Source of the DNA: an uncultured Candidatus Saccharibacteria bacterium
GTDB taxonomy: Bacteria > Patescibacteriota > Andersenbacteria > UBA10190
Assembly: GCA_964610055.1 (NCBI GenBank)
Contig: CAZSUC010000001.1
Coordinates: forward strand, 431,912 to 495,911
Direction of reading: 5' to 3'
Length of the DNA: 64,000 nucleotides
How positions within the stretch are numbered: position 1 is the stretch's first letter; each line of letters starts with the position of its first letter. The notes beneath the pieces were generated by a model. That model was not told where the DNA came from. It saw nothing but the letters and a program-made list of their open reading frames with translations, and did no database searches. The translations under genes were made by a program, and so were the position numbers. This document shows positions 1 through 64,000 of this stretch, in pieces.

Positions 1-557
1 TCTTTCTTTTTTGGGTCAATCTGCGCTTCTAATAATTTTATTCTTAACATCCAATCTCGTAATTTTGGATTCATACCTAAGCCAATAAAATCATCAAAAC
101 TCATTAATTGGACAGATATTCTTTCCCCTCCTTCTAGTTCTGGTTCCGTCACCTTTGTTGCATCTCGGCCGATAAAAGCATGTACTAAATATTCTGTTTT
201 TCCACTTGGCTGGTATGTATGCCAATGCACTACTGTTTTCGGTGCGTATCCAGTCTCTTCTAGTAACTCTCGTTGTGCTCCTCTCTCCGGATCTTCATTA
301 GGATCAACTTTTCCTCCTGCAGCCGTTAACACGCTACCTCGATCTGGTTGTTCATCTTCAACTAATAAAACTCTTTGATCCGGTAATACTCCAATCATGT
401 ACGCGTAATCCGGACGCCTAGCTCGTTCAAATACAGCGGTCGAGCCGTCATATAATTCTTGTTCCCACTGCCAAATATCAAAAATATGCCCCGTAAATAC
501 TTTCTTAGCCGTGTTTGGCATTGGTCTAGTCGCGGCTGGATTCTCAACTGTAAACAT
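1..557 (-). CDS. NUDIX hydrolase (ADP-ribose pyrophosphatase-like), 3' end cut by window edge
   Basis: Minus-strand ORF starting ATG at 555-557 (MFTVENPAATRP...), no stop before window start; Nudix-box-like segment GGKVDPNEDPERGAQRELLEETG. Confidence 0.55.
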   Translation of the reverse strand, partial: MFTVENPAATRPMPNTAKKVFTGHIFDIWQWEQELYDGSTAVFERARRPDYAYMIGVLPDQRVLLVEDEQPDRGSVLTAAGGKVDPNEDPERGAQRELLEETGYAPKTVVHWHTYQPSGKTEYLVHAFIGRDATKVTEPELEGGERISVQLMSFDDFIGLGMNPKLRDWMLRIKLLEAQIDPKKK

Positions 558-673
558 GGCTCCATACTACGTTAAATTTTACTTTAACGCCAAATCAAAT
601 TATGCAAAAAACCCCGCGCGTCCGCAGAGTTTTTTGTTCCCCCAGTTAATGTAGCTACTTTGGGTGAAATGCC

Positions 674-1303
674 CTAGGTTAGGGCCGGTGTGTATTGGGT
701 TAAGTTCTGCAACTGAGTTCCGTTCAATTGTCCAGCTGCTGCCACGGCTTCTTGTATCAAATCGTACGATACTGATACTTGTTCACCGATGGCCAGACCT
801 TGAGTTCCAATCTGGTTCTGAATGTAATCTTCAATATATATGCGATGTTCATTTGTTACTTCGTAACCAGTTTGGTTTTCGCTTAGCCAGCGAGTGGCCG
901 CTCGCCTTGCTAAATGCGTAATTCCGTCACCTGCTTGCGCCACTTCCACAAAAGATGCTTCAGTTCGAGAAACTTCCGGTAATTGCGTGGCTGATTCAGA
1001 TAACTGCTCTTGGGTAACAACTTCTAAATCCGGTTTTGTATCGACAGCGCCATCACCATTAATTCCCGCGTTATTCTCTGCTAATTTGTCGACATCTTGC
1101 CCGTCTTCAACTTGAGCAATTTCCGGAGCAGCGTTACCTAAGCCTTCGTCTGGGATTTCTTGTTTATCTCCAGAAAAAGCATACACCGCGGCGACTACAA
1201 TCAAAACAATAATCAAAGCCGACACAGTTCGTGGAGATTCCTTAATCTTATCTAACCAACTTTTTGACTCCACTTCATAGTCCTCTGCCATGCTATGCTT
1301 CAC
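674..1303 (-). CDS. hypothetical membrane-anchored protein (single N-terminal TM, acidic extracytoplasmic region)
   Basis: 209-aa ORF; hydrophobic segment ALIIVLIVVAAVYAF after charged N-terminus; no recognisable catalytic motif. Confidence 0.4.
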   Translation of the reverse strand: MKHSMAEDYEVESKSWLDKIKESPRTVSALIIVLIVVAAVYAFSGDKQEIPDEGLGNAAPEIAQVEDGQDVDKLAENNAGINGDGAVDTKPDLEVVTQEQLSESATQLPEVSRTEASFVEVAQAGDGITHLARRAATRWLSENQTGYEVTNEHRIYIEDYIQNQIGTQGLAIGEQVSVSYDLIQEAVAAAGQLNGTQLQNLTQYTPALT

Positions 1304-1380
1304 CTCCTTTGAAGGATGTTGAATTAGGAAGAAAATCGACCATCATTTCAGCCTAAGAAGCAAATGCTTTCGCGTCAAAC

Positions 1381-2196
1381 TTATATGTATGTGGAAAACT
1401 CCTTTTGTCGCTCAATTAATAACGGAAATTCTATAGTTGCCTGCCATATACGCCTATATCGTGCTGGATCAAGCCATAGGCGCCACAACCATTCTGCGTT
1501 AATTTTACGCATCCAATAAGGAGCGCGTGGTTTTTCTTCGCTTAAAATCGCAAATGCTCCTCCAACCCCAATCGCTATCCGTACGCTCGGCAAGTCTGAT
1601 CGATGTCGTTCAATCCAAATAGTTTGTTTTGGTGATCCATATGCAACTAATAAAACAGTTGGTCGAGCTTTGTTAATCTCATCTAAAATACGTTGTGGCC
1701 CTTTTTCGTCATAAACATGGCCTGAACTAAAAGATACGTGCAAACCAGGAAAACGTTGTCGTAACCATCTCGCTGTTTTTTGGGCCTGGATTTCTGTTCC
1801 TCCTAATAAGTACATTGATTCTTTTTGTGCTTCGCATAATTGTGCTAAATGCATCACCGAATCAACTCCGGTAATTCTTTCCACCTGCACAAATGGGAAA
1901 GCTAATAAACTAGGCCATAACGACCAAAAATTCGAGCGTAAAAACCAACGCGCCCATACTAATCCAGCTCCATCCGGCACGCGAATATCCGCTCCTTGAA
2001 CCGCCTCTGTAAATTCTGGAAATTTTTCCGCTTGCATTACCATTTCCGGATTTAAGGTCACAATATGTCGCAATTGATTTTCTTTTAACCAGGCGCGGCA
2101 CAAATGTATATAGTCTTCTGGAAGAATATAGTCACATTTAACCTTACCTAGAGTTAATTGTTCTATTTGATTAATTATCGAAATGGAATCTCGCAT
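1381..2196 (-). CDS. WecB/TagA/CpsF family glycosyltransferase
   Basis: 271 aa; family-typical segments TLNPEMV, GADIRVPDGAGLVWA, VAYGSPKQTIWIERH, IGVGGAFAILSE. Confidence 0.75.
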   Translation of the reverse strand: MRDSISIINQIEQLTLGKVKCDYILPEDYIHLCRAWLKENQLRHIVTLNPEMVMQAEKFPEFTEAVQGADIRVPDGAGLVWARWFLRSNFWSLWPSLLAFPFVQVERITGVDSVMHLAQLCEAQKESMYLLGGTEIQAQKTARWLRQRFPGLHVSFSSGHVYDEKGPQRILDEINKARPTVLLVAYGSPKQTIWIERHRSDLPSVRIAIGVGGAFAILSEEKPRAPYWMRKINAEWLWRLWLDPARYRRIWQATIEFPLLIERQKEFSTYI

Positions 2197-2774
2197 AAAG
2201 GCTTGTATTGCACCCCCTGAGGAGTTAATAAACTGCTATATAATATTACCGCTGGCACGCTAAAATTAACTGTTAAAGGAACATCGGCTAATCCTACTCC
2301 ACCTGCTGCCGGGTAAAAATCTCCTACATGAATATGAGGCACAAAATCTTGTTTTATCGTTTCCGCCGGAATTGGGAAACGCATTTTTTTAAGTCTTTGC
2401 AATAATTCCTCGCGAATATTAAGCAAAACTTGATTCTTTTCAACATACGCCCACAACTGATCTCTCTTTCGTCCCCGGCCCAAATACATTAATCTAAAAC
2501 CTGGCGTAAATGATTGTCGCAGTGGCTTGCTTAAACGTGCCACGTATTGCTGTGGATTCATGACTTCTCCCAGCCATGCCAATGTTATATGCCAATTACT
2601 TCCTGGTACCATCTTATCAGTTACATGAGCAAAATTAGGTATCACGCCTTGAACGCTCTCCTGAACGTGTTGGGGCGCGGGAACAGCTAAAAAGACCCTA
2701 ATTGGTTGTTCGGTATCACTATACATATCTTTTAGACTATATGGCTGATCTTGGTCGCTATCAAGCAGCTTCAA
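2175..2774 (-). CDS. 2H phosphoesterase / LigT-like RNA 2',3'-cyclic phosphodiesterase (tentative)
   Basis: 199 aa; two H-x-T/H-x-H motifs (HITLAWLG and PHIHVGDF) at the spacing typical of the 2H superfamily. Confidence 0.4.
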   Translation of the reverse strand: MKLLDSDQDQPYSLKDMYSDTEQPIRVFLAVPAPQHVQESVQGVIPNFAHVTDKMVPGSNWHITLAWLGEVMNPQQYVARLSKPLRQSFTPGFRLMYLGRGRKRDQLWAYVEKNQVLLNIREELLQRLKKMRFPIPAETIKQDFVPHIHVGDFYPAAGGVGLADVPLTVNFSVPAVILYSSLLTPQGVQYKPLCEIPFR

Positions 2775-2822
2775 AATTTTATTTATGCTAAGATTGCCTT
2801 AACTTAGGGGGATATAACATTC

Positions 2823-3341
2823 ATGTATAACAAACTTGCCCGTTCCGCAGTTGAATATCTGGTAAAATACGACCAATATTTACCAATTCCCGGTTCATTA
2901 GCGCCTGATTTATCTCGTCAGCGCGCTTGTTTTGTCACAATTACTGAGCGCCCTGGCAACAAGCTCATTGCTCAGTACGGGTCATTATTACCTAAATATT
3001 CAAACCTAGCCGAAGAAATATTTGCTAACGCCGCTCAAGCTGTCTTGTCTCATTCTGCTAAACGCTTGCGTCGCCCTGATCTCCCGCACTTGTCTTATTC
3101 AGTTGCTATTATTAGCCCACTTCAGCGTGTCGGAGATATTACTCATCTCAATCCAGCTGTTTTTGGTCTTTATCTAACCACTGATCGCGGTAAGAGCGTC
3201 ACTATTATGCCTGGTCGAGCCGGTATCGAAACCGCTGACGATCAATTTGCTACCGCTTTGCGTGAAGGCGATATTCTGCCGCGCGAAGAAGCTTTAACTA
3301 TGTATCGTTTTGCTGTGGAGTATGAAAAATCAACGACCTAA
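2823..3341 (+). CDS. AMMECR1-like domain protein (divergent; Cys of LRGCIG motif replaced)
   Basis: 172 aa; FVTITE...LIAQYGSLLP aligns to AMMECR1 FVTL...LRGCIGT..P pattern with C->Q. Confidence 0.35.
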   Translation: MYNKLARSAVEYLVKYDQYLPIPGSLAPDLSRQRACFVTITERPGNKLIAQYGSLLPKYSNLAEEIFANAAQAVLSHSAKRLRRPDLPHLSYSVAIISPLQRVGDITHLNPAVFGLYLTTDRGKSVTIMPGRAGIETADDQFATALREGDILPREEALTMYRFAVEYEKSTT

Positions 3342-5214
3342 GTACGCAGAAGTCGCTCCGATTGTTCCTCTGCCCGCTCATAGCCGCCAAGCTTATACTT
3401 ACGCTTATCCTGCGCACGAACCCATCTCTCCTCTTTATTCCCGTGTTACCATTTCTCTTGGACCTAAGCATTTAACCGGAGTCATTGTTTCGCAGCACAG
3501 TCATCGTTTAAGTTATCCGACCAAATCATTAGCTCCCCTATCTTCGGTTACCTTAACCGAAAAACAAATTCAATTCGCTAATTGGATTAGTCACACAATG
3601 TTAGGCGGTTTAGGATACACTTTGCGTCTTTTCTTTCCCCCAGCCCTAAAAAAACAATTACCACTACCTCCAGCTAAACATCATAAACCAGTCACCTTAC
3701 CTCGATCCGGAAGAATTGCTAATTGGCCGCCCCAATCGTCTCAACCGAGTTCTATGATGATTGCTGATCCGTTGCAGCGATTACGTCATTTAGCTTGGAT
3801 AGCGGCTCATATTGCCCGGGATGATCAGCAATGTCTCATTCTTTTTCCAGAGAAATGGCAATTAGATCGCGCCGCTGCTATTTTCCAGCCTCTATTTACT
3901 GACCAACTTTTAATTTGGCGAGCCAATACTTCTTCGCGCCAATCTTCTCAAGATTGGCATCGAGTTCAATCCAATGAAATTAAAATTATTCTGGGTACGC
4001 AAAAAAGTCTTTTCCTACCATTCAACCATCTCGGACTTATTATTCTAGAAGATGAGGCCAATTCAGTTCATAAACTTTGGGACGCCTACCCGCGCCTTGA
4101 TAATCGTTTAGCCGTGCTTGAATTAGCACGTATTCATCAGGCTTCTGTGCTGTACAGCGGCGCTTATCCTTCACTAAATCTGTCTTGGCAAATAACATCT
4201 AAGCTGGTGACTCCCATATTGGATCATCCACTTCAGCTCAATCCTTCAATCTACCCACTTACGTTTACTGACCGTGCTGCTAAGCGGTTATTACCGCTTG
4301 AATTCACGCATATTCTATCTGCCTGGTTACGCCAACATGAACGCATCTTTATTTTGCATAATCGCAAAGGTTCTTGGTCAACTATTATTTGTCGTCATTG
4401 TCGTTCTTCACTTAAATGCCCGGTGTGTGGAGTTGTCTTGTCTGTTCATGGTTCAAGTCGCCATTCTCGTCTTTCGTGTCACCAGTGTGGCTATGCTAAT
4501 CCCCTTCCCACAAAATGCCCTACCTGTCATCAAGGCCCCTTGCGTGTTTTTGGCGTTGCTAATGAACGCGCAGCTCAGTTTCTTCAAACTGAACTGAAAA
4601 ATACCAAGATTACTGTTTTAGATCAGACATCTTTGCGTCCCGAAAACATCAAACAATCTTTGTCTGGCTGGAAACGGCGTCATCTTTTTATTGGCACTAC
4701 TGCCGCTTTTTCGATTTTAGCAGAGTTAGGGATTGATCGCAGTGTCTTGCTTATGCCCGAACAATCATTGTTGTATCCTGATTTTCGGAGTGACGAACGT
4801 GTGCTAAGACAAATTATTCGTTTACGTGAATTCAGTCGTTCAAAAGACGTTTTAATTGTTACTCGTTTTAATCGTCTTGTTCGCGATAAACTAGACCTTC
4901 CGCTAGCACAAATTTATCAAAACATTCTGACTGAACGTCGGCGTTTACATTACCCCCCGTTTAATTCAGTTATTAAACTCACTTGGCAAGCGTCAACTCT
5001 TGCCAAAGCACAAACAAAAACAATCGCAGCGCGAGAAAAAATATCAAATTCTCCCTCGCTTATTATCCGTGGACCATTTCAATCCAGCTCTCAACGCTCG
5101 CGTAATGTGGCTGAATCCCATCTCTTATTACTCGGCCAACTTAACGAATTGGTTCAACTCTATCCCTCTCTTAAGCCTGATATAGTTGATATAAATCCAG
5201 AAAGAATTATCTAA
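3310..5214 (+). CDS. priA: primosomal protein N' (PriA)-like, Walker A P-loop absent
   Basis: 634 aa; PriA Cys-rich region CRHCRSSLKCPVCG...CHQCG...CPTCHQG; DExH-like LIILEDEANSVHK; the region expected to hold GxGKT reads MIADPLQRLRHLAWIAAH. Confidence 0.6.
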   Translation: MLWSMKNQRPKYAEVAPIVPLPAHSRQAYTYAYPAHEPISPLYSRVTISLGPKHLTGVIVSQHSHRLSYPTKSLAPLSSVTLTEKQIQFANWISHTMLGGLGYTLRLFFPPALKKQLPLPPAKHHKPVTLPRSGRIANWPPQSSQPSSMMIADPLQRLRHLAWIAAHIARDDQQCLILFPEKWQLDRAAAIFQPLFTDQLLIWRANTSSRQSSQDWHRVQSNEIKIILGTQKSLFLPFNHLGLIILEDEANSVHKLWDAYPRLDNRLAVLELARIHQASVLYSGAYPSLNLSWQITSKLVTPILDHPLQLNPSIYPLTFTDRAAKRLLPLEFTHILSAWLRQHERIFILHNRKGSWSTIICRHCRSSLKCPVCGVVLSVHGSSRHSRLSCHQCGYANPLPTKCPTCHQGPLRVFGVANERAAQFLQTELKNTKITVLDQTSLRPENIKQSLSGWKRRHLFIGTTAAFSILAELGIDRSVLLMPEQSLLYPDFRSDERVLRQIIRLREFSRSKDVLIVTRFNRLVRDKLDLPLAQIYQNILTERRRLHYPPFNSVIKLTWQASTLAKAQTKTIAAREKISNSPSLIIRGPFQSSSQRSRNVAESHLLLLGQLNELVQLYPSLKPDIVDINPERII

Positions 5215-5828
5215 CCAATCGTTTCTTTAACTGTCATACTAGTAATAATCGCTGCCCTTTCTTGTTCGTCTAGCTTCATGCGAATGTAACGAATTGTGCT
5301 TTTAAGCTGCGGAATTAACACATGCTCTAAAGCATTAACGCGTCGTCGAGTTTTTTCAATTTCTTCTGCGAGTAACTGTGCTGTTTTTTCTACCGCTGCT
5401 AATTCTAAGAGTCGAGGCAATACTTTTTGCAAGGCGGCTTGTCCTGCATCTAATTCAGCTGAAGTTTCCCAAACACCATATGTTTGTTTGGTGTCTTGCA
5501 AACTAATTTCAAAATGCGGAATCTTAACTCCCATCACATTTTTTTCACTCACGCCCAAGTCTAATTTTTGAGTTTGTACATGCCGCACCACTTGAACTGC
5601 CTGTGGCTCCATGGCGGCCTCTGCCATCATAAAATGCTTTAACGCCGCAACTAATTCCAAATCAACCGCTTGGCGCAAACTGTGAGCTTGCCGCACAATT
5701 TTCATAAATTCTTGCATTAAGCCATCTCTCTTCTCTTTCAGGAGCTTATGTCCTTTTGCCGCTAAAGCCGCGCGCTTTTTTAAGCGCAGCAGCTCCATGC
5801 GGGTTGGATTTACACGTAGCTGGGACAT
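5211..5828 (-). CDS. atpD: A/V-type ATP synthase subunit D
   Basis: 205 aa; signature N-terminus NPTRMELLRLKKR. Confidence 0.9.
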   Translation of the reverse strand: MSQLRVNPTRMELLRLKKRAALAAKGHKLLKEKRDGLMQEFMKIVRQAHSLRQAVDLELVAALKHFMMAEAAMEPQAVQVVRHVQTQKLDLGVSEKNVMGVKIPHFEISLQDTKQTYGVWETSAELDAGQAALQKVLPRLLELAAVEKTAQLLAEEIEKTRRRVNALEHVLIPQLKSTIRYIRMKLDEQERAAIITSMTVKETIG

Positions 5829-5848
5829 ACTTGAACTTATTTAGAGAA

Positions 5849-7237
5849 TTACGCTACCGCGTACTTCTCGATGTACTCCGGCTTAATCCGTTTTAACTCT
5901 CCCTTCGGCAAACCGCTTAATAATTTCCAACCTAATTTTAGTGTGTCTTCAATACTACGGTTCTCATCGTTTGCTTGTCGGACAAATTGATTTTCAAACT
6001 CCTGCACAAACCGTAAATATTTCTTATCTGTATCGGTCAAAGCTCCTTCACCCAAGATTACGGCCAATTCTCGTACTTCTTGTCCGCGTGCGTACGAAGC
6101 AAATAACTGGTTTGCTACTCCAGAATGATCTTCTCTCGTTTTGCCTTCACCGATTCCTTTAGGCATTAACCGTGACAATGAGCCTAAGACATTTACTGGC
6201 GGATAAACACCTTTTTGATGTAAATCTTGACCCAACACGATTTGTCCTTCCGTGATATATCCTGTTAAATCTGGAATCGGATGAGTCTTATCATTTTCTG
6301 GCATCGACAAAATTGGCAGCTGTGTAATTGAACCTTCTTCGCCTTGTAAACGACCAGCTCGTTCATACAAAGTTGCTAAATCAGAGTAGAGATATCCTGG
6401 ATATCCGCGTCGTCCCGGAACTTCTTTTCGCGCTGAGCTAATCTCTCGCAACGCTTCCGCATAATTTGTCATATCGGTCATAATCACCAAAACATGCATG
6501 TGCTGCGTAAAGGCCAAGTATTCCGCGGCCGTCAGAGCCATACGTGGAGTTGCAATTCTCTCCACCGCTGGGTCATCAGCCAAATTAATAAAGAGGACTG
6601 ACCGTTCAATCGCTCCGCGATTAGTGAAGTCAGAAATAAAGAATTCCGCTTCTTCAAAGGTAATTCCCATCGCTGCAAATACAACCGCGAATTCAATTCC
6701 TTTTGCTCCTTCTTTATGAGCTGATGGCACTGTAGCCTGACGCGCGATTTGTGCCGCTAATTGCGAATGTGGCATTCCTGCTCCGGAAAAAATCGGCAAT
6801 TTCTGACCCAAAACCAACGTATTCATCCCGTCGATTGTCGAGATACCAGTCTGAATAAAATCATCCGGATATGCTCGTGCTGCTGGATTGATTGGAGAAC
6901 CATTAATATCCCGTTCTTCGTCCGGTACGATTTCTGGCTTACCATCAATTGGTTTGCCTGAACCAGAGAATGTTCTTCCCAGTAAATCCATTGATACTGG
7001 TAATTTCAAAACATCCCCCTGGAATCGAATCTTGGTTTCCGGGATATTTAATCCGCTGGTGCCTTCGAACATCTGTACGACTGCACGATCACCATTAATT
7101 TCCAAGACTTTTCCACGTCGTAAGCTACCATTAGGTAATTCCACTTCGACTAATTCGTCATATGACACCCCCTCAATCCCCTCCGCAATTAACAAGGGGC
7201 CGGTCACTTCTGCTGTTGTCTTATATTCCTTTAACAT
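5849..7237 (-). CDS. atpB: A/V-type ATP synthase subunit B
   Basis: 462 aa; non-catalytic nucleotide-binding subunit, segments [11 protein letters not shown] and [27 protein letters not shown]. Confidence 0.9.
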
Positions 7238-7253
7238 ATCTTTCCTCCTTAAA

Positions 7254-9062
7254 TTAATTACTCGTAGGTGCTACCTCGGACTGGGATGCTATTTGTTCAT
7301 CCTCGGCTCGCAGTCCTTGCACCGCACTTACGATTTCTTTTTCAATTTGATCAAACTTTGTTGTTACGTCTTCTTCGCGGGTTAACTTTGCCCGAGCAAT
7401 CATTTCCCAAACCGGTAATCTCATTAAGTCAGATAAATCATAATCAGATTTCTCTAAGTGTGCTCTGGATGTGCGGTACAACAGGATGATTACTTTTAAC
7501 ATGCGGTACTGTTTGTTGATAGAAGTGTAGGTATCTACTTCATCAAATGCATTTTGTTGCAAGTAATCTTCTCGAATAGATCGAGCTATATGCATCAGAA
7601 TCTGCTCTTGCTTTGACAAAGCTTCCAAGCCAACTAAACGCACCACTTCTTCCAACGCCGCTTCTTCTTGCAAGATACCCATTGCCTCAGTTCGTAATTC
7701 TTCCCACTCCTCACTGGCTTGTTCCGTGTAATAACTGCCTAACTGATCCAAGTACAAAGAGTAGCTATTGAGCCAGTTAACCGACGGATAATGTCGACTA
7801 TAAGCTAACTTTTCATCTAATCCCCAGAAAACTTTTACTACGCGCAAAGTATTCTGTGTCACTGGTTCCGACAAATCTCCACCCGGAGGCGATACCGCAC
7901 CAATTGCAGTTAATGATCCTTCTCGCCCTTCTGAGCCTAATACTTTAGCGGCACCGGCTCTTTCGTAAAACTGGGCTGTACGTGATCCTAAGTAAGCAGG
8001 ATAACCCTCGTCACCCGGCATTTCTTCCAAGCGACCTGACATTTCTCGCAACGCTTCCGCCCAACGCGAAGTTGAATCAGCCATTAACGCCACGGCATAT
8101 CCCATGTCACGATAATATTCTGCAATCGTCATGCCGGTATAAACTGAAGCTTCTCGTGCCGCGACCGGCATATTGGATGTATTTGCAATCAAAATAGTGC
8201 GTTGCATCAAAGGTTTTCCTGTATTTGGATCCTCTAATTCAGGGAACTCTAATAACACGTCAGTCATTTCATTGCCGCGCTCACCGCATCCAATATAGAC
8301 AATTACTTGTGCGTCTGCCCATTTAGCAATTTGCTGTTGCACTACAGTTTTGCCTGATCCGAATGGACCAGGAACAGCTCCAGTTCCACCTTTGGCGATA
8401 GGGAAAAATGTATCAATTACACGTTGTCCGGTTACTAAAGGTTTACCCGGGACTAATTTCTTTTGCACGGGACGCGGTTGTCTAATTGGCCATTTTTGCG
8501 CCAATTGCAATGTATGAGTTTTTCCTTCAGCGTCAACTACTTCAGCAATTACTTCTTCTACAGTAAAACTTCCAGAAGCAATCTTTTTGATTTTACCTGC
8601 TACATATGGCGGCACCATGACTTTATGTTCAATCACGTCTGTTTCCGGTACTGTACCTAAAATATCGCCTCCGCTTACTTCGTCCCCTACTTTGGCTGTA
8701 GCGGTAAAATCCCACTTCTTTTCTAAATCTAAAGCAGGCACATTAACTCCTCGTGCAATAAACGCTCCGCTTTGGGAACGAATCACGTTTAATGGTCTTT
8801 GAATACCATCATAAATGTTATTCAACATTCCCGGCCCTAGCGTGACCGATAAAGGAGTACCCTCAGTGTGCACTTCCATTTCTGGTGCTAATCCAGACGT
8901 TTCTTCGTAAACCTGGATTGAAGCGGTATCACCTTCTAATTCAATAATTTCTCCGACCAGCTGTTGTGGCCCCACGCGCACTACATCATACATCTTGGCG
9001 CCTCGCATGTTCGTAGCCACCACCAGCGGTCCTGCAACTTTTTTAATTTTGGCGTTTGCCAT
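7254..9062 (-). CDS. atpA: A/V-type ATP synthase catalytic subunit A
   Basis: 602 aa; Walker [10 protein letters not shown]; typical A-subunit non-homologous insert region. Confidence 0.9.
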
Positions 9063-9081
9063 AGCTGGTTAATTATATTAA

Positions 9082-9420
9082 TTAATTAGATCCTAAAATA
9101 TCCGAACCCACTGCTTTGATCATCAGATTTTTCATTTTCGCAGCCGCGACGTTAGCTGGTTGCAACGCGTTTGGTAATAACACAATTGCTGGCAATGTAT
9201 CTCCATTAATTTTTTCCACCTCAAGGAGAACACTTTCTGCCAACCCTTCATCAACAAAGATAATGCGAAATTGTCCTTCTTCTTTGAATTGACGCAGGGT
9301 TTTTAACAAATTCTCGCCATCCACACACGTTTCTACGTGAATTCCTGACATCGCAAAACCAAGTCCGCTACCTGGCGGAGCGATATAAGCTAAGGGTGTT
9401 GTGTTTATGTGGGCTTGCAT
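9082..9420 (-). CDS. atpF: A/V-type ATP synthase subunit F
   Basis: 112 aa; position between C and A in operon; GFAMSGI segment resembles subunit F GFRLAGI. Confidence 0.6.
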   Translation of the reverse strand: MQAHINTTPLAYIAPPGSGLGFAMSGIHVETCVDGENLLKTLRQFKEEGQFRIIFVDEGLAESVLLEVEKINGDTLPAIVLLPNALQPANVAAAKMKNLMIKAVGSDILGSN

Positions 9421-9422
9421 AT

Positions 9423-10346
9423 TTAAGCTGTTTGCAAGTATAAAGGTCGACGCAAATTTGTTATTGCTTCTGATTCCAAGCCCTGTGCGCGCGCAGTGAC
9501 TAATAAGCGCACAGACTTTGCTTCCATCTCAACCGCGTACCAAAAAGCCATAATCGAGTCATATCCTACTGGTTCATATTGATACGGGCGTACCAAGCGC
9601 ATGAGTTCTATATCCCAAGCGCGTTCGTAATCAGCGCTGCTTTGCTGCATTTGAACTTGTTCAATTGCTTCACGGGTCAAGGCCGGATAACGTTCCTGCC
9701 AAGCCACAAGCGTTTGTGACATACCTATTTTATCCGACGATTGACGTATTTCGCGATCACACTCTAAGCGATCCTGATACCATCGCAAGACTGTGTGACT
9801 TAATGGAGTTTTAGCATTGGCTTTCATAGTCTTTAAAACCACTGCCTCTGCTTCGTCCATTACTGTTTTCGTCGATTCTGGCGCATCGGGATCAAGCGTT
9901 AACATCTGGTGAACATAATCTTGCCAATTTTTTGGCAATGCCTCCCATCCTACTTCATCCCAAATTACGCTTTGCCATGTTTCAGGCAAAACACTGCCCA
10001 AACGTGATAAGGTTTGAGGCGCTGTTTGTCCGCTCATTTTATCTAAGATCGCTGCTGCCGCATTCAGTCCGTCATAGCGAGCTTGATAAAACTGCAGCAC
10101 CCTCTCATCCGTAATCATTTCATCTAGCCAGGTTTTTAGACGAACAAGACGCTCTTCAATTGCGCGTTCCGCCACGTCTGCTTCTGCCGTAGGATTCATC
10201 CATTTTCCGTAAGAAGTATCTACTAGCACATGAACCGCTTCCTGCAAAGTCGGCGCTTCTATGATGCGAGTATATTCATCCTCTTGCAGTAGTTTCATTT
10301 CTTCTGCGCGGATGATCCCAATTATATATGGCGTGTCAAAACCCAT
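9423..10346 (-). CDS. atpC: A/V-type ATP synthase subunit C
   Basis: 307 aa alpha-helical protein at the C position of the H-I-K-E-C-F-A-B-D operon. Confidence 0.6.
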   Translation of the reverse strand: MGFDTPYIIGIIRAEEMKLLQEDEYTRIIEAPTLQEAVHVLVDTSYGKWMNPTAEADVAERAIEERLVRLKTWLDEMITDERVLQFYQARYDGLNAAAAILDKMSGQTAPQTLSRLGSVLPETWQSVIWDEVGWEALPKNWQDYVHQMLTLDPDAPESTKTVMDEAEAVVLKTMKANAKTPLSHTVLRWYQDRLECDREIRQSSDKIGMSQTLVAWQERYPALTREAIEQVQMQQSSADYERAWDIELMRLVRPYQYEPVGYDSIMAFWYAVEMEAKSVRLLVTARAQGLESEAITNLRRPLYLQTA

Positions 10347-10357
10347 GATAATTTGTG

Positions 10358-10918
10358 TTAATTGAAGAGATGTTTAGCGATTTCAGTTCGATGCCGCGTA
10401 AACAATTGTCTAACCAAGTGTCGCACTCCTAAATTAATCTCGGTCTTTTCGTCTCGAAAAACTAAACCACCATCTTGAGGTATTGTGTCTGGACTTACTT
10501 GCCAATTATCTTGTTTACTGACAAGGTCTCGAACGATATTTGCGTGTTTTTCTCCTGGAATAATCTCTCCTGGCTGCTTAGGTAATTTATCAAGTAATGC
10601 CTTGATTAAACCTTTGGCCTGTTTATCATCCCATGCGAGAATTGCATTTACAGTATCTTGTTCAGTTTGCTCTAATTCAGATTGTTTGCTTGCCAAAACA
10701 TCAGCCTTGGCTTGCAGTTGTCGTTCCTGGTGCAATTTACTCCCAGCTTGTACTGCCTGTGCATCAGCTTGGTCTAAGATTTTTTCTTCTATTGCCTGGG
10801 CTAACTTTGTAATCCGTTTTTCTTCATGGCGCAATTGTTTTTCCGTTTGCACTTTAATCTCACGGATTTTATTTGCCGCTTCTTTTAAGATATTCCGTTT
10901 TAACGAATCAAACGACAT
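10358..10918 (-). CDS. atpE: A/V-type ATP synthase subunit E
   Basis: 186 aa, charged coiled-coil N-terminus, operon position. Confidence 0.6.
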   Translation of the reverse strand: MSFDSLKRNILKEAANKIREIKVQTEKQLRHEEKRITKLAQAIEEKILDQADAQAVQAGSKLHQERQLQAKADVLASKQSELEQTEQDTVNAILAWDDKQAKGLIKALLDKLPKQPGEIIPGEKHANIVRDLVSKQDNWQVSPDTIPQDGGLVFRDEKTEINLGVRHLVRQLFTRHRTEIAKHLFN

Positions 10919-10922
10919 TTAT

Positions 10923-11399
10923 TTACTTTAAGCCTAACCCGTTAACTAAGAGGATCGTTACTAACAATCCTAAAACGGCATATGTCTCTACAATCGCCGC
11001 CAAGATAACAGCTTTACCGGAAGCATCTGGCTGCTTCGCTGTTACATTTACACCGGCTGCCGCTAAACGTCCCTGAAACATGGCTGATAACAAACATGTG
11101 ACTGCAACCGGAACTGACGCTGCAAGTACCATCCAGCCTTGTCCAATTGTCATATCAACTGCGTTGCCTGATAAGATACCAGTCGCATTCGCAATGATAA
11201 TCGCGGCCAAGAAACCATAAATACCCTGGGATCCTGGCAAGGCAGTTAAGAGTAAAACTTTACCGAATTTATCCGGGTCTTCTGAAACCAGTCCCGCGCT
11301 GGCTTGTCCGGCTGTCCGTACTCCTAAAATCGAGCCGACGCCTGCCATCACTGTGGCTAACGCTGCACCCGAGAGAGCAAGTACTAATCCGTATTCCAT
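10923..11399 (-). CDS. atpK: A/V-type ATP synthase proteolipid subunit K
   Basis: Gly/Ala-rich double hairpin (MEYGLVLALSGAALATVMAGVGSILGV...); probable start MEYGL rather than the upstream ATG of the ORF track. Confidence 0.75.
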   Translation of the reverse strand: MEYGLVLALSGAALATVMAGVGSILGVRTAGQASAGLVSEDPDKFGKVLLLTALPGSQGIYGFLAAIIIANATGILSGNAVDMTIGQGWMVLAASVPVAVTCLLSAMFQGRLAAAGVNVTAKQPDASGKAVILAAIVETYAVLGLLVTILLVNGLGLK

Positions 11400-11489
11400 A
11401 ATAATTGCTTGTTTAAAAATAAAATTTTGAGGTGGAATTTCGTAATTCCTGTCTAGTTTATTAGCATCTCTGCCAACACCAGACACCAA

Positions 11490-13475
11490 TTACGAAAACT
11501 CTCGAGGATTATCAACGTATTTACTTACCCTTCCTAAAGGCTTATAAGCCGTTCCTCCTCCGTCCATAAACTTCGGAAAGAATTCCACAAATTGTAATCT
11601 TCCGGAATGAATAAAAGCGCCTAAGGAATTAATTCCCAAATTAAATACATGTCCCACTAATAACACGACTGCCGCAATTAAAAATCCGACTCCTGGCACC
11701 ATGTCGATTACCATGCCGCCAATCAGATTTACAACTAGACCAATAATTCCTGTTGCTAAACCTAAAGCTAACAAGCGCGAATAGCTCAAAATATCACTTA
11801 AAAAGCCTATTAAACCGTATAAACTTAATAATCCTGATCCAAGTTTAATAATGATATTTTTTTGTTTTCGTCCTTGAGTCAAAACTAAAACAGCTGCATT
11901 TATTTCCACCCAAATTAACATTATTTTCTCCCAGGACATAGGTAAATAACCTAATTTTGCTCCCGCCCATGCCAAGATACCCAGGATCATGGTGATCCAG
12001 GCATAGCTATCGAAAATCGCACTGAATCGATCCCCTTTTCGCCAAGAATCATATCCTTTTACTACTCGAGCAAAAAGTAATTGCACGATTCCCAATGCAA
12101 AAGCGACCATCAACAAAGTAATTGGTTCACCCACCGGATCGATTAACTTAATCTTGAGTAAGATATCTTTAATTGCACTTGGCGGTAAGTTTTCTAGTGT
12201 AATTCCAAACCATCCGCCCGTTAACGCTCCTAGAATTACAGTAAAGAACCCGGCATAGAATAACAATCGCACCATTTTCTTCAATGATCGCTTGAGACGG
12301 AAAAACTTTTCTGCAGCTGCCATGCTAATCATTAACACTATTCCGTATCCAGCATCAGTGAGTGCTAATCCAAAAGCAAGCAAGAAAAATATTGATAAGG
12401 CTGGCGATGGATCGAGCTCATTGTATTGCGGCTTACCATAAATATCCGTGACTGCTTCAAAAGGACGCATTAGTGAACTGTTTGCGAATAAAACCGGCGG
12501 ATTTTCATCTGGTGAATTTTGCACTGATTCAATCGCCGCTGCGGGAAAAATGCGTTCCAAATCATTAGTAAAAGACTGTAATCGATCTTTTGGTATCCAG
12601 CCTTCTAAAACTGTAGTAAATGGTAGTGCAGCTATATTCTGCGATAACGCCTCTCTTTCTTGGCGATGTAGCAAAGCATCGTATGCAAATTTCAAATTTC
12701 TTTCTTGTTGTAAATAGCTTTGAGCACGCGCCATCTCTTCGGTGTATGCCGTTTCATTTTTCTGTAATTTTTGTTCTAAATGACGCAAACGATCAGCCGG
12801 AGTCTCCGTTGTATGAAGTGTCAGTGTGACAACATTAGCACTAATTTCTCCTAAAGCCTTATCTAATAAAGCCTTATCCTTATTCTCGGCAATAACTTCA
12901 ATATATAAAGTCCCCTGTTTCTTGACTTCAACCTTATGCACAATTTGCCAAACAGCCGTTGGCACTTGCTCAAATACAGTGTTAAGTCGCTCCTCTTCTG
13001 CTAATGGTGCGACAGCCAAAAGCTGAGTTGTTGTTTTTGTGCCTCCTAAATCTTGACCCAATAAAGCCAGATTCACCCACGGAGCAACTAAATCTTTCTC
13101 TTCGGTTAAGGCTTGTTTCTCTGCTACTAATTCCGCCAGACCGTCACTCATGACACGGATATTTTCTAGCAATTTATCTAAACCTAACTGATTTATAATC
13201 TTTTCTAACTCATCTAAGCTCGCCGTTGGCTTACCAGCAAACATGTCACGCCATGACCGTTTTTCCGGCATAGACAACTCTCGTCTAATTCTTTGCATGA
13301 ACTCCAAAGCAAACTGAATTTGAGCTAATTGATATCCAGTCGGGGTTGTGGCAGCCTCGTTCTGATTTTGCAACGGAATAATATGAACTATTTCTTCGTC
13401 TTGCAGCCAACGCAAACATTTCGCTGTGTCTTTAGCTGGAATAGCAATCTGAATTTTTTGCATCGGCGCTATCAT
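11490..13475 (-). CDS. atpI: A/V-type ATP synthase subunit I (a-subunit)
   Basis: 661 aa; soluble N-terminal half, C-terminal polytopic membrane half. Confidence 0.8.
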   Translation of the reverse strand: MIAPMQKIQIAIPAKDTAKCLRWLQDEEIVHIIPLQNQNEAATTPTGYQLAQIQFALEFMQRIRRELSMPEKRSWRDMFAGKPTASLDELEKIINQLGLDKLLENIRVMSDGLAELVAEKQALTEEKDLVAPWVNLALLGQDLGGTKTTTQLLAVAPLAEEERLNTVFEQVPTAVWQIVHKVEVKKQGTLYIEVIAENKDKALLDKALGEISANVVTLTLHTTETPADRLRHLEQKLQKNETAYTEEMARAQSYLQQERNLKFAYDALLHRQEREALSQNIAALPFTTVLEGWIPKDRLQSFTNDLERIFPAAAIESVQNSPDENPPVLFANSSLMRPFEAVTDIYGKPQYNELDPSPALSIFFLLAFGLALTDAGYGIVLMISMAAAEKFFRLKRSLKKMVRLLFYAGFFTVILGALTGGWFGITLENLPPSAIKDILLKIKLIDPVGEPITLLMVAFALGIVQLLFARVVKGYDSWRKGDRFSAIFDSYAWITMILGILAWAGAKLGYLPMSWEKIMLIWVEINAAVLVLTQGRKQKNIIIKLGSGLLSLYGLIGFLSDILSYSRLLALGLATGIIGLVVNLIGGMVIDMVPGVGFLIAAVVLLVGHVFNLGINSLGAFIHSGRLQFVEFFPKFMDGGGTAYKPLGRVSKYVDNPREFS

Positions 13476-13481
13476 GGCGGC

Positions 13482-13802
13482 TTAGTTTAAATATTCAGCT
13501 TCAAACAATTCAACAATTTGTTCCACTGTTTTCTTGCGGTTTTTATCTGCTATTTTTTTCACTGATTCGACCGCTTTCTTCCCTGCTGCCACTAACTGCC
13601 CCACATCATTATGATCCTTAGTTATTCGTTCCTTAAGCACTGCTTCTGCTCGTGTTTCTGCTCTTTGTCTTACTTCAGCTAACATCGTCTTTTCATGCGC
13701 TAGCATATCTGCAATTTCTTGCTTGGATGTGTCTTCCGCTTGCTTGATTTGTTGTTGCGCTTCTTGTTCTACAACTTTCACTTTGTCTAATAGCGTTTCC
13801 AT
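13482..13802 (-). CDS. atpH: A/V-type ATP synthase subunit H/G (peripheral stalk)
   Basis: 106-aa charged coiled coil heading the operon. Confidence 0.5.
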   Translation of the reverse strand: METLLDKVKVVEQEAQQQIKQAEDTSKQEIADMLAHEKTMLAEVRQRAETRAEAVLKERITKDHNDVGQLVAAGKKAVESVKKIADKNRKKTVEQIVELFEAEYLN

Positions 13803-13948
13803 ATATGTTTTAGTTAACCATATATTTAAAAACCGGCATCATCACTTCCCGCCGGCTCGCTTCTTCATCGAAGCAGCCACATTCTATACATCCACCTGTT
13901 TATTGTCAAGATCAGTTAATCTTGCAAATTATCAAATTTTATGGCCTT

Positions 13949-14938
13949 TTACTTTCGTTTATATGCCTTTTGGATAGCCACCATGATTGCTTCAGCATCA
14001 AGGTGATATTTTTTGAGTAATTGTTCTGGTTCACCCGATTCCCCAAAGGTATTTTGCATGCCAACCATTTCCATTGGGACTGGGTAATCACGCACTACCA
14101 CTTCTGCAATCGCACCGCCAACACCAGCCATGACTTGGTGTTCCTCTACTGTCACAATTGCGCCGCATTCACGCGCTGCTTTTTCAATTGTATCAGCATC
14201 TATTGGCTTAATACTGGGAGAATTTATCACACGCACTGAAATTCCTTTTTCTATCAACCGATCGGCGGCTTGTAGGGCCGCATACATAATTGGGCCGGCT
14301 CCAATCACGGCCACATCTTTGCCATCGCGTAAAGTTATCGCTTTCCCCCAAGCAAAGGGTGTTTTTGCCGTGGTTATCACTGGTGACTTTGCTCGTCCTA
14401 ATCGCATATAGACTGGCCCAGTTCGAGCTGCAGCCGCATGGACAACTTTACGCGCTTCTTCTGCATCCATCGGCACCGCCACAGTCATATTCGGCAGTAC
14501 CCGCATTAAGGCGATATCCTCTAAAGCTTGATGTGTTGCTCCGTCCGGGCCAACTGTTACTCCGCTATGTGCCCCAGCAATTTTTACATTTGCTTTGTTG
14601 TAACACACCGATACTCGAATTTGATCCCAAGTTCGTCCAGGAGAAAAAACCGCATAAGTTGAAGCAAATGGTATCTTACCCTGCAAAGCCATACCCGCCG
14701 CAACGGTAATCATGTTCTGCTCTGCTACTCCGGTCTCAATGAACCGATGCGGAAACATTTTGGCAAACTTATCGACTCTAGTTGATTCAGCTAAATCAGC
14801 GCACAAAGCCACGACTTGACGATTATGCTCAGCTATCTCGGTTAAACCAACTCCATAACCATCTCTAGTGGCGGCTTGTTCGGCATGTCCTCCTAGGGCT
14901 TTAACGGCTAAATATGCGGCTTTATTTATTATCGCCAT
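13949..14938 (-). CDS. transketolase, C-terminal subunit
   Basis: 329 aa; transketolase pyrimidine-binding/C-terminal section (FIETGVAEQNM, GAHSGVTVGPDGATHQ). Confidence 0.9.
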   Translation of the reverse strand: MAIINKAAYLAVKALGGHAEQAATRDGYGVGLTEIAEHNRQVVALCADLAESTRVDKFAKMFPHRFIETGVAEQNMITVAAGMALQGKIPFASTYAVFSPGRTWDQIRVSVCYNKANVKIAGAHSGVTVGPDGATHQALEDIALMRVLPNMTVAVPMDAEEARKVVHAAAARTGPVYMRLGRAKSPVITTAKTPFAWGKAITLRDGKDVAVIGAGPIMYAALQAADRLIEKGISVRVINSPSIKPIDADTIEKAARECGAIVTVEEHQVMAGVGGAIAEVVVRDYPVPMEMVGMQNTFGESGEPEQLLKKYHLDAEAIMVAIQKAYKRK

Positions 14939-14939
14939 A

Positions 14940-15824
14940 CTAAAAAATATTATCTAACTCTTTTAAAGCTTTTTCAGCTTGTTTCGGAGTTGGCGGCATT
15001 CCGTGCCAACGATAGTCATGCTCCATGAAACTCACACCTTTCCCTGGAATAGTGTGCGCTAAAATCAAAACCGGTGATTCAATAATCGCATGCGCTTCAC
15101 TGCAAGCATCAATAATCTGCTCCATGTTGTGTCCGTCAATTTCAATCACGTGCCAACCAAATGCTTCAAACTTATCTTTAATCGGCTCTTTGCTCATAAC
15201 TGACTCTGTGTCTCCGTCAATCTGAATATTATTCCGATCTAAAATTGCTGTTAATCGTCCTAAGCGATAATGACTAGCAAACGCTGCTGCTTCCCAAGTT
15301 GAGCCTTCATCTAATTCGCCATCAGAAATAACACAGTAAGTCTCATATTTCAGTCCATCTAATTTTCCGGCTAAAGCGCAGCCAGATGCTAAACTCAGAC
15401 CTTGTCCTAAACTTGCCGCAGAAGATTCTACTCCCGGCACAGTTAGTCGATCCAAATGTCCTTGTAAACGCGTTCCTAACTTACGCAGTGACGCTAATTC
15501 TTCAATAGGAAAAAATCCTGCTCTCGCTAAAGCCGCGTACCACACCGGAGCCGTATGGCCGCAAGACACAAACAAGCGATCTCGTTCTGGATCTGATTTT
15601 GTTTGCGGCGAAACATTCAAAATATGAAAATACAAAGCAGTCACAATATCGGCCAACCCTAATGGACCCGCGGTATGTCCTGATCCTGCCGCAGCTAACA
15701 TCTTAATAACGTCACGACGCAAAGTTAGCGCCATTCGCGTTAAGTCTTCCAAAGTAGACAGTTTTTGCATGGAGGCAGAAGGAATAAGCTCTTTGTATAT
15801 TACACTGCTCCCGCCCCTCCTCAC
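14940..15824 (-). CDS. transketolase, N-terminal (TPP-binding) subunit
   Basis: 294 aa; GSGHTAGPLG TPP-binding motif, GDGELDEGSTWEA; real start may be MQKLSTLED (~15770). Confidence 0.9.
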   Translation of the reverse strand: MRRGGSSVIYKELIPSASMQKLSTLEDLTRMALTLRRDVIKMLAAAGSGHTAGPLGLADIVTALYFHILNVSPQTKSDPERDRLFVSCGHTAPVWYAALARAGFFPIEELASLRKLGTRLQGHLDRLTVPGVESSAASLGQGLSLASGCALAGKLDGLKYETYCVISDGELDEGSTWEAAAFASHYRLGRLTAILDRNNIQIDGDTESVMSKEPIKDKFEAFGWHVIEIDGHNMEQIIDACSEAHAIIESPVLILAHTIPGKGVSFMEHDYRWHGMPPTPKQAEKALKELDNIF

Positions 15825-15830
15825 AACTCC

Positions 15831-16529
15831 TTAAGCTTGTTCGCCTTCCGCCGCTTCTCCTCTGGCACCCGCTTCCGCTAATAATTGTAATTGTTCTAAG
15901 TTTTCACTTGCATTGCCTGCGCCAAAAATAGCCGTATTTGCACACAAGATTCTGGCTCCACTATCAACATAATTGCCGATCGTTTCTTTATCTACGTGTC
16001 CATCTACAGCAATCCGAATATTTGGATGCTTATCATGAAAAGCGCCAATTTTACGATATACGTCTGGATTTAAAGGTTGATTCGCCCATCCCGGATTGTA
16101 TCCCATAAACAAGACGTAATTTACTAAGCCCAAATATTCTTCAATCCAATCAGCCGGACTTTCCGGATTCAATGCCAAAGCTAATTCGCTAGTCGTTTTC
16201 TCTTTCAAACGTGCAAATGTCATTTCAATATCGCTAGTACCTTCAAATGCTTCAACATGAAAAATACATCGGGCCGGATTCAAATCAATAATATCGTCAA
16301 TAAAATTGCTGGGTGTATGTACCATTAAATGCAATTCTGCTTTCTCACTTTGCGGCAACTGCTTAAATCGACGTATGTCTCGAAAAGTTCCCTCTCCTGC
16401 AAAGATACCGTCAGTGACGTCTAACTGGATATGATCTGCTTTTGTGACAATAGTTTTCCAATCTTGTTCAATATCTTCAAAATTTTTTCTTAAAATTGCT
16501 GGAACAACTTCGACTTCTATCATATGCAT
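15831..16529 (-). CDS. rpe: ribulose-phosphate 3-epimerase
   Basis: 232 aa; HIQLDVTDG, HLMVHTP, IAVDGHVD correspond to Rpe metal/substrate motifs. Confidence 0.75.
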   Translation of the reverse strand: MHMIEVEVVPAILRKNFEDIEQDWKTIVTKADHIQLDVTDGIFAGEGTFRDIRRFKQLPQSEKAELHLMVHTPSNFIDDIIDLNPARCIFHVEAFEGTSDIEMTFARLKEKTTSELALALNPESPADWIEEYLGLVNYVLFMGYNPGWANQPLNPDVYRKIGAFHDKHPNIRIAVDGHVDKETIGNYVDSGARILCANTAIFGAGNASENLEQLQLLAEAGARGEAAEGEQA

Positions 16530-16541
16530 TAATAAAATTAG

Positions 16542-16997
16542 TTATAAATTCTTTTCTTCGTATGTATGTACTTTTTGCACGCGTCGTTGATGCCTCTCTG
16601 CTGCTGAAAAAGGTGTTTTAAGCCACGCCTGAACCACTGTTTTAGCTTGATCGGGTGTAATATGTTTTGCTCCCAGCGTTAATATATTTACATCATCGTC
16701 ACGTTGAGCCGTTTGCGCGATTTCGGGATCATAAATCATAGCCGCCCGAATCCCCTTCACCTTATTAGCCGCGATATTCATGCCAATCCCTGTCCCGCAT
16801 ACTAAAATGCCTCTCCTGTTCTTCTCATCAGCCGCCACCCATTCTGCTACCGGCCAAGCATAGTCTGGATAATCGTCTTGTGGATCCAGATCTTGTGGTC
16901 CCAAGTCTTTAACAGTGAATCCTTGTTCACTTAACCAGCTCACTAGCTGGTTTTTTAATTCCCATCCGTTATGGTCAGATGCTAAAGATAACTCCAT
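16542..16997 (-). CDS. rpiB: ribose-5-phosphate isomerase B
   Basis: 151 aa; GILVCGTGIGMNIAANKVKGIRAA. Confidence 0.9.
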   Translation of the reverse strand: MELSLASDHNGWELKNQLVSWLSEQGFTVKDLGPQDLDPQDDYPDYAWPVAEWVAADEKNRRGILVCGTGIGMNIAANKVKGIRAAMIYDPEIAQTAQRDDDVNILTLGAKHITPDQAKTVVQAWLKTPFSAAERHQRRVQKVHTYEEKNL

Positions 16998-17097
16998 GCT
17001 GTCACCATAACAAAAACCTACCTACTCCGCCAATTACTGTTTTCAAAAATGGCGTTACGCGGTAAAATATTTATATAAACAAAGGAGGTGATCATGC

Positions 17098-17301
17098 ATG
17101 AAATCTAATGCTTTAACAATGGTTGCCATGACATTGGTAATAATTGGTGGTTTAAATTGGGGGCTAATCGGCCTCTTTAATTTTGACTTAGTGGCTGTTA
17201 TTTTTGGTGATATGACTGCGATCACTCGCACCGTTTACGCTCTCGTTGGTGTTGCCGCAGTTGTCATGGCTGTTGCCCTTCCTAAAATGAAGGCCGAATA
17301 A
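17098..17301 (+). CDS. DUF378 family small membrane protein
   Basis: 67 aa two-TM peptide (IIGGLNWGLIGLFNFDLVAVIFG); strong RBS AAAGGAGGTGATCATGCATG. Confidence 0.7.
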   Translation: MKSNALTMVAMTLVIIGGLNWGLIGLFNFDLVAVIFGDMTAITRTVYALVGVAAVVMAVALPKMKAE

Positions 17302-17323
17302 CTGCTTAAAACAGCGGTTTTCC

Positions 17324-17357
17324 AAAAGCCCGTTATAATTCGGGTTTTTGGTTTTTT
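17324..17357 (+). terminator. rho-independent terminator
   Basis: AAAAGCCCG-ttataatt-CGGGTTTTTGGTTTTTT hairpin plus U-tract downstream of DUF378 gene. Confidence 0.6.
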
Positions 17358-17638
17358 ATTACTTCTTCAATCATCTGAATACATCACTCTTCTTCTTGAA
17401 AAAAGAGCCTTTGTGAAGACGATAAGCAAGCCTATCATCAAGGTGACGCATCGGGGTGCCAATCAACTGCCTGCACTGGGGACATGTCAGGTTCTCCATA
17501 TCTTGCGGGCACTGAATGTCCGCCCGTCCCTGTAGCTCCGATAAGTGAAGTTGAGAGAAACCTAGCTGTTCCTCCGTGCTCCTTACGATACCTGTCATTC
17601 TTCAGCGTGAACTGTTGTTTCGGTTGTGACATGGTTTT

Positions 17639-18445
17639 TTAATTAACTTTGTTAGTACATCCAGCGTCAATTAGTTGTTGCTGATATTGAGCTCTGTATT
17701 GAAATAGCGCAATTTGCTCCTCGGCACTCGAACTAAACTGATTACTATGAGAGGCGAGAAATTCATTCCTTAGGTCATACCATTCGCCAGCAGCAGCGTC
17801 GCATGCTTGCCGGTGCTTAAGTTCAAGCGCCGCAATGTCTGCATCATACTTAGTCTTTTCCTCTGCCTGCTTGTTCAACTCTTCTTGGTGTGCATTTAAT
17901 TTATCCATACACTCTTGCGCAGTAATATAGTAATAATTCGTGCCAACATGACAACTCATCTTCATTGGCGTGTATGCTGGTACATCAACTGGCTCGTCGG
18001 TTGGCGTAGCTTTAGGCGTAGCTTTTGCTGCCTTAGCTTGCTTTGCGTATAAGGCATCACATTCCGTTGTCCAAACAACCTGCCATTTCCCAGAAGCAAC
18101 TTCGCATTCTGTTTTTGTGCCAGCGCATTCACTTTGTTTGATGGCTAGTGTGCCTACATGAGGATATTCACAATTCACAATCGGGTCAGCATCTACAATG
18201 GGTGATGATTTGCTGGTTTTGGCACTAAGTACCGCTGGATTTGATGTGGATTTTGTTGGGAAAGACGGGCTAATGCTTATAGTGGGTGCAATTGAAGGAG
18301 CTATAGGGACGGTTGCTATAGCTTCGCTCTTCACATTCAATTGTTGCTCAATTCTGTTATTTACCACATTACCAACACCAAAAATTAGACCTCCCGTAAT
18401 AGTACAGGCCAACACCGTTCCAATCATATTACTATGCAGCATCAT
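17639..18445 (-). CDS. hypothetical Cys-rich secreted/membrane-anchored protein
   Basis: 268 aa; N-terminal TM, Pro/Ser/Thr-rich linker, 8 Cys in C-terminal half. Confidence 0.4.
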   Translation of the reverse strand: MMLHSNMIGTVLACTITGGLIFGVGNVVNNRIEQQLNVKSEAIATVPIAPSIAPTISISPSFPTKSTSNPAVLSAKTSKSSPIVDADPIVNCEYPHVGTLAIKQSECAGTKTECEVASGKWQVVWTTECDALYAKQAKAAKATPKATPTDEPVDVPAYTPMKMSCHVGTNYYYITAQECMDKLNAHQEELNKQAEEKTKYDADIAALELKHRQACDAAAGEWYDLRNEFLASHSNQFSSSAEEQIALFQYRAQYQQQLIDAGCTNKVN

Positions 18446-18446
18446 A

Positions 18447-19157
18447 CTAATGCGATTGCAAGTAGCCGACCAAGCTGTAGGTATTAATACCAGAGGAGAG
18501 AAATGAGTTTGTTGTTAGATAACCAATAAAGGTGTTGCCAAGAAAAATTCTAGGTGGAGTAGATGTGTAGTTATTGAATGGGCTTTGTGATGAGTAAGCC
18601 CCACCATATCGACCATATTCATTGAAGATGCTTTTTGAGGAGTATTTACTTCCATAGGTTCCGTACGAATTAATAATAGAATTAGAGCTGTACTGATTCG
18701 AGGAAATAAGCCCTAGATATGTGCCATCATTGGCAATAAGCACGCCTATCCCATCAAGTTGAACAAATACATCAGAAAGTGTTAGTAATGGAGCAACACT
18801 TGCCACAGTTGAAGTACTGTTAGTTTTAGGGGTAACGCTTACGGCTTTCTTAGCGCTAGTATCTGGCATTGTAAGGCCTTTAGCCTTCTGAAACGCCATA
18901 GCCCCCTTCAAGGCTTCTTCTGTCTTTTTGTCGGTTCTAGCTCGCTTCTTCCAATATTCGCTTTCCATCGCATTTATTTTTTTACTAAAAACCTCACCAA
19001 AAATACGCTCAACAACTAATGGCACGTTTTTGTTGGGAATCAAATCCGAATCTTGTTGCGTTGCCGCAAGTCCATCTATAGGCCAAACAAACATCAACAA
19101 ACCAGTTGCTAATATTATAAATACGCCTTTTCTAAAATCTGTATTTAGTGGATTCAT
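18447..19157 (-). CDS. hypothetical secreted protein with Tyr/Gly/Ser short repeats
   Basis: 236 aa; signal peptide; C-terminal repeats NSYGTYGSKYSSKSIFNEYGRYGGAYSSQSPFNNY. Confidence 0.4.
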   Translation of the reverse strand: MNPLNTDFRKGVFIILATGLLMFVWPIDGLAATQQDSDLIPNKNVPLVVERIFGEVFSKKINAMESEYWKKRARTDKKTEEALKGAMAFQKAKGLTMPDTSAKKAVSVTPKTNSTSTVASVAPLLTLSDVFVQLDGIGVLIANDGTYLGLISSNQYSSNSIINSYGTYGSKYSSKSIFNEYGRYGGAYSSQSPFNNYTSTPPRIFLGNTFIGYLTTNSFLSSGINTYSLVGYLQSH

Positions 19158-19261
19158 GGTAATTTAACTGGTCTATTTAGATACTTTTGGTATACCACTC
19201 TTAGAGAAAAGCTACAAGCTGTATGTAGACCGTATGTAGCACAAGGAAGACGCTTAAATTA

Positions 19262-19465
19262 ATGACCGACATACGAACTAAGTTTGGTAAACGAATCCAG
19301 AAGCTACGTCTTTCGCGAGGTATATCGCAAGAAAAGCTTGCTCACTCCGTAGGCGTACATCGAACCTACATGGGATTCGTGGAGCGTGGCGAACGAAACC
19401 CCACTCTGACCAAAATTGAACGCATAGCTAAAACCCTTGATGTTTCGATACGGGATTTATTTTAG
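19262..19465 (+). CDS. XRE-family HTH transcriptional regulator (Cro/CI-like)
   Basis: 67 aa; LRLSRGISQEKLAHSVGVHRTYMGFVERGERNPTLTKIERIAKTL HTH_3 pattern; RBS AAGGAAG. Confidence 0.85.
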   Translation: MTDIRTKFGKRIQKLRLSRGISQEKLAHSVGVHRTYMGFVERGERNPTLTKIERIAKTLDVSIRDLF

Positions 19466-19819
19466 CGTCCAATAACAAACTTACGCCTAATTGCTCAGAA
19501 GGCTATCATCTATTTTGATCATGGTGCCAAAAAAGACTTGAGAATTGATTCCTCTGTTTCTAATAAGTTTGAGCCAGAAAAAACGGCGTACAATATGTAC
19601 AAAATAGCGAATCTAGAAAAATCATGGGACCTAAGTCCGGATCAGTTCGCCACCTTGGTTTCGAACCAAAAAAGAGATACCAGGAGCGGAAAATAAGAGG
19701 GTCTTGAGAGGTGTTTAGGACGGACTTTCGAACCGAAAATGAGACAGTTTGAGACACTATAAAAAAGAGGGTGTTTCGTGTCTCATTTATTGGACTTTGC
19801 AAATATTTTGTGGCCTAAC

Positions 19820-20146
19820 CTACTTTGATCTAGGCGAACAAACAAACCAATCTTGGTTCTTCGGGTTTACCCGCTCAAACTCAATTCCATTCCATTCATA
19901 AAGCAAGCAATACCAGGATTCATCAGCATGTAAACTACTCACATCACGAGCAATTACATCATCGCTTAGCTTTTCAAACTTTCGCTCCTCACCATTTAGT
20001 AAAGTGTAATCCGTTACTTCAACCTTAAAGGCAATTTCAATTCCCCCCTTCGCTTCATTTGAGTATATCCCTCCTTTACGGATCATGATGCTGGGTTCTC
20101 CTGTCGACCAATTGAATTTCTCGTCTTTATCCATAGCACTACTCAA
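19820..20146 (-). CDS. hypothetical protein, last gene of TIR operon
   Basis: 108 aa; start overlaps stop of TIR gene (ATGA); no recognisable domain. Confidence 0.45.
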   Translation of the reverse strand: MSSAMDKDEKFNWSTGEPSIMIRKGGIYSNEAKGGIEIAFKVEVTDYTLLNGEERKFEKLSDDVIARDVSSLHADESWYCLLYEWNGIEFERVNPKNQDWFVCSPRSK

Positions 20147-21123
20147 TTACCCTCATATTCACGCTCAATATGCTCAACCAAGTTCTCCCACAACAACTCA
20201 AGTAGCTCAGAGGTAGTCAACAAGACCTTACCAACGCCTACTGGCTTTAGTAAACTCACATCCATCAAGTTAATAACATATGAATCCTTTTCTTGACTCC
20301 ACTCAATTCCACCAAACGCATGCATTGCTTTGCGATCAAAACGCCGATCAGTCCACTGATAGAACGATATGTCATCATCACCAGTCATCCCACCAAGCCA
20401 GATAGCAAGATTGTAAATTTTCTTATTTCCACTTCTAACACGAACAATCCGCTCTCCATTACGATTAACTAACGAAACTTGAATACCTCTATCCTTAAGC
20501 AACTCCCCTCGCTTAACTAGCTCATCGACAAGAGAATCTACAACATAATCTGGGTCACTAGATGGATCATGTTCAATCGTTGGGATCCGCGGCAACCTAA
20601 TATTAACAGCGGGAGACACGGTCTGGGGTACTGACTCAACAACAACTTCACCACTAGGCGGCTGCACTTTCGCTGCTATACTTTGAGCTAACTCCTGAGG
20701 CGTAATTCTATTATTTCGCGCGTCGAGGTACTTAGTAGTTGGGTTTAACTGCTCTGGTAGCTCATCTCCTTGCAGCATAACTGGTAGAATGTAATCTCTC
20801 TTTCCACTTAAAACGCCCTGCGATAGCGCACTCTCTAACTCATGCGTTGTAAATGCCTTCTGTTGATAGATATCAGTAACAAAGATGACACAATAACTAG
20901 CACGACCTTTCCCAAAAATATTTTGTAGATACCCCGGCAAGCTATGGCCCCACATTTCCGTCTCTATATCTGGATCACGATCGTAAAATACAGAAACGCC
21001 TCTCTTCCGTAACTCACTATACACAGCTTCTACATATTCACGATCTTCACCTGCATAAGACAGCGCAACAGAATAAGTCGCTTTCTCTTCATTGGTACTG
21101 CTTTGTTCGTGCTTATTAACCAT
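20143..21123 (-). CDS. TIR-domain protein with ~170-aa C-terminal domain of unknown function
   Basis: N-terminal YSVALSYAGEDREYVEAVYSELRKRGVSVFYD and SYCVIFVTDIYQQKAFTTHELESAL match TIR motifs including the catalytic Glu position. Confidence 0.7.
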   Translation of the reverse strand: MVNKHEQSSTNEEKATYSVALSYAGEDREYVEAVYSELRKRGVSVFYDRDPDIETEMWGHSLPGYLQNIFGKGRASYCVIFVTDIYQQKAFTTHELESALSQGVLSGKRDYILPVMLQGDELPEQLNPTTKYLDARNNRITPQELAQSIAAKVQPPSGEVVVESVPQTVSPAVNIRLPRIPTIEHDPSSDPDYVVDSLVDELVKRGELLKDRGIQVSLVNRNGERIVRVRSGNKKIYNLAIWLGGMTGDDDISFYQWTDRRFDRKAMHAFGGIEWSQEKDSYVINLMDVSLLKPVGVGKVLLTTSELLELLWENLVEHIEREYEGN

Positions 21124-21167
21124 GACAACACATTATGCCACGACAGTATCAGAAAGTGAACACTACT

Positions 21168-22919
21168 TTAAGATGATGTATCGACCGTAATTCCATCTTC
21201 AACCCAAGGGAATTCAAATTCCACATCTATTCTTGCCTTCTTGGGATACTTCTTCAGAAAATTCTCATTTTCATCCACTAGATAGATGGTGCAGTAATCT
21301 GATCCATCGACACGTTTAAGCTTTCGACCATTCAGGACACCCTTCCGCTCCAACGCCTTTCTCGTCGATGGATGAACACTATAGTCATAATTCGTTTGCC
21401 ATTCAGTAAACCAGGTATCCTCGTTATCGCTGTGTAGTGAGGGGATAATGCCTTCCTTAATGTTACGCCAACAGTCAGCGCAGCGAAGTCCATCAAGATT
21501 CCACCATGCTTTACTGCCAGGCATATTCTCACCACAAATACCACAGGTATACATACCACCCTCACTATCTTCTAAAAAGAATCCATCCGGCTCTTTCTCA
21601 AGTCTGCGCTTGCGTGCGTTCTCGATACCTTCAAACTCACCAGACATTTTAGCTAATTGCACCCAGTTGTTGTTGGCATGCTTTCGCTTCATCTCTTCCG
21701 TTATTTTCGCAGCTGGCTTCTTTGGTTGTTCTTCTGTATATAGCTCCATTAAGTCCTCTTCTCGTTCATAGCCACGAATACGTCCAGATAAATATCCGAG
21801 GCGGTAAGAGATATGACCAGACAAGAGTCGCCAGTTTGTATCCTTGAGAGTTTCCTTGATAAGCTGTCGTAACTCATATTCACTGGCGCGGGTACTACGG
21901 TTAGGGTCAGCATCCTGAACACTGAATGGAAGAATGAAATTCATACCATCCTCTGGCTTTCCAAGCGAGAATTCCATGTACTGCGCTTTTTCGAGAGGCT
22001 TAATGAGCTTCTTCTTAAGATCGGCGACCTTAATTTTCTTAAGCTTTGACACTTCAGCATACGCCTGACCCTCATATTTCTCTCGCTCTTCCTTCAGAAC
22101 AACTGAAGCGACTTCAAGTGCTTCTCGTTGATCAAGGGCGGCTTTGCCCTGTTCTTCGGTAAGACAGAATAGGTGACGATATTTTTTAAGTAGTGCCTCA
22201 TCCTTTTTCTTCTCTTTTTCCTTTTCAGCTTCAAATTCTGAGAAGTCATCTATTTCAGTAGCTGAATATCCACATGCTTTACATGCACTTGTAGTAGTAA
22301 CAACATCACCCTTTCTTTTAGATGTTACGGTTATTTCTTTCCCACACTCGGGACATAGGTCTGGCTCTGGCTTCCACTCCTTACCATTCTCAAAGATTGC
22401 TTTTCGTTTTTTGCAATCGGGACAGGCAAAAAAGAACAGCATCTTCGATGGCTTATCATTAATCCCAGTTCGAAGACTCTTAAAGGTGGCGTGCATAAGA
22501 ACACCACACTGACATTGAATATCCTGAGGTGGTGGAGTGTTATCGTATTTATTTTGAAGCTTTTGATCTTTTTCTACCCACTCAGCTATTGTCTTTTCTT
22601 TCTCTTCATAGCGGCCGGTTAGAGTATAGAAGAGTTGATTGTAGAGCATTCGGTTAAGGTGGTTCTTTGTTTGGAGGGGCGTTTCTGTATTTCGAGAGTC
22701 TTTGACCATTTTTTGATACGTTTTCTGGTAGACATCTACTACATCCAGTGCTCGATGGATGGTTATGAGGTCGTAAAGATCAGTGTAGTGTTGCCCCGAC
22801 TTCAAATAGAGAGACTTTTGCATAGCCTCTAGAAGGCCCCTTTCCTTGAGAGCCTTAACCCCATCAGAAGCATGATTGCCAAAGAAATACCCGTAATGAT
22901 AAACGCCTCCTGAATCCAT
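21168..22919 (-). CDS. multi-zinc-ribbon coiled-coil protein of unknown function
   Basis: 583 aa; CxxC pairs QCQCG..CPDCK, CPECG..CKACG, CGICG..CADCW; Lys/Glu-rich coiled coil; alternative start MQKSL at 22823 lies 5 nt after upstream stop. Confidence 0.5.
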   Translation of the reverse strand: MDSGGVYHYGYFFGNHASDGVKALKERGLLEAMQKSLYLKSGQHYTDLYDLITIHRALDVVDVYQKTYQKMVKDSRNTETPLQTKNHLNRMLYNQLFYTLTGRYEEKEKTIAEWVEKDQKLQNKYDNTPPPQDIQCQCGVLMHATFKSLRTGINDKPSKMLFFFACPDCKKRKAIFENGKEWKPEPDLCPECGKEITVTSKRKGDVVTTTSACKACGYSATEIDDFSEFEAEKEKEKKKDEALLKKYRHLFCLTEEQGKAALDQREALEVASVVLKEEREKYEGQAYAEVSKLKKIKVADLKKKLIKPLEKAQYMEFSLGKPEDGMNFILPFSVQDADPNRSTRASEYELRQLIKETLKDTNWRLLSGHISYRLGYLSGRIRGYEREEDLMELYTEEQPKKPAAKITEEMKRKHANNNWVQLAKMSGEFEGIENARKRRLEKEPDGFFLEDSEGGMYTCGICGENMPGSKAWWNLDGLRCADCWRNIKEGIIPSLHSDNEDTWFTEWQTNYDYSVHPSTRKALERKGVLNGRKLKRVDGSDYCTIYLVDENENFLKKYPKKARIDVEFEFPWVEDGITVDTSS

Positions 22920-25384
22920 CGCGGCTTATAAACAAAAACAACTTCATGAGCTTCTCCTGGCACGTAAACTCCTCGAAATATACTATCCGTTCGATAAACA
23001 GGAACTTCATTCCCATCGACATACGCCTTCCATCCTGGGAAAAGCACGTCTCTCATTACAAGAAATCCGTCACCTTCATTCTTCACTTGTACAGCAACGG
23101 TATTGCGATTGTCCTGGACGCCTAGAACTTCACCAGTGGCTGCAAAGTCCATATTTTCTGAAACACTAGCTACTGCAAAGTTGATATCCTGAGAGTCAAT
23201 ATCTAGTAAGATATTTTTCTGTTCTTTACTACTATCTGCAGATGCCTGTACATGCCTAACAAAATGCACTCTAGGAAATGCTTCTTTGTTCTCATAAGTA
23301 CGAATAATCTTATCCCCCAATGGAATTTCTGAGACCTCCTCAAAATCTAGAAGATTATCTGCAAAACGATAAGGTGGGTATAAGCCTATTACATGCGTGA
23401 TAGGGAAACGATTTACCAACGAACGGTTATCTTGCCAAGCTGAACCACTGCCACGATCACCAAGAAATTCTAAATACTTACTCACGTCGTATAGTGGAAG
23501 TGGTCCCGTCCATTGCGCAGTGTTAATTCCAAATCCAGCCGGTGTATAAGGCGCTAATAGTTCATAGCCTTTTATTAGATCATTCGATACTACCAACTGG
23601 AAGGATATGTCAGTCGTGTTATCTCCTGCGATTACAGCTTCACAGTCATCAACGTTCCTACAGGAAAAAAGTTGCCCAGTAGGATTGTACTGATTGCTAT
23701 CAGGGTTTGTATGTATGTATAAACGAGAAGCTTGTTGCTTTTGAGATATATCTGAAGTGATCTCAAAATACATTGCCTGATCCTGAATGTTATCCAATTG
23801 CTCAAAAGAAAACGTACTCCATTCACCATCTCTAATATTTTGAGTAGATATTGAGCTCTTTCTTAGTAAATCACCTCTATCGTCAAATAGCTTCAAGGTA
23901 ATTTCTCCAACCACCGAGGACTCAGAAAGGCGAAGATTAATACCATCAATTTGATTAAAGGGGGAGGAAAAACTTTGCCGATATGCATACTGTGGGACAA
24001 TAGGATTCCAAATCATAATCCCGAAGTTGTTGTGTGGAGCAATTGCCGATAAACGCTCTTTGGAAAAAACTCGTACAAATGAATTTTGACTATTAAAAAA
24101 CTTTGCTACTTCTGGTTCTTGAGTAGCCTGCCAAGACACTTCATCGTGCCATCGCCAAGAAACATAAAAAACAGGAACAATGCTTCCTATAAGAATTATC
24201 ACTGCGAGAACAGTCTTCATTCTTCTGCTATGAGCAAGGTTCACAATCCAGTGAAATCCGATAGCAGAAAGCAAAATTAAACCAATATTAGAAAATAGAA
24301 AGAAACGCGCGGGCGAATTAAAATATCTCCACCCCATATCAACTAACCACACATATACAGCCGAATCTTTTCCGAGGGCTAACACGAAACCAAGATTTGT
24401 AATCACTACAGAAAAAAGCCAAAGGAATCGAAAACTTTTTCTACCAACTAAAAGACCAAACAAAGAGAGAAGTAGCGTTATTGGACCCAAGTAGCTTGAT
24501 AGTTCAGCTTCATTTTTAGGCCCCATATATTCGTCACCATGACCAAACGGATGTGGAATCACTAGCCCCTTTAACGCCTCAATAGGAAAACTAAAATCCA
24601 ATAACTCCTCATCCGTGCTAACACCTTGTGCCCGATCAGTAAAAGGAATGACTTCAACTATTGGCAACCAGTAGAAAGATGTTAATCCAATGACGATGAA
24701 TACACTTATCAGAATCAATAGCGCCCGCTTCCATTTCTTGTAATCAGTGACAAGAAGACACAAAACGAATATCGCTTGTAAAACGAAGATGATGACAGCC
24801 ATCTGAGGATGGCCAACTAATACACAAAGGGAACTACTCAAAATCCAATAAATTAATATACGGACTCCCCCTGTTTTCAAAAACATTTGTAGAAAAAGAA
24901 ATAAAAGTGGCACCCAGGTAAAAGGCAAAATGAGATTAATCATTTCATACTTACCTACAAAGGCTGCCCCTAGTGGCAGCAACAACGCTGCCATCCCGGA
25001 TGCCATAGTCTGAACTTTGTTAAATCTCAAAAAAGAAAAAACACCAATCGCTGCTAATAAGCTGTGAATAAGCATTGAAATATTAAGCGTCCAAACAGCT
25101 GGGAAAAACTGGCGTAAAGCCATATGCAGTGGATAAAAGAAACCTAATTGACCGGTCGCAAGTAATGGGTAGCCACCAGCTAACTCGGGTGACCACAAAG
25201 GCAACTCTCCGGACCTTTGAATGACACCATATAGGTTTTCTAACGCCGTCGTAGTGGTAACGAGGTCGTTATTAAACCACAATCCCCGAAAAACCCACTT
25301 TGTAATAAAGAAAAGGCAGATAATTAAGGCAATAACGCCAAAACTTCTAGTATCAAAATTTAACTGAAAGTTTATTTTCCTCAT
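22829..25384 (-). CDS. YfhO-like polytopic membrane protein (putative GT-C type glycosyltransferase)
   Basis: 851 aa; ~12 TM helices in first ~420 aa then large extracytoplasmic C-terminal domain, the YfhO family architecture. Confidence 0.4.
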   Translation of the reverse strand: MRKINFQLNFDTRSFGVIALIICLFFITKWVFRGLWFNNDLVTTTTALENLYGVIQRSGELPLWSPELAGGYPLLATGQLGFFYPLHMALRQFFPAVWTLNISMLIHSLLAAIGVFSFLRFNKVQTMASGMAALLLPLGAAFVGKYEMINLILPFTWVPLLFLFLQMFLKTGGVRILIYWILSSSLCVLVGHPQMAVIIFVLQAIFVLCLLVTDYKKWKRALLILISVFIVIGLTSFYWLPIVEVIPFTDRAQGVSTDEELLDFSFPIEALKGLVIPHPFGHGDEYMGPKNEAELSSYLGPITLLLSLFGLLVGRKSFRFLWLFSVVITNLGFVLALGKDSAVYVWLVDMGWRYFNSPARFFLFSNIGLILLSAIGFHWIVNLAHSRRMKTVLAVIILIGSIVPVFYVSWRWHDEVSWQATQEPEVAKFFNSQNSFVRVFSKERLSAIAPHNNFGIMIWNPIVPQYAYRQSFSSPFNQIDGINLRLSESSVVGEITLKLFDDRGDLLRKSSISTQNIRDGEWSTFSFEQLDNIQDQAMYFEITSDISQKQQASRLYIHTNPDSNQYNPTGQLFSCRNVDDCEAVIAGDNTTDISFQLVVSNDLIKGYELLAPYTPAGFGINTAQWTGPLPLYDVSKYLEFLGDRGSGSAWQDNRSLVNRFPITHVIGLYPPYRFADNLLDFEEVSEIPLGDKIIRTYENKEAFPRVHFVRHVQASADSSKEQKNILLDIDSQDINFAVASVSENMDFAATGEVLGVQDNRNTVAVQVKNEGDGFLVMRDVLFPGWKAYVDGNEVPVYRTDSIFRGVYVPGEAHEVVFVYKPRWIQEAFIITGISLAIMLLMGLRLSRKGAF

Positions 25385-25530
25385 TTCCTGGTACGGATTT
25401 AGAGGCGAGGGCTATATAAACACAAAGCCCGCCGCCAGCTCGCAATCTTTCGATCGCGCATACCCCTTTCGGGGTATGACCGTACCAGGGCTGCTGAACG
25501 ACGGGTTCAGTATCCTGGTACGGGGTTTCA
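25385..25530 (-). promoter_or_regulatory. structured 5' leader RNA with alternative-pairing elements (candidate translational RNA switch)
   Basis: CCTGGTACGG at 25387-25396 and 25514-25523 and its complement at 25478-25487 (inside GACCGTACCAGG, 25478-25489); perfect hairpins CATACCCC-ttt-CGGGGTATG and CTGAAC-gacgg-GTTCAG; GC-rich vs surroundings; the copy at 25387 abuts the AGGAA-ATG of the downstream gene. Confidence 0.45.
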
Positions 25531-25624
25531 ATGCCATGCCTCGAAAATTGAGGTTTAGGCAAATATTCAGTTATGTATCCATTTTTGCTCTAAACAGGCT
25601 TTAAATCAACTTTTCTAAATACCA

Positions 25625-25652
25625 TTGACGATGAGAGCGTTAAGAGTAAAAT
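25625..25652 (+). promoter_or_regulatory. sigma70-like promoter (TTGACG-16-TAAAAT)
   Basis: TTGACG at 25625-25630, TAAAAT at 25647-25652. Confidence 0.45.
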
Positions 25653-25701
25653 TTACTTAGAAGCAACGCTCGTTTAAAGAATAATAAAAAAGGATACTTC
25701 A

Positions 25702-25758
25702 ATGTCTGCAAAAGACGTAGTTGTATTCCCCTACTCCGACGGAGGCGTGCTCCGATAA
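25702..25758 (+). CDS. 18-codon leader ORF (MSAKDVVVFPYSDGGVLR)
   Basis: ATG with AAGGA RBS 6 nt upstream, between promoter and a strong terminator hairpin. Confidence 0.3.
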   Translation: MSAKDVVVFPYSDGGVLR

Positions 25759-25806
25759 CAAATGTAGAGTAGAGCTGGCAGTTAGCCTCGCGGGCGTAAC
25801 AGCGTA

Positions 25807-25876
25807 GAACTGTTCAGTGAAATCGAAGGTGGTTATTTTAACCATTTATTTTCGATGTCACTGAACAGTTTTTTGT
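25807..25876 (+). terminator. long intrinsic terminator / attenuator hairpin
   Basis: GAACTGTTCAGTGAAATCGAA ... TTCGATGTCACTGAACAGTT (about 20-bp stem, 1 mismatch) followed by TTTTTT. Confidence 0.55.
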
Positions 25877-25947
25877 TGGAGATAAGAAAATAAATAACAC
25901 CTTTGCTATCATCGAGCGTGGCTTTATTTAATCCTTCAAATAAAGTC

Positions 25948-27291
25948 ATGAAAAAGACTCCATACAAAAACCAACAAAATATCGACGTCGAGTACGTCAA
26001 CACAAAGAATCTAAAATCAGCGTCATATAACCCTCGGCATTGGAACGACGACGCAAGGAAGCAGCTCAAAGAGAGTGTGCGGCGATTCGGTCTCGTTGAT
26101 CCGATAATCTGCAATAGTGCTCCTTCTCGGAAAAACACAGTCATTGGTGGGCATTTTCGCTTGGCTGTTGCTAAAGAGCTTGGCTTCAAAGAAGTCCCCG
26201 TCGTTTACGTTAATATCCCTACTCTTGAGCGGGAAAAGGAACTTAATCTTCGACTCAATAAGAATCAAGGTGAATGGGATTTTGACCTATTGGCTGAATT
26301 CGATGAGAAATTACTCGCCGATGTCGGATTTAATTCCGAGGAGCTCGATGAAGTATTTGCTGAAATTGAAACGCCAGAAGAATTCGACCTTGAGAAAGAA
26401 CTTCAAAAACTTGATATCAAAACTGTTGAACTCAAGAAAGGTGACATCGTGCAATTAGGTGACAGTCGGATGCTAGTTGGAGACTCGACTATTGAGGCCG
26501 ATTTCATAAAGCTCATGAATGGTGAACAGGCGGACATGTGTCTGACCGATCCCCCATATTTACTAGATTATTTAAACGCCAAGCGTCATGGCAAAGCAGT
26601 AACAGGATTTGGGGCAAAGCGTGATCGACGGTATCTCGAAACGGATGTTTTACCAGATAACTTCACTGAGCTATGGATGGGTAATATTGCCAAGGTACAA
26701 AAAACAAACTTCAGTATTATCGTCTACGAGAATTGGAAGAATCTGCGCGTTATTTGGGAAGAAATGGAAAAGCACTGGAAAGTTAAGAACATGCTGGTCT
26801 GGCATCTGCCGAATCGCCATCAAGGCTTCTCCGCTAAGCACAAATTCTTCAGCAAGCATGACATCGCAATGGTAGGTGCAAGCAAGAATTCCGATGTCAC
26901 TTACAACCATTCCGAAGAAGCAGATGGTCTTCAAGAAGAATATGAGACTGCTTTGTATGCCATAGCCGGAAAACCACACTGGGAGGGATACAAGAAGGGC
27001 AAGAAAGTGATGCCAACTGACTTCATTGAATTCAATGCTTCTGATGAGAAGCATTCTGGGCAGGGCGTTGTGTTCGGTACCAAGCCCATCGAAATCCTCA
27101 TTCCCTACATCAAGGTACTCACGAAACGTGGCGACTTAATCGTGGAGCCATTCGGAGGATCAGGAAGTACATTGATCGCTGCCACGAAAATGAAGCGACG
27201 CTGCTACATCATGGAAAAATCTCCTGTATACGCGGAAGTGATTCGTAAGCGCTGGGAGAAGCTAACTGGGGAGAAAGGAGTGGTTGTATGA
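25948..27291 (+). CDS. ParB-like nuclease domain / DNA methyltransferase fusion (beta-class N6A or N4C)
   Basis: N-terminal ParB motif GGHFRLAVAKELGFKEVPVVYV; DPPY motif IV (CLTDPPYLL) preceding motif I (VEPFGGSGSTLIAA); ORF track begins at TTG 25903, ATG at 25948 more likely. Confidence 0.8.
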   Translation: MKKTPYKNQQNIDVEYVNTKNLKSASYNPRHWNDDARKQLKESVRRFGLVDPIICNSAPSRKNTVIGGHFRLAVAKELGFKEVPVVYVNIPTLEREKELNLRLNKNQGEWDFDLLAEFDEKLLADVGFNSEELDEVFAEIETPEEFDLEKELQKLDIKTVELKKGDIVQLGDSRMLVGDSTIEADFIKLMNGEQADMCLTDPPYLLDYLNAKRHGKAVTGFGAKRDRRYLETDVLPDNFTELWMGNIAKVQKTNFSIIVYENWKNLRVIWEEMEKHWKVKNMLVWHLPNRHQGFSAKHKFFSKHDIAMVGASKNSDVTYNHSEEADGLQEEYETALYAIAGKPHWEGYKKGKKVMPTDFIEFNASDEKHSGQGVVFGTKPIEILIPYIKVLTKRGDLIVEPFGGSGSTLIAATKMKRRCYIMEKSPVYAEVIRKRWEKLTGEKGVVV

Positions 27292-27722
27292 GCAAGGCAC
27301 TAGCCATAAAGCAGAGTAAGAAAAAAGAAGCATTACTTGAACAGCTCAGGAAAGTACCGATTGTGCAACTTGCCTGCGATCGCACTGACGTAAGTCGAGC
27401 AACGTTCTATCGCTGGAAGAAAAGTGATAAGGATTTTGCCGAAGCCGTTGATGAAGCTCTGCTATCAGGATCTTCGCTTATCAACGACATGGCGGAATCA
27501 AAGCTCATTGCCGCTATCAAAGAGGGCAACATGACTGGGATTATCTATTGGCTGAAACATCATCATCCGGCATATACCACCCGAGTAGAGCTGTCTGTGG
27601 GACCGAAGCAAAACGATGAGCTTACCGCTGAACAGCAGCAAGTAGTTCAAGAAGCGCTAGCAAAAGCAGCCCTTATTGAACAAGGGGAAATTAATTCACT
27701 AAATGAAACCTATGAAAAATAA
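27288..27722 (+). CDS. putative terminase small subunit (HTH)
   Basis: 144 aa; HTH RATFYRWKK; start overlaps methyltransferase stop (ATGA) and its end overlaps the large terminase start. Confidence 0.5.
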   Translation: MSKALAIKQSKKKEALLEQLRKVPIVQLACDRTDVSRATFYRWKKSDKDFAEAVDEALLSGSSLINDMAESKLIAAIKEGNMTGIIYWLKHHHPAYTTRVELSVGPKQNDELTAEQQQVVQEALAKAALIEQGEINSLNETYEK

Positions 27723-29151
27723 TATTCTATCGCCTGAAGTATTAGGTCACTTAATGCGTGACCGCATGGCACGACAAGCAGTAGCCTCTCATAACCATCT
27801 TCTGTTCTTCCATATCTACTTATCCCGATACGTAAAGTACGACACTGCAGAATTTCAACGTAAGCTATTCAAGCTCACCGAGGACTCGAGTATCCGACAT
27901 GCAGCTATCGTTGCATTTCGAGGGTCTGCCAAGACAACCATCATGACGCTTTCATACCCCCTTTGGGCTATCCTCGGTGTTCAGCAGCGTAAATTCGTCA
28001 TGCTTTTAAGCCAGACGCAGGGACAGGCTCAACAAATGCTTGTGAATCTGAAGCGTGAGATTGAGAATAATGAAATATTGCGGAATGACTTCGGTGCTCT
28101 TGAGCACGCAACCGATGAGTGGGGTCGAGAATCACTCGTTATCAAAAAATACGGTGCCAAGATTATGGCGGCTTCGAGCGAAACGAGTGTACGAGGCGTA
28201 CGGTTCGGAGAACACCGACCGGATCTCATCATCTGCGATGACGTTGAAGATTTGCAGTCAACCGCTACCCGAGAGGGACGCAATAAGACATATAACTGGC
28301 TCATGGGAGATATCATCCCAGCTGGAGACCGCAACACCCGAGTTGTTGTTATCGGAAATCTACTGCATGAAGACTCACTCCTCATGCGATTAAAAGAAGA
28401 TATGGATCGTGACCGACTTGATGGAGCCTTTCTGCAATTCCCTCTTTTGGATGAGAATGATAAGCCGCTCTGGCCAGGCAAGTTCCCTGACCAAGAAAGC
28501 ATTGATCGTCTACGTAAGACTGTACCAAGCCTACCAGCCTGGCATCGTGAATACATGCTTAACATTGTTCCAAATCAAGACCAGATTGTGCTTCAAGAGT
28601 GGATTAAATATTACGATAACCTTCCGCCAGAGGAGCGCTACAAAACTGTCGTGGCCGTTGATCTCGCAATCGGACTTGAGAAAAACAATGATTACACAGC
28701 AATCCTAAGTGCTCGCATTTATGGGTATGAAGATAAGATGCAGATATTTATTCTGCCAAATATCATCAACAAACGAATGAGCTTCCCAGACCAGCGCCTT
28801 ACGCTACAATCTGTTGCAGATAGCTTGGGGCATCCCAAGATATACATTGAAGATGTCGCCTATCAAAAATCGTTAATCCAGCAATTGAAAGCCGACGGGT
28901 ACAGTGTTGATGGCGCAAAGGTATTCGGACAAGACAAGTTCTCACGTCTCGAAACCGTAACTCATCTTTTGCAAAACGGTCAGGTGTTCTTCCCTCGAGA
29001 ACGTTCCAAGGAGCTTGTTAATCAGCTAACGGGCTTTGGAATTGAGAAACACGATGACCTAGCAGATGCCTTTTCAATTCTTCTGCAAAAAGCGATCGAG
29101 AATAACCGACGGCGAGGGCGAGTATGGGCACATAAGCCAAAGGGATTCTGA
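27703..29151 (+). CDS. phage terminase large subunit
   Basis: 482 aa; ATPase Walker A-like AFRGSAKTT, Walker B LIICDDVED; C-terminal RNaseH-like nuclease (VAVDLAIG...DYTAI). Confidence 0.8.
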   Translation: MKPMKNNILSPEVLGHLMRDRMARQAVASHNHLLFFHIYLSRYVKYDTAEFQRKLFKLTEDSSIRHAAIVAFRGSAKTTIMTLSYPLWAILGVQQRKFVMLLSQTQGQAQQMLVNLKREIENNEILRNDFGALEHATDEWGRESLVIKKYGAKIMAASSETSVRGVRFGEHRPDLIICDDVEDLQSTATREGRNKTYNWLMGDIIPAGDRNTRVVVIGNLLHEDSLLMRLKEDMDRDRLDGAFLQFPLLDENDKPLWPGKFPDQESIDRLRKTVPSLPAWHREYMLNIVPNQDQIVLQEWIKYYDNLPPEERYKTVVAVDLAIGLEKNNDYTAILSARIYGYEDKMQIFILPNIINKRMSFPDQRLTLQSVADSLGHPKIYIEDVAYQKSLIQQLKADGYSVDGAKVFGQDKFSRLETVTHLLQNGQVFFPRERSKELVNQLTGFGIEKHDDLADAFSILLQKAIENNRRRGRVWAHKPKGF

Positions 29152-29159
29152 TGTGCCAA

Positions 29160-30305
29160 CTAGACAAGGACATCATTGGAAGATTTTTCGCCAAAGAATT
29201 CACTAATCATCTCGTTGTATCTAAAGAAAGCACCAAGTAGTTGGAATGCATAGTCTGGTTGGATAATTCCATCCAATCGAAATAGCTTAATCTTTGTCGG
29301 CTTTCCCCTGCTCCTACTAAGAAGAGGATTCCACTCATCCCTAAATCTCTCATTGTGAACTGCTCGGCTATACGCAAAAACAGATCCATCAAAATGAGTA
29401 AACTTTTGCTGAGACCTATCCCATTCTAAGTGTGCAAACCGGTGCAGTACAACCTTGTCAGTAATTCCAGCACTTCCATTAATTGGCAAAATTTCTTCGA
29501 CAGAAATCGATTTCTTAGGTCCTGTCGACTGATTTTTTATATCAAAGACTGTAGCGTTAATCGGGTAGGTATCGTCCAGTATTTTCTTCTGACTATTTTC
29601 CATCCTCTTGTGCAGTGTCGTTCCTACATAATTTTGATCATTCAAATTTTCAATTGAAAAGTAAGGACCATGCCAATAGTCAGCCTCTACATACTCTAAA
29701 TAGTTCTTCGAATCAGTCATTCGGCTTGGATCAACAGCTAACTTAAGCTCAATATCATTATCATCATGAGCCTTCATCAGCAGGCTAGTTGTATCAGTAA
29801 ACTTTCCCTGAAAAAACCTTCGCAAAAATGGATGATAGTAGATAAGCTTATCTCCAAAAATAATTCCCTGTCTTCTTAAATCAAACAAACTAGCTTCTAC
29901 CAAATTATCACCATCAAACTCCAATTTCTCTTTCTTCAAAAAATCTACCACCAAACCACTGCCACCACGTTCAATATAAAAATTGATTCTCGGGAATAGT
30001 TTATCAACGTCATAGGTTATACATGCAAAAACAATATCTTCAATATTTTCAGAGCCCATTGGAAATAGCAGAAGTTTAAGATCAGGATATTTTTCCATTA
30101 AATCTTGAATATCTGCTTTTTTAACTCTCGTCTTATAAATAGCATCGAGCTTATCGTATAGGTGACGTAGCTGACTGCTATTTAGATAAAAATTTAAACG
30201 AGTAGGAATTCCATCCCTATGAAAAAGCTCTTGGGAAAAGTTGTTGAGCAATTCCTCCTCTGAGCTATTACCACCAACAAAATTGAGAATCGTCTTTTCT
30301 TGCAT
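29160..30305 (-). CDS. hypothetical protein (island cargo, unknown function)
   Basis: 381-aa ORF convergent with terminase large subunit; no recognisable motifs. Confidence 0.45.
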   Translation of the reverse strand: MQEKTILNFVGGNSSEEELLNNFSQELFHRDGIPTRLNFYLNSSQLRHLYDKLDAIYKTRVKKADIQDLMEKYPDLKLLLFPMGSENIEDIVFACITYDVDKLFPRINFYIERGGSGLVVDFLKKEKLEFDGDNLVEASLFDLRRQGIIFGDKLIYYHPFLRRFFQGKFTDTTSLLMKAHDDNDIELKLAVDPSRMTDSKNYLEYVEADYWHGPYFSIENLNDQNYVGTTLHKRMENSQKKILDDTYPINATVFDIKNQSTGPKKSISVEEILPINGSAGITDKVVLHRFAHLEWDRSQQKFTHFDGSVFAYSRAVHNERFRDEWNPLLSRSRGKPTKIKLFRLDGIIQPDYAFQLLGAFFRYNEMISEFFGEKSSNDVLV

Positions 30306-30377
30306 ATAAATAGCATAACATTTGAGGCCAGTTACCTACTTCCCTTGTAGAAAACCTTGCGGCACTGTTGACCTGCT

Positions 30378-31661
30378 ATGAGCGACATCCGCTACTGCCT
30401 ATATGCCAGAAAATCGTCAGAACGGGACGAACTTCAAGCCCTTTCAGTGGATTCCCAAGTAAAAGAGATGCAGGACATGGCTAGACGAGATGGGATTAAC
30501 GTGGTGGAGATATATCGAGAAAGTCACTCAGCTAAAGACTCGGGGCAACGTCCGGTATTCATGAAGCTAATTGAAGATATTAGGAGTAGCAAATTCAATG
30601 GAATTCTGACATGGGCGCCAGACCGCTTAAGCAGAAACGCTGGTGACCTGGGATCACTAGTTGATCTCATGGATCAAAAGAAGCTTGAAGAAATCCGCAC
30701 TCACGGTCAGACATTCCATAACTCGCCGAATGAAAAATTCTTACTCATGATCCTGTGTAGCCAAGCCAAGCTTGAGAACGACAATCGAGGACTAAATGTG
30801 AAGCGAGGCCTGCGCGCTAAGTGTGAGATGGGGTATAGGCCAGGGGTATCGCCGCTTGGGTATCTCAACAATAAATTTGCGAAGAAGGGCGAGAAGAAAG
30901 TTACACTTGATCCCGCTCGCGCGCCCATTATTAGGGAGATGTTCGAGAAGGTCGCATATGAAGGCTACAGCGGCCATCAAATACTAAGATGGATTAACAA
31001 TGAGACCGACTTTACTACCAGATCAGGAAAACAAATGGTGCTAAGCACCGTCTATCTCCTACTTCGCGATACTTACTACTATGGGAAATTTGAATACCCG
31101 AAGGGTAGCGGAAATTGGTACAAAGTTAATCACAAATCAATCATCACTAAGAAGATATTTGATCTGGTACAAGAAAATATCGTGGCTACAAAAAAGCGTA
31201 AGCCCGGAACACTGGAGTTCGACTTCACTCGGCTCATAACTTGCGGTGAGTGTGGCTCTGGAATATCAGCGGAGGAGAAATACAAACAACTTAAAAACGG
31301 ATCAGTAAATAGATATGTGTATTACCGATGCAGTAAGGGCAAGCGAGTAGAATGTCACGAACCGTACGTAAGAGAAGAAAACCTTGTTGAGCAGCTATTA
31401 CAGCTGATAGACAATCTGGATATGGATAAAATGCTTATTAGTAATAAGCTAGCCAAAGAATTAGAAAAGTACCAAAAGTTCGCATCTGGAGTGCTGCAGG
31501 TAGAAGAAATTAGTAGTACGCCAAAAGTAGATATTCGCAGTTATGCGAAGTATGTTTTAAAAGAGGGCAGTCGAAGCGAGAAAAGAGACATCTTATCTTG
31601 TCTGCAAACAAAATTAATTCTTACCAATCAAAAAATTTCTCTTAGAGCGCATAGCAACTAG
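30378..31661 (+). CDS. large serine recombinase
   Basis: 427 aa; resolvase catalytic domain YCLYARKSS...Q; recombinase domain; zinc ribbon CGECGSG...YYRCSKG. Confidence 0.9.
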   Translation: MSDIRYCLYARKSSERDELQALSVDSQVKEMQDMARRDGINVVEIYRESHSAKDSGQRPVFMKLIEDIRSSKFNGILTWAPDRLSRNAGDLGSLVDLMDQKKLEEIRTHGQTFHNSPNEKFLLMILCSQAKLENDNRGLNVKRGLRAKCEMGYRPGVSPLGYLNNKFAKKGEKKVTLDPARAPIIREMFEKVAYEGYSGHQILRWINNETDFTTRSGKQMVLSTVYLLLRDTYYYGKFEYPKGSGNWYKVNHKSIITKKIFDLVQENIVATKKRKPGTLEFDFTRLITCGECGSGISAEEKYKQLKNGSVNRYVYYRCSKGKRVECHEPYVREENLVEQLLQLIDNLDMDKMLISNKLAKELEKYQKFASGVLQVEEISSTPKVDIRSYAKYVLKEGSRSEKRDILSCLQTKLILTNQKISLRAHSN

Positions 31662-31678
31662 TCTAAGTAGGTACCTGC

Positions 31679-34600
31679 CTAAGCACTGCATATAACATCA
31701 AGATCTGTTCCAATAGTTTCTTTCAAGTAACTATGCGCAGCTGCAAGTACGGCTGCTTGCTCCGGGGTATGCGAAGCAAGCGAAAGCCCTGGTTGGACTA
31801 TAACTATCTCTGACCTTATCTCTTTAAACCTACTTACCTTTACATAGCGGTTAAGGTCTGAGGTTTGACCTACCAAAAAACGAGTTGCTCTGACCACTTT
31901 TATCAATCTCTTCTCTCTTCCCAAAACATGGCGGCATAAATCTCTAAATTTCCATTTCCACTTTGCTGACCGAATAGCCTGAGAACACACTTCAACTACA
32001 TCATTTACTCGTTCACCGGGGGTACTTCCCTTTGTAAATTTGCAATGAACCAATGTGAGTCTAATATGATCATCCTCTTCCTTTAAACAAACAAGATCAG
32101 CCGCCTCTCCTGAAGCGTCGTCATTAAATACCACGTCAAAGCCCCCTTCAATGAAATGCTGCGCAGCACGCCACTGAATCGAATCCAAATGCTCAGCGCC
32201 CTCTTTCCACATTGATTCCTTGCTAATGTCCACACCTTCCCAATCCCAAACCTCAAATCTTTCTACGGGAAAAGTGAGATCTTGTGTGCTCTGAGGGCGA
32301 ATCAGAAGGTTGCCATCCAGTTCTGATAGATCCATAAAACGTATTAGTGGAGGATAGTTAGAAAAATACTCTTCAACTTTCACTTCTAAGGAGCCGACTC
32401 GAATTTTTAGTTCCATCGAAGATGAGCGAGTAACCCGAAAGCCCTCTATACCCCCAACAGTTAGTTTAAAAATCCCCCAAACATCTCCTGTACTTGAACG
32501 AAGTTGGAAATCAACCTCACTAGTTGTTGCATCAGAGTGTAGTATTTCGATATCAAACATAGCAATCGATAGCTCATCATCTCCCTTTAGCAGTGTCACG
32601 CGCTCTTCCGACTGACGTATCAACTCTACCGGCCAGTCGATGCTTAATATTTGTGCGTCTGGAAGAGCGGTAACCTCTTCCGGAATCAAAACGTTTTCAA
32701 TAATTTTTTTTGTATCAATAGTATCGTCTTTCAACTTCCTACCAACAGCTTCACACCATCTTACAAGCTCGGGTACAGTCCCGGGCTCACGGGCCCAAAT
32801 ACGGCCCTTATATGAACACCCTATTGTTACCGGCCCACCATTTTCCCAGCCTGTTCCACTCAGGTTTGATTTTATAGATCCAGCTCTTTCTGAAATACTT
32901 AGAGCTTCTGCAACATCAGAACCTGTATACAACGCGTACCTTAAATTACGTCGCCCATGCTTCCGAACTCCCACATTTTGAAAAATCAGGCGATTAATAT
33001 TGCCAAGCGACCGAAAAATTATATCTCCTGATATTATCTGTGTACCACCGACTGCTAATGCAACCTTTTCATGATTTGAAGATTTGTCGCTCGATGACAG
33101 AAAAAGCAACCCTTGATCCTGATCATAGTGAAGAACAAAAAGATCCCATATGCGATCACGAATCTTTTTTGAGCGGGTCCACCGGATCGGTGGCTCCAGC
33201 CGAGTTACAAAATAAAGAGTATTTGTTTCCTCATGAAGCCATACCCTATGCACATTGAGACCTTTTGGTATTCCTTTAAAAAACCTTTTTGGGTTAAAAG
33301 ATGCTGCTTCATAGACAAGGGTACTGAAAGTTGGCCTTAGAAGATGGTGCGATATCTCAAGCTCCTCATCACCGTCAACTTCATCAAGTCTCTGTGACGA
33401 GTTAAGAAATTCAACCAAAGATGCGTGAGACCGAGCAGCATCAGAACTAAGCTCACTTAGAAGGTGGTTCCAGTCAGCATCTTCACTGTAAAGTCTTTCT
33501 AAAGCAGAAGACACACCTTGCTCGGCAATATTCGCAATCACAGTTGCATCACCAATTGACTCAGCAGAACTTCGAGTAAATCTTCCGGTAAATTGCAGAA
33601 GTATTGCTAAACTTTTGTGCGTATCATGAATAGCGGCAACTTTCAGTTGAGGAAGATCAAAACCTTCTCCTAGCATATTAACACACACGACTATTCGACT
33701 CCCTCCAGACCTTAACGTGTCTATCAATCCATCGGTATCAGCTAAATCAGAGTGAACAAGAACAGGGTTAAGATCGGGAGCAATTTCTTGATAAATTTGG
33801 CAAACATAGCTAGCCCTGCTTATGTTTGCACATCTTGCCATCATTATGTGGTTTTTCCCTGAGGCGACATCTTCACGTAAACGATCCACTGCAGCTTTTG
33901 CAATTGCCTGATCGGCTGCCTCTTGGTCAATCTCATAAACTGATTCAAAAGAAATCTTTTTGAAATATCCATCACGCTGTGCCAATTGAAGTGGGTATTC
34001 ATAAATCACTTTCCCATCAACCAACTTCCCATCTCGCCGATATGGTGTGGCAGTAAACTGTAAAACTTTGCACGCAGAAAAATTTTCACGGAAAGATGCC
34101 CAACCCTTTGCTGCGACGTGATGAGCCTCGTCAACAATTAAAGTATCAACTACTTCCGCAACTGCAGGTAGCAGACTAGATGTAACACTTCCAGTTAAAG
34201 CGCTCATGGTAGCTACTACTACGTTGCAATCCTCGAATATGCTGACTTCATCCTTAGTCCGGGGGCGCCTGGTAACTATTCCCACAATAGGGTTTTTTGC
34301 TCCAGGCATTAGGTTCCCAAGTGATCGCAGTAAGCCAAGGGTAAGAAATTTTTTAGCCGTTTGATCGCGCAGCACTCTAGACGGAACCACAACTAGTAAC
34401 CTCCCAGAGGCATATGCGATCAAGGTGGCAAGCATTGTCTCGGTTTTGCCAGTACCTGTGGGCATTACGATGGTAGCTGGCTGATTATTCAAGCTCCAGT
34501 GTGAACCGATTGCATGCAGTCCTCCTATTTGAGGTGGCCTTAAACCCTTCGATACAACATTACCAGCTTTATCCCTCTCCTCAGCATGAAAACTAAACTT

Positions 34601-34999
34601 ACCATTCCAACTAGCTGCTATTTCGGTTGCAATGTGCTTAAGGCCTTTTTGTTCAACATTTTCTTGAAATTCATCAAGTAATCTATGGGATAACCACTTT
34701 GATTCAGTACTAGCATCAATTTGCAATATGCCGTCCACACTAGAGGGACGAGAAAGTTTTTTTCGTTCTGTAACAATAATTGCTTGCCCGTCCGAGAGTT
34801 TGTATAGTTTTTCCCTAATTCTAGAAGAGACCTGAATGTCCTCAATGCTAATCACATCTTTTACCCCACCTTCTCCCAAAACGTGACTAATGTGCCCCAC
34901 GGCATGTTTAAGAGGTCCAAACTCAAGAGCAGGGAGTTTCAATTTCGTTGCAGTATTTTCTGATTCTAAATTTGGACTCATTATTGATATTAGAGACAA
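31679..34999 (-). CDS. SF2 DEAH-box helicase with large C-terminal region ending in a putative PD-(D/E)xK-like nuclease domain
   Basis: 1106 aa; Walker A MPTGTGKT, Walker B LIVDEAHHV, motif III FTATP, motif V NMLGEGFDLP, motif VI QFTGRFTR; C-terminal GEAADLVCL...LTLVHCKF; ORF track start is TTG, first ATG at 34981. Confidence 0.65.
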   Translation of the reverse strand: MSLISIMSPNLESENTATKLKLPALEFGPLKHAVGHISHVLGEGGVKDVISIEDIQVSSRIREKLYKLSDGQAIIVTERKKLSRPSSVDGILQIDASTESKWLSHRLLDEFQENVEQKGLKHIATEIAASWNGKFSFHAEERDKAGNVVSKGLRPPQIGGLHAIGSHWSLNNQPATIVMPTGTGKTETMLATLIAYASGRLLVVVPSRVLRDQTAKKFLTLGLLRSLGNLMPGAKNPIVGIVTRRPRTKDEVSIFEDCNVVVATMSALTGSVTSSLLPAVAEVVDTLIVDEAHHVAAKGWASFRENFSACKVLQFTATPYRRDGKLVDGKVIYEYPLQLAQRDGYFKKISFESVYEIDQEAADQAIAKAAVDRLREDVASGKNHIMMARCANISRASYVCQIYQEIAPDLNPVLVHSDLADTDGLIDTLRSGGSRIVVCVNMLGEGFDLPQLKVAAIHDTHKSLAILLQFTGRFTRSSAESIGDATVIANIAEQGVSSALERLYSEDADWNHLLSELSSDAARSHASLVEFLNSSQRLDEVDGDEELEISHHLLRPTFSTLVYEAASFNPKRFFKGIPKGLNVHRVWLHEETNTLYFVTRLEPPIRWTRSKKIRDRIWDLFVLHYDQDQGLLFLSSSDKSSNHEKVALAVGGTQIISGDIIFRSLGNINRLIFQNVGVRKHGRRNLRYALYTGSDVAEALSISERAGSIKSNLSGTGWENGGPVTIGCSYKGRIWAREPGTVPELVRWCEAVGRKLKDDTIDTKKIIENVLIPEEVTALPDAQILSIDWPVELIRQSEERVTLLKGDDELSIAMFDIEILHSDATTSEVDFQLRSSTGDVWGIFKLTVGGIEGFRVTRSSSMELKIRVGSLEVKVEEYFSNYPPLIRFMDLSELDGNLLIRPQSTQDLTFPVERFEVWDWEGVDISKESMWKEGAEHLDSIQWRAAQHFIEGGFDVVFNDDASGEAADLVCLKEEDDHIRLTLVHCKFTKGSTPGERVNDVVEVCSQAIRSAKWKWKFRDLCRHVLGREKRLIKVVRATRFLVGQTSDLNRYVKVSRFKEIRSEIVIVQPGLSLASHTPEQAAVLAAAHSYLKETIGTDLDVICSA

Positions 35000-35127
35000 T
35001 TGTTAACCCCATACAATAGTATATCCACGACACTTAGGCACGCCTGGACTTAGGGGCACTTCTGTGCTCCATATGATAATTGAGACCTTGGATAGAGTCC
35101 GGTTGACTCGAACTAAATTGGCTTGCT

Positions 35128-35198
35128 CCGGGACAGGGATTCGAACCCCAATTTTTGGGACCAGAACCCAACGTCCTGCCGTTAGACGATCCCGGAAT
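35128..35198 (-). tRNA. tRNA-Gln (anticodon CUG)
   Basis: Cloverleaf derived by hand: acceptor tccggga/tcccgga, anticodon arm ttggg-ttCTGgt-cccaa, T-arm ggggTTCGAATccct. Confidence 0.7.
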
Positions 35199-35276
35199 AA
35201 GTATTCATAAACTACCTTAAAAGTATAAAGTAAGCAACTAGTCAAATCAGGTCATTCGGGGTACAGTAAAGCCCGA

Positions 35277-35350
<74 letters not shown>

Positions 35351-35374
35351 CTAGCATGTGGTATAATCAAGAAC

Positions 35375-36328
35375 ATGACCGGTCCTTCCGCGTACGTTGA
35401 TGTTCGCAATTTATCAGTTACATATACCGCGCCTCGCTCTAAACTAAAGGCAATTTTTGGTCGCGCTCCTCTGTCATTTCCTGTTATTAAAGATCTTAAT
35501 TTACAACTTTCGCACGGCGATCATGTTGTTTTGTTTGGGTTAGCCGGGTCTGGTAAAAGCACACTTTTACGTGCTTTAGCAGGCGGTATAACTCCTCTGT
35601 CTGGTCGGATTCTTGTGAATGGAATTAATCCAGCACATAATCGTCGCACTGCTGCTGGTTATGTTTCCAGCGAAGAAACTGAACCCCAAGGTGACTCATT
35701 GCGTGACATTCTTTATGCTTATGGCCGCAGTCATGATGTTTTGAATTTGTCTGAAAAGATTGATGCTTTAACCGACGCTGCCGATTTAAACGGAATTTTA
35801 GATCGCACCCCATCCCAACTTTCCACCACCGAACGCTTGCGGCTTAATCTGGCACGCGCTGCTTTATCCGACGCTCCTCTTGTTCTGCTTGATGATGTTG
35901 CTGATACTTTGCCCCCGGCCTTTCTCGCCAATTTTATTGCTGCCGCCATGCCTCATCAAACTATTATTATCGCTACTCGTTTTCCTGAAGTCGCGGAAGC
36001 TTTTGATTGGCCTATTTTGTTATTAAGCCAAGGCCATTTAGTTCACACTGGCACTTGTGATGAATTAGCTGACGCGACCTCCTGTCCCCGCTTTCTTGAT
36101 GTCTGGGTTGAAGGCTTGCGTTATGATTTGTTGCGTCGTTTGCGGCAGCACCCGGGTATTTTATCTGTTAGATTAGTTCCGACCACTCAATTTTCCGGTC
36201 AAAAATTACGCGTCGCTTTACGTTCCGCCCGTTATTTACCCTCAGTGTATGACGCTATCAGCCAAGCGCCTTTAGTGAGCGTTAAAGAAATTCCCGTCAG
36301 TCTGACAGAAATTCTCAGCCGCATCTAG
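35375..36328 (+). CDS. ABC-transporter ATP-binding protein-like (degenerate Walker B and signature)
   Basis: 317 aa; Walker A GLAGSGKST; signature-like LSTTERLRLNLARA; Walker B LVLLDDVAD lacks catalytic Glu. Confidence 0.65.
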   Translation: MTGPSAYVDVRNLSVTYTAPRSKLKAIFGRAPLSFPVIKDLNLQLSHGDHVVLFGLAGSGKSTLLRALAGGITPLSGRILVNGINPAHNRRTAAGYVSSEETEPQGDSLRDILYAYGRSHDVLNLSEKIDALTDAADLNGILDRTPSQLSTTERLRLNLARAALSDAPLVLLDDVADTLPPAFLANFIAAAMPHQTIIIATRFPEVAEAFDWPILLLSQGHLVHTGTCDELADATSCPRFLDVWVEGLRYDLLRRLRQHPGILSVRLVPTTQFSGQKLRVALRSARYLPSVYDAISQAPLVSVKEIPVSLTEILSRI

Positions 36329-36340
36329 CCCTCAAATTTA

Positions 36341-37267
36341 TCAGTCCCTCAAGTATCGTCTGATCGCAATCAAGCTGCTAAATGTCGCCAAACCAATCGC
36401 GATTATTAATTGCAATCCGACAATTTTAACCCAGTTCTCTACCGCGTATTGGTAAACATTAAATGGATCAGTGTGGGAATCAAAGAAAAATCGTTGTAAT
36501 TGTGGGGTTGCGGTACGTAGTAAAGGAAATAAAATCACGTTCGACAAACCAACTCCCACAATGGCAACCAAGACTGTTTCAAAAATAAACGGCCCTTGGA
36601 TAAACCAACTCGATGCTCCAACTAACCGCATAATATCAATCTCCTCTCGGAAACTGTAAATAGCCAACCGGACTGTATTGAAAGTGATTAATATGACCAA
36701 CAATGCAAAAATTATGGAAATTACAATCGTAACGTTTTTAATCGAATCAATTAACGAAATTAAACGGTCAATCACGCTACGAGAAGAGTCGTAATTAATT
36801 TCTTCAATGTAAGGGACATATTTTTCCGCCTCCAAAGCCTGGGCAATTTTTTCGTAAAACTGCGGCTCAGTCGCCACAATATAAATACTTGCTGGCAGCG
36901 GATTGTCTTCTAGTTCTTGTAGTGAATCCTCGATTAACGGATCATCCTGGTGGCGCGTTTTGAAATTTTCCAACGCTTCTTCGCTGGAAACAAGCCGCAC
37001 GCTCTCCACGTCACTGCGCGCTTCCAGCTCCGCTGCAATCGCATCAATGTATTCTTGCTGAATATTTTCTTTAAATGTAACTGACAAATCAACCTTTTGT
37101 TCAATCGTGTGCAATACTTCGCTGCCAAATACATTCGCAAATAACAAAAATGACACCATTAACAAGGTTAGAGTCATCATAATAGCCGTCGCGACAGACA
37201 GCCAAATATTTCGCCAAAAGTTTTGAAACGCTGATCGTGCTACTCGAAAAAAAGAAATTCCTACCAT
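36341..37267 (-). CDS. ftsX: cell division permease FtsX
   Basis: 308 aa; 4-TM permease with large first periplasmic loop, immediately downstream of ftsE. Confidence 0.8.
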   Translation of the reverse strand: MVGISFFRVARSAFQNFWRNIWLSVATAIMMTLTLLMVSFLLFANVFGSEVLHTIEQKVDLSVTFKENIQQEYIDAIAAELEARSDVESVRLVSSEEALENFKTRHQDDPLIEDSLQELEDNPLPASIYIVATEPQFYEKIAQALEAEKYVPYIEEINYDSSRSVIDRLISLIDSIKNVTIVISIIFALLVILITFNTVRLAIYSFREEIDIMRLVGASSWFIQGPFIFETVLVAIVGVGLSNVILFPLLRTATPQLQRFFFDSHTDPFNVYQYAVENWVKIVGLQLIIAIGLATFSSLIAIRRYLRD

Positions 37268-37269
37268 AG

Positions 37270-37950
37270 TTATAGTTTATAAGTTCCTCCTTGCTGGTCA
37301 GAAACAACCAAGCCTTTACTAATAGTTACCACCCGCTTTTTTAACGCGTTTACAATATCGTCGTTATGAGTTGCTAATAAAACTGTTGTTCCTAATTTAT
37401 TAATTTTAATCAGCAATTGCACTATATCCCACGAATGCAAAGCATCTAAATTACCTGTTGGCTCATCCGCTAAAAGAATTTGCGGCTTATACGCCAACGC
37501 TCGTGCAATCGCTACTCTTTGTTTCTCTCCGCCAGACAAATTCGTCGGATATACATCTGCTTTTTCCAGTAAATTCACTAATTTCAAAATATGCGGCACT
37601 GCATTCCGAATTTCACGCGTCGGTGCTCCACCAACTTCCATCGCAAACGCCACGTTTTCAAACACACTGCGCTTCGGTAATAATTTAAAATCTTGAAACA
37701 CTACTCCAATTTGCCGGCGCAAATGCGGAACTTGCCACTTTTTAATCCGTGTAATATCCCAGCCATCAATCACAATCTTACCTGCTGTCGGTCTTTCCTC
37801 AGCCGACAATAATTTTAATAAAGTTGATTTCCCTGCTCCACTTTGCCCTACAACAGAAACAAAATCACCAGTTGCAATGCTCAAAGATACATCTTTTAAA
37901 GCCGCACTACTCGGTGTGTATGCTTTCGAAACGTTAGAAAAAGTAATCAT
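37270..37950 (-). CDS. ftsE: cell division ATP-binding protein FtsE
   Basis: 226 aa; GQSGAGKSTLLKLL, LSGGEKQRVAIARAL, LLADEPTGNLD. Confidence 0.85.
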   Translation of the reverse strand: MITFSNVSKAYTPSSAALKDVSLSIATGDFVSVVGQSGAGKSTLLKLLSAEERPTAGKIVIDGWDITRIKKWQVPHLRRQIGVVFQDFKLLPKRSVFENVAFAMEVGGAPTREIRNAVPHILKLVNLLEKADVYPTNLSGGEKQRVAIARALAYKPQILLADEPTGNLDALHSWDIVQLLIKINKLGTTVLLATHNDDIVNALKKRVVTISKGLVVSDQQGGTYKL

Positions 37951-37973
37951 GAATTGGACTTAGCCCGTACCTT

Positions 37974-39069
37974 TTATTTTGCCTCAAATGTGGAATCAAG
38001 GAAAGTGTCGAGTTGTCCGTCTAGTACCGCTTGTACATCCGTCGTCTCAACCCCACTGCGATGATCTTTAACTAATTTATACGGATGCAAAACATATGAC
38101 CGAATTTGATTGCCCCAGGCTGCCTCTTTAATTTCACCGCGCAATTCGCTCACTGTTTGTGCGCGTTGCTCTTCCATCAGCTGGCTTAATTTCGCTTTCA
38201 AAATACTTAGAGCCTGTGCTTTGTTCTGTCCCTGCGAGCGTTCATTCTGGCACTCTACTGTAATTCCGGTTGGCATATGTTTGACTCGTACCGCTGAGCT
38301 CGTCTTATTCACTTTCTGTCCTCCCGCCCCGCTGGCGCGGAAAGTATCAATTTCAATTTCTTTCATATCAATTTCCGGTAATTCTTTTTCCGGCAATTGT
38401 GGAATCGCTTCCACGCGTGCAAACGAAGTTTGGCGCAAACTATCCGCGTTAAAAGGTGATTGTCGCACTAATCGATGCACTCCCCGCTCCCCTCTTAATT
38501 TGCCGTAAGCTAAACGTCCGCTAAATAAGATTGTACTGTGTTTTATCCCCGCTTCTTCTCCCGGAGACCGATTAATAATTTTCGTTTGCCATTTTTCATG
38601 CTCTGCAAACCTTAAATACATCCGTTCCAGCATTTCTGCCCAATCTTGGGCGTCTGTCCCTCCTACCCCGGCTTGAATTGTCACAATTGCATTTTGATCG
38701 TCATGCGGCCCGTCAAAACGTAAATCATGCTCAATCTGTGTTAACCCCTTCTCAATTTTTTCCACATCAGCTAACAATGTCTCAATTTCCTGCGCATCTT
38801 TTTCCGCCGCCGCTAATGCCAATAATTCTCGTGTTTCAGTCAGTAACTGATCTAATTCTAGCCACGCTTCAATTCGTCCCTGTGCCGCTGCTTTTTCCTG
38901 CTGCAGGGCTTGCGCGGTTTCTCGATTATCCCAAAATCCGGGCATCAATTCCTGCTGACCTATATCCTCAATCCGTTGTTTTAAGTTTGGTACGTCAAAG
39001 ACGGTCGGCTGCGTCTTGCAGCCGCCGGCTCATGTCTTGTAGTCGTTCTGACCAAGTATCAGGTACCAT
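37974..39069 (-). CDS. prfB: peptide chain release factor 2 with programmed +1 frameshift
   Basis: Frame-0 ORF MVPDTWSERLQDMSRRLQDAADRL ends at CTT TGA C (plus coords ~38985-38993); +1 frame continues DVPNLKQRIEDIGQQELMPGFWDNRETAQAL...; GGQ motif (SGAGGQKVNKT), SPF motif (RQSPFNADS). Confidence 0.85.
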
Positions 39070-39073
39070 ATTG

Positions 39074-39145
39074 AGCCACCTGTCGGATTTGAACCGACGA
39101 CCTACGCGTTACGAATGCGTTGCTCTACCACTGAGCTAAGGTGGC
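39074..39145 (-). tRNA. tRNA-Thr (anticodon CGU)
   Basis: gccacct acceptor, D-arm gctcagtggtagagc, anticodon loop ttCGTaa, T-arm gtcggTTCAAATccgac. Confidence 0.75.
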
Positions 39146-39193
39146 TTAGGCGCTGACGTAATACTAACGGAGATTTGAGCTAGTAGGCAATCC

Positions 39194-40414
39194 TCAAGAC
39201 TCGCTCTCGTCAGTTGGCACTTCCTCTAAGGTCGCGGTTATCTGAGTTTCCTGTCCTTGGTGCCATAATTTTATTTGCACCTGATCGCCAACTTTTTTCT
39301 TGCCAACAATATTCGCTAATGGGTTGTCCTCATCTATTTTTTGCCCGTCAATCTCTAAAATAATGTCACCTTCTACAATCCCCGCCTTATTCGCTGGTGA
39401 TCCTGGTACCACCGCTAATTCACTCACGGTCTGTCCGCGCATGACTAAGGCGCCGTAATTGTACTGCAAATGATTTGCGCTTTGAATCTCATCTGTTACC
39501 GTTGTGTACCGCACCCCCAAATACGGCCGTGAAATCTTACCAGTTTCTTCCACGTTTTGCGCCGCCTCCTTCACTAAATTACTTGGCAAAGCAAAACCAA
39601 TGTTTTCACTATCCACCGCCACCGCCACATTCACCCCTACAACATCACCATTCAAATTTAACAACGGTCCGCCGGAATTGCCCTGATTAATCGCAGCATC
39701 AGTTTGAATCACTTGATCCAATTTTTCCGTTGAACCGTAATTTGAACTCGCAACAATTGAACGCGACAATCCCGACACTACCCCAACTGACACAGTATTA
39801 TCGAACTCGCTTAATGCATTTCCAATCGCAATTACAGTTTGCCCCACCTTTAATTGATCCGAATCGGCAAATTGCAAAAACGAATAATTGTCCCCTTCAA
39901 TCTTTAATACTGCGACATCATTCACTGGATCCTGAGCCAAAACTTTTGCTTCATGCTTCTCTCCATCGCTTGTGAACACTGTATATGAAGCATCTGTTTC
40001 CGACACCACATGCTTATTCGTCATTACCAAGCCATCCTTCGAAATCAAGAATCCGCTTCCGCCGCCAATCTCCTGTTCTTCTGTTCCGTTCTGGCGCAAT
40101 TGCGGTACTCGAAATTGGAAATTTCCAAAGAATTGATTCAACGGCGAATTAGAGTTGTCATCGTAATATTGCTCTAAAATCGGTACATCTTTTGTAATAA
40201 TAATTGAGACCACTGCCGGCGACGCTTTTTCCACTGCACTAATCACCGCCGATTCTGTATTTTGATACGCATCTTGAGCCAATGGCTCTCCAGTTGCCGG
40301 CGAGGAAGTTACCCCGGTTGTTTGCGGCGAATGCAGCACCAAACCTGCTCCCACCGCTCCGGCGACAAGACTAATTAAAATATTTAATCCATGTGCTTTT
40401 ATAAATTTCTCCAT
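39194..40414 (-). CDS. HtrA/DegP-family serine protease with PDZ domain
   Basis: 406 aa; catalytic TNKHVV, DVAVLKI, GNSGGPLLN; C-terminal PDZ. Confidence 0.9.
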   Translation of the reverse strand: MEKFIKAHGLNILISLVAGAVGAGLVLHSPQTTGVTSSPATGEPLAQDAYQNTESAVISAVEKASPAVVSIIITKDVPILEQYYDDNSNSPLNQFFGNFQFRVPQLRQNGTEEQEIGGGSGFLISKDGLVMTNKHVVSETDASYTVFTSDGEKHEAKVLAQDPVNDVAVLKIEGDNYSFLQFADSDQLKVGQTVIAIGNALSEFDNTVSVGVVSGLSRSIVASSNYGSTEKLDQVIQTDAAINQGNSGGPLLNLNGDVVGVNVAVAVDSENIGFALPSNLVKEAAQNVEETGKISRPYLGVRYTTVTDEIQSANHLQYNYGALVMRGQTVSELAVVPGSPANKAGIVEGDIILEIDGQKIDEDNPLANIVGKKKVGDQVQIKLWHQGQETQITATLEEVPTDESES

Positions 40415-40457
40415 AGACTTTTACTTTACCCAGGACTGACTTAGTCAGCAAGATAGT

Positions 40458-40892
40458 TCAACTCTTAGTGATCCAAAGATCAACCTTTTCATTTACTGGT
40501 GTGTTCGGAACTAAGCTCCCGTTGTCTTGTCGTATGCGCACAATTATCGCTGCTCTTTCCAACATAAAGTCATCCGGTATCGTGACAGTAATCTGACGTC
40601 GATGTGGCTCTAATACCTGAATCAATGTCTCGCAGTCAACGTAATCCGTATACCACCCGAAAATATGCTGATTAGCCGTACAAATCTCCACTTTTCGCGC
40701 TTTATCCGAATCTGACAAAATCGCTGTCACCTCCGCACCTTGCGCGACTTTCATCCGCGGGCTACTTGATTGCAATGCTCCCGCAGTTAATAAATCACCA
40801 GCTTCCAAAACTACCGCCAAAATTGCCGCACATCCAATCGCAATCAATAACCCCCACGCCCATACATCCGGTATTCGCTTTTCTTCATCCAT
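40458..40892 (-). CDS. hypothetical membrane-anchored protein
   Basis: 144 aa, single N-terminal TM (LLIAIGCAAILAVVL). Confidence 0.4.
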   Translation of the reverse strand: MDEEKRIPDVWAWGLLIAIGCAAILAVVLEAGDLLTAGALQSSSPRMKVAQGAEVTAILSDSDKARKVEICTANQHIFGWYTDYVDCETLIQVLEPHRRQITVTIPDDFMLERAAIIVRIRQDNGSLVPNTPVNEKVDLWITKS

Positions 40893-40961
40893 TCTTCAAG
40901 TTTAGCACAGTCTTGCATTAAGTTGCTTCGCACTTAAATTTGCAGTATACACAACGCATAG

Positions 40962-41033
40962 GCGGGTATGGTTCAGTGGTAGAACGCAGCCTTCCCAAGG
41001 CTGAGATACGGGTTCGATTCCCGTTACCCGCTC
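40962..41033 (+). tRNA. tRNA-Gly (anticodon CCC)
   Basis: gcgggta acceptor, D-arm gttcagtggtagaac, anticodon arm cagcc-ttCCCaa-ggctg, T-arm cgggTTCGATTcccg. Confidence 0.8.
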
Positions 41034-41113
41034 ACTTCAGAACATGAGTTTAAAACGCGTGAAAAGCATCAAACTATAAAACTAAATTCGCCAATTAGCC
41101 ATATAATGAACAC

Positions 41114-41911
41114 ATGGATAATCACGAATTAGAGGACTACTTAATATTCGCCAAACAATTAGCTAGTGAAGCCGGTGAGATCATGCGTCAGTATTTTAGA
41201 AGCGATGATATAGAGCAGCGTGAAAAAGACGACAAAACTATTGTCACCATAGCGGATGAGAAGATAAACAATATTGTAATTGAGCGCATTGCAAAATCTT
41301 ATCCTCGGCATGCTGTTTTTGGCGAAGAAGCGAGTCTAATTCAAGAATCGGAATATACCTGGGTTTGCGATCCAATTGATGGTACTTTTCTTTTTGCAAA
41401 AGGTATCCCTATGGCAGTTTTCTCGCTCGCTCTAGTCAAAAATGGTGAACCTCTTGTCGGGGTTGTCTATGACCCTTTTCTAGACATTTTCTATACGGCC
41501 ATAAAGGGACAAGGCGCTTTTATGAACGACAAGCAAATTCATGTTAGTACAAAACTATTAGATTATAGAGCGGCTTTAAATTTAGAAGATTGGCCAAGTG
41601 CAGAATTGCAGTTTCATCAAATGAAAATGTTGGCACAAAAAGAAAAAAGTCTAGATTTTTATCGAATCGGCAGTATCGTACATGTCAGTTGTTTGGTCGC
41701 ACAAGGAGCATTTGAAGCCGCTATTTTTGCCGGAACCGCTAAAAAATGCGACATAGCCGCGGTAAAAGTGATCGTTGAAGAAGCGGGCGGAAAAGTTACA
41801 GATGTTAACGGTCATCAACAGCGATACGATGGTGACATTAACGGAGCCATCGTATCTAATGGCATTGTTCATGAACAATTAGTTGATCTGATCAAAAGAA
41901 GCTCAGGTTAA
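41114..41911 (+). CDS. inositol monophosphatase family protein
   Basis: 265 aa; FGEEAS metal motif and WVCDPIDGT signature. Confidence 0.85.
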   Translation: MDNHELEDYLIFAKQLASEAGEIMRQYFRSDDIEQREKDDKTIVTIADEKINNIVIERIAKSYPRHAVFGEEASLIQESEYTWVCDPIDGTFLFAKGIPMAVFSLALVKNGEPLVGVVYDPFLDIFYTAIKGQGAFMNDKQIHVSTKLLDYRAALNLEDWPSAELQFHQMKMLAQKEKSLDFYRIGSIVHVSCLVAQGAFEAAIFAGTAKKCDIAAVKVIVEEAGGKVTDVNGHQQRYDGDINGAIVSNGIVHEQLVDLIKRSSG

Positions 41912-41914
41912 TCT

Positions 41915-42478
41915 TTACCTCAACCGTATACTCCCATCCGTTTTATCCCACCACATTCCAATCGGCAACGCCGCCATCCATCTCTCACCAGCTAACACCT
42001 TGTACAACTCATCCGTAGTCTCAGCTTGCCGGTACTGCCGAATATTTTCCTGGCGCAACAGCGGCAAAACCACATATTTATCATATTCATCTGCTTCTAA
42101 GCCGCTGAATTCTTTAACCTCTTCATCTGACAAATTCAAAATCTCTGTTCGGTAACGCCAAGCATCTTCCTCTGTTACCGACGATTTTAATTGCGCACGG
42201 CTCACTAAGTGCTGCCGCGCCAAAGTTGTTAGCATCTCTGTGCTGGATAATTTTGCAGTGCCTGCTTGCTCAGAAAAGCGGTCGGACAAATCAATGTATT
42301 GTGCCCAGTCCATTGTTGTAACGCATCCGCGTGTTGAACAAATTAACGGCCAAGGTAACCAGCGTGACAGCGGATTCACGCGCGGATTAGGAATCAAATA
42401 CACTGACGCCACAATCAAACTAATGATTCCGGCTAGGAATATCGTTGGGATTAATAATAGCCACCAACGTTTTTTCAT
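41915..42478 (-). CDS. hypothetical membrane-anchored protein
   Basis: 187 aa; N-terminal TM WWLLLIPTIFLAGIISLIVASVYLI. Confidence 0.4.
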   Translation of the reverse strand: MKKRWWLLLIPTIFLAGIISLIVASVYLIPNPRVNPLSRWLPWPLICSTRGCVTTMDWAQYIDLSDRFSEQAGTAKLSSTEMLTTLARQHLVSRAQLKSSVTEEDAWRYRTEILNLSDEEVKEFSGLEADEYDKYVVLPLLRQENIRQYRQAETTDELYKVLAGERWMAALPIGMWWDKTDGSIRLR

Positions 42479-42861
42479 AGTTCCTCCGTTTCTAATTCGT
42501 CAACAAAAAACATTCGCCACCATTTCTCCGGAATACTGTATTCTTCCGGCTCAACCTCCAAACTTTTTGCTTCTTCTGTAACCGCTTCAATGTCTGGCAC
42601 TAAAACCACTTTTTCCCCCTCACCGCGATAATTTAATTTTTCCCGCGCTAAGCGATCTTGGTAGGCATCGGTTCTAAAATATTGATTCAAGTTTTCCAAT
42701 TCCACTACTTTTTTTTGCATCGCCTGAGTCTCTTGTTCAAATTGGCTGACTTCCCGTTGAATTGCAATTCTTCTATTCATCTCTTGAGCCAATGAAATCA
42801 ACAAAAACAACACTATCACTACCGTTACTCCGACCACAATTTTTGGTTGGATTAAATTCAT
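42475..42861 (-). CDS. septum formation initiator (FtsB/DivIC-like) protein
   Basis: 128 aa; N-terminal TM then coiled coil (EVSQFEQETQAMQKKVVELENLNQYF). Confidence 0.5.
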   Translation of the reverse strand: MNLIQPKIVVGVTVVIVLFLLISLAQEMNRRIAIQREVSQFEQETQAMQKKVVELENLNQYFRTDAYQDRLAREKLNYRGEGEKVVLVPDIEAVTEEAKSLEVEPEEYSIPEKWWRMFFVDELETEEL

Positions 42862-42880
42862 CTCCCCTATTATACCCCGT

Positions 42881-43906
42881 CTATTCCGCTAACTGAATGG
42901 TAGTAGTTTGTTCTTGATCGTCGCGAATGTAAGTCACGGTGAAAGCAGTATTCGGTATACGGCTCATAATCGACTCTTTCCATAGAACCGGTTGGTCATT
43001 AATTGCCGTAATTACGTCTCCTGGCTTTAATCCTGCTGCTGCCGACACTGACGCTGACTTTATAGCTGCCAATTTAACGCCAAACGCTATCTCTGCATCT
43101 TCTGGCGTCCGGATAAATCCATAATCAACATTTAATCCAATTTCTTCCAAAGGATTAATTTCTCGCTGTCCAGAATTAAATCGTTCCAAGCTGGTTCGTA
43201 GTAAATTAACTGGCATCACCGTATCATCCCCTAACCAAATTCCGGCTATCTTCCCTTCTTCGTCTAATAACGGTGTGCCTGGCACCATGTCGCTTAAATT
43301 TGCGCTGCTACGCAGTACTCTTTGAATCCCCTCTCCTGGTGCAGACTGCGGCAATTCATACTGGTTGATGACGGTTGATCGGATTTTAGCGGAAAACGTA
43401 TCTTCATCCCGTCCGATTGCTAATAATGTTTGTCCGACCGGCGCATCATCTGACCTCAAATCCAAAGGTGCTACTACTGTTTTTGGAAATCGCAAATATT
43501 CTACGCCAAAAACCGGATCATCGCCGGAATACTCCACCGTTACTTCTCGCCCTTCGTTATCATACGCGGTTAAATCGCCTTTAATTCCGCTTGCCGAAAC
43601 CATTAACCCGTCATTCGTCACCGCTGTTGCCATTCCGGCTGGTTTTCCGTTTTGAAACAGCAAGAACACTGATCGGCCAGTTGATTCCACTAATTCCGCC
43701 GCCGCCTTATTCGGTGAGATTGTCACCTCTTGCATAACTGTTGTTAAGCCGTCGTCATTATCAATCAGTGGGGTTAAATCCGGTTGCATAAATTGCTGCC
43801 CTACAATTCCACCCGCCATCCCCGCTCCAGTTGTTAGAACTAACAAAAATAATACCCACCAAATCGAAAACCGAACTACCGTCGTCTCATCTATATTTTT
43901 AGACAT
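42881..43906 (-). CDS. trypsin-like peptidase-fold protein with C-terminal PDZ, catalytic Ser motif not evident
   Basis: 341 aa; N-terminal TM; PDZ (GLKPGDVITAINDQPV); no GDSGGP/GNSGGP motif found. Confidence 0.4.
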   Translation of the reverse strand: MSKNIDETTVVRFSIWWVLFLLVLTTGAGMAGGIVGQQFMQPDLTPLIDNDDGLTTVMQEVTISPNKAAAELVESTGRSVFLLFQNGKPAGMATAVTNDGLMVSASGIKGDLTAYDNEGREVTVEYSGDDPVFGVEYLRFPKTVVAPLDLRSDDAPVGQTLLAIGRDEDTFSAKIRSTVINQYELPQSAPGEGIQRVLRSSANLSDMVPGTPLLDEEGKIAGIWLGDDTVMPVNLLRTSLERFNSGQREINPLEEIGLNVDYGFIRTPEDAEIAFGVKLAAIKSASVSAAAGLKPGDVITAINDQPVLWKESIMSRIPNTAFTVTYIRDDQEQTTTIQLAE

Positions 43907-43915
43907 ATTTTCATA

Positions 43916-44686
43916 TTAAAACCATTTCGCTGTTAAGAGTAGCAAGAGCAGTCCCACGCCGCCGACCGCAATGTACTCCCAGGCATCAGTGCGTGTTAGC
44001 TTACGTTCAAAACTAATACTAAGCAAGTTAAATCCCACGTAATAAGCTACCACCGCAATTCCTGCCTGCACAATGTAATGCACCGACCAAAACTGCATAA
44101 TCCAACTAATCTCCGTAACTGCTACAGCTAACGCCAGGGTCGGCAAATATGTTTCCCACCAATTCCCTGTCACTCTGCGCAAGGCTTGCAAGCTTGCCAA
44201 CCAAGTCACAATAAAAGCTGTTGTTAAAATCCAAACTAACGGTGAATACAAGTGGTATCGAATCCCAAAAATAACGGCTAAGTCTAAAAACAAAACCACC
44301 ATGGTTAAGGTCCAATTCCACGTTGGATAAGCCTGCCGCGTACCATGCTTAAGCAGCCAGAAAAAAATAAGAGTAGCTAAGATAAAGTAAATGTGCAGTA
44401 ATCCGGTTCGAGGCAAAAATAAAGTAAAGCCAATCAATCCCGCCGCCGCCAAAACCGGTAGCACTGCTTGGGTTGGATGAAATGCATGTTGTTCTTCAAT
44501 TCGTACTAATGCCACTCCGGCTGCCATCACTAAAATCAGAGCTATTCCCACAACAATCATCCAGCCAGAAAATTGAGTTAACAGTTCTAACCCAACCCAA
44601 AACAACAACGACAGCAAAACATAATGGGAAGTCAACGGTTGGTGTAGCTTAAGCTGTGATAACTGTCGCCAATACCGTTGCCACAT
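43916..44686 (-). CDS. hypothetical polytopic membrane protein
   Basis: 256 aa, ~8 predicted TM segments. Confidence 0.4.
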   Translation of the reverse strand: MWQRYWRQLSQLKLHQPLTSHYVLLSLLFWVGLELLTQFSGWMIVVGIALILVMAAGVALVRIEEQHAFHPTQAVLPVLAAAGLIGFTLFLPRTGLLHIYFILATLIFFWLLKHGTRQAYPTWNWTLTMVVLFLDLAVIFGIRYHLYSPLVWILTTAFIVTWLASLQALRRVTGNWWETYLPTLALAVAVTEISWIMQFWSVHYIVQAGIAVVAYYVGFNLLSISFERKLTRTDAWEYIAVGGVGLLLLLLTAKWF

Positions 44687-44692
44687 AAAAGT

Positions 44693-45670
44693 CTAATTAC
44701 GAACTAAGTAATCGCCTGCTGATAAAGCCGCTGAACAACCATGCCCAGCCGCCACGACAATCTGAGCGTCTCGAATATCAGTCACATCTCCCGCTGCAAA
44801 AAATCCATCTACGTTCGTCTTGCCGTACCGATCAGTTGGTATTGCACCCAATTTGTCTAATTTAACCAGTTGGGCAACCGGCTTGGTATTTGGAACTGCA
44901 CCGATCGTTACAAACACTCCTTCTACTGCTAATTCTTTTGTTTCTTCCTCGCCTTTCACGGCATATGTTAATCCCTGTACCATGCTGTCCCCTGTAATCG
45001 CTTTAGTGTCGGCATTCAGAATAATCTCTACTTTTGGATCATTCTTAAAAGCTTCCACCAAAATTGGATCCGCATCTAATTTATCAAACAAGTGCAGCAA
45101 ATAAATTTTCTTCGCAATCTTTTGCAACATAATCACTGCTTCTGCTCCGGTATTACCTCCGCCAATCACTGCCACCGTTTTATCTTGAAACAAGGGTGCG
45201 TCACAAGTCGCGCAATAAGTTACTCCTCGATTTCGTAATTGCTCTTCTCCTGGCACGCCTAAGGCACGCGGATGTCGTCCCGCTGCATAAACAACTGTGC
45301 GACTATTGATCGTTTGTCCGTCTTCTAATATCACCGTGAATCCCTGACCGGACTTCTTGATTTCTTGTACTCGCGCTGTTAAAACTTGCACGTTTTCTTG
45401 GTGTGAACCCAAATGACGCACCATCTTATCCGCTAATTCATTACCGCTTGTTACGCCGTCTCCTGGCCAATTTTCAATTTCGCCGGAATTTCGCACCTCT
45501 CCTCCCGGCAAATCACCAATCATCACTACGCGCAATTTTTTACGAGCAGCATAAATCCCGGCCGTAATTCCCGCCGGGCCATAGCCAATAATCGCAACGT
45601 CAAATTCACTAGCATCTGTCGCCATACTATATTCCCAAGGCAGTTGCCAAACGGTTTTGGTCGAATCCAA
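44693..45670 (-). CDS. trxB: thioredoxin-disulfide reductase
   Basis: 325 aa; FAD GxGxxG, redox CATCD, NADPH site GGGNTGAEAV. Confidence 0.9.
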   Translation of the reverse strand: MDSTKTVWQLPWEYSMATDASEFDVAIIGYGPAGITAGIYAARKKLRVVMIGDLPGGEVRNSGEIENWPGDGVTSGNELADKMVRHLGSHQENVQVLTARVQEIKKSGQGFTVILEDGQTINSRTVVYAAGRHPRALGVPGEEQLRNRGVTYCATCDAPLFQDKTVAVIGGGNTGAEAVIMLQKIAKKIYLLHLFDKLDADPILVEAFKNDPKVEIILNADTKAITGDSMVQGLTYAVKGEEETKELAVEGVFVTIGAVPNTKPVAQLVKLDKLGAIPTDRYGKTNVDGFFAAGDVTDIRDAQIVVAAGHGCSAALSAGDYLVRN

Positions 45671-45875
45671 TAATTACTTCTTCATTCTCTCCCTCTGCAA
45701 TCACAATAACTGGTACGCCCATTTGACCAGATTTATCAATCATTTCTTTCGCTTTTGCTTGATCCAAAGCAACATTAATATCGGTATATTCTACTTTATG
45801 CTCTTGCATAAATTGTTTTGCGGCAGTGCAATAACCGCAAGTAGGAGTGCTGTAAATAGTCACAGTTTTGACCAT
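45627..45875 (-). CDS. glutaredoxin-like protein (NrdH/Grx family)
   Basis: 82 aa; VTIYSTPTCGYCTAAKQFM CxxC thioredoxin-fold. Confidence 0.8.
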   Translation of the reverse strand: MVKTVTIYSTPTCGYCTAAKQFMQEHKVEYTDINVALDQAKAKEMIDKSGQMGVPVIVIAEGENEEVIIGFDQNRLATALGI

Positions 45876-45994
45876 ATAATTTTTAGAAATGATTAATACT
45901 TAAAGGTAAGCCTGTTAATATACTACACCATTCCGGCTGAGCGCCAACCGCGCCAGAGCTAGACGGGTGATAATCGGTTCGCTAGAGTATAGCT

Positions 45995-47305
45995 ATGGAA
46001 CACACAACTGGTAAATTAGCTGTTATTGGTATTGGTTATGTTGGCTTGCCCGCCGCCCTTTTAGCCGCGGAAAAAGGCTGGCATGTTATCGGAATTGATA
46101 ATAACGCCGATAAAGTCGCACAAGTCTCTCGTGGAGAAATGCCTTATCAAGACGAAGCTTTAGCTGCTCAATTAAAACAATATCCTATTCAAGCTGACAC
46201 TGATTATGCTCGTGTCACGGAAGCTAATATTGTCCTGATTGCCGTGCCAACTCCGGTCAAAGATAATCATGAACCCGATCTCACTCCTTTGATTTCAGCT
46301 GTTACCAGTATTCGCCCTTATTTACACGCTGGCCAGGTTCTAATCGTTGAATCCACGATCAATCCTGGCGTGATGGACGAAGCTGTCCTTCCGGTTTTAC
46401 GAGAACGTACTGATTTGCCTTTAGATGCTGACCAGGCCGATGGCGATGTTTTATACGTCGCCCATTGTCCAGAACGTATCAATCCTGGCGATAAAACTTG
46501 GACAGTGCGCAACATTCCACGCGTAGTTGGTGGATATACTTCAGTTGGTACTACTAAAGCTCAAGAGTTTTACGAAAGTTTTATTGAAGCTCCGATTAAA
46601 CCTATGGCATCTATTCAGGAAGCAGAAGCCGTTAAAATTCTCGAAAATACTTTTCGTGATATTAACATCGCCTTTATCAACGAAATGGCCAAATCATTTC
46701 ATAAATTAAACATTGATATTGTGCATGTTATTGCTGGCGCTGCCACTAAGCCGTTTGCTTTTATGCCCCACTATCCGGGCAATGGCGTTGGTGGGCATTG
46801 TATTAGCGTCGATCCTTATTACATGATTGAGCGCGGTCGCCAAGCTGGTTTTGATCATGAATTCTTGAAACTCGCCCGCAAAATTAACAACAGTATGCCT
46901 GCTTATGTCGTGCAATTATTACAAGATAATTTATCTGGCGCTGGTTTAAATGTTCAAACAGCCAAGATTGCTTTGCTCGGTTTAGCTTACAAGAAAAATA
47001 TTGATGATTTACGTGAAAGCCCAGCTTTGGAAATCCGGCATCTTTTAGAGGAAGCTGGCTTTTCTTTACAGGTGTTTGATCCATACGCTCTCAAGCTATC
47101 CACTACTGCATCCCTAGAAGAGGCCCTGTCCGATGCGTCAGTTGTCATGTTAGCTACCGACCACACCGCCTTTACTTCTGTTCTAACTCCTGAATATTTA
47201 CGCCAACATAACATCAAGTTAGTTATTGACGGTAAAAATTCTCTCGACGGCGCTGAAATTGCTGCCGCTGGCATTCATTACTACGGCGTTGGTCGTCAAT
47301 ATTAA
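45995..47305 (+). CDS. nucleotide-sugar dehydrogenase (UDP-glucose/GDP-mannose dehydrogenase family)
   Basis: 436 aa; N-terminal Rossmann AVIGIGYVGLP; catalytic Cys region GGHCISVDPYY. Confidence 0.85.
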   Translation: MEHTTGKLAVIGIGYVGLPAALLAAEKGWHVIGIDNNADKVAQVSRGEMPYQDEALAAQLKQYPIQADTDYARVTEANIVLIAVPTPVKDNHEPDLTPLISAVTSIRPYLHAGQVLIVESTINPGVMDEAVLPVLRERTDLPLDADQADGDVLYVAHCPERINPGDKTWTVRNIPRVVGGYTSVGTTKAQEFYESFIEAPIKPMASIQEAEAVKILENTFRDINIAFINEMAKSFHKLNIDIVHVIAGAATKPFAFMPHYPGNGVGGHCISVDPYYMIERGRQAGFDHEFLKLARKINNSMPAYVVQLLQDNLSGAGLNVQTAKIALLGLAYKKNIDDLRESPALEIRHLLEEAGFSLQVFDPYALKLSTTASLEEALSDASVVMLATDHTAFTSVLTPEYLRQHNIKLVIDGKNSLDGAEIAAAGIHYYGVGRQY

Positions 47306-47751
47306 ATTCTCGGCTGCTGCTCGTCGGTTGGGGGCGTAACTTGTGGCTCTGCTTCCGGTGTTGGCATTTCTTCGGGTGTCATTTCTTCTGGCATAACTTC
47401 CTCTGCTGGTGCTGTTGTTTCTTCTTCGGATGTCATTATTTCTTGAGAAGCGCCGGCAATATCAGAAATAGCTTGTTTAAATTCTTGCACCGGTGATTGT
47501 GACGGCATTGGCTGTCCTGCTTGTTGGTACCACTGCGCTTTTTGTAAGCGATAATTTCGATATCCTCCCCATATCATGCCGATCAAAAATATTGGAAACC
47601 AAACTGCCCCGATATAAGCTGAAGCAATAGTAATCAAAAACAATAACACTCCCGCCGCTGCCCCAAACGCCAACGCCCAATACATGATTGGATAAATATT
47701 AGGTTTGAATTGATTTTCCATATAATTCAAGTATATACACTCGCCTACCAA
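47302..47751 (-). CDS. hypothetical membrane protein with Pro/Glu-rich C-terminus
   Basis: 149 aa; two TM segments, then PAEEVMPEEMTPEEMPTPEAEPQ. Confidence 0.4.
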   Translation of the reverse strand: MVGECIYLNYMENQFKPNIYPIMYWALAFGAAAGVLLFLITIASAYIGAVWFPIFLIGMIWGGYRNYRLQKAQWYQQAGQPMPSQSPVQEFKQAISDIAGASQEIMTSEEETTAPAEEVMPEEMTPEEMPTPEAEPQVTPPTDEQQPRI

Positions 47752-48647
47752 GTGGGCAAATTTAGCAGGCGTTGCATATCACGATACTGCGCTTCTTCGC
47801 TTGGACTATCCATGATTACCACAATACGTGGTTCATTAGTTTTAGTCTGTGTGACTAAACAATATCCAGCTTCGTACAAAAATCCAGTTTTACTACCACT
47901 GAAATCCTGGTTATTTTCCGTAATCATTTTGTTTGTATTATTCATTTGATGTTCTCTGCCCGATTCACCAAACACAAAAGTATATGTCGGGGCGCTAGTT
48001 GCTTTGGCAATGTCAGGGTACATAAACGCTGCTTTTGCCATCAAAGCCACTTCATAAGCCGTCGAAATATTGGTCGTATCTAAACCGGTAACGTCAGTAA
48101 AGTGAGTCTGCTCTAACTCTAGCTCCACCGCTTTACGATTCATGGCGCGAACAAACTCTTCCGTTGAAACTTTTTCTTCCAAAGAACGTACATATGCGCG
48201 TGTCGCGTTATTTGCTGACCCTAATAACGAAGCGTAAAACAAATCCTGCACCGTCGCAGTTTCTCCTGCGTACATTGTTAAATTTCCCCCGACCCCATAT
48301 TCTTCCGGCAAAATATGCATGGCTTTGCTGTAATCCAATCCGTAATCCAGCGCCACTATGGCTGTCATAAGTTTAGTTAAACTCGCCATCGGCGCCCGTT
48401 CAAACGCGTTATAGTCATACATAATCTGGTTGTCGGCTTGGCTTAATATCACCGCACTCTTCCCTTCCAAAACATTATCAGCATTTTGGCCAATCAAATC
48501 AGGCAACCCTAATGACTCTGTCTGCTTAACAGTGACACCCTTAACTTTTTGCTGGGCTGGTGTTCGCCACCATAAATATCCGGTTATGGTGCAACCAATC
48601 GTTAAGCATATAATGACAATTAAAAGCCACCGTGTACTTTTTGGCAT
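47745..48647 (-). CDS. D-alanyl-D-alanine carboxypeptidase (serine-type, PBP5 family)
   Basis: 300 aa; SxxK (ASLTKLMTA), SxN (GSANNA), KTG (GSKTGF). Confidence 0.85.
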   Translation of the reverse strand: MPKSTRWLLIVIICLTIGCTITGYLWWRTPAQQKVKGVTVKQTESLGLPDLIGQNADNVLEGKSAVILSQADNQIMYDYNAFERAPMASLTKLMTAIVALDYGLDYSKAMHILPEEYGVGGNLTMYAGETATVQDLFYASLLGSANNATRAYVRSLEEKVSTEEFVRAMNRKAVELELEQTHFTDVTGLDTTNISTAYEVALMAKAAFMYPDIAKATSAPTYTFVFGESGREHQMNNTNKMITENNQDFSGSKTGFLYEAGYCLVTQTKTNEPRIVVIMDSPSEEAQYRDMQRLLNLPTW

Positions 48648-48684
48648 ACTTCCCCTTATAGCTCTTACCTAATACACTACCCGT

Positions 48685-49308
48685 ATGACCCCCTTGTCTG
48701 CAATCTCATTACCTGAAGCAATCCACGCTTTGAGCGTTGGGCGAGTTGTTGCTTTTCCCACCGGTACTTCTTATGGTCTCGCTGCTGATATTGCGCAGGG
48801 ATTTGCCTTACAGCGAGTTCGTAATCTTAAAAAACGTCCTCAAGATAAAACTTTTACTGTCTTTATGAATGACAGCTTATGGGATGAGTATTTAGTCCTT
48901 AATCGCACCAGTCGCACTTATCTTGAACGGCTCAACGGTCACCCCGTCACTGTTTTAATTAAATCAAAACCTAATCTCGCGCACCTCGCTCAGGATGGTT
49001 TGGTCGGTGTTCGTCTAATTGATCATCCGTTAATGCGTGATTTGGCCGCCGGTTTTTCTTATCCTCTAACCGCTACCAGTGCCAATCCTTCCGGCGCTGA
49101 TCCTTGTTTATCAACTGATTGTCTCTGCCAAACTTTTCCGCGTGAAGTCGCTGATCATGTTTATGATTTATCTTTAGCTGGGTATATCGATGGTGGTACG
49201 CTTGCTTCTTCTCAATCCAGTACCATTATTCGTCCTGAAAAATCCGGCTATACCATTGTCCGGGAAGGAGCACTTCCCGGACAAGAAATTGATCGTTTGT
49301 TAGCTTAA
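48685..49308 (+). CDS. tsaC: L-threonylcarbamoyladenylate synthase (YrdC/TsaC family)
   Basis: 207 aa; VVAFPTGTSYGLAAD. Confidence 0.85.
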   Translation: MTPLSAISLPEAIHALSVGRVVAFPTGTSYGLAADIAQGFALQRVRNLKKRPQDKTFTVFMNDSLWDEYLVLNRTSRTYLERLNGHPVTVLIKSKPNLAHLAQDGLVGVRLIDHPLMRDLAAGFSYPLTATSANPSGADPCLSTDCLCQTFPREVADHVYDLSLAGYIDGGTLASSQSSTIIRPEKSGYTIVREGALPGQEIDRLLA

Positions 49309-49310
49309 AA

Positions 49311-50444
49311 CTAAGCCGTGATCGTTGGTTCCGCTGGCGTGCGGATTGCTCGTCCAATTGTGACTAAGATACTTCCCAGTGTCATCAGAGTTATAATCGC
49401 CACTGTCAGCCAACCTAAAATCGGAATCGCACGGATAATTGCTAATGCTAACGCTCCCACCAACGCTTCTCTCCAGCCCAATTTGCGCTCCTCATTTCCT
49501 TTGAAGACATATTTTGCTAAATACGCCCCCGTAATCACATGCGCATACGCAACTGCCAAAATTCCCAGGGCGATCGTAGCGATTCCAATAAAACCAGCAG
49601 CTGGAATTCCGATGACTGTAATTACCAGAATAAAGACGGCCGGTACACAAGCCACCATCCAACCTAATCCCCAAACGAAACTCTTACCCGGATGTTCTTT
49701 TTGCTGCTTGATAATTCGTGTTGCTAAACTCGGTGCTATTAATATCAAAAGCCATGCTAAAATCGACCAAGTTACAATCCGGCGCGCAATATCGGTAATC
49801 CACACCATTCCTGTCCATGACGCCATCCCGTCTGTTTTCTGTCTAGCATTTGCTTGTAAGTGATAATGGTGCCGCTCTCCTCGAACCAAGGCTCCATCTT
49901 CTGCAATAATAGTTGGTTCCGTATCGCCGTAAGTTAATAAGTCGCCGTTAATTTCTGTGTTATTACCTAATCGAATCGTATCCGCAGCTACTTTAACGTT
50001 ACCGTCAATTTTACCGCGAAGAACAACAGTTGCGCCGGCTAAGTAAACATCGCCAGTCACATGCGTGTCTTGGCCAATCAAGACGGAACTTCCGGCCGCA
50101 ATTACATCATCGACTGTGGTGGGTTCAATCATCAGCGCGCTTCCGGCCGCAATCACATCATCGCCAACTGCTCCGCGCACCATCACTGATTGTCCTGCCG
50201 CAATTACATCTCCCGTGACATTTTTTGTGACTTCCACCGTACTGCCTCCGGCCATGACATCCCCCTGGACGTCACCACGGACCGAAACGACTTGGCCGGC
50301 TGCGTACACATCATCATCTACTGCTTGGCTGAAATCAGCATTTCCTTCCGACAAAAAAGTCGCAGCTAGCGCTGCTACCGGCAAGCCAACTAATGCTGCC
50401 GTGATAGTCATGCTGGCTAATAAATATGGAAAAGGTTTGGTCAT
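49311..50444 (-). CDS. bactofilin-like (DUF583) beta-helix repeat protein with signal peptide and C-terminal polytopic membrane domain
   Basis: 377 aa; repeated GDV...AAG...V units; C-terminal ~170 aa with several TM helices. Confidence 0.55.
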   Translation of the reverse strand: MTKPFPYLLASMTITAALVGLPVAALAATFLSEGNADFSQAVDDDVYAAGQVVSVRGDVQGDVMAGGSTVEVTKNVTGDVIAAGQSVMVRGAVGDDVIAAGSALMIEPTTVDDVIAAGSSVLIGQDTHVTGDVYLAGATVVLRGKIDGNVKVAADTIRLGNNTEINGDLLTYGDTEPTIIAEDGALVRGERHHYHLQANARQKTDGMASWTGMVWITDIARRIVTWSILAWLLILIAPSLATRIIKQQKEHPGKSFVWGLGWMVACVPAVFILVITVIGIPAAGFIGIATIALGILAVAYAHVITGAYLAKYVFKGNEERKLGWREALVGALALAIIRAIPILGWLTVAIITLMTLGSILVTIGRAIRTPAEPTITA

Positions 50445-50466
50445 AAATCAATTTTTAACAATAAAA

Positions 50467-50670
50467 TTAGTCATCAAATTTTTGTTCAATTTCCTCCACC
50501 TTATTCTTCATTGTTCCTAACTGTTGTTTTAACTGCTTAACCAATTTCATACCCTGTTCAAACTTCGGCATGTCTTGTTCTAAATCCAATTCTTTAGTTT
50601 CAAAATCATGCACGATTTTCTCAAGTTCTTGATAAGCAGTTTGAAAATTTTGTTTAGTCGCCATACTCAA
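50467..50670 (-). CDS. xseB: exodeoxyribonuclease VII small subunit
   Basis: 67 aa helical; FQTAYQELEKIVHDFE...LEQDMPKFEQGMKLVK. Confidence 0.85.
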   Translation of the reverse strand: MSMATKQNFQTAYQELEKIVHDFETKELDLEQDMPKFEQGMKLVKQLKQQLGTMKNKVEEIEQKFDD

Positions 50671-50673
50671 ATT

Positions 50674-51801
50674 TTAGTGCTTTATTTGGGCTTTTTCAAC
50701 CTTAGCTTGAATTACGCCGTCTCGCATTTCCGCCTGAATGACTGTGTCTTTTTTCACTTTAGCAGCTGAGGTTAAAACTTTTCCCGACTCATCTCGCAGA
50801 ATACTAAATCCTCTCTTTAAGACTGTTTGCGGTGCTAAAGACGCTAACAGACGTTCATATGCCAAAATATGCTCCTGTGTTTGTTGGTAAGTCGTATGCC
50901 AACGTTCATGCAATACCTGCGCCCAAAACCTTGTTTGTTGCTCTCGATTCGACACCTCGATAATTAATTTTTGGCGCAATTTTACCGCCCATTCTTCCAG
51001 CCGGGAGTGTAATTCTTCGCGCGACCGCACTAATAATTCAGCTGCGTTGCTTGGCGTTGAAGCGCGTTGATCGGCCGCTAATTCTGCTAACGTTATGTCA
51101 CGCTCGTGTCCGATTCCCACAACTGTTGGTATCCGTGATCCGGCTACCGCACGCACTACTTCTTCAGTGTTAAACGCTTGCAAATCTTCCATGCTGCCAC
51201 CTCCGCGCACCATCACAATTACATCAATCCGATCTAAATTAGTATTGGCGTAATTCAAAGCCCGGACAATTTGCCGCGGCGCGTCTTCGCCTTGCACTTG
51301 TACGTGCAAAAGTTGCACTGTTAATCCGCCCATGCGCGCCTGCAAAATTTTAATAAAATCAGAGTAAGCCGCTGCCTCACGACTAGTAATCAAAGCTATG
51401 CGTTCCGGAAATTGCGGTAGGCTTCTCTTTCGTTCCGGGCTAAACAGCCCTTCCGTCTCTAATTTCTGTTGTAATAGCAGCAACGCTCTCTTTAAAGCTC
51501 CTTCTCCTGCCGGCTGCACGTCAGTTAACACAAAACTAAAAAACCCTTTCTCGCGTAATCGTGGCTGTCCAGTTACCTTTACCAGCATCCCATCTTCAAT
51601 CTGGGTTTTAAGCTGCCAGATTGTCATAAAACAATTAACACTAGCTCGCTCGTCTTTCAGCGTAAACGTTACCCATTTGTTATGGATAATCTTGTACTGA
51701 TCAACCTCTCCCGTGACGCTAATCCCTTGAGCGGCATCTAAAGCGGTATTTATTAAACTAACAAATTGACTAACAGTCAGTGAGTCGCTGAAATCTGCCA
51801 T
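50674..51801 (-). CDS. xseA: exodeoxyribonuclease VII large subunit
   Basis: 375 aa; N-terminal OB-fold then catalytic region; adjacent to xseB. Confidence 0.85.
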   Translation of the reverse strand: MADFSDSLTVSQFVSLINTALDAAQGISVTGEVDQYKIIHNKWVTFTLKDERASVNCFMTIWQLKTQIEDGMLVKVTGQPRLREKGFFSFVLTDVQPAGEGALKRALLLLQQKLETEGLFSPERKRSLPQFPERIALITSREAAAYSDFIKILQARMGGLTVQLLHVQVQGEDAPRQIVRALNYANTNLDRIDVIVMVRGGGSMEDLQAFNTEEVVRAVAGSRIPTVVGIGHERDITLAELAADQRASTPSNAAELLVRSREELHSRLEEWAVKLRQKLIIEVSNREQQTRFWAQVLHERWHTTYQQTQEHILAYERLLASLAPQTVLKRGFSILRDESGKVLTSAAKVKKDTVIQAEMRDGVIQAKVEKAQIKH

Positions 51802-51804
51802 ATT

Positions 51805-52767
51805 TTATCCCCGTAACGCCAAGCTCGTCATATACGCTCCGTATAATACCAACATTACAATTGCTTCGCGCCGTTCTAGCATATTTCTTCGCCCCAAAAA
51901 CAACGATAAAAACAGAATCGCAGAGGCAGCGATCATAACTAACAAATCCAAATTCATTGTTGGCGTTAGCTTAATTGGCGTGATCGTGCTTGTGATAGCT
52001 AAGACTAACAACAAATTAAAAATATTTGATCCTACTACATTACCAACTGCGATGTCAGCATTTTTGCGCCAAGCCGCCATGATTGACGTTGCTAATTCCG
52101 GCAGCGACGTTCCAAAAGCAACTATCGTTAATCCGATGACATTTTCACTAATCCCCATCGCCGCCGCCAGTATTTTCGCATTCTCAACAATCCAGTACGC
52201 TCCCAACATTAAACCGCCTAAACCAAGCACAATTAGAGTCACAATCATTGTCATTGATCTGCGTTTTACATCCGGATTATCCTGTCCGCCCTGAACCTCT
52301 CTGATTCCATAGGTGTAATACAGGAAAATAATGAAAAAGAGCAGTAACGCTAATCCATCTGCTCGAGATAATAAAGCTGATTTCGCTCCATCTAAAATGA
52401 CGTCATTTGCCAAAAAGAATACCGCCACTGCCGCCAACAAAGAAAATGGAATTCCACGCCATACGGTAGTTCGCCCGACTGCCAAAGGATAGATTGCTGC
52501 CGTTGCTCCTAGAATTAGAAATACATTTGCAATATTGCTCCCCACAATATTTCCGAGCGCTAAATCAGTGCTGCCGCGCACAGCAGAAAGCATGTTCACA
52601 AAAAGTTCCGGACTCGATGTTCCAAAAGCAACCACTGTTAATCCAATCACTAACTCACTTAGACCAAACTTTTTTGCTAATGACCCCGAACCATCAACTA
52701 ACCAATCAGCTCCTTTAATTAAAAACCCAAAACCTAAAATCAATAAAATAACACTAAGTGCCAACAT
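51805..52767 (-). CDS. Ca2+/Na+ antiporter (CaCA family, YrbG-like)
   Basis: 320 aa; two alpha-repeats GNIVGSNIANVFLILG and GNVVGSNIFNLLLVLA. Confidence 0.85.
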   Translation of the reverse strand: MLALSVILLILGFGFLIKGADWLVDGSGSLAKKFGLSELVIGLTVVAFGTSSPELFVNMLSAVRGSTDLALGNIVGSNIANVFLILGATAAIYPLAVGRTTVWRGIPFSLLAAVAVFFLANDVILDGAKSALLSRADGLALLLFFIIFLYYTYGIREVQGGQDNPDVKRRSMTMIVTLIVLGLGGLMLGAYWIVENAKILAAAMGISENVIGLTIVAFGTSLPELATSIMAAWRKNADIAVGNVVGSNIFNLLLVLAITSTITPIKLTPTMNLDLLVMIAASAILFLSLFLGRRNMLERREAIVMLVLYGAYMTSLALRG

Positions 52768-52772
52768 AATCT

Positions 52773-53543
52773 TTATTGCAATTCATAAGTAATGCTCACA
52801 TCCGCTTTAACTGTTTGCGTGCCAGTCGCAACTTCTGGCAGCGGTACAGTTGCCTTACTATCCTCCGTCACCGCATTGCGATAAAGTACCGGTTCAGTTC
52901 CCGCTTGGCTGGTATTAGCTTGAAAGTTTTTCACTTGACCCAAACGTACACCTAAGCTCGCCGCCAAAGCCTCGGCCTTTTGGCGCGCATCTTGAATTGC
53001 ATCGGCTTGCGCGGCTAATTCGATTTCACTCGGATCATCCACTTCAAAACTAACGCCTCCTACTTGATTGATTCCTAAAGCTGTCGCTTGGCCGACTAAC
53101 TCCCCAATTTTATCTAATTCTCGAATGGTTACAGTTAGCTCTTCTCGTGCCTCAAACCCCCGCAAATTTTGACGCCCATCAGTATAATCATACGACGGAT
53201 TTACTGATAATCCTGTTGTCTTAATATCTTCTTCCGCAATCCCTGCGTCTTTTAGCGCCTTAATTACTTGATTAATTTTATCCGCAATAACACTTAAAGC
53301 TTGTTCAGCATTCGTTTGAATTCCCGAATTTGTTGCCAAAACAACTCGCGCAACATCTGGCCGCTGCAAAGCTTCTCCTGAGCCTTGCACGGTAATCTCA
53401 CGGTTTAATTCTGCTTCTTGTTTAATCCGGTCGGGTTGAGAAGCAATATACTGCCCGGCTACATAAAATACGCCTGCTAAGATAACTACTAACCAAAGTT
53501 TATTCATATATTTATCATAAACTATTCCATAAAAGCGGGCCAA
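52773..53543 (-). CDS. SIMPL/DUF541 family protein
   Basis: 256 aa; N-terminal TM, family-like core (ITVQGSGEALQRPDVARVVLATNS...). Confidence 0.6.
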   Translation of the reverse strand: MARFYGIVYDKYMNKLWLVVILAGVFYVAGQYIASQPDRIKQEAELNREITVQGSGEALQRPDVARVVLATNSGIQTNAEQALSVIADKINQVIKALKDAGIAEEDIKTTGLSVNPSYDYTDGRQNLRGFEAREELTVTIRELDKIGELVGQATALGINQVGGVSFEVDDPSEIELAAQADAIQDARQKAEALAASLGVRLGQVKNFQANTSQAGTEPVLYRNAVTEDSKATVPLPEVATGTQTVKADVSITYELQ

Positions 53544-54379
53544 ACCGGCTTAAGCCCATAAGTATTGCCGCCTCCTAAAGTTCCAAAGGTTTCGTGATTA
53601 GGATCATGAAAATCAGATCCCGCCGTTTCAAATAATCCGGCTTCCAACGCTACTTCATGCCAAGCCAGTGTCATTTCACGTGTATAAGACGGATAAAAAA
53701 CTTCTAAACCATCCAAACCAGCATCAATATAATCCGCTATAATCTGCATCGGTAAATCTTTCTGATCTTGGAATGTCCAAGCCGGATGAGATAAAACCGC
53801 ACTCCCTTTCGCCTGATGTAAGAGTTGAATTGCATCCTTGGTTTCTAACTTAAATCTTTTGACGTAAGCCGGCTTCCCTGGCTCTAAATAATGGACAATC
53901 AAATCACTCGTATTCACTATTTTTTCCGTTTGTAATCGAGCTTGATTCTCGCGGTGTGCTAACACTGCTCGCGCAATATGCGGCCGACCAATTGGTCCTT
54001 GAGCTTGCTGCGCAACATCTGTCATAGTTACTTCCCAGCCAATTTCACGTAATAATTTCACCATGCTGTGGGCGCGATTCTCACGTGCCTGAGCAAGATT
54101 TTGGGTAGTTTGCGCTAACATTTGATCATGAGGATCAAAATTATACCCTAGCAAATGAACTTCTTTGTCATTATGGACGGTTGATAATTCAATCCCGGTA
54201 ACAGTTTTAATCCCATATTTCTTACCTGCTTCTGCCGTTGCTTCCAAATGCTCGACCGTATCGTGATCTGTGACAGAGGCAATCCTTATCCCAGCCGCTG
54301 CGCATCGGCGCATAATTTCATGAGGTGATAATGTTCCGTCAGAAAAATCAGAGTGAATTTGCAAATCAATATTCAACAT
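53522..54379 (-). CDS. PHP-domain phosphoesterase
   Basis: MLNIDLQIHSDFSDG...SVTDHDT PHP motifs; start assumed at MLNID rather than the upstream ATG. Confidence 0.75.
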   Translation of the reverse strand: MLNIDLQIHSDFSDGTLSPHEIMRRCAAAGIRIASVTDHDTVEHLEATAEAGKKYGIKTVTGIELSTVHNDKEVHLLGYNFDPHDQMLAQTTQNLAQARENRAHSMVKLLREIGWEVTMTDVAQQAQGPIGRPHIARAVLAHRENQARLQTEKIVNTSDLIVHYLEPGKPAYVKRFKLETKDAIQLLHQAKGSAVLSHPAWTFQDQKDLPMQIIADYIDAGLDGLEVFYPSYTREMTLAWHEVALEAGLFETAGSDFHDPNHETFGTLGGGNTYGLKPVWPAFME

Positions 54380-54440
54380 ACCCCCAAAGTCTAACATAAA
54401 AAACAACCCCCTATAGTGCATCGCGCTATAGGGGGTAAAA

Positions 54441-54548
54441 TCACAGAGTACTCCAGGCATGAATCGTCGCTACAGAGTATGCTAGGATCAGCACCAAGCA
54501 TACGACGTAAGCGACATTGATAATAATCGTGCCTTCCTTGGCTGTCAT
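54441..54548 (-). CDS. small membrane peptide (35 aa)
   Basis: MTAKEGTIIINVAYVVCLVLILAYSVATIHAWSTL with RBS AAGGAGAG. Confidence 0.3.
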   Translation of the reverse strand: MTAKEGTIIINVAYVVCLVLILAYSVATIHAWSTL

Positions 54549-54564
54549 CTTCGTCTCTCCTTTG

Positions 54565-54792
54565 CTAAAGTACTGCCCTGATATACAACGCAGCACCTCG
54601 CTGCGATTCTTTCTCAGGGCCTTGATACTCTTGATACCGTTGTTCTGCTGGGATTGAATGGTTGTTTTGCTGAACCTGCAATTGCAGGTAAACAGCAAAG
54701 ATCAGGCACAAGATGGCCGCTCCATAGAGCACCATCTCGCCCCAGAAAAGCCATCCGTGCCCGTTACTCTTATCCTTCTTCATTCGATTCAT
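54565..54792 (-). CDS. small single-TM membrane protein (75 aa)
   Basis: MNRMKKDKSNGHGWLFWGEMVLYGAAILCLIFAVYL... with strong RBS GAGGAGG. Confidence 0.35.
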   Translation of the reverse strand: MNRMKKDKSNGHGWLFWGEMVLYGAAILCLIFAVYLQLQVQQNNHSIPAEQRYQEYQGPEKESQRGAALYIRAVL

Positions 54793-54874
54793 CCACAACC
54801 TCCTCGCTAACAAAAAAGAACCTATTTAACTATAGCATAAATAGGCTTATTTTGTCAAGTTAGACAAGTAGCGG

Positions 54875-56224
54875 CTAATTCCAATCGTCTCTCGTTAATA
54901 GTTCTTCTAAAAGAATTCTATTTTTCCATAAAAGTTTTATATCTGCACTCGAAAGCTCCATTTTTTCTGTTTGATCAGTCTGCGATTCTTTTAATTTTTC
55001 TTTAAGCTCTTCACTTATTTCCGCAATCCGTTTTTTAAATTCAGCATTGCCTGAAATTCCTTGCCGGCTCTCAACTATTTGTTCGCTTTGTGTAAATAAA
55101 TCAAATAGCTTCTCATATACTGCTTTCGAAACCGTTTCGTATCTTATTTCCGAGCTAACCGTACCAGGGTTTTTAGTAGCAGTTACAATCTTATTTAGTA
55201 ATCGCAACAAAACCTCGGTGCTATATTCGTTTATTTCCTTCTTGATCTGCGGTGCGGTTTTATTCATAAATTCCTGCTCCAAACTCGTCTCTGGTTTTAC
55301 TAACGGCGTCGGTGCTGACGCTGGTACTGCCGCCGCTTTCGTCTGCTGGCTTTGCCGCTCTATTTCTTTCAATTTTGCCGCATATAACACTGTTTGCCAT
55401 AATCCATTCTTCTGCGTGCGAGTTTCTTTTACATGCCCGACTAATTCATTAACTGGTCGTCCAACTTGAGCAGCTTGTGGCCACACCTGGTTATAATATC
55501 TTTTCGTCTCAACAAACTGAGGAGCCGATGTAGTTTGCGCTAAATATTCGTCCGCTTTTTCCTGCGCATCTGGCTCAGGCTTAAAATTCTCCCCTTTTTC
55601 CGACAAATATTTAATTTGTGCCATTAATTTAACCGCATCTGGTACTTCTTTTTGCTGTAGCAATTTCTTTAATTTTTCCGCTATTATTTGTCCGGACTTG
55701 CCTTGGAATGGAATTCCTATAATCTTGGCGTTTACGCATAAAGCAGCTAGCTTTGTCGGATCAGTCTTCGGATCTTTCATCTGTCTTTTAATTTCCTCAA
55801 CAATTATAGTTCGTGTCTTATTATCCACCTCCAACATTCCTGTTCTTTGCATAACCGCGGCATATCGTGCCAAGGATTCCGGCCTCGCTTGTAAAATACG
55901 CATACCTCGCTTCAATCCTGCTTGAAAAGCAGCCGGCGGATTTTTAATCACAATCCTCATCGTTTTCAAAGCCGCTATCTTCTCCGCAATCCTAACAAAG
56001 CCCTGTTCGTTATATCCAGTTTTGTTTTCTGGACCCACAAAAGGATCATCTCCTTGCACTAGCATGCTCTTCTGTTTGAGTGCTTCCTGTAAATCTGTTT
56101 GTAAACTCTTCCCGACTTCCTTTAGATCATCAGGACTTAAAACTTGCTCGCCAAATATTTCCACTCCATTAGCTAATGATTCTTGCTTCCCAGTATTTTT
56201 CTCGCCGCTATTTTCAACTGACAT
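54875..56224 (-). CDS. hypothetical Lys-rich protein
   Basis: 449-aa ORF with good coding continuity; no recognisable domain. Confidence 0.45.
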   Translation of the reverse strand: MSVENSGEKNTGKQESLANGVEIFGEQVLSPDDLKEVGKSLQTDLQEALKQKSMLVQGDDPFVGPENKTGYNEQGFVRIAEKIAALKTMRIVIKNPPAAFQAGLKRGMRILQARPESLARYAAVMQRTGMLEVDNKTRTIIVEEIKRQMKDPKTDPTKLAALCVNAKIIGIPFQGKSGQIIAEKLKKLLQQKEVPDAVKLMAQIKYLSEKGENFKPEPDAQEKADEYLAQTTSAPQFVETKRYYNQVWPQAAQVGRPVNELVGHVKETRTQKNGLWQTVLYAAKLKEIERQSQQTKAAAVPASAPTPLVKPETSLEQEFMNKTAPQIKKEINEYSTEVLLRLLNKIVTATKNPGTVSSEIRYETVSKAVYEKLFDLFTQSEQIVESRQGISGNAEFKKRIAEISEELKEKLKESQTDQTEKMELSSADIKLLWKNRILLEELLTRDDWN

Positions 56225-56241
56225 AATTACAGCCTAACACC

Positions 56242-56736
56242 CTACGAATTTAACACCCAAATCGCGTAATTTAAGTAACTAGCAAAACTGACCCAGAGTA
56301 AATAAGGAACCAGCAGCCAAGCTGCCAACCGCGAAATACGTCCAAACTTTACGATAGTCACGACAATCATTATCCATAAAAATATAATTTCAATAAATGC
56401 TGCCCCTGGGTTTTGCCGTCCAAAAAATATGATTGACCACAACATATTCAAACCCAATTGCACACCATACACTGTTAACGCTGTTTTAACCACATTCTTA
56501 CTCCATCCTTTTTGCCAAATAAAATAAGAGGCAATTCCCATTAAAGCAAATAATGTCGTCCACACTGGTCCAAATACCCAATTAGGCGGCGATAATTCTG
56601 GACGCACTAAAGTCGCGTACCATTCCGGGATTACTGGCGTTGTGAAAAATGAACCAATCACACCCGCCATCTCAGCTATAACCACCGCCACTATCATCTG
56701 CCACCAGTTTATTGGTTGTTTTATCTGAGCTGTCAC
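56242..56736 (-). CDS. tspO: TspO/MBR family tryptophan-rich sensory protein
   Basis: 164 aa; 5 TM; Trp-rich (WWQM, PEWY, PPNWVFGPVWT). Confidence 0.85.
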   Translation of the reverse strand: MTAQIKQPINWWQMIVAVVIAEMAGVIGSFFTTPVIPEWYATLVRPELSPPNWVFGPVWTTLFALMGIASYFIWQKGWSKNVVKTALTVYGVQLGLNMLWSIIFFGRQNPGAAFIEIIFLWIMIVVTIVKFGRISRLAAWLLVPYLLWVSFASYLNYAIWVLNS

Positions 56737-56762
56737 CCTTTTATTTTACCGCAAAATAACGA

Positions 56763-56791
56763 CTTTGACACTCGCTTTTAACAAGCGTACA
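56763..56791 (+). promoter_or_regulatory. sigma70-like promoter (TTGACA-17-TACATT)
   Basis: TTGACActcgcttttaacaagcgTACATT upstream of the RBS-bearing ATG at 56852; the ORF-track N-terminal extension starts at the TTG inside this -35 box. Confidence 0.45.
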
Positions 56792-56851
56792 TTCACCTTG
56801 TTGTTTTTATTGCCCGTTCTCTTGTTCTCTTCATTCATTGGAGAAAGAACC

Positions 56852-58027
56852 ATGTTAGAAGGCATCGACATTGCGTACTGCAACGCAGCGATTGAGGCGT
56901 TGCTGAGTGCTAACAAGACTTTGTTAGGCACTGCGATTGCAGAAGCTGTCAACCCCTCTCACGTCTGGTGCAAGGGTGATACCTTGGGGCTTGATCGAGG
57001 CCCAGAAAACGCTATCACGCAGGAATTTTCCGGCTTTGACAGTCGCGCTATCATTATCTCAGAAGAAGTTGGTGAATTTGCCAATCCCTTGTTGGGGCAG
57101 GGCTTCGGAAACGTTTCCGGTGCTCGGACGTTCATTGGATGCGATCCCTTTGATCGTTCCAAGAATGCTCGTGCGTTTATTCAAGAACACTCTCAAGGTA
57201 GGCAATACGTTAGCGATCTGGTTTTAGGTGAACCGAATGTCGTTCATCTTTGGGAAGCAAAGTACGGTGCTCCTGCCAGTGTGACTGGATTTAGCGGCGC
57301 CGCAACCATCGTGCGCCGTGGTGTTCCGATCGGTACCGTCATGTTCAATTATTTAACTCAACAGATTTTCCTCTGCTGCCAAGCCGGTTTCTTCTATGCA
57401 TCCGTGACGACGGACAATCAGTCTGCTATCAGTGTTGCCTATTTGCGCCAGCATGGCACCCCGATCACTTTCCCGAACATTACTAATCAGGATTTTCGAC
57501 GGATTGTGACATTTCTCGGCAAACCTGAGCGTGGCTATCCGCAAAACTTTTCCGCCATCAACCTGGTCAATGACACTGAGTTGTCTCAGTGTTTGCATGA
57601 TCGTGAAGCCGGTGGGCCTTTACGTGTTCTCTACCTCTCCTCCTTGTACGCCAATGCTAATCCGGATCAGCAGATTGGCATTATTGTGGCCAACGGGGAA
57701 AAATTTGGAGAATGGCTCCACTGGCTCTCGCCGGTTCGTTTCTGCGCTCGCACTGACGACCCGTCTGATCCCGCTCTGCGTATTTTTGAGGTCTCGCAAG
57801 ATCAATCACCAATGCGAGACGGGTATCTCATGATGCCGTCTCCGATTTACAGTGCTTTTTGTCGGGTGGACGATCGCGATCCGCGCGTGACCTTTGATGT
57901 TGAAAGGCTGCAGGGCCTGGATAATCCGAGCCGGTATCGCGCCACTCTTTTGCTTGTCCCCGCAACCAACAAATGGGCGATCAGCCGTATTCAACAATAC
58001 GGGTACCGGGAACTTATCTTCCCCTAA
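56852..58027 (+). CDS. hypothetical protein, weak similarity to IMPase/FBPase superfamily; higher-GC acquired gene
   Basis: Start MLEGIDIAY with RBS GGAGAAAG; ISEEVGE and GCDPFDRS resemble IMPase metal-binding motifs; local GC ~52% vs ~42% background. Confidence 0.4.
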   Translation: MLEGIDIAYCNAAIEALLSANKTLLGTAIAEAVNPSHVWCKGDTLGLDRGPENAITQEFSGFDSRAIIISEEVGEFANPLLGQGFGNVSGARTFIGCDPFDRSKNARAFIQEHSQGRQYVSDLVLGEPNVVHLWEAKYGAPASVTGFSGAATIVRRGVPIGTVMFNYLTQQIFLCCQAGFFYASVTTDNQSAISVAYLRQHGTPITFPNITNQDFRRIVTFLGKPERGYPQNFSAINLVNDTELSQCLHDREAGGPLRVLYLSSLYANANPDQQIGIIVANGEKFGEWLHWLSPVRFCARTDDPSDPALRIFEVSQDQSPMRDGYLMMPSPIYSAFCRVDDRDPRVTFDVERLQGLDNPSRYRATLLLVPATNKWAISRIQQYGYRELIFP

Positions 58028-58078
58028 TCCCACTGCCATCCGCTGTCTTGAAAAAGACAACGGATTATTTAAAAACTA
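58003..58078 (+). repeat. direct repeat copy 1 (~75 bp; 3' end of upstream gene plus terminator hairpin)
   Basis: GGTACCGGGAACTTATCTTCCCC..TAATCCC..CCATCCGCTGTCTTGAAAAAGACAACGGATTATTT recurs at 59313-59392. Confidence 0.7.
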
Positions 58079-58219
58079 GCGGCGGCATTCTGATCCTGTA
58101 CTCCTGACTATCAAATAACAAGTAGAGACTGCGGGTCTCGTTTCCAAAGAAAAAGCCCCACTGAACATCATGTTAGTGAGGCCTCTACTAAGATAATCTG
58201 TTTCGTGGTTCTTGCTTAC

Positions 58220-59101
58220 TTAGATCAACTGCGTTACCTTCATGGGCTTGAAACTGAAGTGATGAAGATAACACGTCTGCATCGCCCATCCTGCCGGCAC
58301 CCACATCGCGTGTGGTGGCTGTTCTTTCCAGTAACAATCGCGACTAGGACGTAAATTATCACAGGTAATGTATCCGAGAGGGGGAACTTCATCCCACCAT
58401 GCCTCATCCGTTTCCTGTGATCCGAACGGTGCATCACTCGGCTTATCGCCGCAACGGACGTGCAGAATGTGCGCGCTGGCACCTTGAGCGTTCCGGCTCG
58501 AGCCGATACTAATATGGAAATAGAAATTCCACACTACCATCGGGTCTTCATCGAGACACTCTGCCAGTTCGCTCAACCGCGCCCACCGCCATCTTTTTAC
58601 GCGAGTGAAATTGGGGTGACGAACGCTGGGGGTGTTGGTGATTTTATTACCCTTGACCTTACGAGCCACCACGAAATCCTCCCACTTAAGGGAGTAGCAA
58701 TCGGAGTAGCAGGTGCAGTTTTCCCAGCATAGGACTCCGAAGGGTTGATCAGCGACAAGAGCGTACTTCCAGTGCTCGCGTCCGTGGTATTCAGGAAAGT
58801 CATCGTCACCAATGTTGATCGAACCGATGCAGCCCAGGACGTAATGCTGAAGATTGATGGGTGAATGACTGAGCGTAGCCAGTCGTTCTGTTTCAACGTA
58901 GTCGCGAAGCAGTTTCCGGCCTTCTTTCTCGCCACTGATCTGCATCAGCTCCTCGGGCAGAGGAAGAACCGGCTTCATCTGTTCAGCAGGAACCGCGGTA
59001 TTCAGTGAACGAAACACAGCAATCCAACTTCCATCAGGAATGTCCGTTTCCACGAACTCTCCCTTACCCCTCTCCAACATCCTGACAGTACGAATCTTCA
59101 T
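58220..59101 (-). CDS. hypothetical protein (GC-rich cassette gene)
   Basis: 293-aa ORF, ~55% GC; Cys/Trp-rich; no motif recognised. Confidence 0.4.
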   Translation of the reverse strand: MKIRTVRMLERGKGEFVETDIPDGSWIAVFRSLNTAVPAEQMKPVLPLPEELMQISGEKEGRKLLRDYVETERLATLSHSPINLQHYVLGCIGSINIGDDDFPEYHGREHWKYALVADQPFGVLCWENCTCYSDCYSLKWEDFVVARKVKGNKITNTPSVRHPNFTRVKRWRWARLSELAECLDEDPMVVWNFYFHISIGSSRNAQGASAHILHVRCGDKPSDAPFGSQETDEAWWDEVPPLGYITCDNLRPSRDCYWKEQPPHAMWVPAGWAMQTCYLHHFSFKPMKVTQLI

Positions 59102-59312
59102 GGTAAATCTCCTTCATAGCGACTCGATTGTTTTTCAGAAAGCCATCGCTCTGCTTTCTGATGCCGCAGGAACTATCCAGCGGAAGATGTCAAAAAACAG
59201 TAAAACCAGATTCAGTTTCTAAAAGAACCTATATTCTATAGAATATATTCATTCTAGTGTCAATGTTTTTGATGATCTAGCTACCTACAGCTTACCTTAG
59301 GTCATTAATACT

Positions 59313-59392
59313 GGTACCGGGAACTCATCTTCCCCCCCCTAATTCCCCGCCACCATCCGCTGTCTTTTTCAAGACAGCGGATTATTGAAACA
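59313..59392 (+). repeat. direct repeat copy 2 (perfect 12-bp stem ATCCGCTGTCTT/AAGACAGCGGAT)
   Basis: CTGGTACCGGGAACTCATCTTCCCCCCCCTAATTCCCCGCCACCATCCGCTGTCTTTTTCAAGACAGCGGATTATTG. Confidence 0.7.
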
Positions 59393-59765
59393 CTTTCATT
59401 GGATCTGAGCCCCAGTAAACAGCTCGAATTTTATCTGTCTTATCAAGCTCGTATTTCAATATCTCTCCAATGCCATCAAAATCATTACCACCAGTAATTT
59501 GAAACATATCCTTCCCTGCTAATTTCAAAGGAGATAATCCATCTGTCGGATCATGGGCAAGCGGAAAAAACATACACAAAGAACCGTTGATTTCAATCAC
59601 ATCAGTTTCTCCCCAACGCGAAGTAAAACGTCCTTCATATTTACTTAAATTAATTTGACTCTTTTTCTCTTGCGTATTTAGAAAATGCCATAAAGTCGAG
59701 AATATGCCATCTATCAATATAAACGGCAAGCGTGAAGATAAACAAGCTATTCTGGCGTGTGTCAC
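59382..59765 (-). CDS. hypothetical protein
   Basis: 127-aa ORF between repeat copy 2 and tRNA-Gln(UUG). Confidence 0.35.
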   Translation of the reverse strand: MTHARIACLSSRLPFILIDGIFSTLWHFLNTQEKKSQINLSKYEGRFTSRWGETDVIEINGSLCMFFPLAHDPTDGLSPLKLAGKDMFQITGGNDFDGIGEILKYELDKTDKIRAVYWGSDPMKVFQ

Positions 59766-59818
59766 TACGGTTTTGTATCTGAAGTCAAAAGCAATCAGAA
59801 CCTCGCGACCGAAACTAG

Positions 59819-60526
59819 TTAATCGGCCACAAATAAGTGAATGACTAACTGATTAGCGAAATCATATACATTCAAAAACATTTGTTTATCAACAAACCTC
59901 TTTGCAGTATCCCAAATTATCGGGTTGTCTTTGGCGAGCACATCCAATTCTTCCATCGTTCTGGTTTTAAGATTTACATGTTTCACTTTTGGCGCGACTA
60001 CGTCCTTGGTTAACTTTTTTATATTGTAATGAAGATAAGGATTTCTAACCGTATTTTTAAAACTATTCAACTGCTTCACCATTTTTCCGTCAATAAGTTC
60101 AATATTTTTTGCCTCAACAATGACAGATCCTAGCTCCATTGATTCAATTCTATCCCACTCCTCTTGGCTGTAAGTTTCTCCGGATTTCTTTTTAACGATG
60201 GCATACTTTATAGAAAATTCTACAAGAATAGCGCTAAGGGAAATAGCTGCGCCATACAATCCAAAAAGGATGCACTCTCTTATTTCGTTATAAAGAGTCT
60301 CAATTTCTGGGATTGCGATAGTAGGAGTCTTGGGTAGCTTTTCAATAATGGCAAGGGCCTCTAATCTCCTTTGCTTAAATAACTCCTCGACAAACTGATC
60401 TGCTGTTTTTGTAATGTGTTTGATATCGGCTCCTTGTTTTTCGAGCTCCTTTAGGGTTTCTGGATTTGCAATAATATGCGTGCTTCCTTTCGCTAATTCT
60501 GATAGAAAATCGTTAATGTCTTGCAT
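59819..60526 (-). CDS. hypothetical protein adjacent to tRNA-Gln(UUG)
   Basis: 235-aa ORF, low GC, no recognisable motif. Confidence 0.4.
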   Translation of the reverse strand: MQDINDFLSELAKGSTHIIANPETLKELEKQGADIKHITKTADQFVEELFKQRRLEALAIIEKLPKTPTIAIPEIETLYNEIRECILFGLYGAAISLSAILVEFSIKYAIVKKKSGETYSQEEWDRIESMELGSVIVEAKNIELIDGKMVKQLNSFKNTVRNPYLHYNIKKLTKDVVAPKVKHVNLKTRTMEELDVLAKDNPIIWDTAKRFVDKQMFLNVYDFANQLVIHLFVAD

Positions 60527-60572
60527 AGGAGGTTGGATAGGAAATGGTCGGTTTTAGAACCTGTTTTTAGTG

Positions 60573-60643
60573 TTCCGGGACAGGGATTCGAACCCCGATT
60601 CACGGCTCCAAAGGCCGCTGTCCTGCCATTAGACGATCCCGGA
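60573..60643 (-). tRNA. tRNA-Gln (anticodon UUG)
   Basis: Same acceptor and T arms as the CUG isoacceptor (tccggga...ggggTTCGAATccctgtcccgga); anticodon arm gcggc-ctTTGga-gccgt. Confidence 0.7.
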
Positions 60644-60686
60644 TTGGTATGGCTTACTATACTGAAAATCTGTTTCAGCGGCAAGT

Positions 60687-62183
60687 TCAGCCAAACGCCT
60701 CTTTAACTGCACTTAAAAGCTCATCTTCTTGGGCATTTGGTTTAGGAATTGCCAGTTCATTCCGACTACTCGGCTCCGCCAATGCACATTGCACCGTCAA
60801 TTGCTTCCCTAAAATCTCGTTTAGAGCTTGTTCCAACACCTGCTTATTCTCCGCTTTATTCAAAAAATTAAAATGCAGAGCGTAAGCCGCTTCCAATTTT
60901 ACGGTTTTGCCTGACGTTTCAACAGGATGCATGGCGCGTAAAAAGGTTGATCCTACCGGATTAGTTTTACGGACCGCTTCAATCAATTGTGGCCAGATTT
61001 TTTGAATAGCTTCCACCGTTACTTCGCCCACGGCTTGTGGCTCCGTTATTGGTGCTGGTACTGGCGCTGCAATCTCTATTTTCGCTGCCGGTACTGGGGT
61101 TGGCTTTGGCGTGGTCGATGTTACCTCTCCTTTTTTTGAACAAATAGTCGCAATCGCTATCTGTACTGCTATGATCGGCTGCGGCACATATGCCAAATCT
61201 TGGACTGCTTGAAGTAAAGTGCGCACTATGCCTAAAAGTTTTGTTCTGGCACCTGGTAAGGACGCAAATTCAAACGGCAATTGTTTATCTTCTTTGATCA
61301 AAGCCAGTAACGCATCTCGCGCGGCCAAAACGCTTTCGTGCAATAGCTGCTCCGGATCAAATCCTTGCCCAAAAGCTTCTTCTAAAGCTGCTAATGATGG
61401 TTGTGATTCTCCTGTTACTAAGCCACCTAAAAATTTCTCTAATACTACCTTTGGCGGCAATCCCAGAAAATCATTTAAATGCTGTGCTTGAATTTGGCCT
61501 TCGTCGTAGACTGACAAGACTTGGCCCAACATTGATTCTGCATCACGGTAACATCCGTCGCTGCGATTGATAATCAACTCCAGCGCCGCGTCCTCCGCCT
61601 CACGTTTTTCTTGAGCTAGTAAATATTTAAGCCGAGCTTGCATTTGATCATGGGTCGCGCGTCGAAACCGAAAAACTTGGCAACGAGACAAAATCGTGTC
61701 TGGAACTTTATGAAATTCAGTTGTCGCTAAAACAAAAATAGCGTGCTTAACCGGTTCCTCCAGTGTTTTTAATAAAGCTGTGAAAGCCGGACCCGACAGC
61801 ATATGCACTTCATCCACAATATATATTTTATATTTCCCCATCCCCGGTGCTAATCCGATTCCTTCTTGCAAAGCGCGAATATCGTCAATACTGCGATTAC
61901 TTGCCGCATCGATTTCAATAATATCCATACTTTGGTTTGATTGAACGGCTTGGCAATGCTGGCATTTCCCGCATGGCTCTGGACCGTCTGGATCCGTGCA
62001 GTTTAATCTCTTCGCAAAGACTCGAGCCGTGGTCGTTTTGCCAGTGCCGCGAGGGCCATGAAAAACATACGCATGCGCCAAGCGATCTTGAATTATCGCT
62101 CGGCCTAGCGTCTGCGTAATATGTTCTTGTCCGCTAATATCCTGAAACTTTTGCGGACGGTATTGCCGATATAGTGTTGCCAT
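60687..62183 (-). CDS. dnaX: DNA polymerase III subunit gamma/tau
   Basis: 498 aa; AAA+ Walker A GPRGTGKTT, zinc module CGKCQHC, sensor motifs. Confidence 0.9.
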   Translation of the reverse strand: MATLYRQYRPQKFQDISGQEHITQTLGRAIIQDRLAHAYVFHGPRGTGKTTTARVFAKRLNCTDPDGPEPCGKCQHCQAVQSNQSMDIIEIDAASNRSIDDIRALQEGIGLAPGMGKYKIYIVDEVHMLSGPAFTALLKTLEEPVKHAIFVLATTEFHKVPDTILSRCQVFRFRRATHDQMQARLKYLLAQEKREAEDAALELIINRSDGCYRDAESMLGQVLSVYDEGQIQAQHLNDFLGLPPKVVLEKFLGGLVTGESQPSLAALEEAFGQGFDPEQLLHESVLAARDALLALIKEDKQLPFEFASLPGARTKLLGIVRTLLQAVQDLAYVPQPIIAVQIAIATICSKKGEVTSTTPKPTPVPAAKIEIAAPVPAPITEPQAVGEVTVEAIQKIWPQLIEAVRKTNPVGSTFLRAMHPVETSGKTVKLEAAYALHFNFLNKAENKQVLEQALNEILGKQLTVQCALAEPSSRNELAIPKPNAQEDELLSAVKEAFG

Positions 62184-62198
62184 ATCCCCCTCTGGTCT

Positions 62199-62708
62199 TT
62201 ATCTGGCTCCAAAGCGCACAGATTTTGTCTTACGGTTAAACACTAAGAATTTACTGCCAATAAAATTCACAAACAAGATAATTCCAATCGCTAACGCTTT
62301 GGCTACATTGTCTTTTTGCGCGCCAAACAATGTTTCCATTATCGGTACATTGAAAGTGAAATATGACATTAACAATTGATTCAAAACCCATGTTACAGCG
62401 TTTAATCCAAAATATCCGAACCACTGCTGGACTACTTTCTCACTCTTGTCTTTAAACGTCCAATATTTATTAAACAAGAAATTGCTGACGATAGCCGCAA
62501 ACACACTGACATTATTTGCCGCCACAATCTTTTGGCCGAAAACCACATAAAAAGTTGTCCAGCCGGCGCCTCTGACTAATAAATTATATGTTGAAAAATC
62601 AACAATCGCACCGATCGTTCCTGTCACTCCAAACTTTAAAAATTGCCGCGCTGTATTTTGATACTTAAACGGCAGCCAGCCAATCATTTTGTTAATCAAT
62701 TGATTCAT
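62199..62708 (-). CDS. GtrA-family membrane protein
   Basis: 169 aa, 4 TM, GtrA-like N-terminus (FLKFGVTGTIGAIVDF). Confidence 0.55.
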   Translation of the reverse strand: MNQLINKMIGWLPFKYQNTARQFLKFGVTGTIGAIVDFSTYNLLVRGAGWTTFYVVFGQKIVAANNVSVFAAIVSNFLFNKYWTFKDKSEKVVQQWFGYFGLNAVTWVLNQLLMSYFTFNVPIMETLFGAQKDNVAKALAIGIILFVNFIGSKFLVFNRKTKSVRFGAR

Positions 62709-62720
62709 ATCTTATTTACT

Positions 62721-63263
62721 TTATTTCCGGTGTATAACATTTTCAACTGCTCCCCATTCAGCTTCGCCGTTTTGCGGTAGCAAAACCGCCACCTCATCAC
62801 CTTCTTCTGCTTTGTAAAATGTCACACTAGCTAACAAAACCCGGTAAGTCTGTTCCGGAGTCTCAACCCCAAAATTTCCATGTTCATCCACGACCAATGT
62901 TCCAGTCACCCGCTTGCGCTCAACCGGTCCGACTTGCTTATACGTAAACGAACCTTCTGTGCCAATAGTCAGTTTTAAAATATCTCCCTCAACCAATTTT
63001 GATTTTGACGCGTAATTTGGTGGTACTGGATATTCTTCCCCGTCGTTACCTCGCATATTTTGTCCATCAAACACACCTTCCACAATTCTCTCTCCTGATG
63101 GTTGCGTAACTGGCTCAGGCACTACTGGTTCTGAATGACTGCTGTACGTTTCACTTAAGTTTCCTTCCGCATCTTCTAAAATTTGACGAACATATTGGAC
63201 GCTGCGCTCAGCCTCATCCAAGCGTTGTTTGATTAAAGCTAATGTTCTCGCGTCGAAATTCAT
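62721..63263 (-). CDS. hypothetical protein
   Basis: 180-aa ORF, N-terminal coiled coil; no motif recognised. Confidence 0.4.
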   Translation of the reverse strand: MNFDARTLALIKQRLDEAERSVQYVRQILEDAEGNLSETYSSHSEPVVPEPVTQPSGERIVEGVFDGQNMRGNDGEEYPVPPNYASKSKLVEGDILKLTIGTEGSFTYKQVGPVERKRVTGTLVVDEHGNFGVETPEQTYRVLLASVTFYKAEEGDEVAVLLPQNGEAEWGAVENVIHRK

Positions 63264-63373
63264 ATTTTTGTTTTATGTATCAGTAAATCGTTATTCTTAT
63301 TCTACATCATGCTTGCAGACTGCAAAAGTCAATTTTATTCAAAAAAAAGCAAATTTCCGCTAAACTTACTCGC

Positions 63374-64000
63374 ATGAACCGAGTGTTCGCTACCTGGTTA
63401 TTAATTTTCATAGTTGTTGGTGGAATTGGCTTACGCTCTTATCATCTTACTGCGCGCAGTCTTTGGTTCGACGAAGCTTTCTCTTGGCGCTTAATTCAGT
63501 TTCCGGTTTCGGAAATGATTGTACGGGATGCAACCGATGTTCATCCTCCTTTGTATTATCTCGCCTTAAAGGGTTGGGCTTTTATTTTTGGCACTTCATT
63601 ATTATCCTTGCGTAGTTTTTCAGTTTTTTGTGCTGGCCTTACTATTGCCGCTGCTTATCTATTAGTCTCATATGGTTTTAAATCTCGATATGCTGGTTTT
63701 GTCGCCGCCTTATTAATTGCGGTCTCCGGTTTTCAAATTCAATACGGTTGGGAAGCTCGTATGTATACTTTAGGCACCGCTTTGGCGCTATGGTCAACGT
63801 ACGTGCTCTTAAAAGCCATTCGGACGCAACACAGTGAATCATTTGGCTGGTGGATGTTGTATGCCGTTTCCGCTGCTCTGCTAGCTTACACTCATTATTA
63901 CGCCTTCTTTACTTTAGTTGGTCACGCCATCTTTGTGGCTGGCTTTTTCTTAGTTCAAACTCGAGGGCGCATTGGTGAACTTATCCAATCATCTTCTTTC
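63374..64000 (+). CDS. ArnT/PMT-like (GT39/GT83-type) membrane glycosyltransferase, 3' end beyond window
   Basis: ATG at 63374; TM-rich N-terminus with LWFDEAFSW and YGWEARMYT segments typical of GT-C glycosyltransferases; no stop in window. Confidence 0.55.
   Translation, partial: MNRVFATWLLIFIVVGGIGLRSYHLTARSLWFDEAFSWRLIQFPVSEMIVRDATDVHPPLYYLALKGWAFIFGTSLLSLRSFSVFCAGLTIAAAYLLVSYGFKSRYAGFVAALLIAVSGFQIQYGWEARMYTLGTALALWSTYVLLKAIRTQHSESFGWWMLYAVSAALLAYTHYYAFFTLVGHAIFVAGFFLVQTRGRIGELIQSSSF

What the first reader, a model, noticed from the sequence alone, without database searches (positions are those of the whole stretch)
25948..29151. Phage packaging module (ParB-methyltransferase, small and large terminase) with no capsid, portal or tail genes: satellite-like or decayed prophage
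The orphan ParB-domain beta-class methyltransferase followed by coupled terminase small and large subunit genes is a classic phage head-packaging cassette. No structural, lysis or replication genes occur anywhere in the island. Instead the cassette is flanked by defence-like cargo, a serine recombinase and an XRE regulator. Such gene content is reminiscent of phage-inducible chromosomal islands or satellites that hijack helper capsids, or of a prophage eroded to its defence-beneficial remnants.
Basis: partly seen in the sequence, partly recalled or inferred. Interest (0 to 1): 0.55.

Follow-up and report, generated by a model that had tools for sequence, protein, structure and literature searches.

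The report
Capsid-less terminase island of CPR bacteria
The three phage packaging genes are real and intact, and they form the fixed core of a large family of small mobile islands in ultra-small (CPR) bacteria that carry defence genes and no capsid genes, so they most likely ride in the capsids of other phages.

Summary
ParB-methyltransferase (25903/25948-27291), TerS (27288-27722) and TerL (27703-29151) are overlapping, intact genes. They sit in a roughly 17.7-kb island (about 17.4-35.1 kb) with no virion, lysis or replication genes.

"Decayed prophage" is not supported. The colinear module ParB-MTase > TerS > TerL > large serine recombinase recurs in about 150 loci, mostly from Patescibacteria/CPR MAGs.
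- **Selection:** the TerL catalytic motifs are conserved, and pN is 0.08-0.20 against saturated pS.
- **Descent:** the island TerLs form one clade. Its sister group is real phages in which portal and capsid genes follow TerL.
- **Integration:** the first tRNA gene downstream of the recombinase always has its 3' end facing the recombinase (47 of 47 loci), so the islands insert beside tRNA genes. Here the gene is tRNA-Gln.
- **Cargo:** it is variable and rich in defence genes (TIR, CBASS-like, R-M, OLD, reverse transcriptase).

Two unreported parts belong to the element. One is a LOOT RNA (Rfam RF03000, 25441-25561), found in about a quarter of the loci. The other is a strong terminator-like leader hairpin in front of the packaging operon.

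The best reading is a new kind of phage satellite that brings its own complete terminase and borrows capsids. Packaging, a helper phage and excision are inferred, not shown.

The parts
17302..17515 (.). Left boundary zone (attL not resolved)
   Evidence: Housekeeping genes (rpiB, rpe, transketolase, DUF378) end at 17301. In three sequencing runs, 100%-identical public contigs of the left flank stop at 17411 and island contigs start at 17515. No repeat or att-like dyad was found.
17639..19157 (-). Two secreted or anchored proteins of unknown function (268 aa and 236 aa); presumed cargo
   Evidence: No hit in Pfam, PHROGs, PADLOC or NCBIfam. N-terminal hydrophobic segments are visible in the sequences.
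19262..19465 (+). XRE-family HTH regulator (67 aa)
   Evidence: HTH_3 at E 2.9e-15; PHROG transcriptional repressor/regulator families. XRE homologues occur in 23 of 65 related loci.
20143..21123 (-). TIR-domain protein (326 aa); defence-type cargo
   Evidence: TIR_2 at E 2.2e-14; PADLOC PDC-S66, ThsB-like and RT-TIR hits.
21168..22919 (-). Multi-zinc-ribbon protein, about 550 aa; recurrent accessory gene of the family; function unknown
   Evidence: Homologues lie on the far left of the cargo region in 11 other loci and next to the host genes in L094. The family has at least 638 members, of which the few that carry an organism name are mostly Patescibacteria, with invariant Cys pairs. The AF2 model has pLDDT 81.7 and no PDB match.
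22829..25384 (-). 851-aa polytopic membrane protein (weak YfhO-like C-terminus); cargo
   Evidence: YfhO at E 2.6e-6, below the cut-off. Many hydrophobic segments. Contiguous with the island on the identical 17.8-kb contig.
25441..25561 (-). LOOT RNA (Rfam RF03000), divergent from the packaging operon
   Evidence: 82.9 bits against a gathering score of 46.4, full-length model match. The 69-aa ORF at 25353-25562 that overlaps it has no family hit. LOOT passes the Rfam threshold in 17 further related loci.
25625..25652 (+). Promoter-like site for the packaging operon
   Evidence: TTGACG-16-TAAAAT, 10 of 12 matches. This is a consensus match only; the region holds no more such sites than its shuffles.
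25800..25878 (+). Leader hairpin followed by a U-run (terminator-like), about 25-30 nt before the methyltransferase ORF
   Evidence: MFE -40.8 kcal/mol, z -9.2, 0 of 200 shuffles fold as well. The 20-nt arms are 95% complementary. Similar hairpins with U-runs precede the methyltransferase gene in L082, L007, L021, L022 and L025. They are enriched over control genes.
25903..27291 (+). ParB_N-domain / beta-class N6/N4 DNA methyltransferase
   Evidence: Present in 55 of 65 and 73 of 80 related loci. pN 0.08-0.15 against pS 0.71-0.82 versus the closest relatives.
27288..27722 (+). Terminase small subunit (HTH, 144 aa)
   Evidence: phrog_309 and phrog_4044. It overlaps both neighbouring genes. Conserved beside TerL. 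TerS and TerL identities co-vary (rho 0.42, 0 of 500 permutations).
27703..29151 (+). Terminase large subunit (ATPase plus RNaseH-like nuclease), intact
   Evidence: phrog_38 at 3.2e-83. The Walker A (AFRGSxKT), Walker B (DLxxxDDVED) and nuclease (DLAI, E..YQ, EKHDDLxDAF) motifs are at least 90% conserved in 67 island TerLs.
29160..30305 (-). 381-aa protein of unknown function; cargo in the TerL-recombinase slot
   Evidence: No family hits. A homologue in L007 sits in the other cargo slot. The AF2 model has pLDDT 82 and no PDB match, so it is not an HK97-like or portal fold.
30378..31661 (+). Large serine recombinase (integrase) of the element
   Evidence: Resolvase, Recombinase and Zn_ribbon_recom domains; phrog_95 integrase at 1e-65. 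It lies downstream of TerL on the same strand in 47 of 65 and 54 of 80 loci, and less than 220 bp after TerL in 15 of 44.
31679..34999 (-). 1106-aa SF2 helicase with a nuclease-like C-terminus; defence-type cargo between the recombinase and the tRNA
   Evidence: ResIII, DEAD and Helicase_C; PADLOC PbeA, HamB and Cas3-like hits. Homologues in L024 and L052 lie in the left cargo slot.
35125..35196 (-). tRNA-Gln(CTG): host gene marking the right end and the probable integration target
   Evidence: In 47 of 47 related loci that have a tRNA downstream of the recombinase, that tRNA is on the opposite strand with its 3' end facing the recombinase (Gln 16, Ser 20, others 11). 26 of them lie within 255 bp.

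Best explanation
The cassette is the conserved core of an integrative mobile island of roughly 17.7 kb (window about 17.4-35.1 kb) in a Saccharibacteria-type genome. The island belongs to a large family found mostly in Patescibacteria/CPR.

Shown:
- The family is defined by a colinear module: ParB-methyltransferase, TerS, TerL, then a large serine recombinase.
- It inserts beside the 3' end of tRNA genes (tRNA-Gln in this window).
- It has variable cargo slots filled largely with anti-phage defence genes.
- It has no virion, lysis or recognisable replication genes.
- Its TerL clade is sister to TerLs of real phages that have the same methyltransferase-TerS-TerL order followed by portal, protease and HK97-type capsid genes.

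Inferred origin: the element descends from the left arm of such a temperate phage.

Inferred mechanism: it now behaves as a phage satellite.
1. It sits repressed, held by XRE or LexA-like regulators, and a leader terminator keeps the packaging operon off.
2. On infection or induction by a related helper phage, the terminator is read through and the recombinase excises the element.
3. The element's own TerS recognises its DNA, and its own TerL docks on helper procapsids and fills them with island DNA.
4. The methyltransferase pre-modifies that DNA against restriction in the next host.
5. The recombinase then integrates the element beside a tRNA gene.

Taking over procapsids, together with the defence cargo, would also protect the host population from the helper. 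The LOOT RNA is proposed, with no direct evidence, to be the element's regulatory RNA.
For: Gene identities and intactness.

Conserved colinear module:
- 65 genome loci: methyltransferase in 55, TerS in 52, recombinase in 47.
- IMG/VR loci L066-L073.
- The closest relatives, at 78-80% TerL identity, have different cargo.
- 80 metagenome loci: methyltransferase in 73, TerS in 76, recombinase in 54. All 50 loci that hold all four genes are colinear on one strand.

Purifying selection on all four genes: pN 0.08-0.20 against pS 0.69-0.88.

No virion genes:
- PHROG and Pfam scans of the window.
- Aggregate scans of 89 downstream and 122 upstream or intervening proteins from related loci.
- tblastn with portal, protease and capsid proteins of the sister phages found no significant match in the window or in about 155 island loci (one chance-level match at E 0.009).
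- The same proteins are easily recognised where they exist, at E 1e-72 to 1e-105 in L074, L075 and L057.

Phylogeny: the 67 island TerLs are monophyletic, with phages L074 and L057 as sister.

Site-specific integration: 47 of 47 downstream tRNAs face the recombinase with their 3' end.

Mobility and heterogeneity:
- The island assembles as its own 17.4-17.8-kb contig, and contigs break near both of its ends in three runs.
- Cargo differs between close relatives.
- One MAG holds two copies, L007 and L021.

Defence cargo: TIR and helicase-nuclease in the window. Elsewhere SMODS/AGS_C, AAA_15/21, OLD-TOPRIM, reverse transcriptase, type I R-M and SIR2-HerA.

Regulation: a LexA-like S24 repressor and an HTH_17/MerR excisionase-like gene occur in relatives. 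The leader hairpin with U-run is described.
Against: - No helper phage has been identified for this genome.
- No excised circle, empty site or particle-borne copy was seen. None of the fully held metagenome contigs is circular. The one 44-bp terminal repeat (L007) lies in paralogous RHS-like genes and may be an assembly effect.
- No replication module was recognised in the window element or in the conserved core, so it is unclear how a packageable concatemer would arise.
- att sites were not found.
- The right-hand contig break is in tRNA-Arg (35294-35322), not at the tRNA-Gln 3' end.
- Known satellites without capsid genes carry at most TerS. A satellite with its own TerL but no capsid has no documented precedent in the definitions I could read.
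- The TerL tree is a single neighbour-joining tree without support values.
- The metagenome set partly duplicates the genome set, because MAGs derive from the same samples.
Confidence: 0.55

Rival explanations
1. Mobile island whose terminase has been exapted for a capsid-independent job. One version is an ATP-driven, TerS-guided nuclease paired with the methyltransferase as a restriction-like or anti-phage module. Another is processing of the element's own DNA after excision.
For: The methyltransferase is always next to an ATPase-nuclease (TerL) and a DNA-binding subunit (TerS), which is formally like a modification/restriction pair. The islands are full of defence genes. No helper, capsid or replicon was found. 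All three genes are under purifying selection without a capsid nearby.
Against: The same methyltransferase-TerS-TerL order occurs in the sister phage L074 directly before portal and capsid genes, so the adjacency is ancestral phage synteny and needs no new function. TerL keeps its full length, including the C-terminal nuclease domain. PADLOC has no model matching TerL. No capsid-independent terminase function is known to me (from memory).
Confidence: 0.15
2. GTA-like arrangement: the island supplies the packaging enzymes, and capsids are encoded elsewhere in the host chromosome rather than by an infecting helper phage.
For: An intact terminase must act on some procapsid. Only 64 kb of a roughly 0.7-Mb genome was visible here.
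Against: There are no portal or capsid homologues anywhere in the window. The module travels with a recombinase, sits at different tRNA genes, carries different cargo in close relatives and is patchily distributed. That is the behaviour of a mobile element, not of a domesticated host function. I know of no report of GTA-type clusters in CPR (from memory).
Confidence: 0.08
3. An autonomous, very small temperate virus whose structural proteins are too divergent to be recognised among the unassigned island genes.
For: Several conserved island proteins have no assignable function: the roughly 550-aa zinc-ribbon protein, the roughly 250-aa proteins upstream of the methyltransferase in relatives, and the 381-aa protein.
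Against: The unassigned genes are mostly on the opposite strand and differ between relatives. The AF2 models of the 381-aa and 583-aa proteins resemble no capsid, portal or tail fold in the PDB. A TerL of this type needs a portal, and portals of the sister phages are detected at E below 1e-70. Some members put the recombinase within 16-91 bp of TerL and have only a few further genes.
Confidence: 0.05
4. Eroded prophage remnant kept only for its defence cargo; the packaging genes are inert relics.
For: The module is phage-derived and lacks head, tail and lysis genes. Truncated copies exist: L055 has only TerL residues 157-482, and L064 and L062 hold fragments.
Against: The architecture is conserved over about 150 loci at 40-80% identity. 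The genes show pN far below pS and conserved catalytic motifs. The TerLs form a single clade, and integration is conserved beside tRNA genes.
Confidence: 0.04

Closest known systems
Phage-inducible chromosomal islands (PICI / SaPI)
   Same: A small integrative island of about 10-20 kb with a repressor-type regulator, its own TerS, accessory and defence cargo, and no virion or lysis genes. The presumed spread is in hijacked helper capsids. The definitions are as summarised in PMC10085698.
   Different: It has a large serine recombinase instead of a tyrosine integrase, and the integrase is at the packaging end of the element. There is no primase-replicase and no capsid-morphogenesis gene. It carries a complete terminase (TerL as well as TerS), a ParB-methyltransferase and often a LOOT RNA. 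The hosts are CPR bacteria, whereas more than 99.9% of detected PICIs were in Proteobacteria or Firmicutes.
Capsid-forming PICI (cfPICI)
   Same: These satellites encode both TerS and TerL, so packaging is independent of the helper's terminase.
   Different: cfPICIs also encode capsid, portal, protease and head-tail adaptor/connector genes. These are their distinguishing core components, and all are absent here.
Tailed phages of the sister TerL clade (loci L074, L057/L077, L075)
   Same: They share the methyltransferase-TerS-TerL order. Their TerLs are 36-40% identical to the window's and up to 47% identical to other island TerLs, and they branch next to the island clade.
   Different: In the phages TerL is followed by portal (phrog_2662/12), a head-morphogenesis domain, protease and an HK97-type major capsid protein (phrog_10). 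In the islands it is followed by the recombinase, cargo and a tRNA gene.
Satellite P4 (RNA-based immunity)
   Same: This is only an analogy, recalled from memory: P4 is a satellite that carries a small structured RNA as a regulatory component.
   Different: There is no sequence or structural relation. LOOT's function is untested. P4 has no terminase genes and uses a tyrosine integrase.

Membership tests
Terminase large subunit (TerL) | N-terminal ASCE ATPase with Walker A and Walker B motifs | tested here: met
   AFRGSAKT and DLIICDDVED are present and at least 90% conserved in 67 island TerLs. phrog_38 at 3.2e-83.
Terminase large subunit (TerL) | C-terminal RNaseH-like nuclease with conserved acidic residues | tested here: met
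   Terminase_6C covers residues 318-462. psiM2_ORF9 is above its cut-off. The DLAI, E..YQ and HDDLxDAF motifs are conserved.
Terminase small subunit (TerS) | Small HTH protein encoded directly upstream of TerL, with similarity to known TerS families | tested here: met
   phrog_309, phrog_4044 and phrog_4102. It overlaps TerL by 20 bp. Ring oligomerisation and pac-site binding are not testable here.
ParB_N-fused beta-class N6/N4 DNA methyltransferase | N-terminal ParB/Srx domain, and a methyltransferase with motif IV (DPPY) before motif I (FxGxG) | tested here: met
   ParB_N covers 29-105 and N6_N4_Mtase covers 211-448. The sequence reads ..TDPPYLL.. then ..EPFGGSGST...
Large serine recombinase | Resolvase catalytic domain, Recombinase domain and zinc-ribbon domain, with the N-terminal catalytic serine motif | tested here: met
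   All three Pfam domains are above their cut-offs. The sequence has YARKSSERD near the N-terminus. phrog_95 integrase at 1e-65.
PICI | Integrase (the described PICI use a tyrosine integrase, from memory) at one end of the island | tested here: inconclusive
   An integrase is present, but it is a large serine recombinase placed after the terminase genes.
PICI | Regulation module (AlpA, MerR or Stl homologue) | tested here: inconclusive
   The window has only an XRE HTH. Relatives have HTH_17/MerR and LexA-like S24 repressors.
PICI | Primase-replicase module | tested here: not met
   No primase or Rep hit in any island ORF or among the conserved accessory genes.
PICI | Small terminase subunit, and no other structural or lysis genes | tested here: met
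   TerS is present and no structural or lysis genes were found. TerL is also present, and the reference scheme treats TerL as a cfPICI marker.
cfPICI | Capsid, portal, protease and head-tail adaptor/connector genes alongside TerS and TerL | tested here: not met
   None were found in the window or in about 155 related loci. The folds of the 381-aa and 583-aa proteins are unrelated to capsid or portal folds.
Prophage (intact or defective) | Head, tail and lysis modules, or their remnants, within the integrated element | tested here: not met
   Conservation of the capsid-less architecture argues against remnants.
Phage satellite (functional definition) | Helper-dependent induction and packaging of the element's DNA in helper-encoded particles | not testable with these tools
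   This needs read-level junction analysis, particle DNA or experiments.
P4-like satellites / PLE | Family-specific markers (psu, sid, delta, eps and a primase for P4; the PLE core set) | not tested
   No dedicated profiles were run. The general PHROG and Pfam scans gave no such hits.
LOOT RNA (Rfam RF03000) | Covariance-model score at or above the family's gathering threshold over the full model | tested here: met
   82.9 bits against 46.4, model positions 1-121.

The most novel reading that the evidence does not exclude
These islands are the first phage satellites of CPR/Patescibacteria and a new satellite architecture: capsid-less, but self-sufficient for DNA recognition, cutting and translocation (own TerS plus TerL plus protective methyltransferase), integrated by a serine recombinase beside tRNA genes, and gated by a leader terminator. 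The orphan LOOT RNA would be their dedicated regulatory RNA. They would then be a major vehicle for defence-gene exchange among ultra-small bacteria.
Probability: 0.4. Interest if true: 0.8.

Novelty: new variant of a known kind. Interest (0 to 1): 0.68.

Why it matters
CPR bacteria are a large part of bacterial diversity, yet little is known about their phages, mobile elements or routes of gene exchange. A review of oral TM7 notes how little evidence for phage association exists.

This window exposes a very large, coherent family of mobile islands in that group. At least 3,565 TerL relatives score below E 1e-10 among the 8,000 candidates examined. The islands move anti-phage systems (TIR, CBASS-like, R-M, OLD, reverse transcriptases), metal pumps and efflux pumps.

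If the satellite reading holds, three things follow:
- Phage satellites would extend to a new phylum-level group.
- A third packaging strategy would be added: a complete terminase with no capsid genes, alongside the TerS-only PICIs and the capsid-forming cfPICIs.
- LOOT, an RNA motif of unknown function, would gain a genomic home and a testable role.

The serine recombinases with tRNA-adjacent targets may also be of practical interest. In my full-text searches I found no paper describing this family. That library is incomplete, so prior description cannot be excluded.

Tried and rejected
- **Direct repeats at the island ends:** none beyond chance.
- **LSR-type att dyads:** I scanned 3,520 junction pairs around both ends. 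The best score was about 3.5 sd above the mean, which is within expectation for that many trials. The att sites remain unknown.
- **Empty site or circle from public assemblies:** look-ups of flanking and island proteins returned 100%-identical contigs that break near both ends (17411, 17515, and 35294-35322). No junction contig was returned. The right break lies in tRNA-Arg, not tRNA-Gln, so these breaks are only approximate support.
- **Circular copies:** only L007 has a terminal repeat (44 bp), and it lies inside paralogous RHS-like genes. None of the 80 metagenome loci has one.
- **Known phages:** the best TerL match in 50,697 phage records is below 30% identity.
- **Fold searches:** the 381-aa and 583-aa proteins had no informative PDB match.
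- **Pfam on the conserved 200-390-aa proteins upstream of the methyltransferase in relatives:** no hits.
- **Module co-evolution:** the TerL-recombinase correlation is significant but weak (rho 0.18), so recombinase swapping probably occurs.
- **Literature:** eight full-text searches found no description of the family. The Pseudomonas AH14b satellite and the nanohaloarchaeal satellites are unrelated. The paper that introduced LOOT has no held supplement, so the meaning and the reported distribution of LOOT could not be checked.
- **One call failed on wrong coordinates**.
- **Host taxonomy:** I did not verify it for about 20 loci whose NCBI titles read Gammaproteobacteria, Pseudomonadales or Bdellovibrionales.

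Full report
**1. What is at the coordinates**

Three co-oriented ORFs occupy 25903-29151.

- The first (25903-27291; the first ATG is at 25948) has a ParB_N domain and an N6_N4 methyltransferase domain. It matches a phage methyltransferase family at E 3.4e-81. DPPY precedes FGGSGST in the sequence, which is the beta-class motif order.
- The second (27288-27722, 144 aa) matches terminase-small-subunit PHROGs at about 1e-9.
- The third (27703-29151, 482 aa) matches the terminase-large-subunit family phrog_38 at 3.2e-83 over nearly its whole length. It also matches Terminase_6C and psiM2_ORF9 above its cut-off.

The genes overlap by 4 and 20 bp.

**2. The island around it**

To the left, housekeeping genes (transketolase, rpe, rpiB, DUF378) end at 17301. 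To the right lie tRNA-Gln (35125-35196, minus strand) and tRNA-Arg. Between them the island holds:
- two secreted proteins of unknown function;
- an XRE regulator;
- a TIR protein;
- a 583-aa zinc-ribbon protein;
- an 851-aa membrane protein;
- the packaging cassette;
- a 381-aa unknown protein;
- a large serine recombinase with all three diagnostic domains;
- a 1106-aa helicase-nuclease.

No ORF hits a virion, lysis or replication family in Pfam, PHROGs, PADLOC or NCBIfam. AlphaFold models of the 381-aa and 583-aa proteins (pLDDT 82) match no capsid, portal or other informative fold in the PDB.

The window is 100% identical to public contigs from three sequencing runs. In those runs the island is a separate 17.4-17.8-kb contig (17515-35322). 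The flank contigs end at 17411 and begin at 35294/35296. Proteins of the island are also recorded on an NCBI contig of 698,565 bp, a genome size typical of Saccharibacteria. The nearest named relative of TerL is in a Saccharibacteria MAG (L055).

**3. The cassette is the core of a family, not a remnant**

TerL relatives at 38-52% identity occur in 65 genome loci. By record title these divide as follows:
- 35 Patescibacteria lineages;
- 6 unclassified;
- 17 Gammaproteobacteria or Pseudomonadales and 3 Bdellovibrionota-type titles, which I did not verify;
- 3 archaeal;
- 1 Omnitrophota.

Gene calling and all-against-all clustering gave these counts:

| Gene | Loci with it (of 65) |
|---|---|
| ParB-methyltransferase | 55 |
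| TerS | 52 |
| Large serine recombinase | 47 |

The order is always methyltransferase, often a second methyltransferase, TerS, TerL, then the recombinase, all on one strand. The same holds in several other sets:
- IMG/VR contigs L066-L073;
- the two closest relatives, at 78-80% TerL identity, which carry different cargo;
- 80 further metagenome loci, with methyltransferase in 73, TerS in 76 and recombinase in 54.

In the metagenome set all 50 loci with all four genes are colinear. That set partly overlaps the MAG set.

The recombinase starts less than 220 bp after TerL in 15 of 44 loci. At least 3,565 database proteins match TerL below E 1e-10 among the 8,000 candidates scored.

**4. The genes are functional**

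Against the two closest relatives, all four core genes have pN 0.08-0.20 with synonymous sites saturated (pS 0.69-0.88). In 67 island TerLs the Walker A, Walker B and three nuclease motifs are at least 90% conserved. TerS and TerL identities co-vary (rho 0.42). The TerL-recombinase correlation is weaker (rho 0.18) but beats all but 3 of 500 permutations.

**5. Relation to real phages**

Four loci (L074, L075, L057, L077) have a TerL 36-40% identical to the window's, preceded in L074 by a methyltransferase and a TerS-sized gene. There TerL is followed by portal, a head-morphogenesis domain, protease and an HK97-type capsid protein. These are detected at E 1e-72 to 1e-105.

tblastn with these structural proteins finds them only in those phage loci. 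Apart from one chance-level match (E 0.009 in L030), they are absent from the window, the roughly 75 other loci and the 80 metagenome loci.

Aggregate scans covered 89 co-oriented proteins downstream of TerL and 122 upstream or intervening proteins from the island loci. They show host genes and defence genes but no virion family among the 25 families listed for each scan.

In a neighbour-joining tree the 67 island TerLs form one clade that excludes the phage TerLs, with L074 and L057 as sister (no support values). The simplest history is that the left arm of a temperate phage (regulators, methyltransferase, terminase) became an element of its own, with a recombinase in place of the morphogenesis genes.

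**6. Integration beside tRNA genes**

In the first set, 19 of 48 loci with a recombinase have a tRNA gene downstream. All 19 are on the opposite strand, so the tRNA 3' end faces the recombinase (Gln 9 including the window, Ser 7, Glu, Met, Asn). Ten are within 250 bp.

In the metagenome set the figure is 28 of 28 (Ser 13, Gln 7, Glu 4, Asn 2, Tyr, Lys), with 16 within 255 bp.

Forty-seven of 47 in one orientation, with two tRNA species dominating, is the signature of site-specific insertion at tRNA 3' ends. In the window the helicase-nuclease lies between the recombinase and tRNA-Gln, as cargo does in L018, L025 and L036.

I could not find att sites. There are no repeats or dyads, which is expected if crossover is at a dinucleotide. 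The right-hand contig break lies 170 bp further on, in tRNA-Arg. The ends are therefore known only to within about 200 bp.

**7. Cargo and regulators**

Cargo sits in three slots: left of the methyltransferase, between TerL and the recombinase, and between the recombinase and the tRNA. It differs even between close relatives.

Recognised cargo includes TIR, SMODS/AGS_C, AAA_15/AAA_21, OLD-TOPRIM, reverse transcriptases, type I R-M, SNF2-PLD helicases and SIR2-HerA. It also includes a CopA-type ATPase and MarR-MFS-MacB efflux genes.

Recurrent non-cargo accessories are:
- a LexA-like S24 repressor and a 60-aa HTH_17/MerR protein, a candidate excision factor;
- a secreted DUF4352 protein;
- unassigned proteins of 200-390 aa just upstream of the methyltransferase;
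- the roughly 550-aa zinc-ribbon protein, of which the window's 583-aa ORF is a member.

**8. Two features not in the finding**

(a) A LOOT RNA (Rfam RF03000) lies at 25441-25561 on the minus strand, 342 bp upstream of and divergent from the methyltransferase gene. It scores 82.9 bits against a threshold of 46.4. It overlaps a 69-aa ORF that has no family hit in Pfam or PHROGs.

LOOT passes the Rfam threshold in 17 other loci of the first set. A model built from these finds it in 21 of the 80 metagenome loci.

It occupies one of three places:
- about 340-480 bp upstream of the methyltransferase;
- between TerL and the recombinase;
- 38-68 bp after the recombinase.

Its function is unknown. The describing paper's supplement was not available.

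(b) Between a promoter-like site (25625-25652) and the methyltransferase ORF lies a long hairpin at 25800-25878 with -40.8 kcal/mol and z -9.2, followed by a U-run. Similar terminator-like hairpins precede the methyltransferase gene in five of six relatives examined. Overall they occur in 20% of methyltransferase upstream regions against 4% for control genes. This suggests the packaging operon is held off by termination and opened by antitermination, but that is inference.

**9. Mechanism and confidence**

An intact terminase under selection needs procapsids with a portal, and the element encodes none. The most economical model is therefore a satellite that borrows procapsids from a related helper phage while using its own TerS and TerL to select and pump its DNA. 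The methyltransferase would pre-protect that DNA, and the recombinase would insert it beside a tRNA gene in the next cell (confidence 0.55).

The following steps are inferred: helper dependence, excision, packaging, and the roles of LOOT and the hairpin. The main gaps are the missing replication module, the missing att sites and the lack of any observed circular or particle-borne copy.

| Rival | Confidence |
|---|---|
| Capsid-independent exaptation of the terminase | 0.15 |
| Capsids encoded elsewhere in the host | 0.08 |
| Unrecognised structural genes | 0.05 |
| Inert prophage remnant | 0.04 |

**10. Comparison with known systems and novelty**

By the published core-component definitions, the element is neither a PICI nor a cfPICI.
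- It is not a PICI because it has no primase-replicase and no capsid-morphogenesis gene. It also has a serine integrase and carries TerL.
- It is not a cfPICI because it has no capsid, portal or adaptor genes.

It works most like a PICI with a cfPICI-style self-contained terminase. I found no description of the family in eight full-text searches, though the library is incomplete. I rate it a new variant of a known kind, with interest 0.68.

Noticed in passing
window 25441-25561 (-): LOOT RNA (Rfam RF03000, 82.9 bits) sits divergent from the packaging operon. The overlapping 69-aa ORF at 25353-25562 has no family hit. LOOT recurs in about a quarter of related islands, at three characteristic positions next to the core genes.
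   Followed up: yes
window 25800-25878 (+), with a promoter-like site at 25625-25652: A very stable hairpin (-40.8 kcal/mol, z -9.2) with a U-run lies in the leader of the methyltransferase-TerS-TerL operon. Similar hairpins occur in several relatives, so the operon may be under antitermination control. An 18-codon ORF (25703-25759) lies between the promoter-like site and the hairpin.
   Followed up: partly
L054, L063, L066, L068, L069 (e.g. L066:675-3700): Some islands carry two tandem full-length TerL paralogues (about 520 aa each) after TerS, which is an unusual arrangement for a terminase.
   Followed up: no
L007:1-17334: A 17,334-bp Falkowbacteria contig holds a whole island (two methyltransferases, TerS, TerL, two tandem serine recombinases, LOOT, RHS-like toxins). 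It has an exact 44-bp terminal repeat, and an ORF reads through the junction. It may be a circular copy, or an assembly effect of paralogous RHS-like genes.
   Followed up: partly
L064:3025-3336 and 11616-11692: A degraded island (a TerL fragment plus the recombinase) lies between an intact tRNA-Asn and an upstream tRNA-Asn-like copy. The two halves of that copy (48 nt at 98% identity and 39 nt at 100%) are separated by about 225 bp. It could be an att duplication, an interrupted tRNA or a tandem-insertion scar.
   Followed up: no
L009:14520-14760 (-): A group I intron hit (78.7 bits) lies about 1.6 kb downstream of the island's recombinase in a Parcubacteria MAG.
   Followed up: no
L093:2638-5326: In one long JGI contig a ParB-methyltransferase of this type is followed by 200-aa and 262-aa genes with no Pfam hit on record instead of TerS and TerL. 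SIR2, the zinc-ribbon protein, a DUF87/TrwB-like ATPase and a Replic_Relax gene lie nearby. This may be a variant or hybrid element.
   Followed up: no
window about 5849-13802 (-): A V/A-type ATPase operon (subunits A, B, F, C/AC39, K, I) lies next to pentose-phosphate genes in this small genome, according to Pfam labels on the identical public contig.
   Followed up: no
window 17411-17515 and 35294-35322: Public assemblies from three runs break at the same positions near both island ends, leaving an uncovered 103-bp gap on the left and breaking inside tRNA-Arg on the right. This could reflect population heterogeneity or repeats.
   Followed up: partly
L002, L014, L052 and about 17 other loci: About 20 islands are in MAGs titled Gammaproteobacteria, Pseudomonadales or Bdellovibrionales, several of them from co-assembly ('binchicken') bins. 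Either the host range is wider than CPR or these labels or bins are unreliable.
   Followed up: no

Follow-up and report, generated by a model that had tools for sequence, protein, structure and literature searches.

The window, a stretch of DNA of 64,000 nucleotides from a CPR/Patescibacteria genome, encodes a large protein that joins an SF2 motor to a C-terminal domain with a restriction-endonuclease-like fold. On balance, and with some reserve, we favor the reading that this protein is a stand-alone ATP-dependent helicase-nuclease, acting as a single-polypeptide effector against phages or other mobile DNA. The initial annotation had proposed a candidate defence helicase-nuclease, and the nuclease fold together with the defence-island and mobile-element context supports that proposal, the function itself being our inference. 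As it had also claimed, the ORF is uninterrupted between positions 31679 and 34999 of the minus strand, with 1106 codons counted from a TTG. An ATG located 18 nucleotides downstream of this TTG (MSPNL..., 1100 residues) is the start of the identical database protein P0001 and of all close homologues. From these shared starts, the gene most likely covers positions 31679-34981, the TTG at 34999 being the mechanical limit of the ORF. Because it has thousands of homologues, and full-length relatives at 58-83% identity in a database protein search, the ORF is a real gene and not a chance one. A promoter and terminator scan at the locus returned signal at or below the shuffle expectation.

Domain organization of the helicase-nuclease

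The motor exhibits the Walker A, DEAH, TAT and QxxGRxxR motifs of SF2 in two RecA-like lobes. The SF2 motifs quoted in the initial annotation were all found again (Table 1), and Pfam analysis agrees on the SF2 core, reporting hits with ResIII (5.1e-24), DEAD (1.5e-13) and Helicase_C (7.5e-07), and a marginal one with SWI2_SNF2 (PF18766, 3.2e-06). The ATPase motifs are invariant across 97 divergent family members. The accessory domain that precedes the motor has a pLDDT of 85-90 in the full-length AF2 model, and its residues 11-123 did not return any Pfam hit. Among the 97 divergent members its conservation is 0.09-0.24 with 20-28% gaps, and a 996-residue family member of E. coli is devoid of it. 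Its variability, or absence, in distant members raises the possibility of a sensor or regulatory role.

The middle region is specific to the family, and its fold resembles TBP-like, CENP-N or Iml3 domains only weakly; it may participate in DNA binding or in coupling the motor to the nuclease. Within it, the loop comprising residues 670-703 has a pLDDT below 50 in both structure models despite strong sequence conservation. G671, K674, G676, R677, N679, L680, Y685 and G687 are invariant or nearly so in the close set of homologues, and G671 and G687 remain conserved at ≥95% in the 97-member divergent set. We consider this loop a candidate for contacts with DNA or a partner.

Table 1. Coordinates of the helicase-nuclease gene, its domains and motifs, and the context features in the window (aa, residues of the 1100-residue protein)
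Feature	Position	Strand	Remarks
Helicase-nuclease gene, 1100 aa	31679-34981	-	ATG at 34981, stop at 31679-31681; P0001 100% identical
N-terminal accessory domain, aa 11-123	34613-34951	-	all-beta (aa 11-99), then two helices; AF2
SF2 ATPase/translocase core, aa 140-490	33512-34564	-	two RecA lobes; motifs and Pfam
Walker A, PTGTGKTE	34439-34462	-	coordinates re-derived from sequence
Walker B, DEAHH	34118-34132	-	coordinates re-derived from sequence
Motif III, FTATP	34043-34057	-	coordinates re-derived from sequence
Motif VI, QFTGRFTR	33572-33595	-	coordinates re-derived from sequence
Family-specific middle region, aa 500-930	32192-33484	-	long helix, then several beta-rich alpha+beta domains
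Conserved loop, aa 670-703, VGVRKHGRRNLRYALYTGSDVAEALSISERAGSI	32873-32974	-	sequence conservation, low-confidence prediction
PD-(D/E)xK-fold nuclease-like domain, aa 935-1100	31682-32179	-	restriction-endonuclease-like fold
Nuclease signature DD-x3-E-x2-D ... H-C-K, DDASGEAADLVCLKEEDDHIRLTLVHCK	32039-32122	-	
Q1001	within 31958-31990	-	
Large serine recombinase/integrase	30378-31661	+	tail-to-tail with the helicase-nuclease gene; context, not a functional partner; Pfam
tRNA-Gln(CTG)	35125-35196	-	144 nt upstream of the gene, same strand; context only; ARAGORN
ParB-N6_N4 methyltransferase	25903-27291		beside terminase genes; ParB-fused, phage-type

The C-terminal domain adopts the α-β-β-β-α-β arrangement of restriction endonucleases. 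The PD-(D/E)xK assignment of the initial annotation therefore stands at the level of the fold, and the C-terminal motif it had quoted is located in the nuclease signature. The 600 C-terminal residues returned no sequence-level match in Pfam, NCBIfam, PADLOC, PHROGs or the PDB (phmmer), nor did a profile of 26 nuclease-domain sequences against the PDB and Pfam. Seven residues of the domain (D954, D955, E959, D962, H979, K981 and Q1001) are invariant across the 97 divergent members. D962 and K981 occupy the expected catalytic positions, the canonical (D/E) being replaced by H979, and the additional acids D954, D955 and E959 lie near the predicted catalytic site. As read from the sequence, this predicted site is a variant D...HxK. 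With a histidine in place of the second acid of (D/E)xK, the site could differ in chemistry from a standard Mg-dependent DNase, or be non-catalytic; we infer an active nuclease with DNA as its substrate. If so, the invariant histidine would add to the catalytic variants known for the PD-(D/E)xK fold. The cleavage domains of the FokI and N.BspD6I type and the CdiA-CT EC869 DNase share 9-16% identity with the window domain but exhibit D...DxK, and they are tethered to a sequence-recognition or toxin-delivery domain, in contrast to the ATPase of the window protein. HamA resembles the window nuclease domain at the fold level only.

Distribution and genomic context of the family

Clustered at 50% identity, the family yields 1455 clusters from many phyla, and almost all of them share one layout of ~1000-1120 residues. 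The 62-65% identity observed between unrelated phyla indicates horizontal transfer. In E. coli, the gene is present in 8 of 5426 genomes. The member of strain ECONIH5 (WP_001549206.1, 996 residues; NZ_CP026202, 113400-116390), 37% identical to the window protein, adjoins the retron Ec78 and is also found on IncF/IncHI plasmids of Klebsiella, so that the hypothesis is directly testable in a standard host. A single-sequence search of genome contigs, which is not a census, reported 6 loci. Two records of the phage collection and at least 4 full-length loci in IMG/VR carry the gene, so that a defence carried by prophages is not typical of the family. Because the family is invisible to Pfam (for the 600 C-terminal residues), NCBIfam, PADLOC and the PDB, annotation pipelines label its members only as "DEAD/DEAH box helicase family protein". 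It is a large, widely exchanged and so far unnamed family; no paper naming WP_001549206 or the four RefSeq accessions tried was found in a literature search. That a CPR genome of ~0.7 Mb harbors a candidate defence gene of 3.3 kb shows that even minimal-genome bacteria retain one.

This distribution refutes a role as a host housekeeping DNA-repair helicase, to which we assign a negligible probability. RadD, XPB and UvrB are indeed the top NCBIfam and PDB sequence matches, and one public record labels a family member uvrB_1, but this similarity covers the motor motifs only and the NCBIfam scores fall far below the cut-offs (51.5 versus 720 bits for RadD, 28 versus 750 bits for UvrB). A gene of such patchy occurrence in E. 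coli, transferred across phyla and found in mobile-element and defence settings, is at odds with a housekeeping helicase family, the outcome against which the initial annotation had cautioned.

Both flanks of the gene are as the initial annotation described them. The recombinase contains the Pfam domains Resolvase, Recombinase and Zn_ribbon_recom and matches the integrase family phrog_95 (9.9e-66); in 4 of the 17 loci compared, a homologous recombinase lies nearby, at varying distance and orientation. The tRNA-Gln(CTG) may be the island boundary; no att-like direct repeat of its end is present within 21 kb, and the GC content is flat (~0.40-0.47) across the island. The surroundings form a 9-kb phage remnant devoid of any other defence gene, a weak defence context that counts against an immune role. 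A 381-residue ORF between TerL and the integrase was considered as a partner and rejected, as it gave no match in any search and is not found again at the other loci. Across the 17 loci there is no conserved partner gene, and Pfam reports no DUF1837 match, in agreement with the claim that neither a Mod nor a HamA-like partner adjoins the gene. The neighbors at other loci are integrases and the known defence genes Gabija, AbiU, retron Ec78-PtuAB, GmrSD and Mrr.

The gene is horizontally spreading cargo, carried by plasmids, by defence islands and by integrated elements at their edges. Its association with islands and mobile elements would also be expected of a gene that works for the element. 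The helicase-nuclease could accordingly process the DNA of its element (replication, recombination, end resection) or mediate competition and exclusion between elements or plasmids, with no direct anti-phage role, a reading we consider improbable. The gene recurs beside integrases, RadC and Prim-Pol and on conjugative plasmids, and in the window it lies in a phage remnant adjoining an integrase. There is also precedent in the DdmD-type helicase-nucleases, which, as cited in PMC11232893, target plasmids and not phages. Against this, the gene has no fixed position or partner within any one type of element, since prophage remnants, ICE-like islands and IS-bounded plasmid segments all carry it, as do chromosomal defence islands. 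A replication module would normally keep its synteny with the origin and initiator genes, and such synteny is not seen in the 17 loci. Adjacency to Gabija, AbiU, the retron and GmrSD is typical of defence cargo.

Relation to known helicase-nuclease systems

A major class of bacterial immunity, with diverse mechanisms, is emerging in the single-protein helicase-nucleases (Hna, HmaA, Nhi, DdmD). The PADLOC comparison proposed in the initial annotation returned no curated defence model beyond the generic motor, the best model being PbeA (7.9e-15 over 157 residues). The likeness to Type III Res, Hachiman or Nhi suggested there does not amount to identity with any of them, as judged from PADLOC, Pfam and the neighboring genes. 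Hachiman associates a HamB-type Ski2-like helicase with a separate HamA (DUF1837) gene; the window protein matches HamB1 only partially (3.8e-06) and has no conserved neighbor, and HamAB was rejected. Nhi is an SF1 (DUF2075) helicase with an N-terminal nuclease, and it was rejected since the window protein comprises an SF2 motor and a C-terminal nuclease and no Nhi model is among the PADLOC matches.

Type III Res subunits such as that of EcoP15I have a Mod partner. The window protein is devoid of one and its middle region is unrelated. If it were nevertheless the Res subunit of a Type III (or Type I/ISP-like) restriction-modification system, with its Mod encoded elsewhere, the ParB-N6_N4 methyltransferase of the window would be an example of such a Mod. 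However, the PADLOC REase_III match is restricted to 87 residues (262-348, E-value 0.0027) and falls short of full length, and no methyltransferase recurs in the 17 loci. The window methyltransferase itself scores as Type II/orphan (6.5e-49 versus 1.9e-07 for Type III), and between it and the helicase gene lie four unrelated genes, not all on the same strand. A Type III Res identity is thereby largely refuted and very improbable, and the missed Mod that the initial annotation had envisaged did not come to light.

The best mechanistic analogue is Hna from Sinorhizobium and E. coli, a single protein that acts by abortive infection and carries its SF2 helicase at the N-terminus and its PD-(D/E)xK nuclease at the C-terminus (PMC13381803). 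Hna is broadly distributed and works alone, its ATP state gating the DNA nuclease, which a phage factor stimulates (PMC13381803). Identity with Hna was rejected, its motor being DinG/XPD-like and its length ~845 residues (PMC13381803). HmaA likewise is a solitary SF2 ATPase with a C-terminal nuclease of the PD-(D/E)xK superfamily (~1180 residues), found in defence islands beside integrases and protecting alone against T4 (PMC11232893). It is defined by the Pfam domains SNF2 (PF00176) and NOV_C (PF13020), and HmaA/Hma was rejected because neither gives a match to the window protein at E ≤ 1. The "helicase-nuclease immune system" of a 2026 preprint is Druantia DruE/DruH, and a domain-centric discovery paper on E. 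coli left out single-gene systems.

The nearest relative of the window protein is PDC-S71, a predicted single-gene phage defence candidate of PADLOC. It shares the layout (~1000 residues), and hhalign finds the SF2 motors of the two (probability 99.1%) as well as their C-terminal nuclease domains (probability 93.2%, E-value 2.9e-07) to be homologous, the latter with a common E-x-AD...HCK...CGQ signature; the hhalign reference was a bona fide PDC-S71 protein (1.6e-49 with the PDC-S71 model). The two are nonetheless distinct: their pairwise identity, 25%, is restricted to the motor, no similarity was detected between their middle regions, and the PDC-S71 profile PDLC05077 matches neither the window protein (E ≤ 1) nor the E. 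coli member (E ≤ 1e-05). On a plasmid of B. cereus, the window family and PDC-S71 are encoded in tandem, between AbiU and Gabija. No paper mentioning PDC-S71 was found in a literature search.

Proposed mode of action

In the helicase-nuclease that we favor, the XPB/RadD/HsdR-type SF2 ATPase would load on DNA and translocate or unwind it using ATP, the family-specific module of ~430 residues would hold or sense the DNA, and the C-terminal domain, with its variant metal site, would cut it, presumably protecting the cell against phages. Since neither a methyltransferase nor any other partner travels with the gene, foreign DNA is most likely distinguished, by analogy with Hna, HmaA, Nhi and Hachiman, by its structure or state (free ends, single-stranded DNA, replication or recombination intermediates) or by a phage cue acting as the trigger, and not by a host methylation mark.

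The absence of a methyltransferase would also be accounted for if the protein were a Type IV-like, modification-dependent and ATP-driven restriction enzyme, in which the middle region or the N-terminal beta domain reads modified bases and the nuclease cuts modified foreign DNA only. SauUSI combines a helicase, a nuclease and a target-recognition domain in this manner. We regard this mode as unlikely for the window protein. As a broader proposal, made tentatively and with somewhat less than even confidence, the helicase-nuclease may be the founding member of a widespread and unrecognized single-gene immune family, with an XPB/HsdR-like motor, a new DNA-sensing module bearing the conserved flexible loop, a non-canonical D...HxK site and a principle of self/foreign discrimination undescribed for helicase-nucleases. 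Together with PDC-S71, it would then form a larger "HCK-nuclease helicase" superfamily of defence proteins. Members of the family occur in CPR bacteria as well as in E. coli and Klebsiella.

Gene boundaries and domain architecture

The helicase-nuclease is encoded on the minus strand of the window by an unbroken ORF (31679-34999) whose mechanical start is a TTG codon. Because P0001, a database entry of identical sequence, and every close relative comprise ~1100 residues and start at an ATG (MSPNL...) located 18 nt downstream of this TTG, the gene is taken as 31679-34981, and residues are numbered from this methionine. The ORF reported by the initial annotation is real, but the protein more likely counts 1100 residues than the 1106 then proposed. 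All the SF2 motifs quoted at the time are present on translation, from which the motif coordinates were re-derived, and both flanks between which the gene had been placed, a serine recombinase and a tRNA-Gln, were found.

Coordinates of the features discussed, in the window and at other loci carrying family members
Feature	Sequence	Position	Strand	Basis or remark
Phage remnant	window	25903-31661		ParB-fused N6/N4 methyltransferase, TerS, TerL, 381-aa orphan, large serine integrase
381-aa orphan ORF	window	29160-30305	-	between TerL and integrase
Large serine recombinase	window	30378-31661	+	
DDASGEAADLVCLKEEDDHIRLTLVHCK	window	32039-32122	-	translation
Conserved loop VGVRKHGRRNLRYALYTGSDVAEALSISERAGSI, residues 670-703	window	32873-32974	-	conservation and model pLDDT
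QFTGRFTR	window	33572-33595	-	translation
FTATP	window	34043-34057	-	translation
DEAHH	window	34118-34132	-	translation
PTGTGKTE	window	34439-34462	-	translation
tRNA-Gln(CTG)	window	35125-35196	-	
prfB (RF2)	window	37974-~39030	-	N-terminally short ORF
CTT TGA C	window	38994-39000	-	canonical +1 programmed-frameshift site
Large serine recombinase	L008	13627-15246		
Large serine recombinase	L015	5611-6936		
Large serine recombinases	L016	1618-3114; 11418-13175		one on each side of the gene
PDC-S71-type helicase and family member	L021 (NZ_CP023246)	3155-9818		in tandem

Pfam analysis assigns the motor to ORF residues 152-477 (ResIII, 5.1e-24; DEAD; Helicase_C) and returns zero matches beyond residue ~500. 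NCBIfam and PADLOC matches are sub-threshold and confined to the motor (PADLOC: PbeA, 7.9e-15 across 157 residues; HamB1, 3.8e-06; REase_III, 0.0027), while PDB sequence searches report solely the RadD, XPB and UvrB motors and no match for the C-terminal 606 residues. In the model of the C-terminal region, D962 (model residue 469) lies directly before the second strand (470-475), and H979-C980-K981 (486-488) stand at the end of the third (479-487). The site therefore reads D...HxK, with a histidine at the canonical D/E position; further acidic residues, D954, D955 and E959, are found just upstream of D962. The PD-(D/E)xK-type fold proposed for this domain is supported, but its putative catalytic motif is a variant, and given the invariant histidine the chemistry may differ from that of the textbook Mg-dependent site. 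The full-length model (pLDDT 81.1, pTM 0.51), in which the domains are reliable but not their mutual arrangement, adds an all-beta N-terminal domain (residues 11-99) and two helices ahead of the motor. The loop of residues 670-703 is among the best-conserved segments of the family, yet both AlphaFold models give it a pLDDT below 50, and binding to DNA or a partner is probably needed to order it.

A family of putative helicase-nucleases and its relatives

Sequence comparison places the protein in a family of putative single-polypeptide helicase-nucleases that is large and uniform, moves horizontally, lacks curation and is associated with defence islands. A whole-protein search returned full-length relatives of ~1090-1110 residues with 58-83% identity. 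With the C-terminal 607 residues alone as query, 1.84 billion representatives were searched exhaustively, which yielded 1455 clusters at E <= 1e-3 (480 at <= 1e-30). Nearly all are proteins of ~1000-1120 residues aligned at ~480-1100, so that motor and C-terminal module are joined in a single, fixed layout. Across 97 full-length representatives (31-55% identical to the query), G176, G178, K179, D284, E285, H287, T312, Q463, G466, R467 and R470 of the ATPase and D954, D955, E959, D962, H979, K981 and Q1001 of the nuclease domain are invariant (97/97), indicating strict purifying selection on both enzymatic centres. In contrast, the first ~120 residues are weakly conserved and frequently missing, as in the 996-residue E. 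coli member, and the N-terminal domain is thus accessory.

The nuclease-domain profile returns no match among Pfam families or PDB sequences, and public records name family members only 'DEAD/DEAH box helicase (family protein)', apart from two records (CAKLQH020000001.1 and CAKLQF020000001.1, gene at ~165.8-167.6 kb) that read uvrB_1 (UvrABC subunit B). These records, of 328-378 kb, are named 'Acinetobacter phage MD-2021a'; the uvrB_1 label is likely a mis-annotation that could propagate. On Rhizobium plasmids, small stand-alone 'hypothetical protein' ORFs (e.g. NC_004041.2, 76938-77330) match the nuclease domain only (residues 460-592 of the C-terminal query, 38% identity), and the nuclease module therefore also exists alone.

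None of the named systems invoked initially (Type III Res, Hachiman, Nhi) fits by profile scores, partners or architecture. REase_III models barely match, and no Mod is linked to the gene at 17 loci; the methyltransferase encoded nearby is fused to ParB, lies beside the terminase genes and is of phage type (Type II/orphan 6.5e-49 versus Type III 1.9e-07). Hachiman resembles the protein only in the nuclease fold of HamA; a HamA gene is missing and the motor shows no particular likeness to HamB. Nhi combines an SF1 motor with an N-terminal nuclease, unlike the SF2 motor and C-terminal nuclease here, and Hna (845 residues, DinG-like motor; PMC13381803) differs in size and motor type. HmaA is defined by SNF2 and NOV_C (PMC11232893), Pfam domains that both lack a match in the helicase-nuclease. 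Housekeeping RadD (51.5 bits, cut-off 720), XPB and UvrB are excluded by their sub-cut-off scores and by the distribution: of 5426 complete E. coli genomes, 8 carry the C-terminal module. With these corrections (1100 residues, D...HxK, no named system), the initial observation is borne out and its interpretation gains support.

The closest relative is PDC-S71, a single-gene phage defence candidate of PADLOC. On a B. cereus plasmid, where AbiU and Gabija flank the pair, a ~1000-residue DEAD/DEAH protein directly upstream of the family member matches PDC-S71 (1.6e-49 across its C-terminal 560 residues). BLAST aligns the two in the motor only (25% identity). Profile comparison reports homologous motors (hhalign, 99.1%) and homologous nuclease domains (93.2%, E 2.9e-07; E-x-AD...HCK...CGQ aligned), whereas the middle regions differ. 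The PADLOC PDC-S71 model detects neither the window protein nor its E. coli relative, and the family is therefore a sister of PDC-S71. The shared motor and nuclease domain around unlike middle regions suggest that both may belong to a larger superfamily whose central modules can be exchanged. A literature search by accessions and family name found no paper on either. The principle of a single-polypeptide helicase-nuclease is already known and the family holds no conceptual surprise; the family, its middle module (residues 500-930) and its nuclease signature, however, appear in none of the libraries and papers searched.

Genomic context and proposed mode of action

The gene is the last of a ~9-kb phage remnant, whose ~6 kb at 25903-31661 include TerL (phrog_38, 3.2e-83) and a serine integrase (phrog_95). 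No structural (capsid, tail) or lysis genes were found in this remnant, which represents a decayed prophage or else a small element of satellite type. Its 381-aa ORF has no match in Pfam, PHROGs, PADLOC or NCBIfam and no counterpart at the other compared loci. Beyond lie two tRNAs and housekeeping genes (ABC ATPase, FtsX, FtsE, RF2). The island may have integrated at the tRNA, but a search within 21 kb for an att-like repeat of the tRNA-Gln end defined no att sites, and composition across the island is flat, without border signal. That the helicase-nuclease serves the mobile element itself would be compatible with this context, and we consider it quite improbable.

All-versus-all BLAST of ORFs within 5 kb of the gene at 17 loci (the window, L002, L005-L011 and L015-L022, of which L005 and L011 have nearly the same flanks) reports only four recurring neighbours: a large serine recombinase (4/17), and a tyrosine integrase, RadC and a GajA-type ATPase (3/17 each). 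The serine recombinases, homologous to one another, are found next to the gene at four unrelated loci with varying distance and orientation (tail-to-tail in the window but head-to-tail in L015) and probably simply mark integrated elements. Defence genes recur beside family members: Mrr_cat with YoeB/Phd; GmrSD_N+HNH, EcoRI methylase and AAA_13; Gabija in B. thuringiensis and B. cereus (confirmed by PADLOC: GajA 1.9e-287, GajB 2.3e-195); AbiU (3.4e-147); and a retron Ec78 RT-PtuA-PtuB in E. coli ECONIH5. On a Klebsiella IncFIB/IncHI1B plasmid, IS5 copies lie on both sides of the gene. Among the matches listed, two IMG/VR proviral contigs (L024, L026) carry the family member <= ~0.5 kb from the contig end, which agrees with the element-edge position that it occupies in the window and at the L011 locus of Ignavibacteria.

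No conserved partner or methyltransferase recurs within 5 kb at the 17 loci, in line with the stand-alone gene, devoid of an adjacent Mod or HamA, described initially. The main rival reading, a defence role following the different logic of a Type IV-like modification-dependent enzyme, accounts equally well for the missing methyltransferase; however, the searches detected no known domain for reading modified bases in the protein, and we consider this reading unlikely. In the most economical model, the whole protein would act on its own as an ATP-dependent translocase-nuclease: its SF2 motor would engage DNA, the middle module and the conserved loop would hold or sense the substrate, and the tethered FokI-like cleavage domain would cut it. 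Foreign DNA would probably be told apart by a cue that the phage encodes or by the structure or state of the DNA itself (ends, ssDNA, forks), in the way reported for Hna (PMC13381803) and for Hachiman (PMC12278908). The variable beta domain at the N-terminus could serve as a sensor or as an autoinhibitory element.

Distribution across hosts and replicons

The nearest relative of the helicase-nuclease shares 83% identity. Values are 62-65% in Ignavibacteria, Verrucomicrobia and Rhodospirillaceae and 52-53% in Myxococcota and Vicinamibacterales, with Parcubacteria and Bacteroidota also among the named homologues, a pattern across phyla that indicates horizontal transfer. The C-terminal module occurs in 106 plasmid records (Rhizobium 42, Klebsiella 10; Bacillus, Vibrio and Pseudomonas among others), 61 of them conjugative, and in only two records of the phage collection. 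The E. coli and Klebsiella members make the family a good, directly testable candidate. As for the host, the best named relatives of the window RF2 belong to Candidatus Andersenbacteria (60% identity; nearest non-self relative 71%), which places the window in a CPR/Patescibacteria genome; the source contig measures 698,565 bp. The frame upstream of its short ORF ends at the programmed-frameshift site; this is an ordinary autoregulated prfB, and UGA is therefore a stop codon in this CPR genome.

Follow-up and report, generated by a model that had tools for sequence, protein, structure and literature searches.

Introduction

A single crossover of a circular DNA duplicates the homologous segment as direct repeats. 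The target duplications made by known transposition chemistry measure 2–15 bp, and large serine recombinases are of a type that does not produce long repeats. Integron cassettes usually consist of a promoterless ORF; CIMEs are defined by the att sites of a known ICE/IME family and by mobilisation in trans. Hairpins, in turn, are known sites of template switching and of loop flips. Integration into the 3′ end of a gene is documented for e14 in icd/icdC (PMC13626634).

Here, we describe a locus whose geometry, by analogy, resembles that of e14 in icd/icdC. It lies in a 64-kb stretch of DNA that was analysed as a whole (the window; 9% of a 698-kb genome). A discrete foreign unit with a gene for a 293-aa protein (g2) is inserted at the 3′ end of a gene for a 391-aa protein (g1) and its hairpin, and the direct repeats on either side are best read as a recombination joint; to this extent, the original prediction for this DNA is supported. 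Integration appears to have happened here once and left a scar; there is no sign of a mobile cassette system at work. The features are, in order along the window:

56852–58027, plus strand: g1, conserved Patescibacteria protein of 391 aa, ATG at 56852
57991–58077, plus strand: repeat copy 1 (87 nt), with the 3′ end of g1 in frame, stop codon, spacer, hairpin and A/T tail
58038–58065, no strand assigned: copy 1 hairpin, 12-bp stem with one C·A mismatch, loop GAAA
58078–58149, no strand assigned: 72 nt separating copy 1 from the conserved g2 module, with a small hairpin GAGACTGCGGGTCTC
58150–58186, minus strand: terminator-like hairpin and T-run of g2 (GCCTCACTAACATGATGTTCAGTGGGGCTTTTT), conserved with locus L004; distal end of the module
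58220–59101, minus strand: g2, 293-aa orphan protein, the cargo; GC 0.52, GC3 0.575
59102–59200, minus strand: 5′ leader of g2, ~100 nt, conserved in all four g2 loci
59235–59296, minus strand: promoter-like region of the g2 module, TTGACA at 59263–59258 and TATAGA at 59240–59235
59302–59394, plus strand: repeat copy 2 (93 nt), with a pseudo-3′ end of g1 that is displaced and out of frame, a hairpin and a tail
59355–59382, no strand assigned: copy 2 hairpin, perfect 12-bp stem, loop TTTC
59382–59765, minus strand: g3, 127-aa ORFan, GC 0.37, with its stop codon in the tail of copy 2

The direct repeats

The repeat is non-random and sharply bounded, and it is slightly longer than first noted (87 and 93 nt). 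The 2 copies share 73 of 87 aligned bases (84%), with 14 mismatches and 6 gap columns; the full alignment scores 104, against a mean of 22 and a maximum of 38 in shuffles. Beyond either end, local alignment is at the level of shuffles (p 0.38 and 0.87). When the window was scanned for 2 sub-motifs of the repeat with up to 3 mismatches allowed, each occurred exactly twice in 64 kb, where chance would give 0.00–0.03 occurrences. A third copy is absent from the window, including in a window-wide repeat search.

The copies differ in what they do for g1. Copy 1 holds the last ~9 codons of the gene and completes it, ending in YGYRELIFP in agreement with the family consensus YGYREIxF. Copy 2 has a run of 8 C where copy 1 has 4, which shifts the frame, and carries Trp in place of Gly at a conserved position.

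Differences between the copies are spread unevenly. The stem arms are identical at 23 of 24 columns, the spacer at 6 of 11, and the loop at none of 4; the loop of copy 2 is the exact reverse complement of that of copy 1, as if flipped. The coding part is well kept (34/42 columns) although it is non-functional in copy 2; of its differing columns, 4 are indels, and 2 of its 4 mismatches fall within the doubtful first 10 nt. This pattern, which comprises 20 differences only, fits 2 copies that were each constrained as a real gene end before they were joined, and appears to match decay following a local duplication less well.

Folding gives z −3.9 for the hairpin of copy 1 (MFE −18.4 kcal/mol) and z −7.8 for that of copy 2. 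The element had been called a terminator: the hairpin with its 12-bp stem stands, but it has no clear T-run and drew no call from a terminator scan. The exact hairpin pattern ATCCGCTGTCTTNNNNAAGACARCGGAT has zero matches in JGI metagenomes and IMG/VR.

The target gene and its surroundings

The target gene, g1, encodes 391 aa from the ATG at 56852, not 420 aa as proposed earlier, and its product is identical to database protein P0001. It has 59 homologues, the best at 63% protein identity, and 124 relatives in GTDB species representatives, mostly Patescibacteria; neither Pfam nor NCBIfam matches it. A motif-level resemblance to inositol monophosphatase is visible (DPFDRS vs DPIDGT). It was not accepted as evidence that g1 belongs to that family (PDB E=0.12; hhalign probability 1%).

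The rise in GC reported for this region is real: the highest 500-nt values of the window (0.49–0.53; window mean 0.432, sd 0.031) lie within 57.0–59.0 kb. The reading of g1 and g2 as one higher-GC block does not hold; probably, only g2 is a newcomer. The GC3 of g1 (0.531) is that of its family (mean 0.533, in hosts of 38–47% GC), and scattered genes upstream of it are common to relatives (xseA, tspO, and a Na/Ca exchanger). Because of this family-typical composition and these traces of synteny, we regard g1 as probably resident and outside the foreign island.

On the far side of the insert, g3 matches only itself among 5.8 billion clusters; before the insertion, it would have been convergent with g1. 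A tRNA-linked island was considered and rejected, as the 3′ part of tRNA-Gln(ttg) at 60572–60643 matches only the other tRNA-Gln at 35124.

The insert and the g2 module

The insert between the repeat copies (58078–59301, 1.2 kb) carries a single gene, g2. Its GC3 of 0.575 stands against 0.31–0.42 in neighbouring genes and ~0.36 in the host. Only 3 close homologues exist, all in unrelated contexts and at ~74% nucleotide identity, and these are equally GC-rich at third positions (0.60–0.65, in hosts of 30–46% GC). Judged by this deviant composition and by the GC-rich homologues in unrelated contexts, g2 is clearly foreign. A simple local tandem duplication of this region is ruled out: the copies enclose a foreign module of deviant GC3 whose homologues lie in other genomes.

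The protein has no match in Pfam, NCBIfam, PHROGs, or PADLOC, and profile scans returned 2 short, uninformative JGI contigs and zero viral contigs. AF2 gave a model of no use from 4 sequences (pLDDT 31) and a good one from 22 (pLDDT 82). The predicted fold has no recombinase match, only a weak similarity to a wHTH sub-domain.

The module that this locus has in common with L004 runs from the promoter-like region to the terminator-like hairpin and ends abruptly at 59296 and 58150. The promoter-like region extends to the module boundary GGTAAGCTGTAGGTA (59296–59282), which is common to L004; as it does not pass a promoter scan under strict settings, the region is called promoter-like only. In the leader, a predicted stem pairs UUUCUU with the Shine-Dalgarno sequence AAGGAG. 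No known Rfam family was found within 57.9–59.5 kb, the leader included; a weak match of ctRNA_p42d at 58150–58186 (E=1) was taken as chance. The 72 nt at 58078–58149 align to no g2 locus.

Recombinases, variants, and relatives

Neither the insert nor the 10 kb around it holds an integrase, transposase, or other recombinase, and the ends of the insert bear no inverted repeats. In the whole window, a single recombinase turned up, of the large serine type (30378–31661, 26 kb off); those genes of the window that have a Pfam call include none of the tyrosine type.

Across both junctions, all Logan contigs of 3 runs (SRR8925805, SRR8925806, and SRR8925775) match the window at 100% identity. Since these are independent contigs, an assembly artefact is ruled out, and the arrangement appears fixed among the contigs of the 3 samples. 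Within g2, the Logan contigs break at 58316–58344 and at 58507. Cassette absence or inversion had been suggested as something that reads might reveal; the contigs of the 3 runs show the inserted form only, and no empty site, inverted variant, circular form, or second insertion was seen in them.

A duplicated gene 3′ end occurs at none of 80 other GTDB loci of the g1 family, and direct repeats of at least 16 nt flank none of the 3 other g2 loci; therefore, the repeat does not belong to the g2 module as such. Pairing of g1 with g2 is likewise absent at these loci (0/80 g1 loci, 0/3 g2 loci), and downstream of L090, the nearest homologue of g1 (63%), lies a different gene. The databases hold no close relative that could show the pre-insertion state: 63% at the protein level is the nearest for g1, and g3, an ORFan, gave no homologue by which to locate an empty site. 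The proposal of recurrent cassette exchange by a still-mobile unit, with further copies in relatives, finds no backing in the window, at the 80 g1 and 3 g2 loci, in the hairpin search of JGI metagenomes and IMG/VR, or in a nearby recombinase.

How the module may have been gained

Our preferred reading, to which we give a probability of about 0.5, is that the g2 module integrated via a single crossover of a small circular DNA at the 3′ end of g1. In this scenario, g2 would be a horizontally acquired, self-contained single-gene module (promoter-like region, structured leader, CDS, hairpin and T-run) inserted between the convergent g1 and g3, and the ~90-nt direct repeats would be recombination joints analogous to attL and attR. 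The circle, of ~1.3 kb, would have carried g2 together with a related but non-identical version of the g1 3′ end, hairpin, and tail, and one recombination event, RecA-type homologous or mediated by a recombinase in trans, would have joined it to the resident copy. After integration, copy 1 would complete g1, and copy 2 would persist as a displaced pseudo-3′ end still serving g3. That a circle was involved, that it crossed over once, and that one of the copies stems from a related genome are inferences from the scar.

This reading is favoured because copy 1 is in frame and encodes a family-typical C-terminus while copy 2 is frameshifted, and because the module common to L004 ends abruptly. Also in its favour are the non-random, sharply bounded repeat, the spread of the differences between the copies, the foreign character of g2, the resident look of g1, and the documented precedent of e14. 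The reading is weakened by the lack of a recombinase in the insert or within 10 kb; by the contigs of the 3 runs, which show no circular form, empty site, or second insertion; by the other g2 loci, which are without flanking repeats; by the 72 nt at 58078–58149, for which it does not account; by the small number of differences (20) behind their distribution; and by databases that hold no close relative to show the pre-insertion state. The unit is most likely an immobile scar today.

A first alternative, which we consider unlikely, is one-sided homologous (homology-facilitated illegitimate) recombination in the course of DNA uptake. A related strain would have supplied DNA comprising its own g1 allele, the hairpin, and g2, and this DNA would have replaced most of the resident g1. 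On one side, g1 would have been the homologous anchor; on the other, an illegitimate joint would have formed ~90 nt short of the resident gene's end. Copy 2 would then be a remnant of the old allele, and g1 and g2 would have arrived together. The adjacency of 2 GC3-rich genes (0.53 and 0.575), the 84% identity of the copies, as expected of alleles from 2 lineages, and the nature of copy 2 as a pseudo-3′ end all agree with such an event. The composition of g1, however, is the mean of its family in comparable hosts and needs no special explanation. The upstream neighbours of g1 are common to relatives, a synteny that replacement of the allele only would keep. The model needs, moreover, a donor with g2 beside g1, and this pairing is absent from the 80 g1 and 3 g2 loci.

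No better placed is a duplication made during illegitimate insertion itself, by fill-in of a widely staggered break or by template switching or replication slippage at the hairpin, after which the copies would have diverged in place, one loop flip included. The sharp ends of the duplication and the loops, exact reverse complements of each other, speak for such a course, which we hold to be improbable on 3 counts. A divergence of 16% plus indels implies a long time, yet the GC3 of g2 is still 0.575 in a host of ~0.36; divergence does not peak in the parts that have no function (g1 codons of copy 2, tail of copy 1); and a target duplication of ~90 nt is far above what known transposition chemistry makes.

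An active, non-classical system that exchanges cargo at terminator hairpins, with the repeat as its recombination site, is very unlikely. Such a system could resemble an integron or be a cis-mobilisable element that depends on a recombinase located elsewhere. Just 2 copies of the repeat exist in 64 kb, an exact counterpart of the hairpin is missing from JGI metagenomes and IMG/VR, and neither copy has the GTTRRRY/RYYYAAC core on either strand. No tyrosine recombinase is among those window genes that have Pfam calls, g2 has a promoter-like region of its own, unlike typical integron cassettes, the contigs of the 3 runs show no variants, and the other g2 loci lack the repeat. Least probable of all, and to be named as speculation, is a minimal integrase-less cassette spreading among Patescibacteria at gene-end hairpins, in which a protein with an Xis/MerR/Par-like wHTH sub-domain would recruit a host recombinase or be a new recombination protein, and the leader would control expression.

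Significance of the locus

The g2 locus is a clean, dated-looking case of orphan-gene gain by a reduced CPR genome (~0.7 Mb), with a joint preserved well enough for inferring the geometry of the event. If excision or further copies came to light in closer relatives or at the level of reads, it would hint at an integrase-independent route of gene gain in bacteria with few classical mobile elements; for the present, it is chiefly a thoroughly documented scar of integration. As by-products, the analysis yields 2 protein families that are uncharacterised and a conserved leader that is in no catalogue, which may merit attention.

Comparison with known systems

Unlike transposons and IS elements, the g2 locus has no transposase and no terminal inverted repeats, and its duplication is ~90 nt rather than 2–15 bp. 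Integron cassettes resemble it in that imperfectly palindromic sites enclose a cargo of ~1 kb with a single ORF. It differs from them in having no IntI, attI, or R″/R′ core sequences, in a cargo with a promoter-like region and a terminator, and in a repeat that overlaps flanking coding ends. The likeness to CIMEs lies in a cargo between 2 att-like direct repeats with no recombinase of its own; unlike for CIMEs, no cognate element or integrase was found within the window.

Campbell-type integration and homology-facilitated illegitimate recombination likewise place foreign DNA beside a homologous anchor. These are laboratory-defined processes, whereas at the g2 locus such an event is read from the scar alone.

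The likeness to e14 and phage 21 (icd of Escherichia coli with the icdC pseudogene) has 3 parts: imperfect direct repeats flank the inserted DNA; the gene-side copy completes the frame, while the far copy is a displaced C-terminal pseudo-fragment; and the copies differ by scattered, partly synonymous changes (PMC13626634). In scale and equipment, the 2 differ. e14 measures ~15 kb, has its own integrase, and excises on SOS induction; the g2 insert, by contrast, spans 1.2 kb, holds a single gene, and lacks a recombinase, the contigs give no hint of its excision, and the duplicated coding part amounts to just ~9 codons.

Gene layout and composition

Across 56.85-59.1 kb, GC stands at 0.48-0.54 against a window mean of 0.432, which bears out the rise claimed in the original prediction. 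The region is laid out as follows:

56852-58027, plus strand: g1, 391 aa
58220-59101, minus strand: g2, the cargo gene, 293 aa
59382-59765, minus strand: g3, 127 aa
59819-60526, minus strand: g4, 235 aa
60572-60643, minus strand: tRNA-Gln(ttg)

The database protein for g1 starts at ATG 56852 and has 391 aa; the 420 aa first proposed correspond to an ORF from TTG 56765, a mechanical maximum, and are set aside. The stretch that separates the insert from tRNA-Gln(ttg) contains two ORFans with a GC of 0.37, g3 and g4 (59382-60526); for g3, 5.8 billion clusters yielded no homologue. The two may stem from another, earlier acquisition, but a tRNA-derived repeat that would mark an island is absent.

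A probably native gene and a foreign one

High GC is a trait of the g1 family. In the 75 GTDB loci that exceed 4 kb, the median GC excess of g1 homologues over their flanks is 5.2 points, and no homologue falls short of its flanks by more than 5; g1 itself has a GC of 0.512 and a GC3 of 0.531, and in the 33 hosts whose flank GC is 0.38-0.47 the family's mean GC3 is 0.533 ± 0.084. Upstream neighbours in common with the window are scattered among relatives: xseA beside the closest homologue (L090), tspO (L073), and a Na/Ca exchanger (L041). Given this family-typical composition and these neighbours, we infer that g1 is resident in the genome.

The homologues (L010-L089) are GC-richer than their own genomes (mean GC3 0.53 in hosts of ~43% GC), reaching +13 to +21 points at L016, L018, L030, L044, L054, and L070; recurrent transfer, codon selection, and biased conversion are candidate causes. 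A DPFDRS motif in g1 aligns with DPIDGT of inositol monophosphatases, a homology too weakly supported to claim (PDB profile E=0.12; hhalign probability of 1% against the window's own IMPase, 41114-41911).

The cargo gene g2 is foreign: its GC3 is 0.575 against 0.31-0.42 in eight neighbouring genes. Searches returned only three close homologues at 53-74% identity (5.8 billion protein clusters) and 26 remote ones (1.84 billion representatives). The close homologues sit on short contigs in unrelated contexts, with no adjoining g1 homologue, and on all three contigs are far GC-richer than their surroundings (GC3 0.654 in L003, from a ~30% GC host, 0.605 in L004, and 0.631 in L005). Nucleotide identity between these loci and the window is ~74% and reaches beyond the CDS. 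The module common to the window and L004 extends from GGTAAGCTGTAGGTA (window 59296) to a hairpin and T-run ending at window 58150, enclosing a TTGACA/TATAGA promoter-like region, the leader, and the CDS. At both ends the similarity breaks off sharply; since 74% identity makes neutral flanks unalignable, these ends mark a functional unit, not necessarily a mobile one.

The predicted cassette carrying the 293-aa gene between repeats is upheld, and shown to be foreign, by the gene's GC3 and by the unrelated contexts of its homologues. Of the two-gene higher-GC block, the high GC of both genes stands and the single unit does not, g1 being typical of its family and syntenic upstream; the block would consist of a native GC-rich gene and one foreign gene.

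A conserved leader of ~100 nt precedes g2 at each of the four loci:

window 59102-59200, minus strand
L003, 1308-1410
L004, 648-758
L005, 20-131

In one predicted stem UUUCUU pairs with the Shine-Dalgarno sequence AAGGAG; another stem, AGCGAC/GTCGCU, hardly varies. The four sequences hold only one compensatory pair, and no Rfam family matches. The leader may be a cis-regulatory RNA.

In L003 (800-2300), the g2 homologue has a GC of 0.55 and a DUF2103 gene just upstream 0.48, both GC-rich for that ~30% GC host. The foreign segment there may comprise two genes. In two of three runs the Logan contigs are interrupted within g2 (58316-58344 and 58507) rather than at the repeats; the two contigs of SRR8925805 share a 29-nt overlap of the sort left by a branch in the assembly graph. 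The breaks might reflect, among other causes, a second g2-like allele in the community.

The direct repeat

The sequence at 57991-58077 (copy 1) recurs in the same orientation at 59302-59394 (copy 2). In local alignment 73 of 87 aligned positions are identical and 14 are mismatched, and a further 6 columns are gaps; at 104, against a shuffle mean of 22 and maximum of 38, the score confirms the predicted repeats as real and non-random. Beyond either end, flanking sequence does not align better than shuffled sequence does. Allowing ≤3 mismatches, the 64-kb window contains exactly two occurrences of each sub-motif (0.00-0.03 expected), and a window-wide repeat search found no further copy. Mis-assembly was rejected because independent contigs from three sequencing runs (SRR8925805, SRR8925806, and SRR8925775) match the window at 100% identity over both junctions. 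Elsewhere, at 50075-50214, a 38-nt unit in three tandem copies at 51-nt spacing probably encodes a protein repeat within a 377-aa bactofilin/DUF8173-like gene (49311-50444, minus strand).

Each copy comprises the last ~9 g1 codons and stop, an 11-13-nt spacer, a hairpin, and a 13-nt A/T-rich tail; the g3 stop codon sits within the tail of copy 2. The hairpin has a 12-bp stem (folding z -3.9 in copy 1 and -7.8 in copy 2, plus strand). Of the terminator originally claimed, the hairpin is present; a clear T-run is absent, and a terminator scan made no call.

Copy 1, continuous with g1, encodes the C-terminus typical of the family, YGYRELIFP. Copy 2, displaced from the gene, is a fragment that is out of frame (C8 versus C4) and has Gly changed to Trp at a conserved position. 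The C8 run (59331-59338; G8 on the minus strand) has the same length in three runs and lies ~70 nt upstream of g2's -35-like TTGACA. Differences cluster in two parts: the spacer, with 6/11 columns identical, and the loop, with 0/4, where GAAA in copy 1 is the exact flip of TTTC in copy 2. Conservation is higher in the stem arms (23/24) and in the g1 codons (34/42 columns, a count that takes in a 4-base C-run indel and a doubtful first 10 nt), although the codons of copy 2 are non-functional.

Origin of the joint

The locus has the geometry of an element integrated into a gene 3' end. Differences centred on spacer and loop, with non-functional codons kept, would follow if each copy had first evolved as a genuine gene end and the two were joined afterwards; they are less expected of decay after in-place duplication. 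Together with the repeat geometry, this favours single-crossover integration: g1 ends would have evolved in two related lineages, a ~1.3-kb circular DNA would have brought g2 with a related, foreign copy of the g1 end, and RecA or a recombinase acting in trans would have made the crossover.

One-sided homologous recombination is a possible alternative, in which an allele replacement brought g1 and g2 together and left copy 2 as the old allele's remnant; the GC of g1 does not call for it, however, and the g1-g2 pairing is seen at none of the 80 other g1 loci or three other g2 loci. Illegitimate insertion could have made the duplication, with later divergence, and would suit the sharp repeat ends and the loop flip, but it fits poorly with the distribution of differences and the lasting foreign composition of g2.

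An active cassette system is disfavoured, g2 being the sole gene in the insert and matching no recombinase family by sequence or predicted fold. No recombinase gene lies within 10 kb; the window yielded a single one, which belongs to a separate prophage-like or mobile island (L091):

19160-35322: island
20143-21123: TIR_2 protein
25903-27291: ParB_N + N6_N4 methyltransferase
27703-29151: Terminase_6C-like protein
30378-31661, plus strand: large serine recombinase
31679-34999: DEAD/ResIII helicase, 1106 aa

The island also carries an HTH_3 regulator and a LOOT RNA at full length (Rfam RF03000; 25441-25561, minus strand; 82.9 bits versus a gathering score of 46.4), which lies between the ParB-methylase gene and an 851-aa ORF; the island's end adjoins tRNA-Gln(ctg) 35125-35196 and tRNA-Arg 35278-35351. 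Integron core sequences, read by eye, are absent from the repeat, no tRNA-derived repeat was found, and the insert ends carry no inverted repeats. Neither JGI metagenomes nor IMG/VR contain an exact match to the hairpin, and the three other g2 loci lack flanking repeats. Further repeat copies with other cargo, which the prediction proposed looking for, were found neither in the window nor as a 3'-end duplication at the other g1 loci (0/80); contigs of the three runs show a single arrangement, without cassette absence or inversion. In the 9% of the genome and the more distant relatives that were covered, nothing found supports the stronger reading of a non-classical mobile unit, which is improbable.

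The preferred reading of the feature is a scar from one integration event, in which a foreign module with a single gene entered at the 3' end and hairpin of a gene already resident. In Escherichia coli, icd runs into prophage e14, whose far end carries the C-terminal pseudogene icdC (PMC13626634). Here too the gene is completed by the near copy and a displaced 3'-end fragment lies at the far end, so that the joint is best read as a fresh instance of an already known kind.
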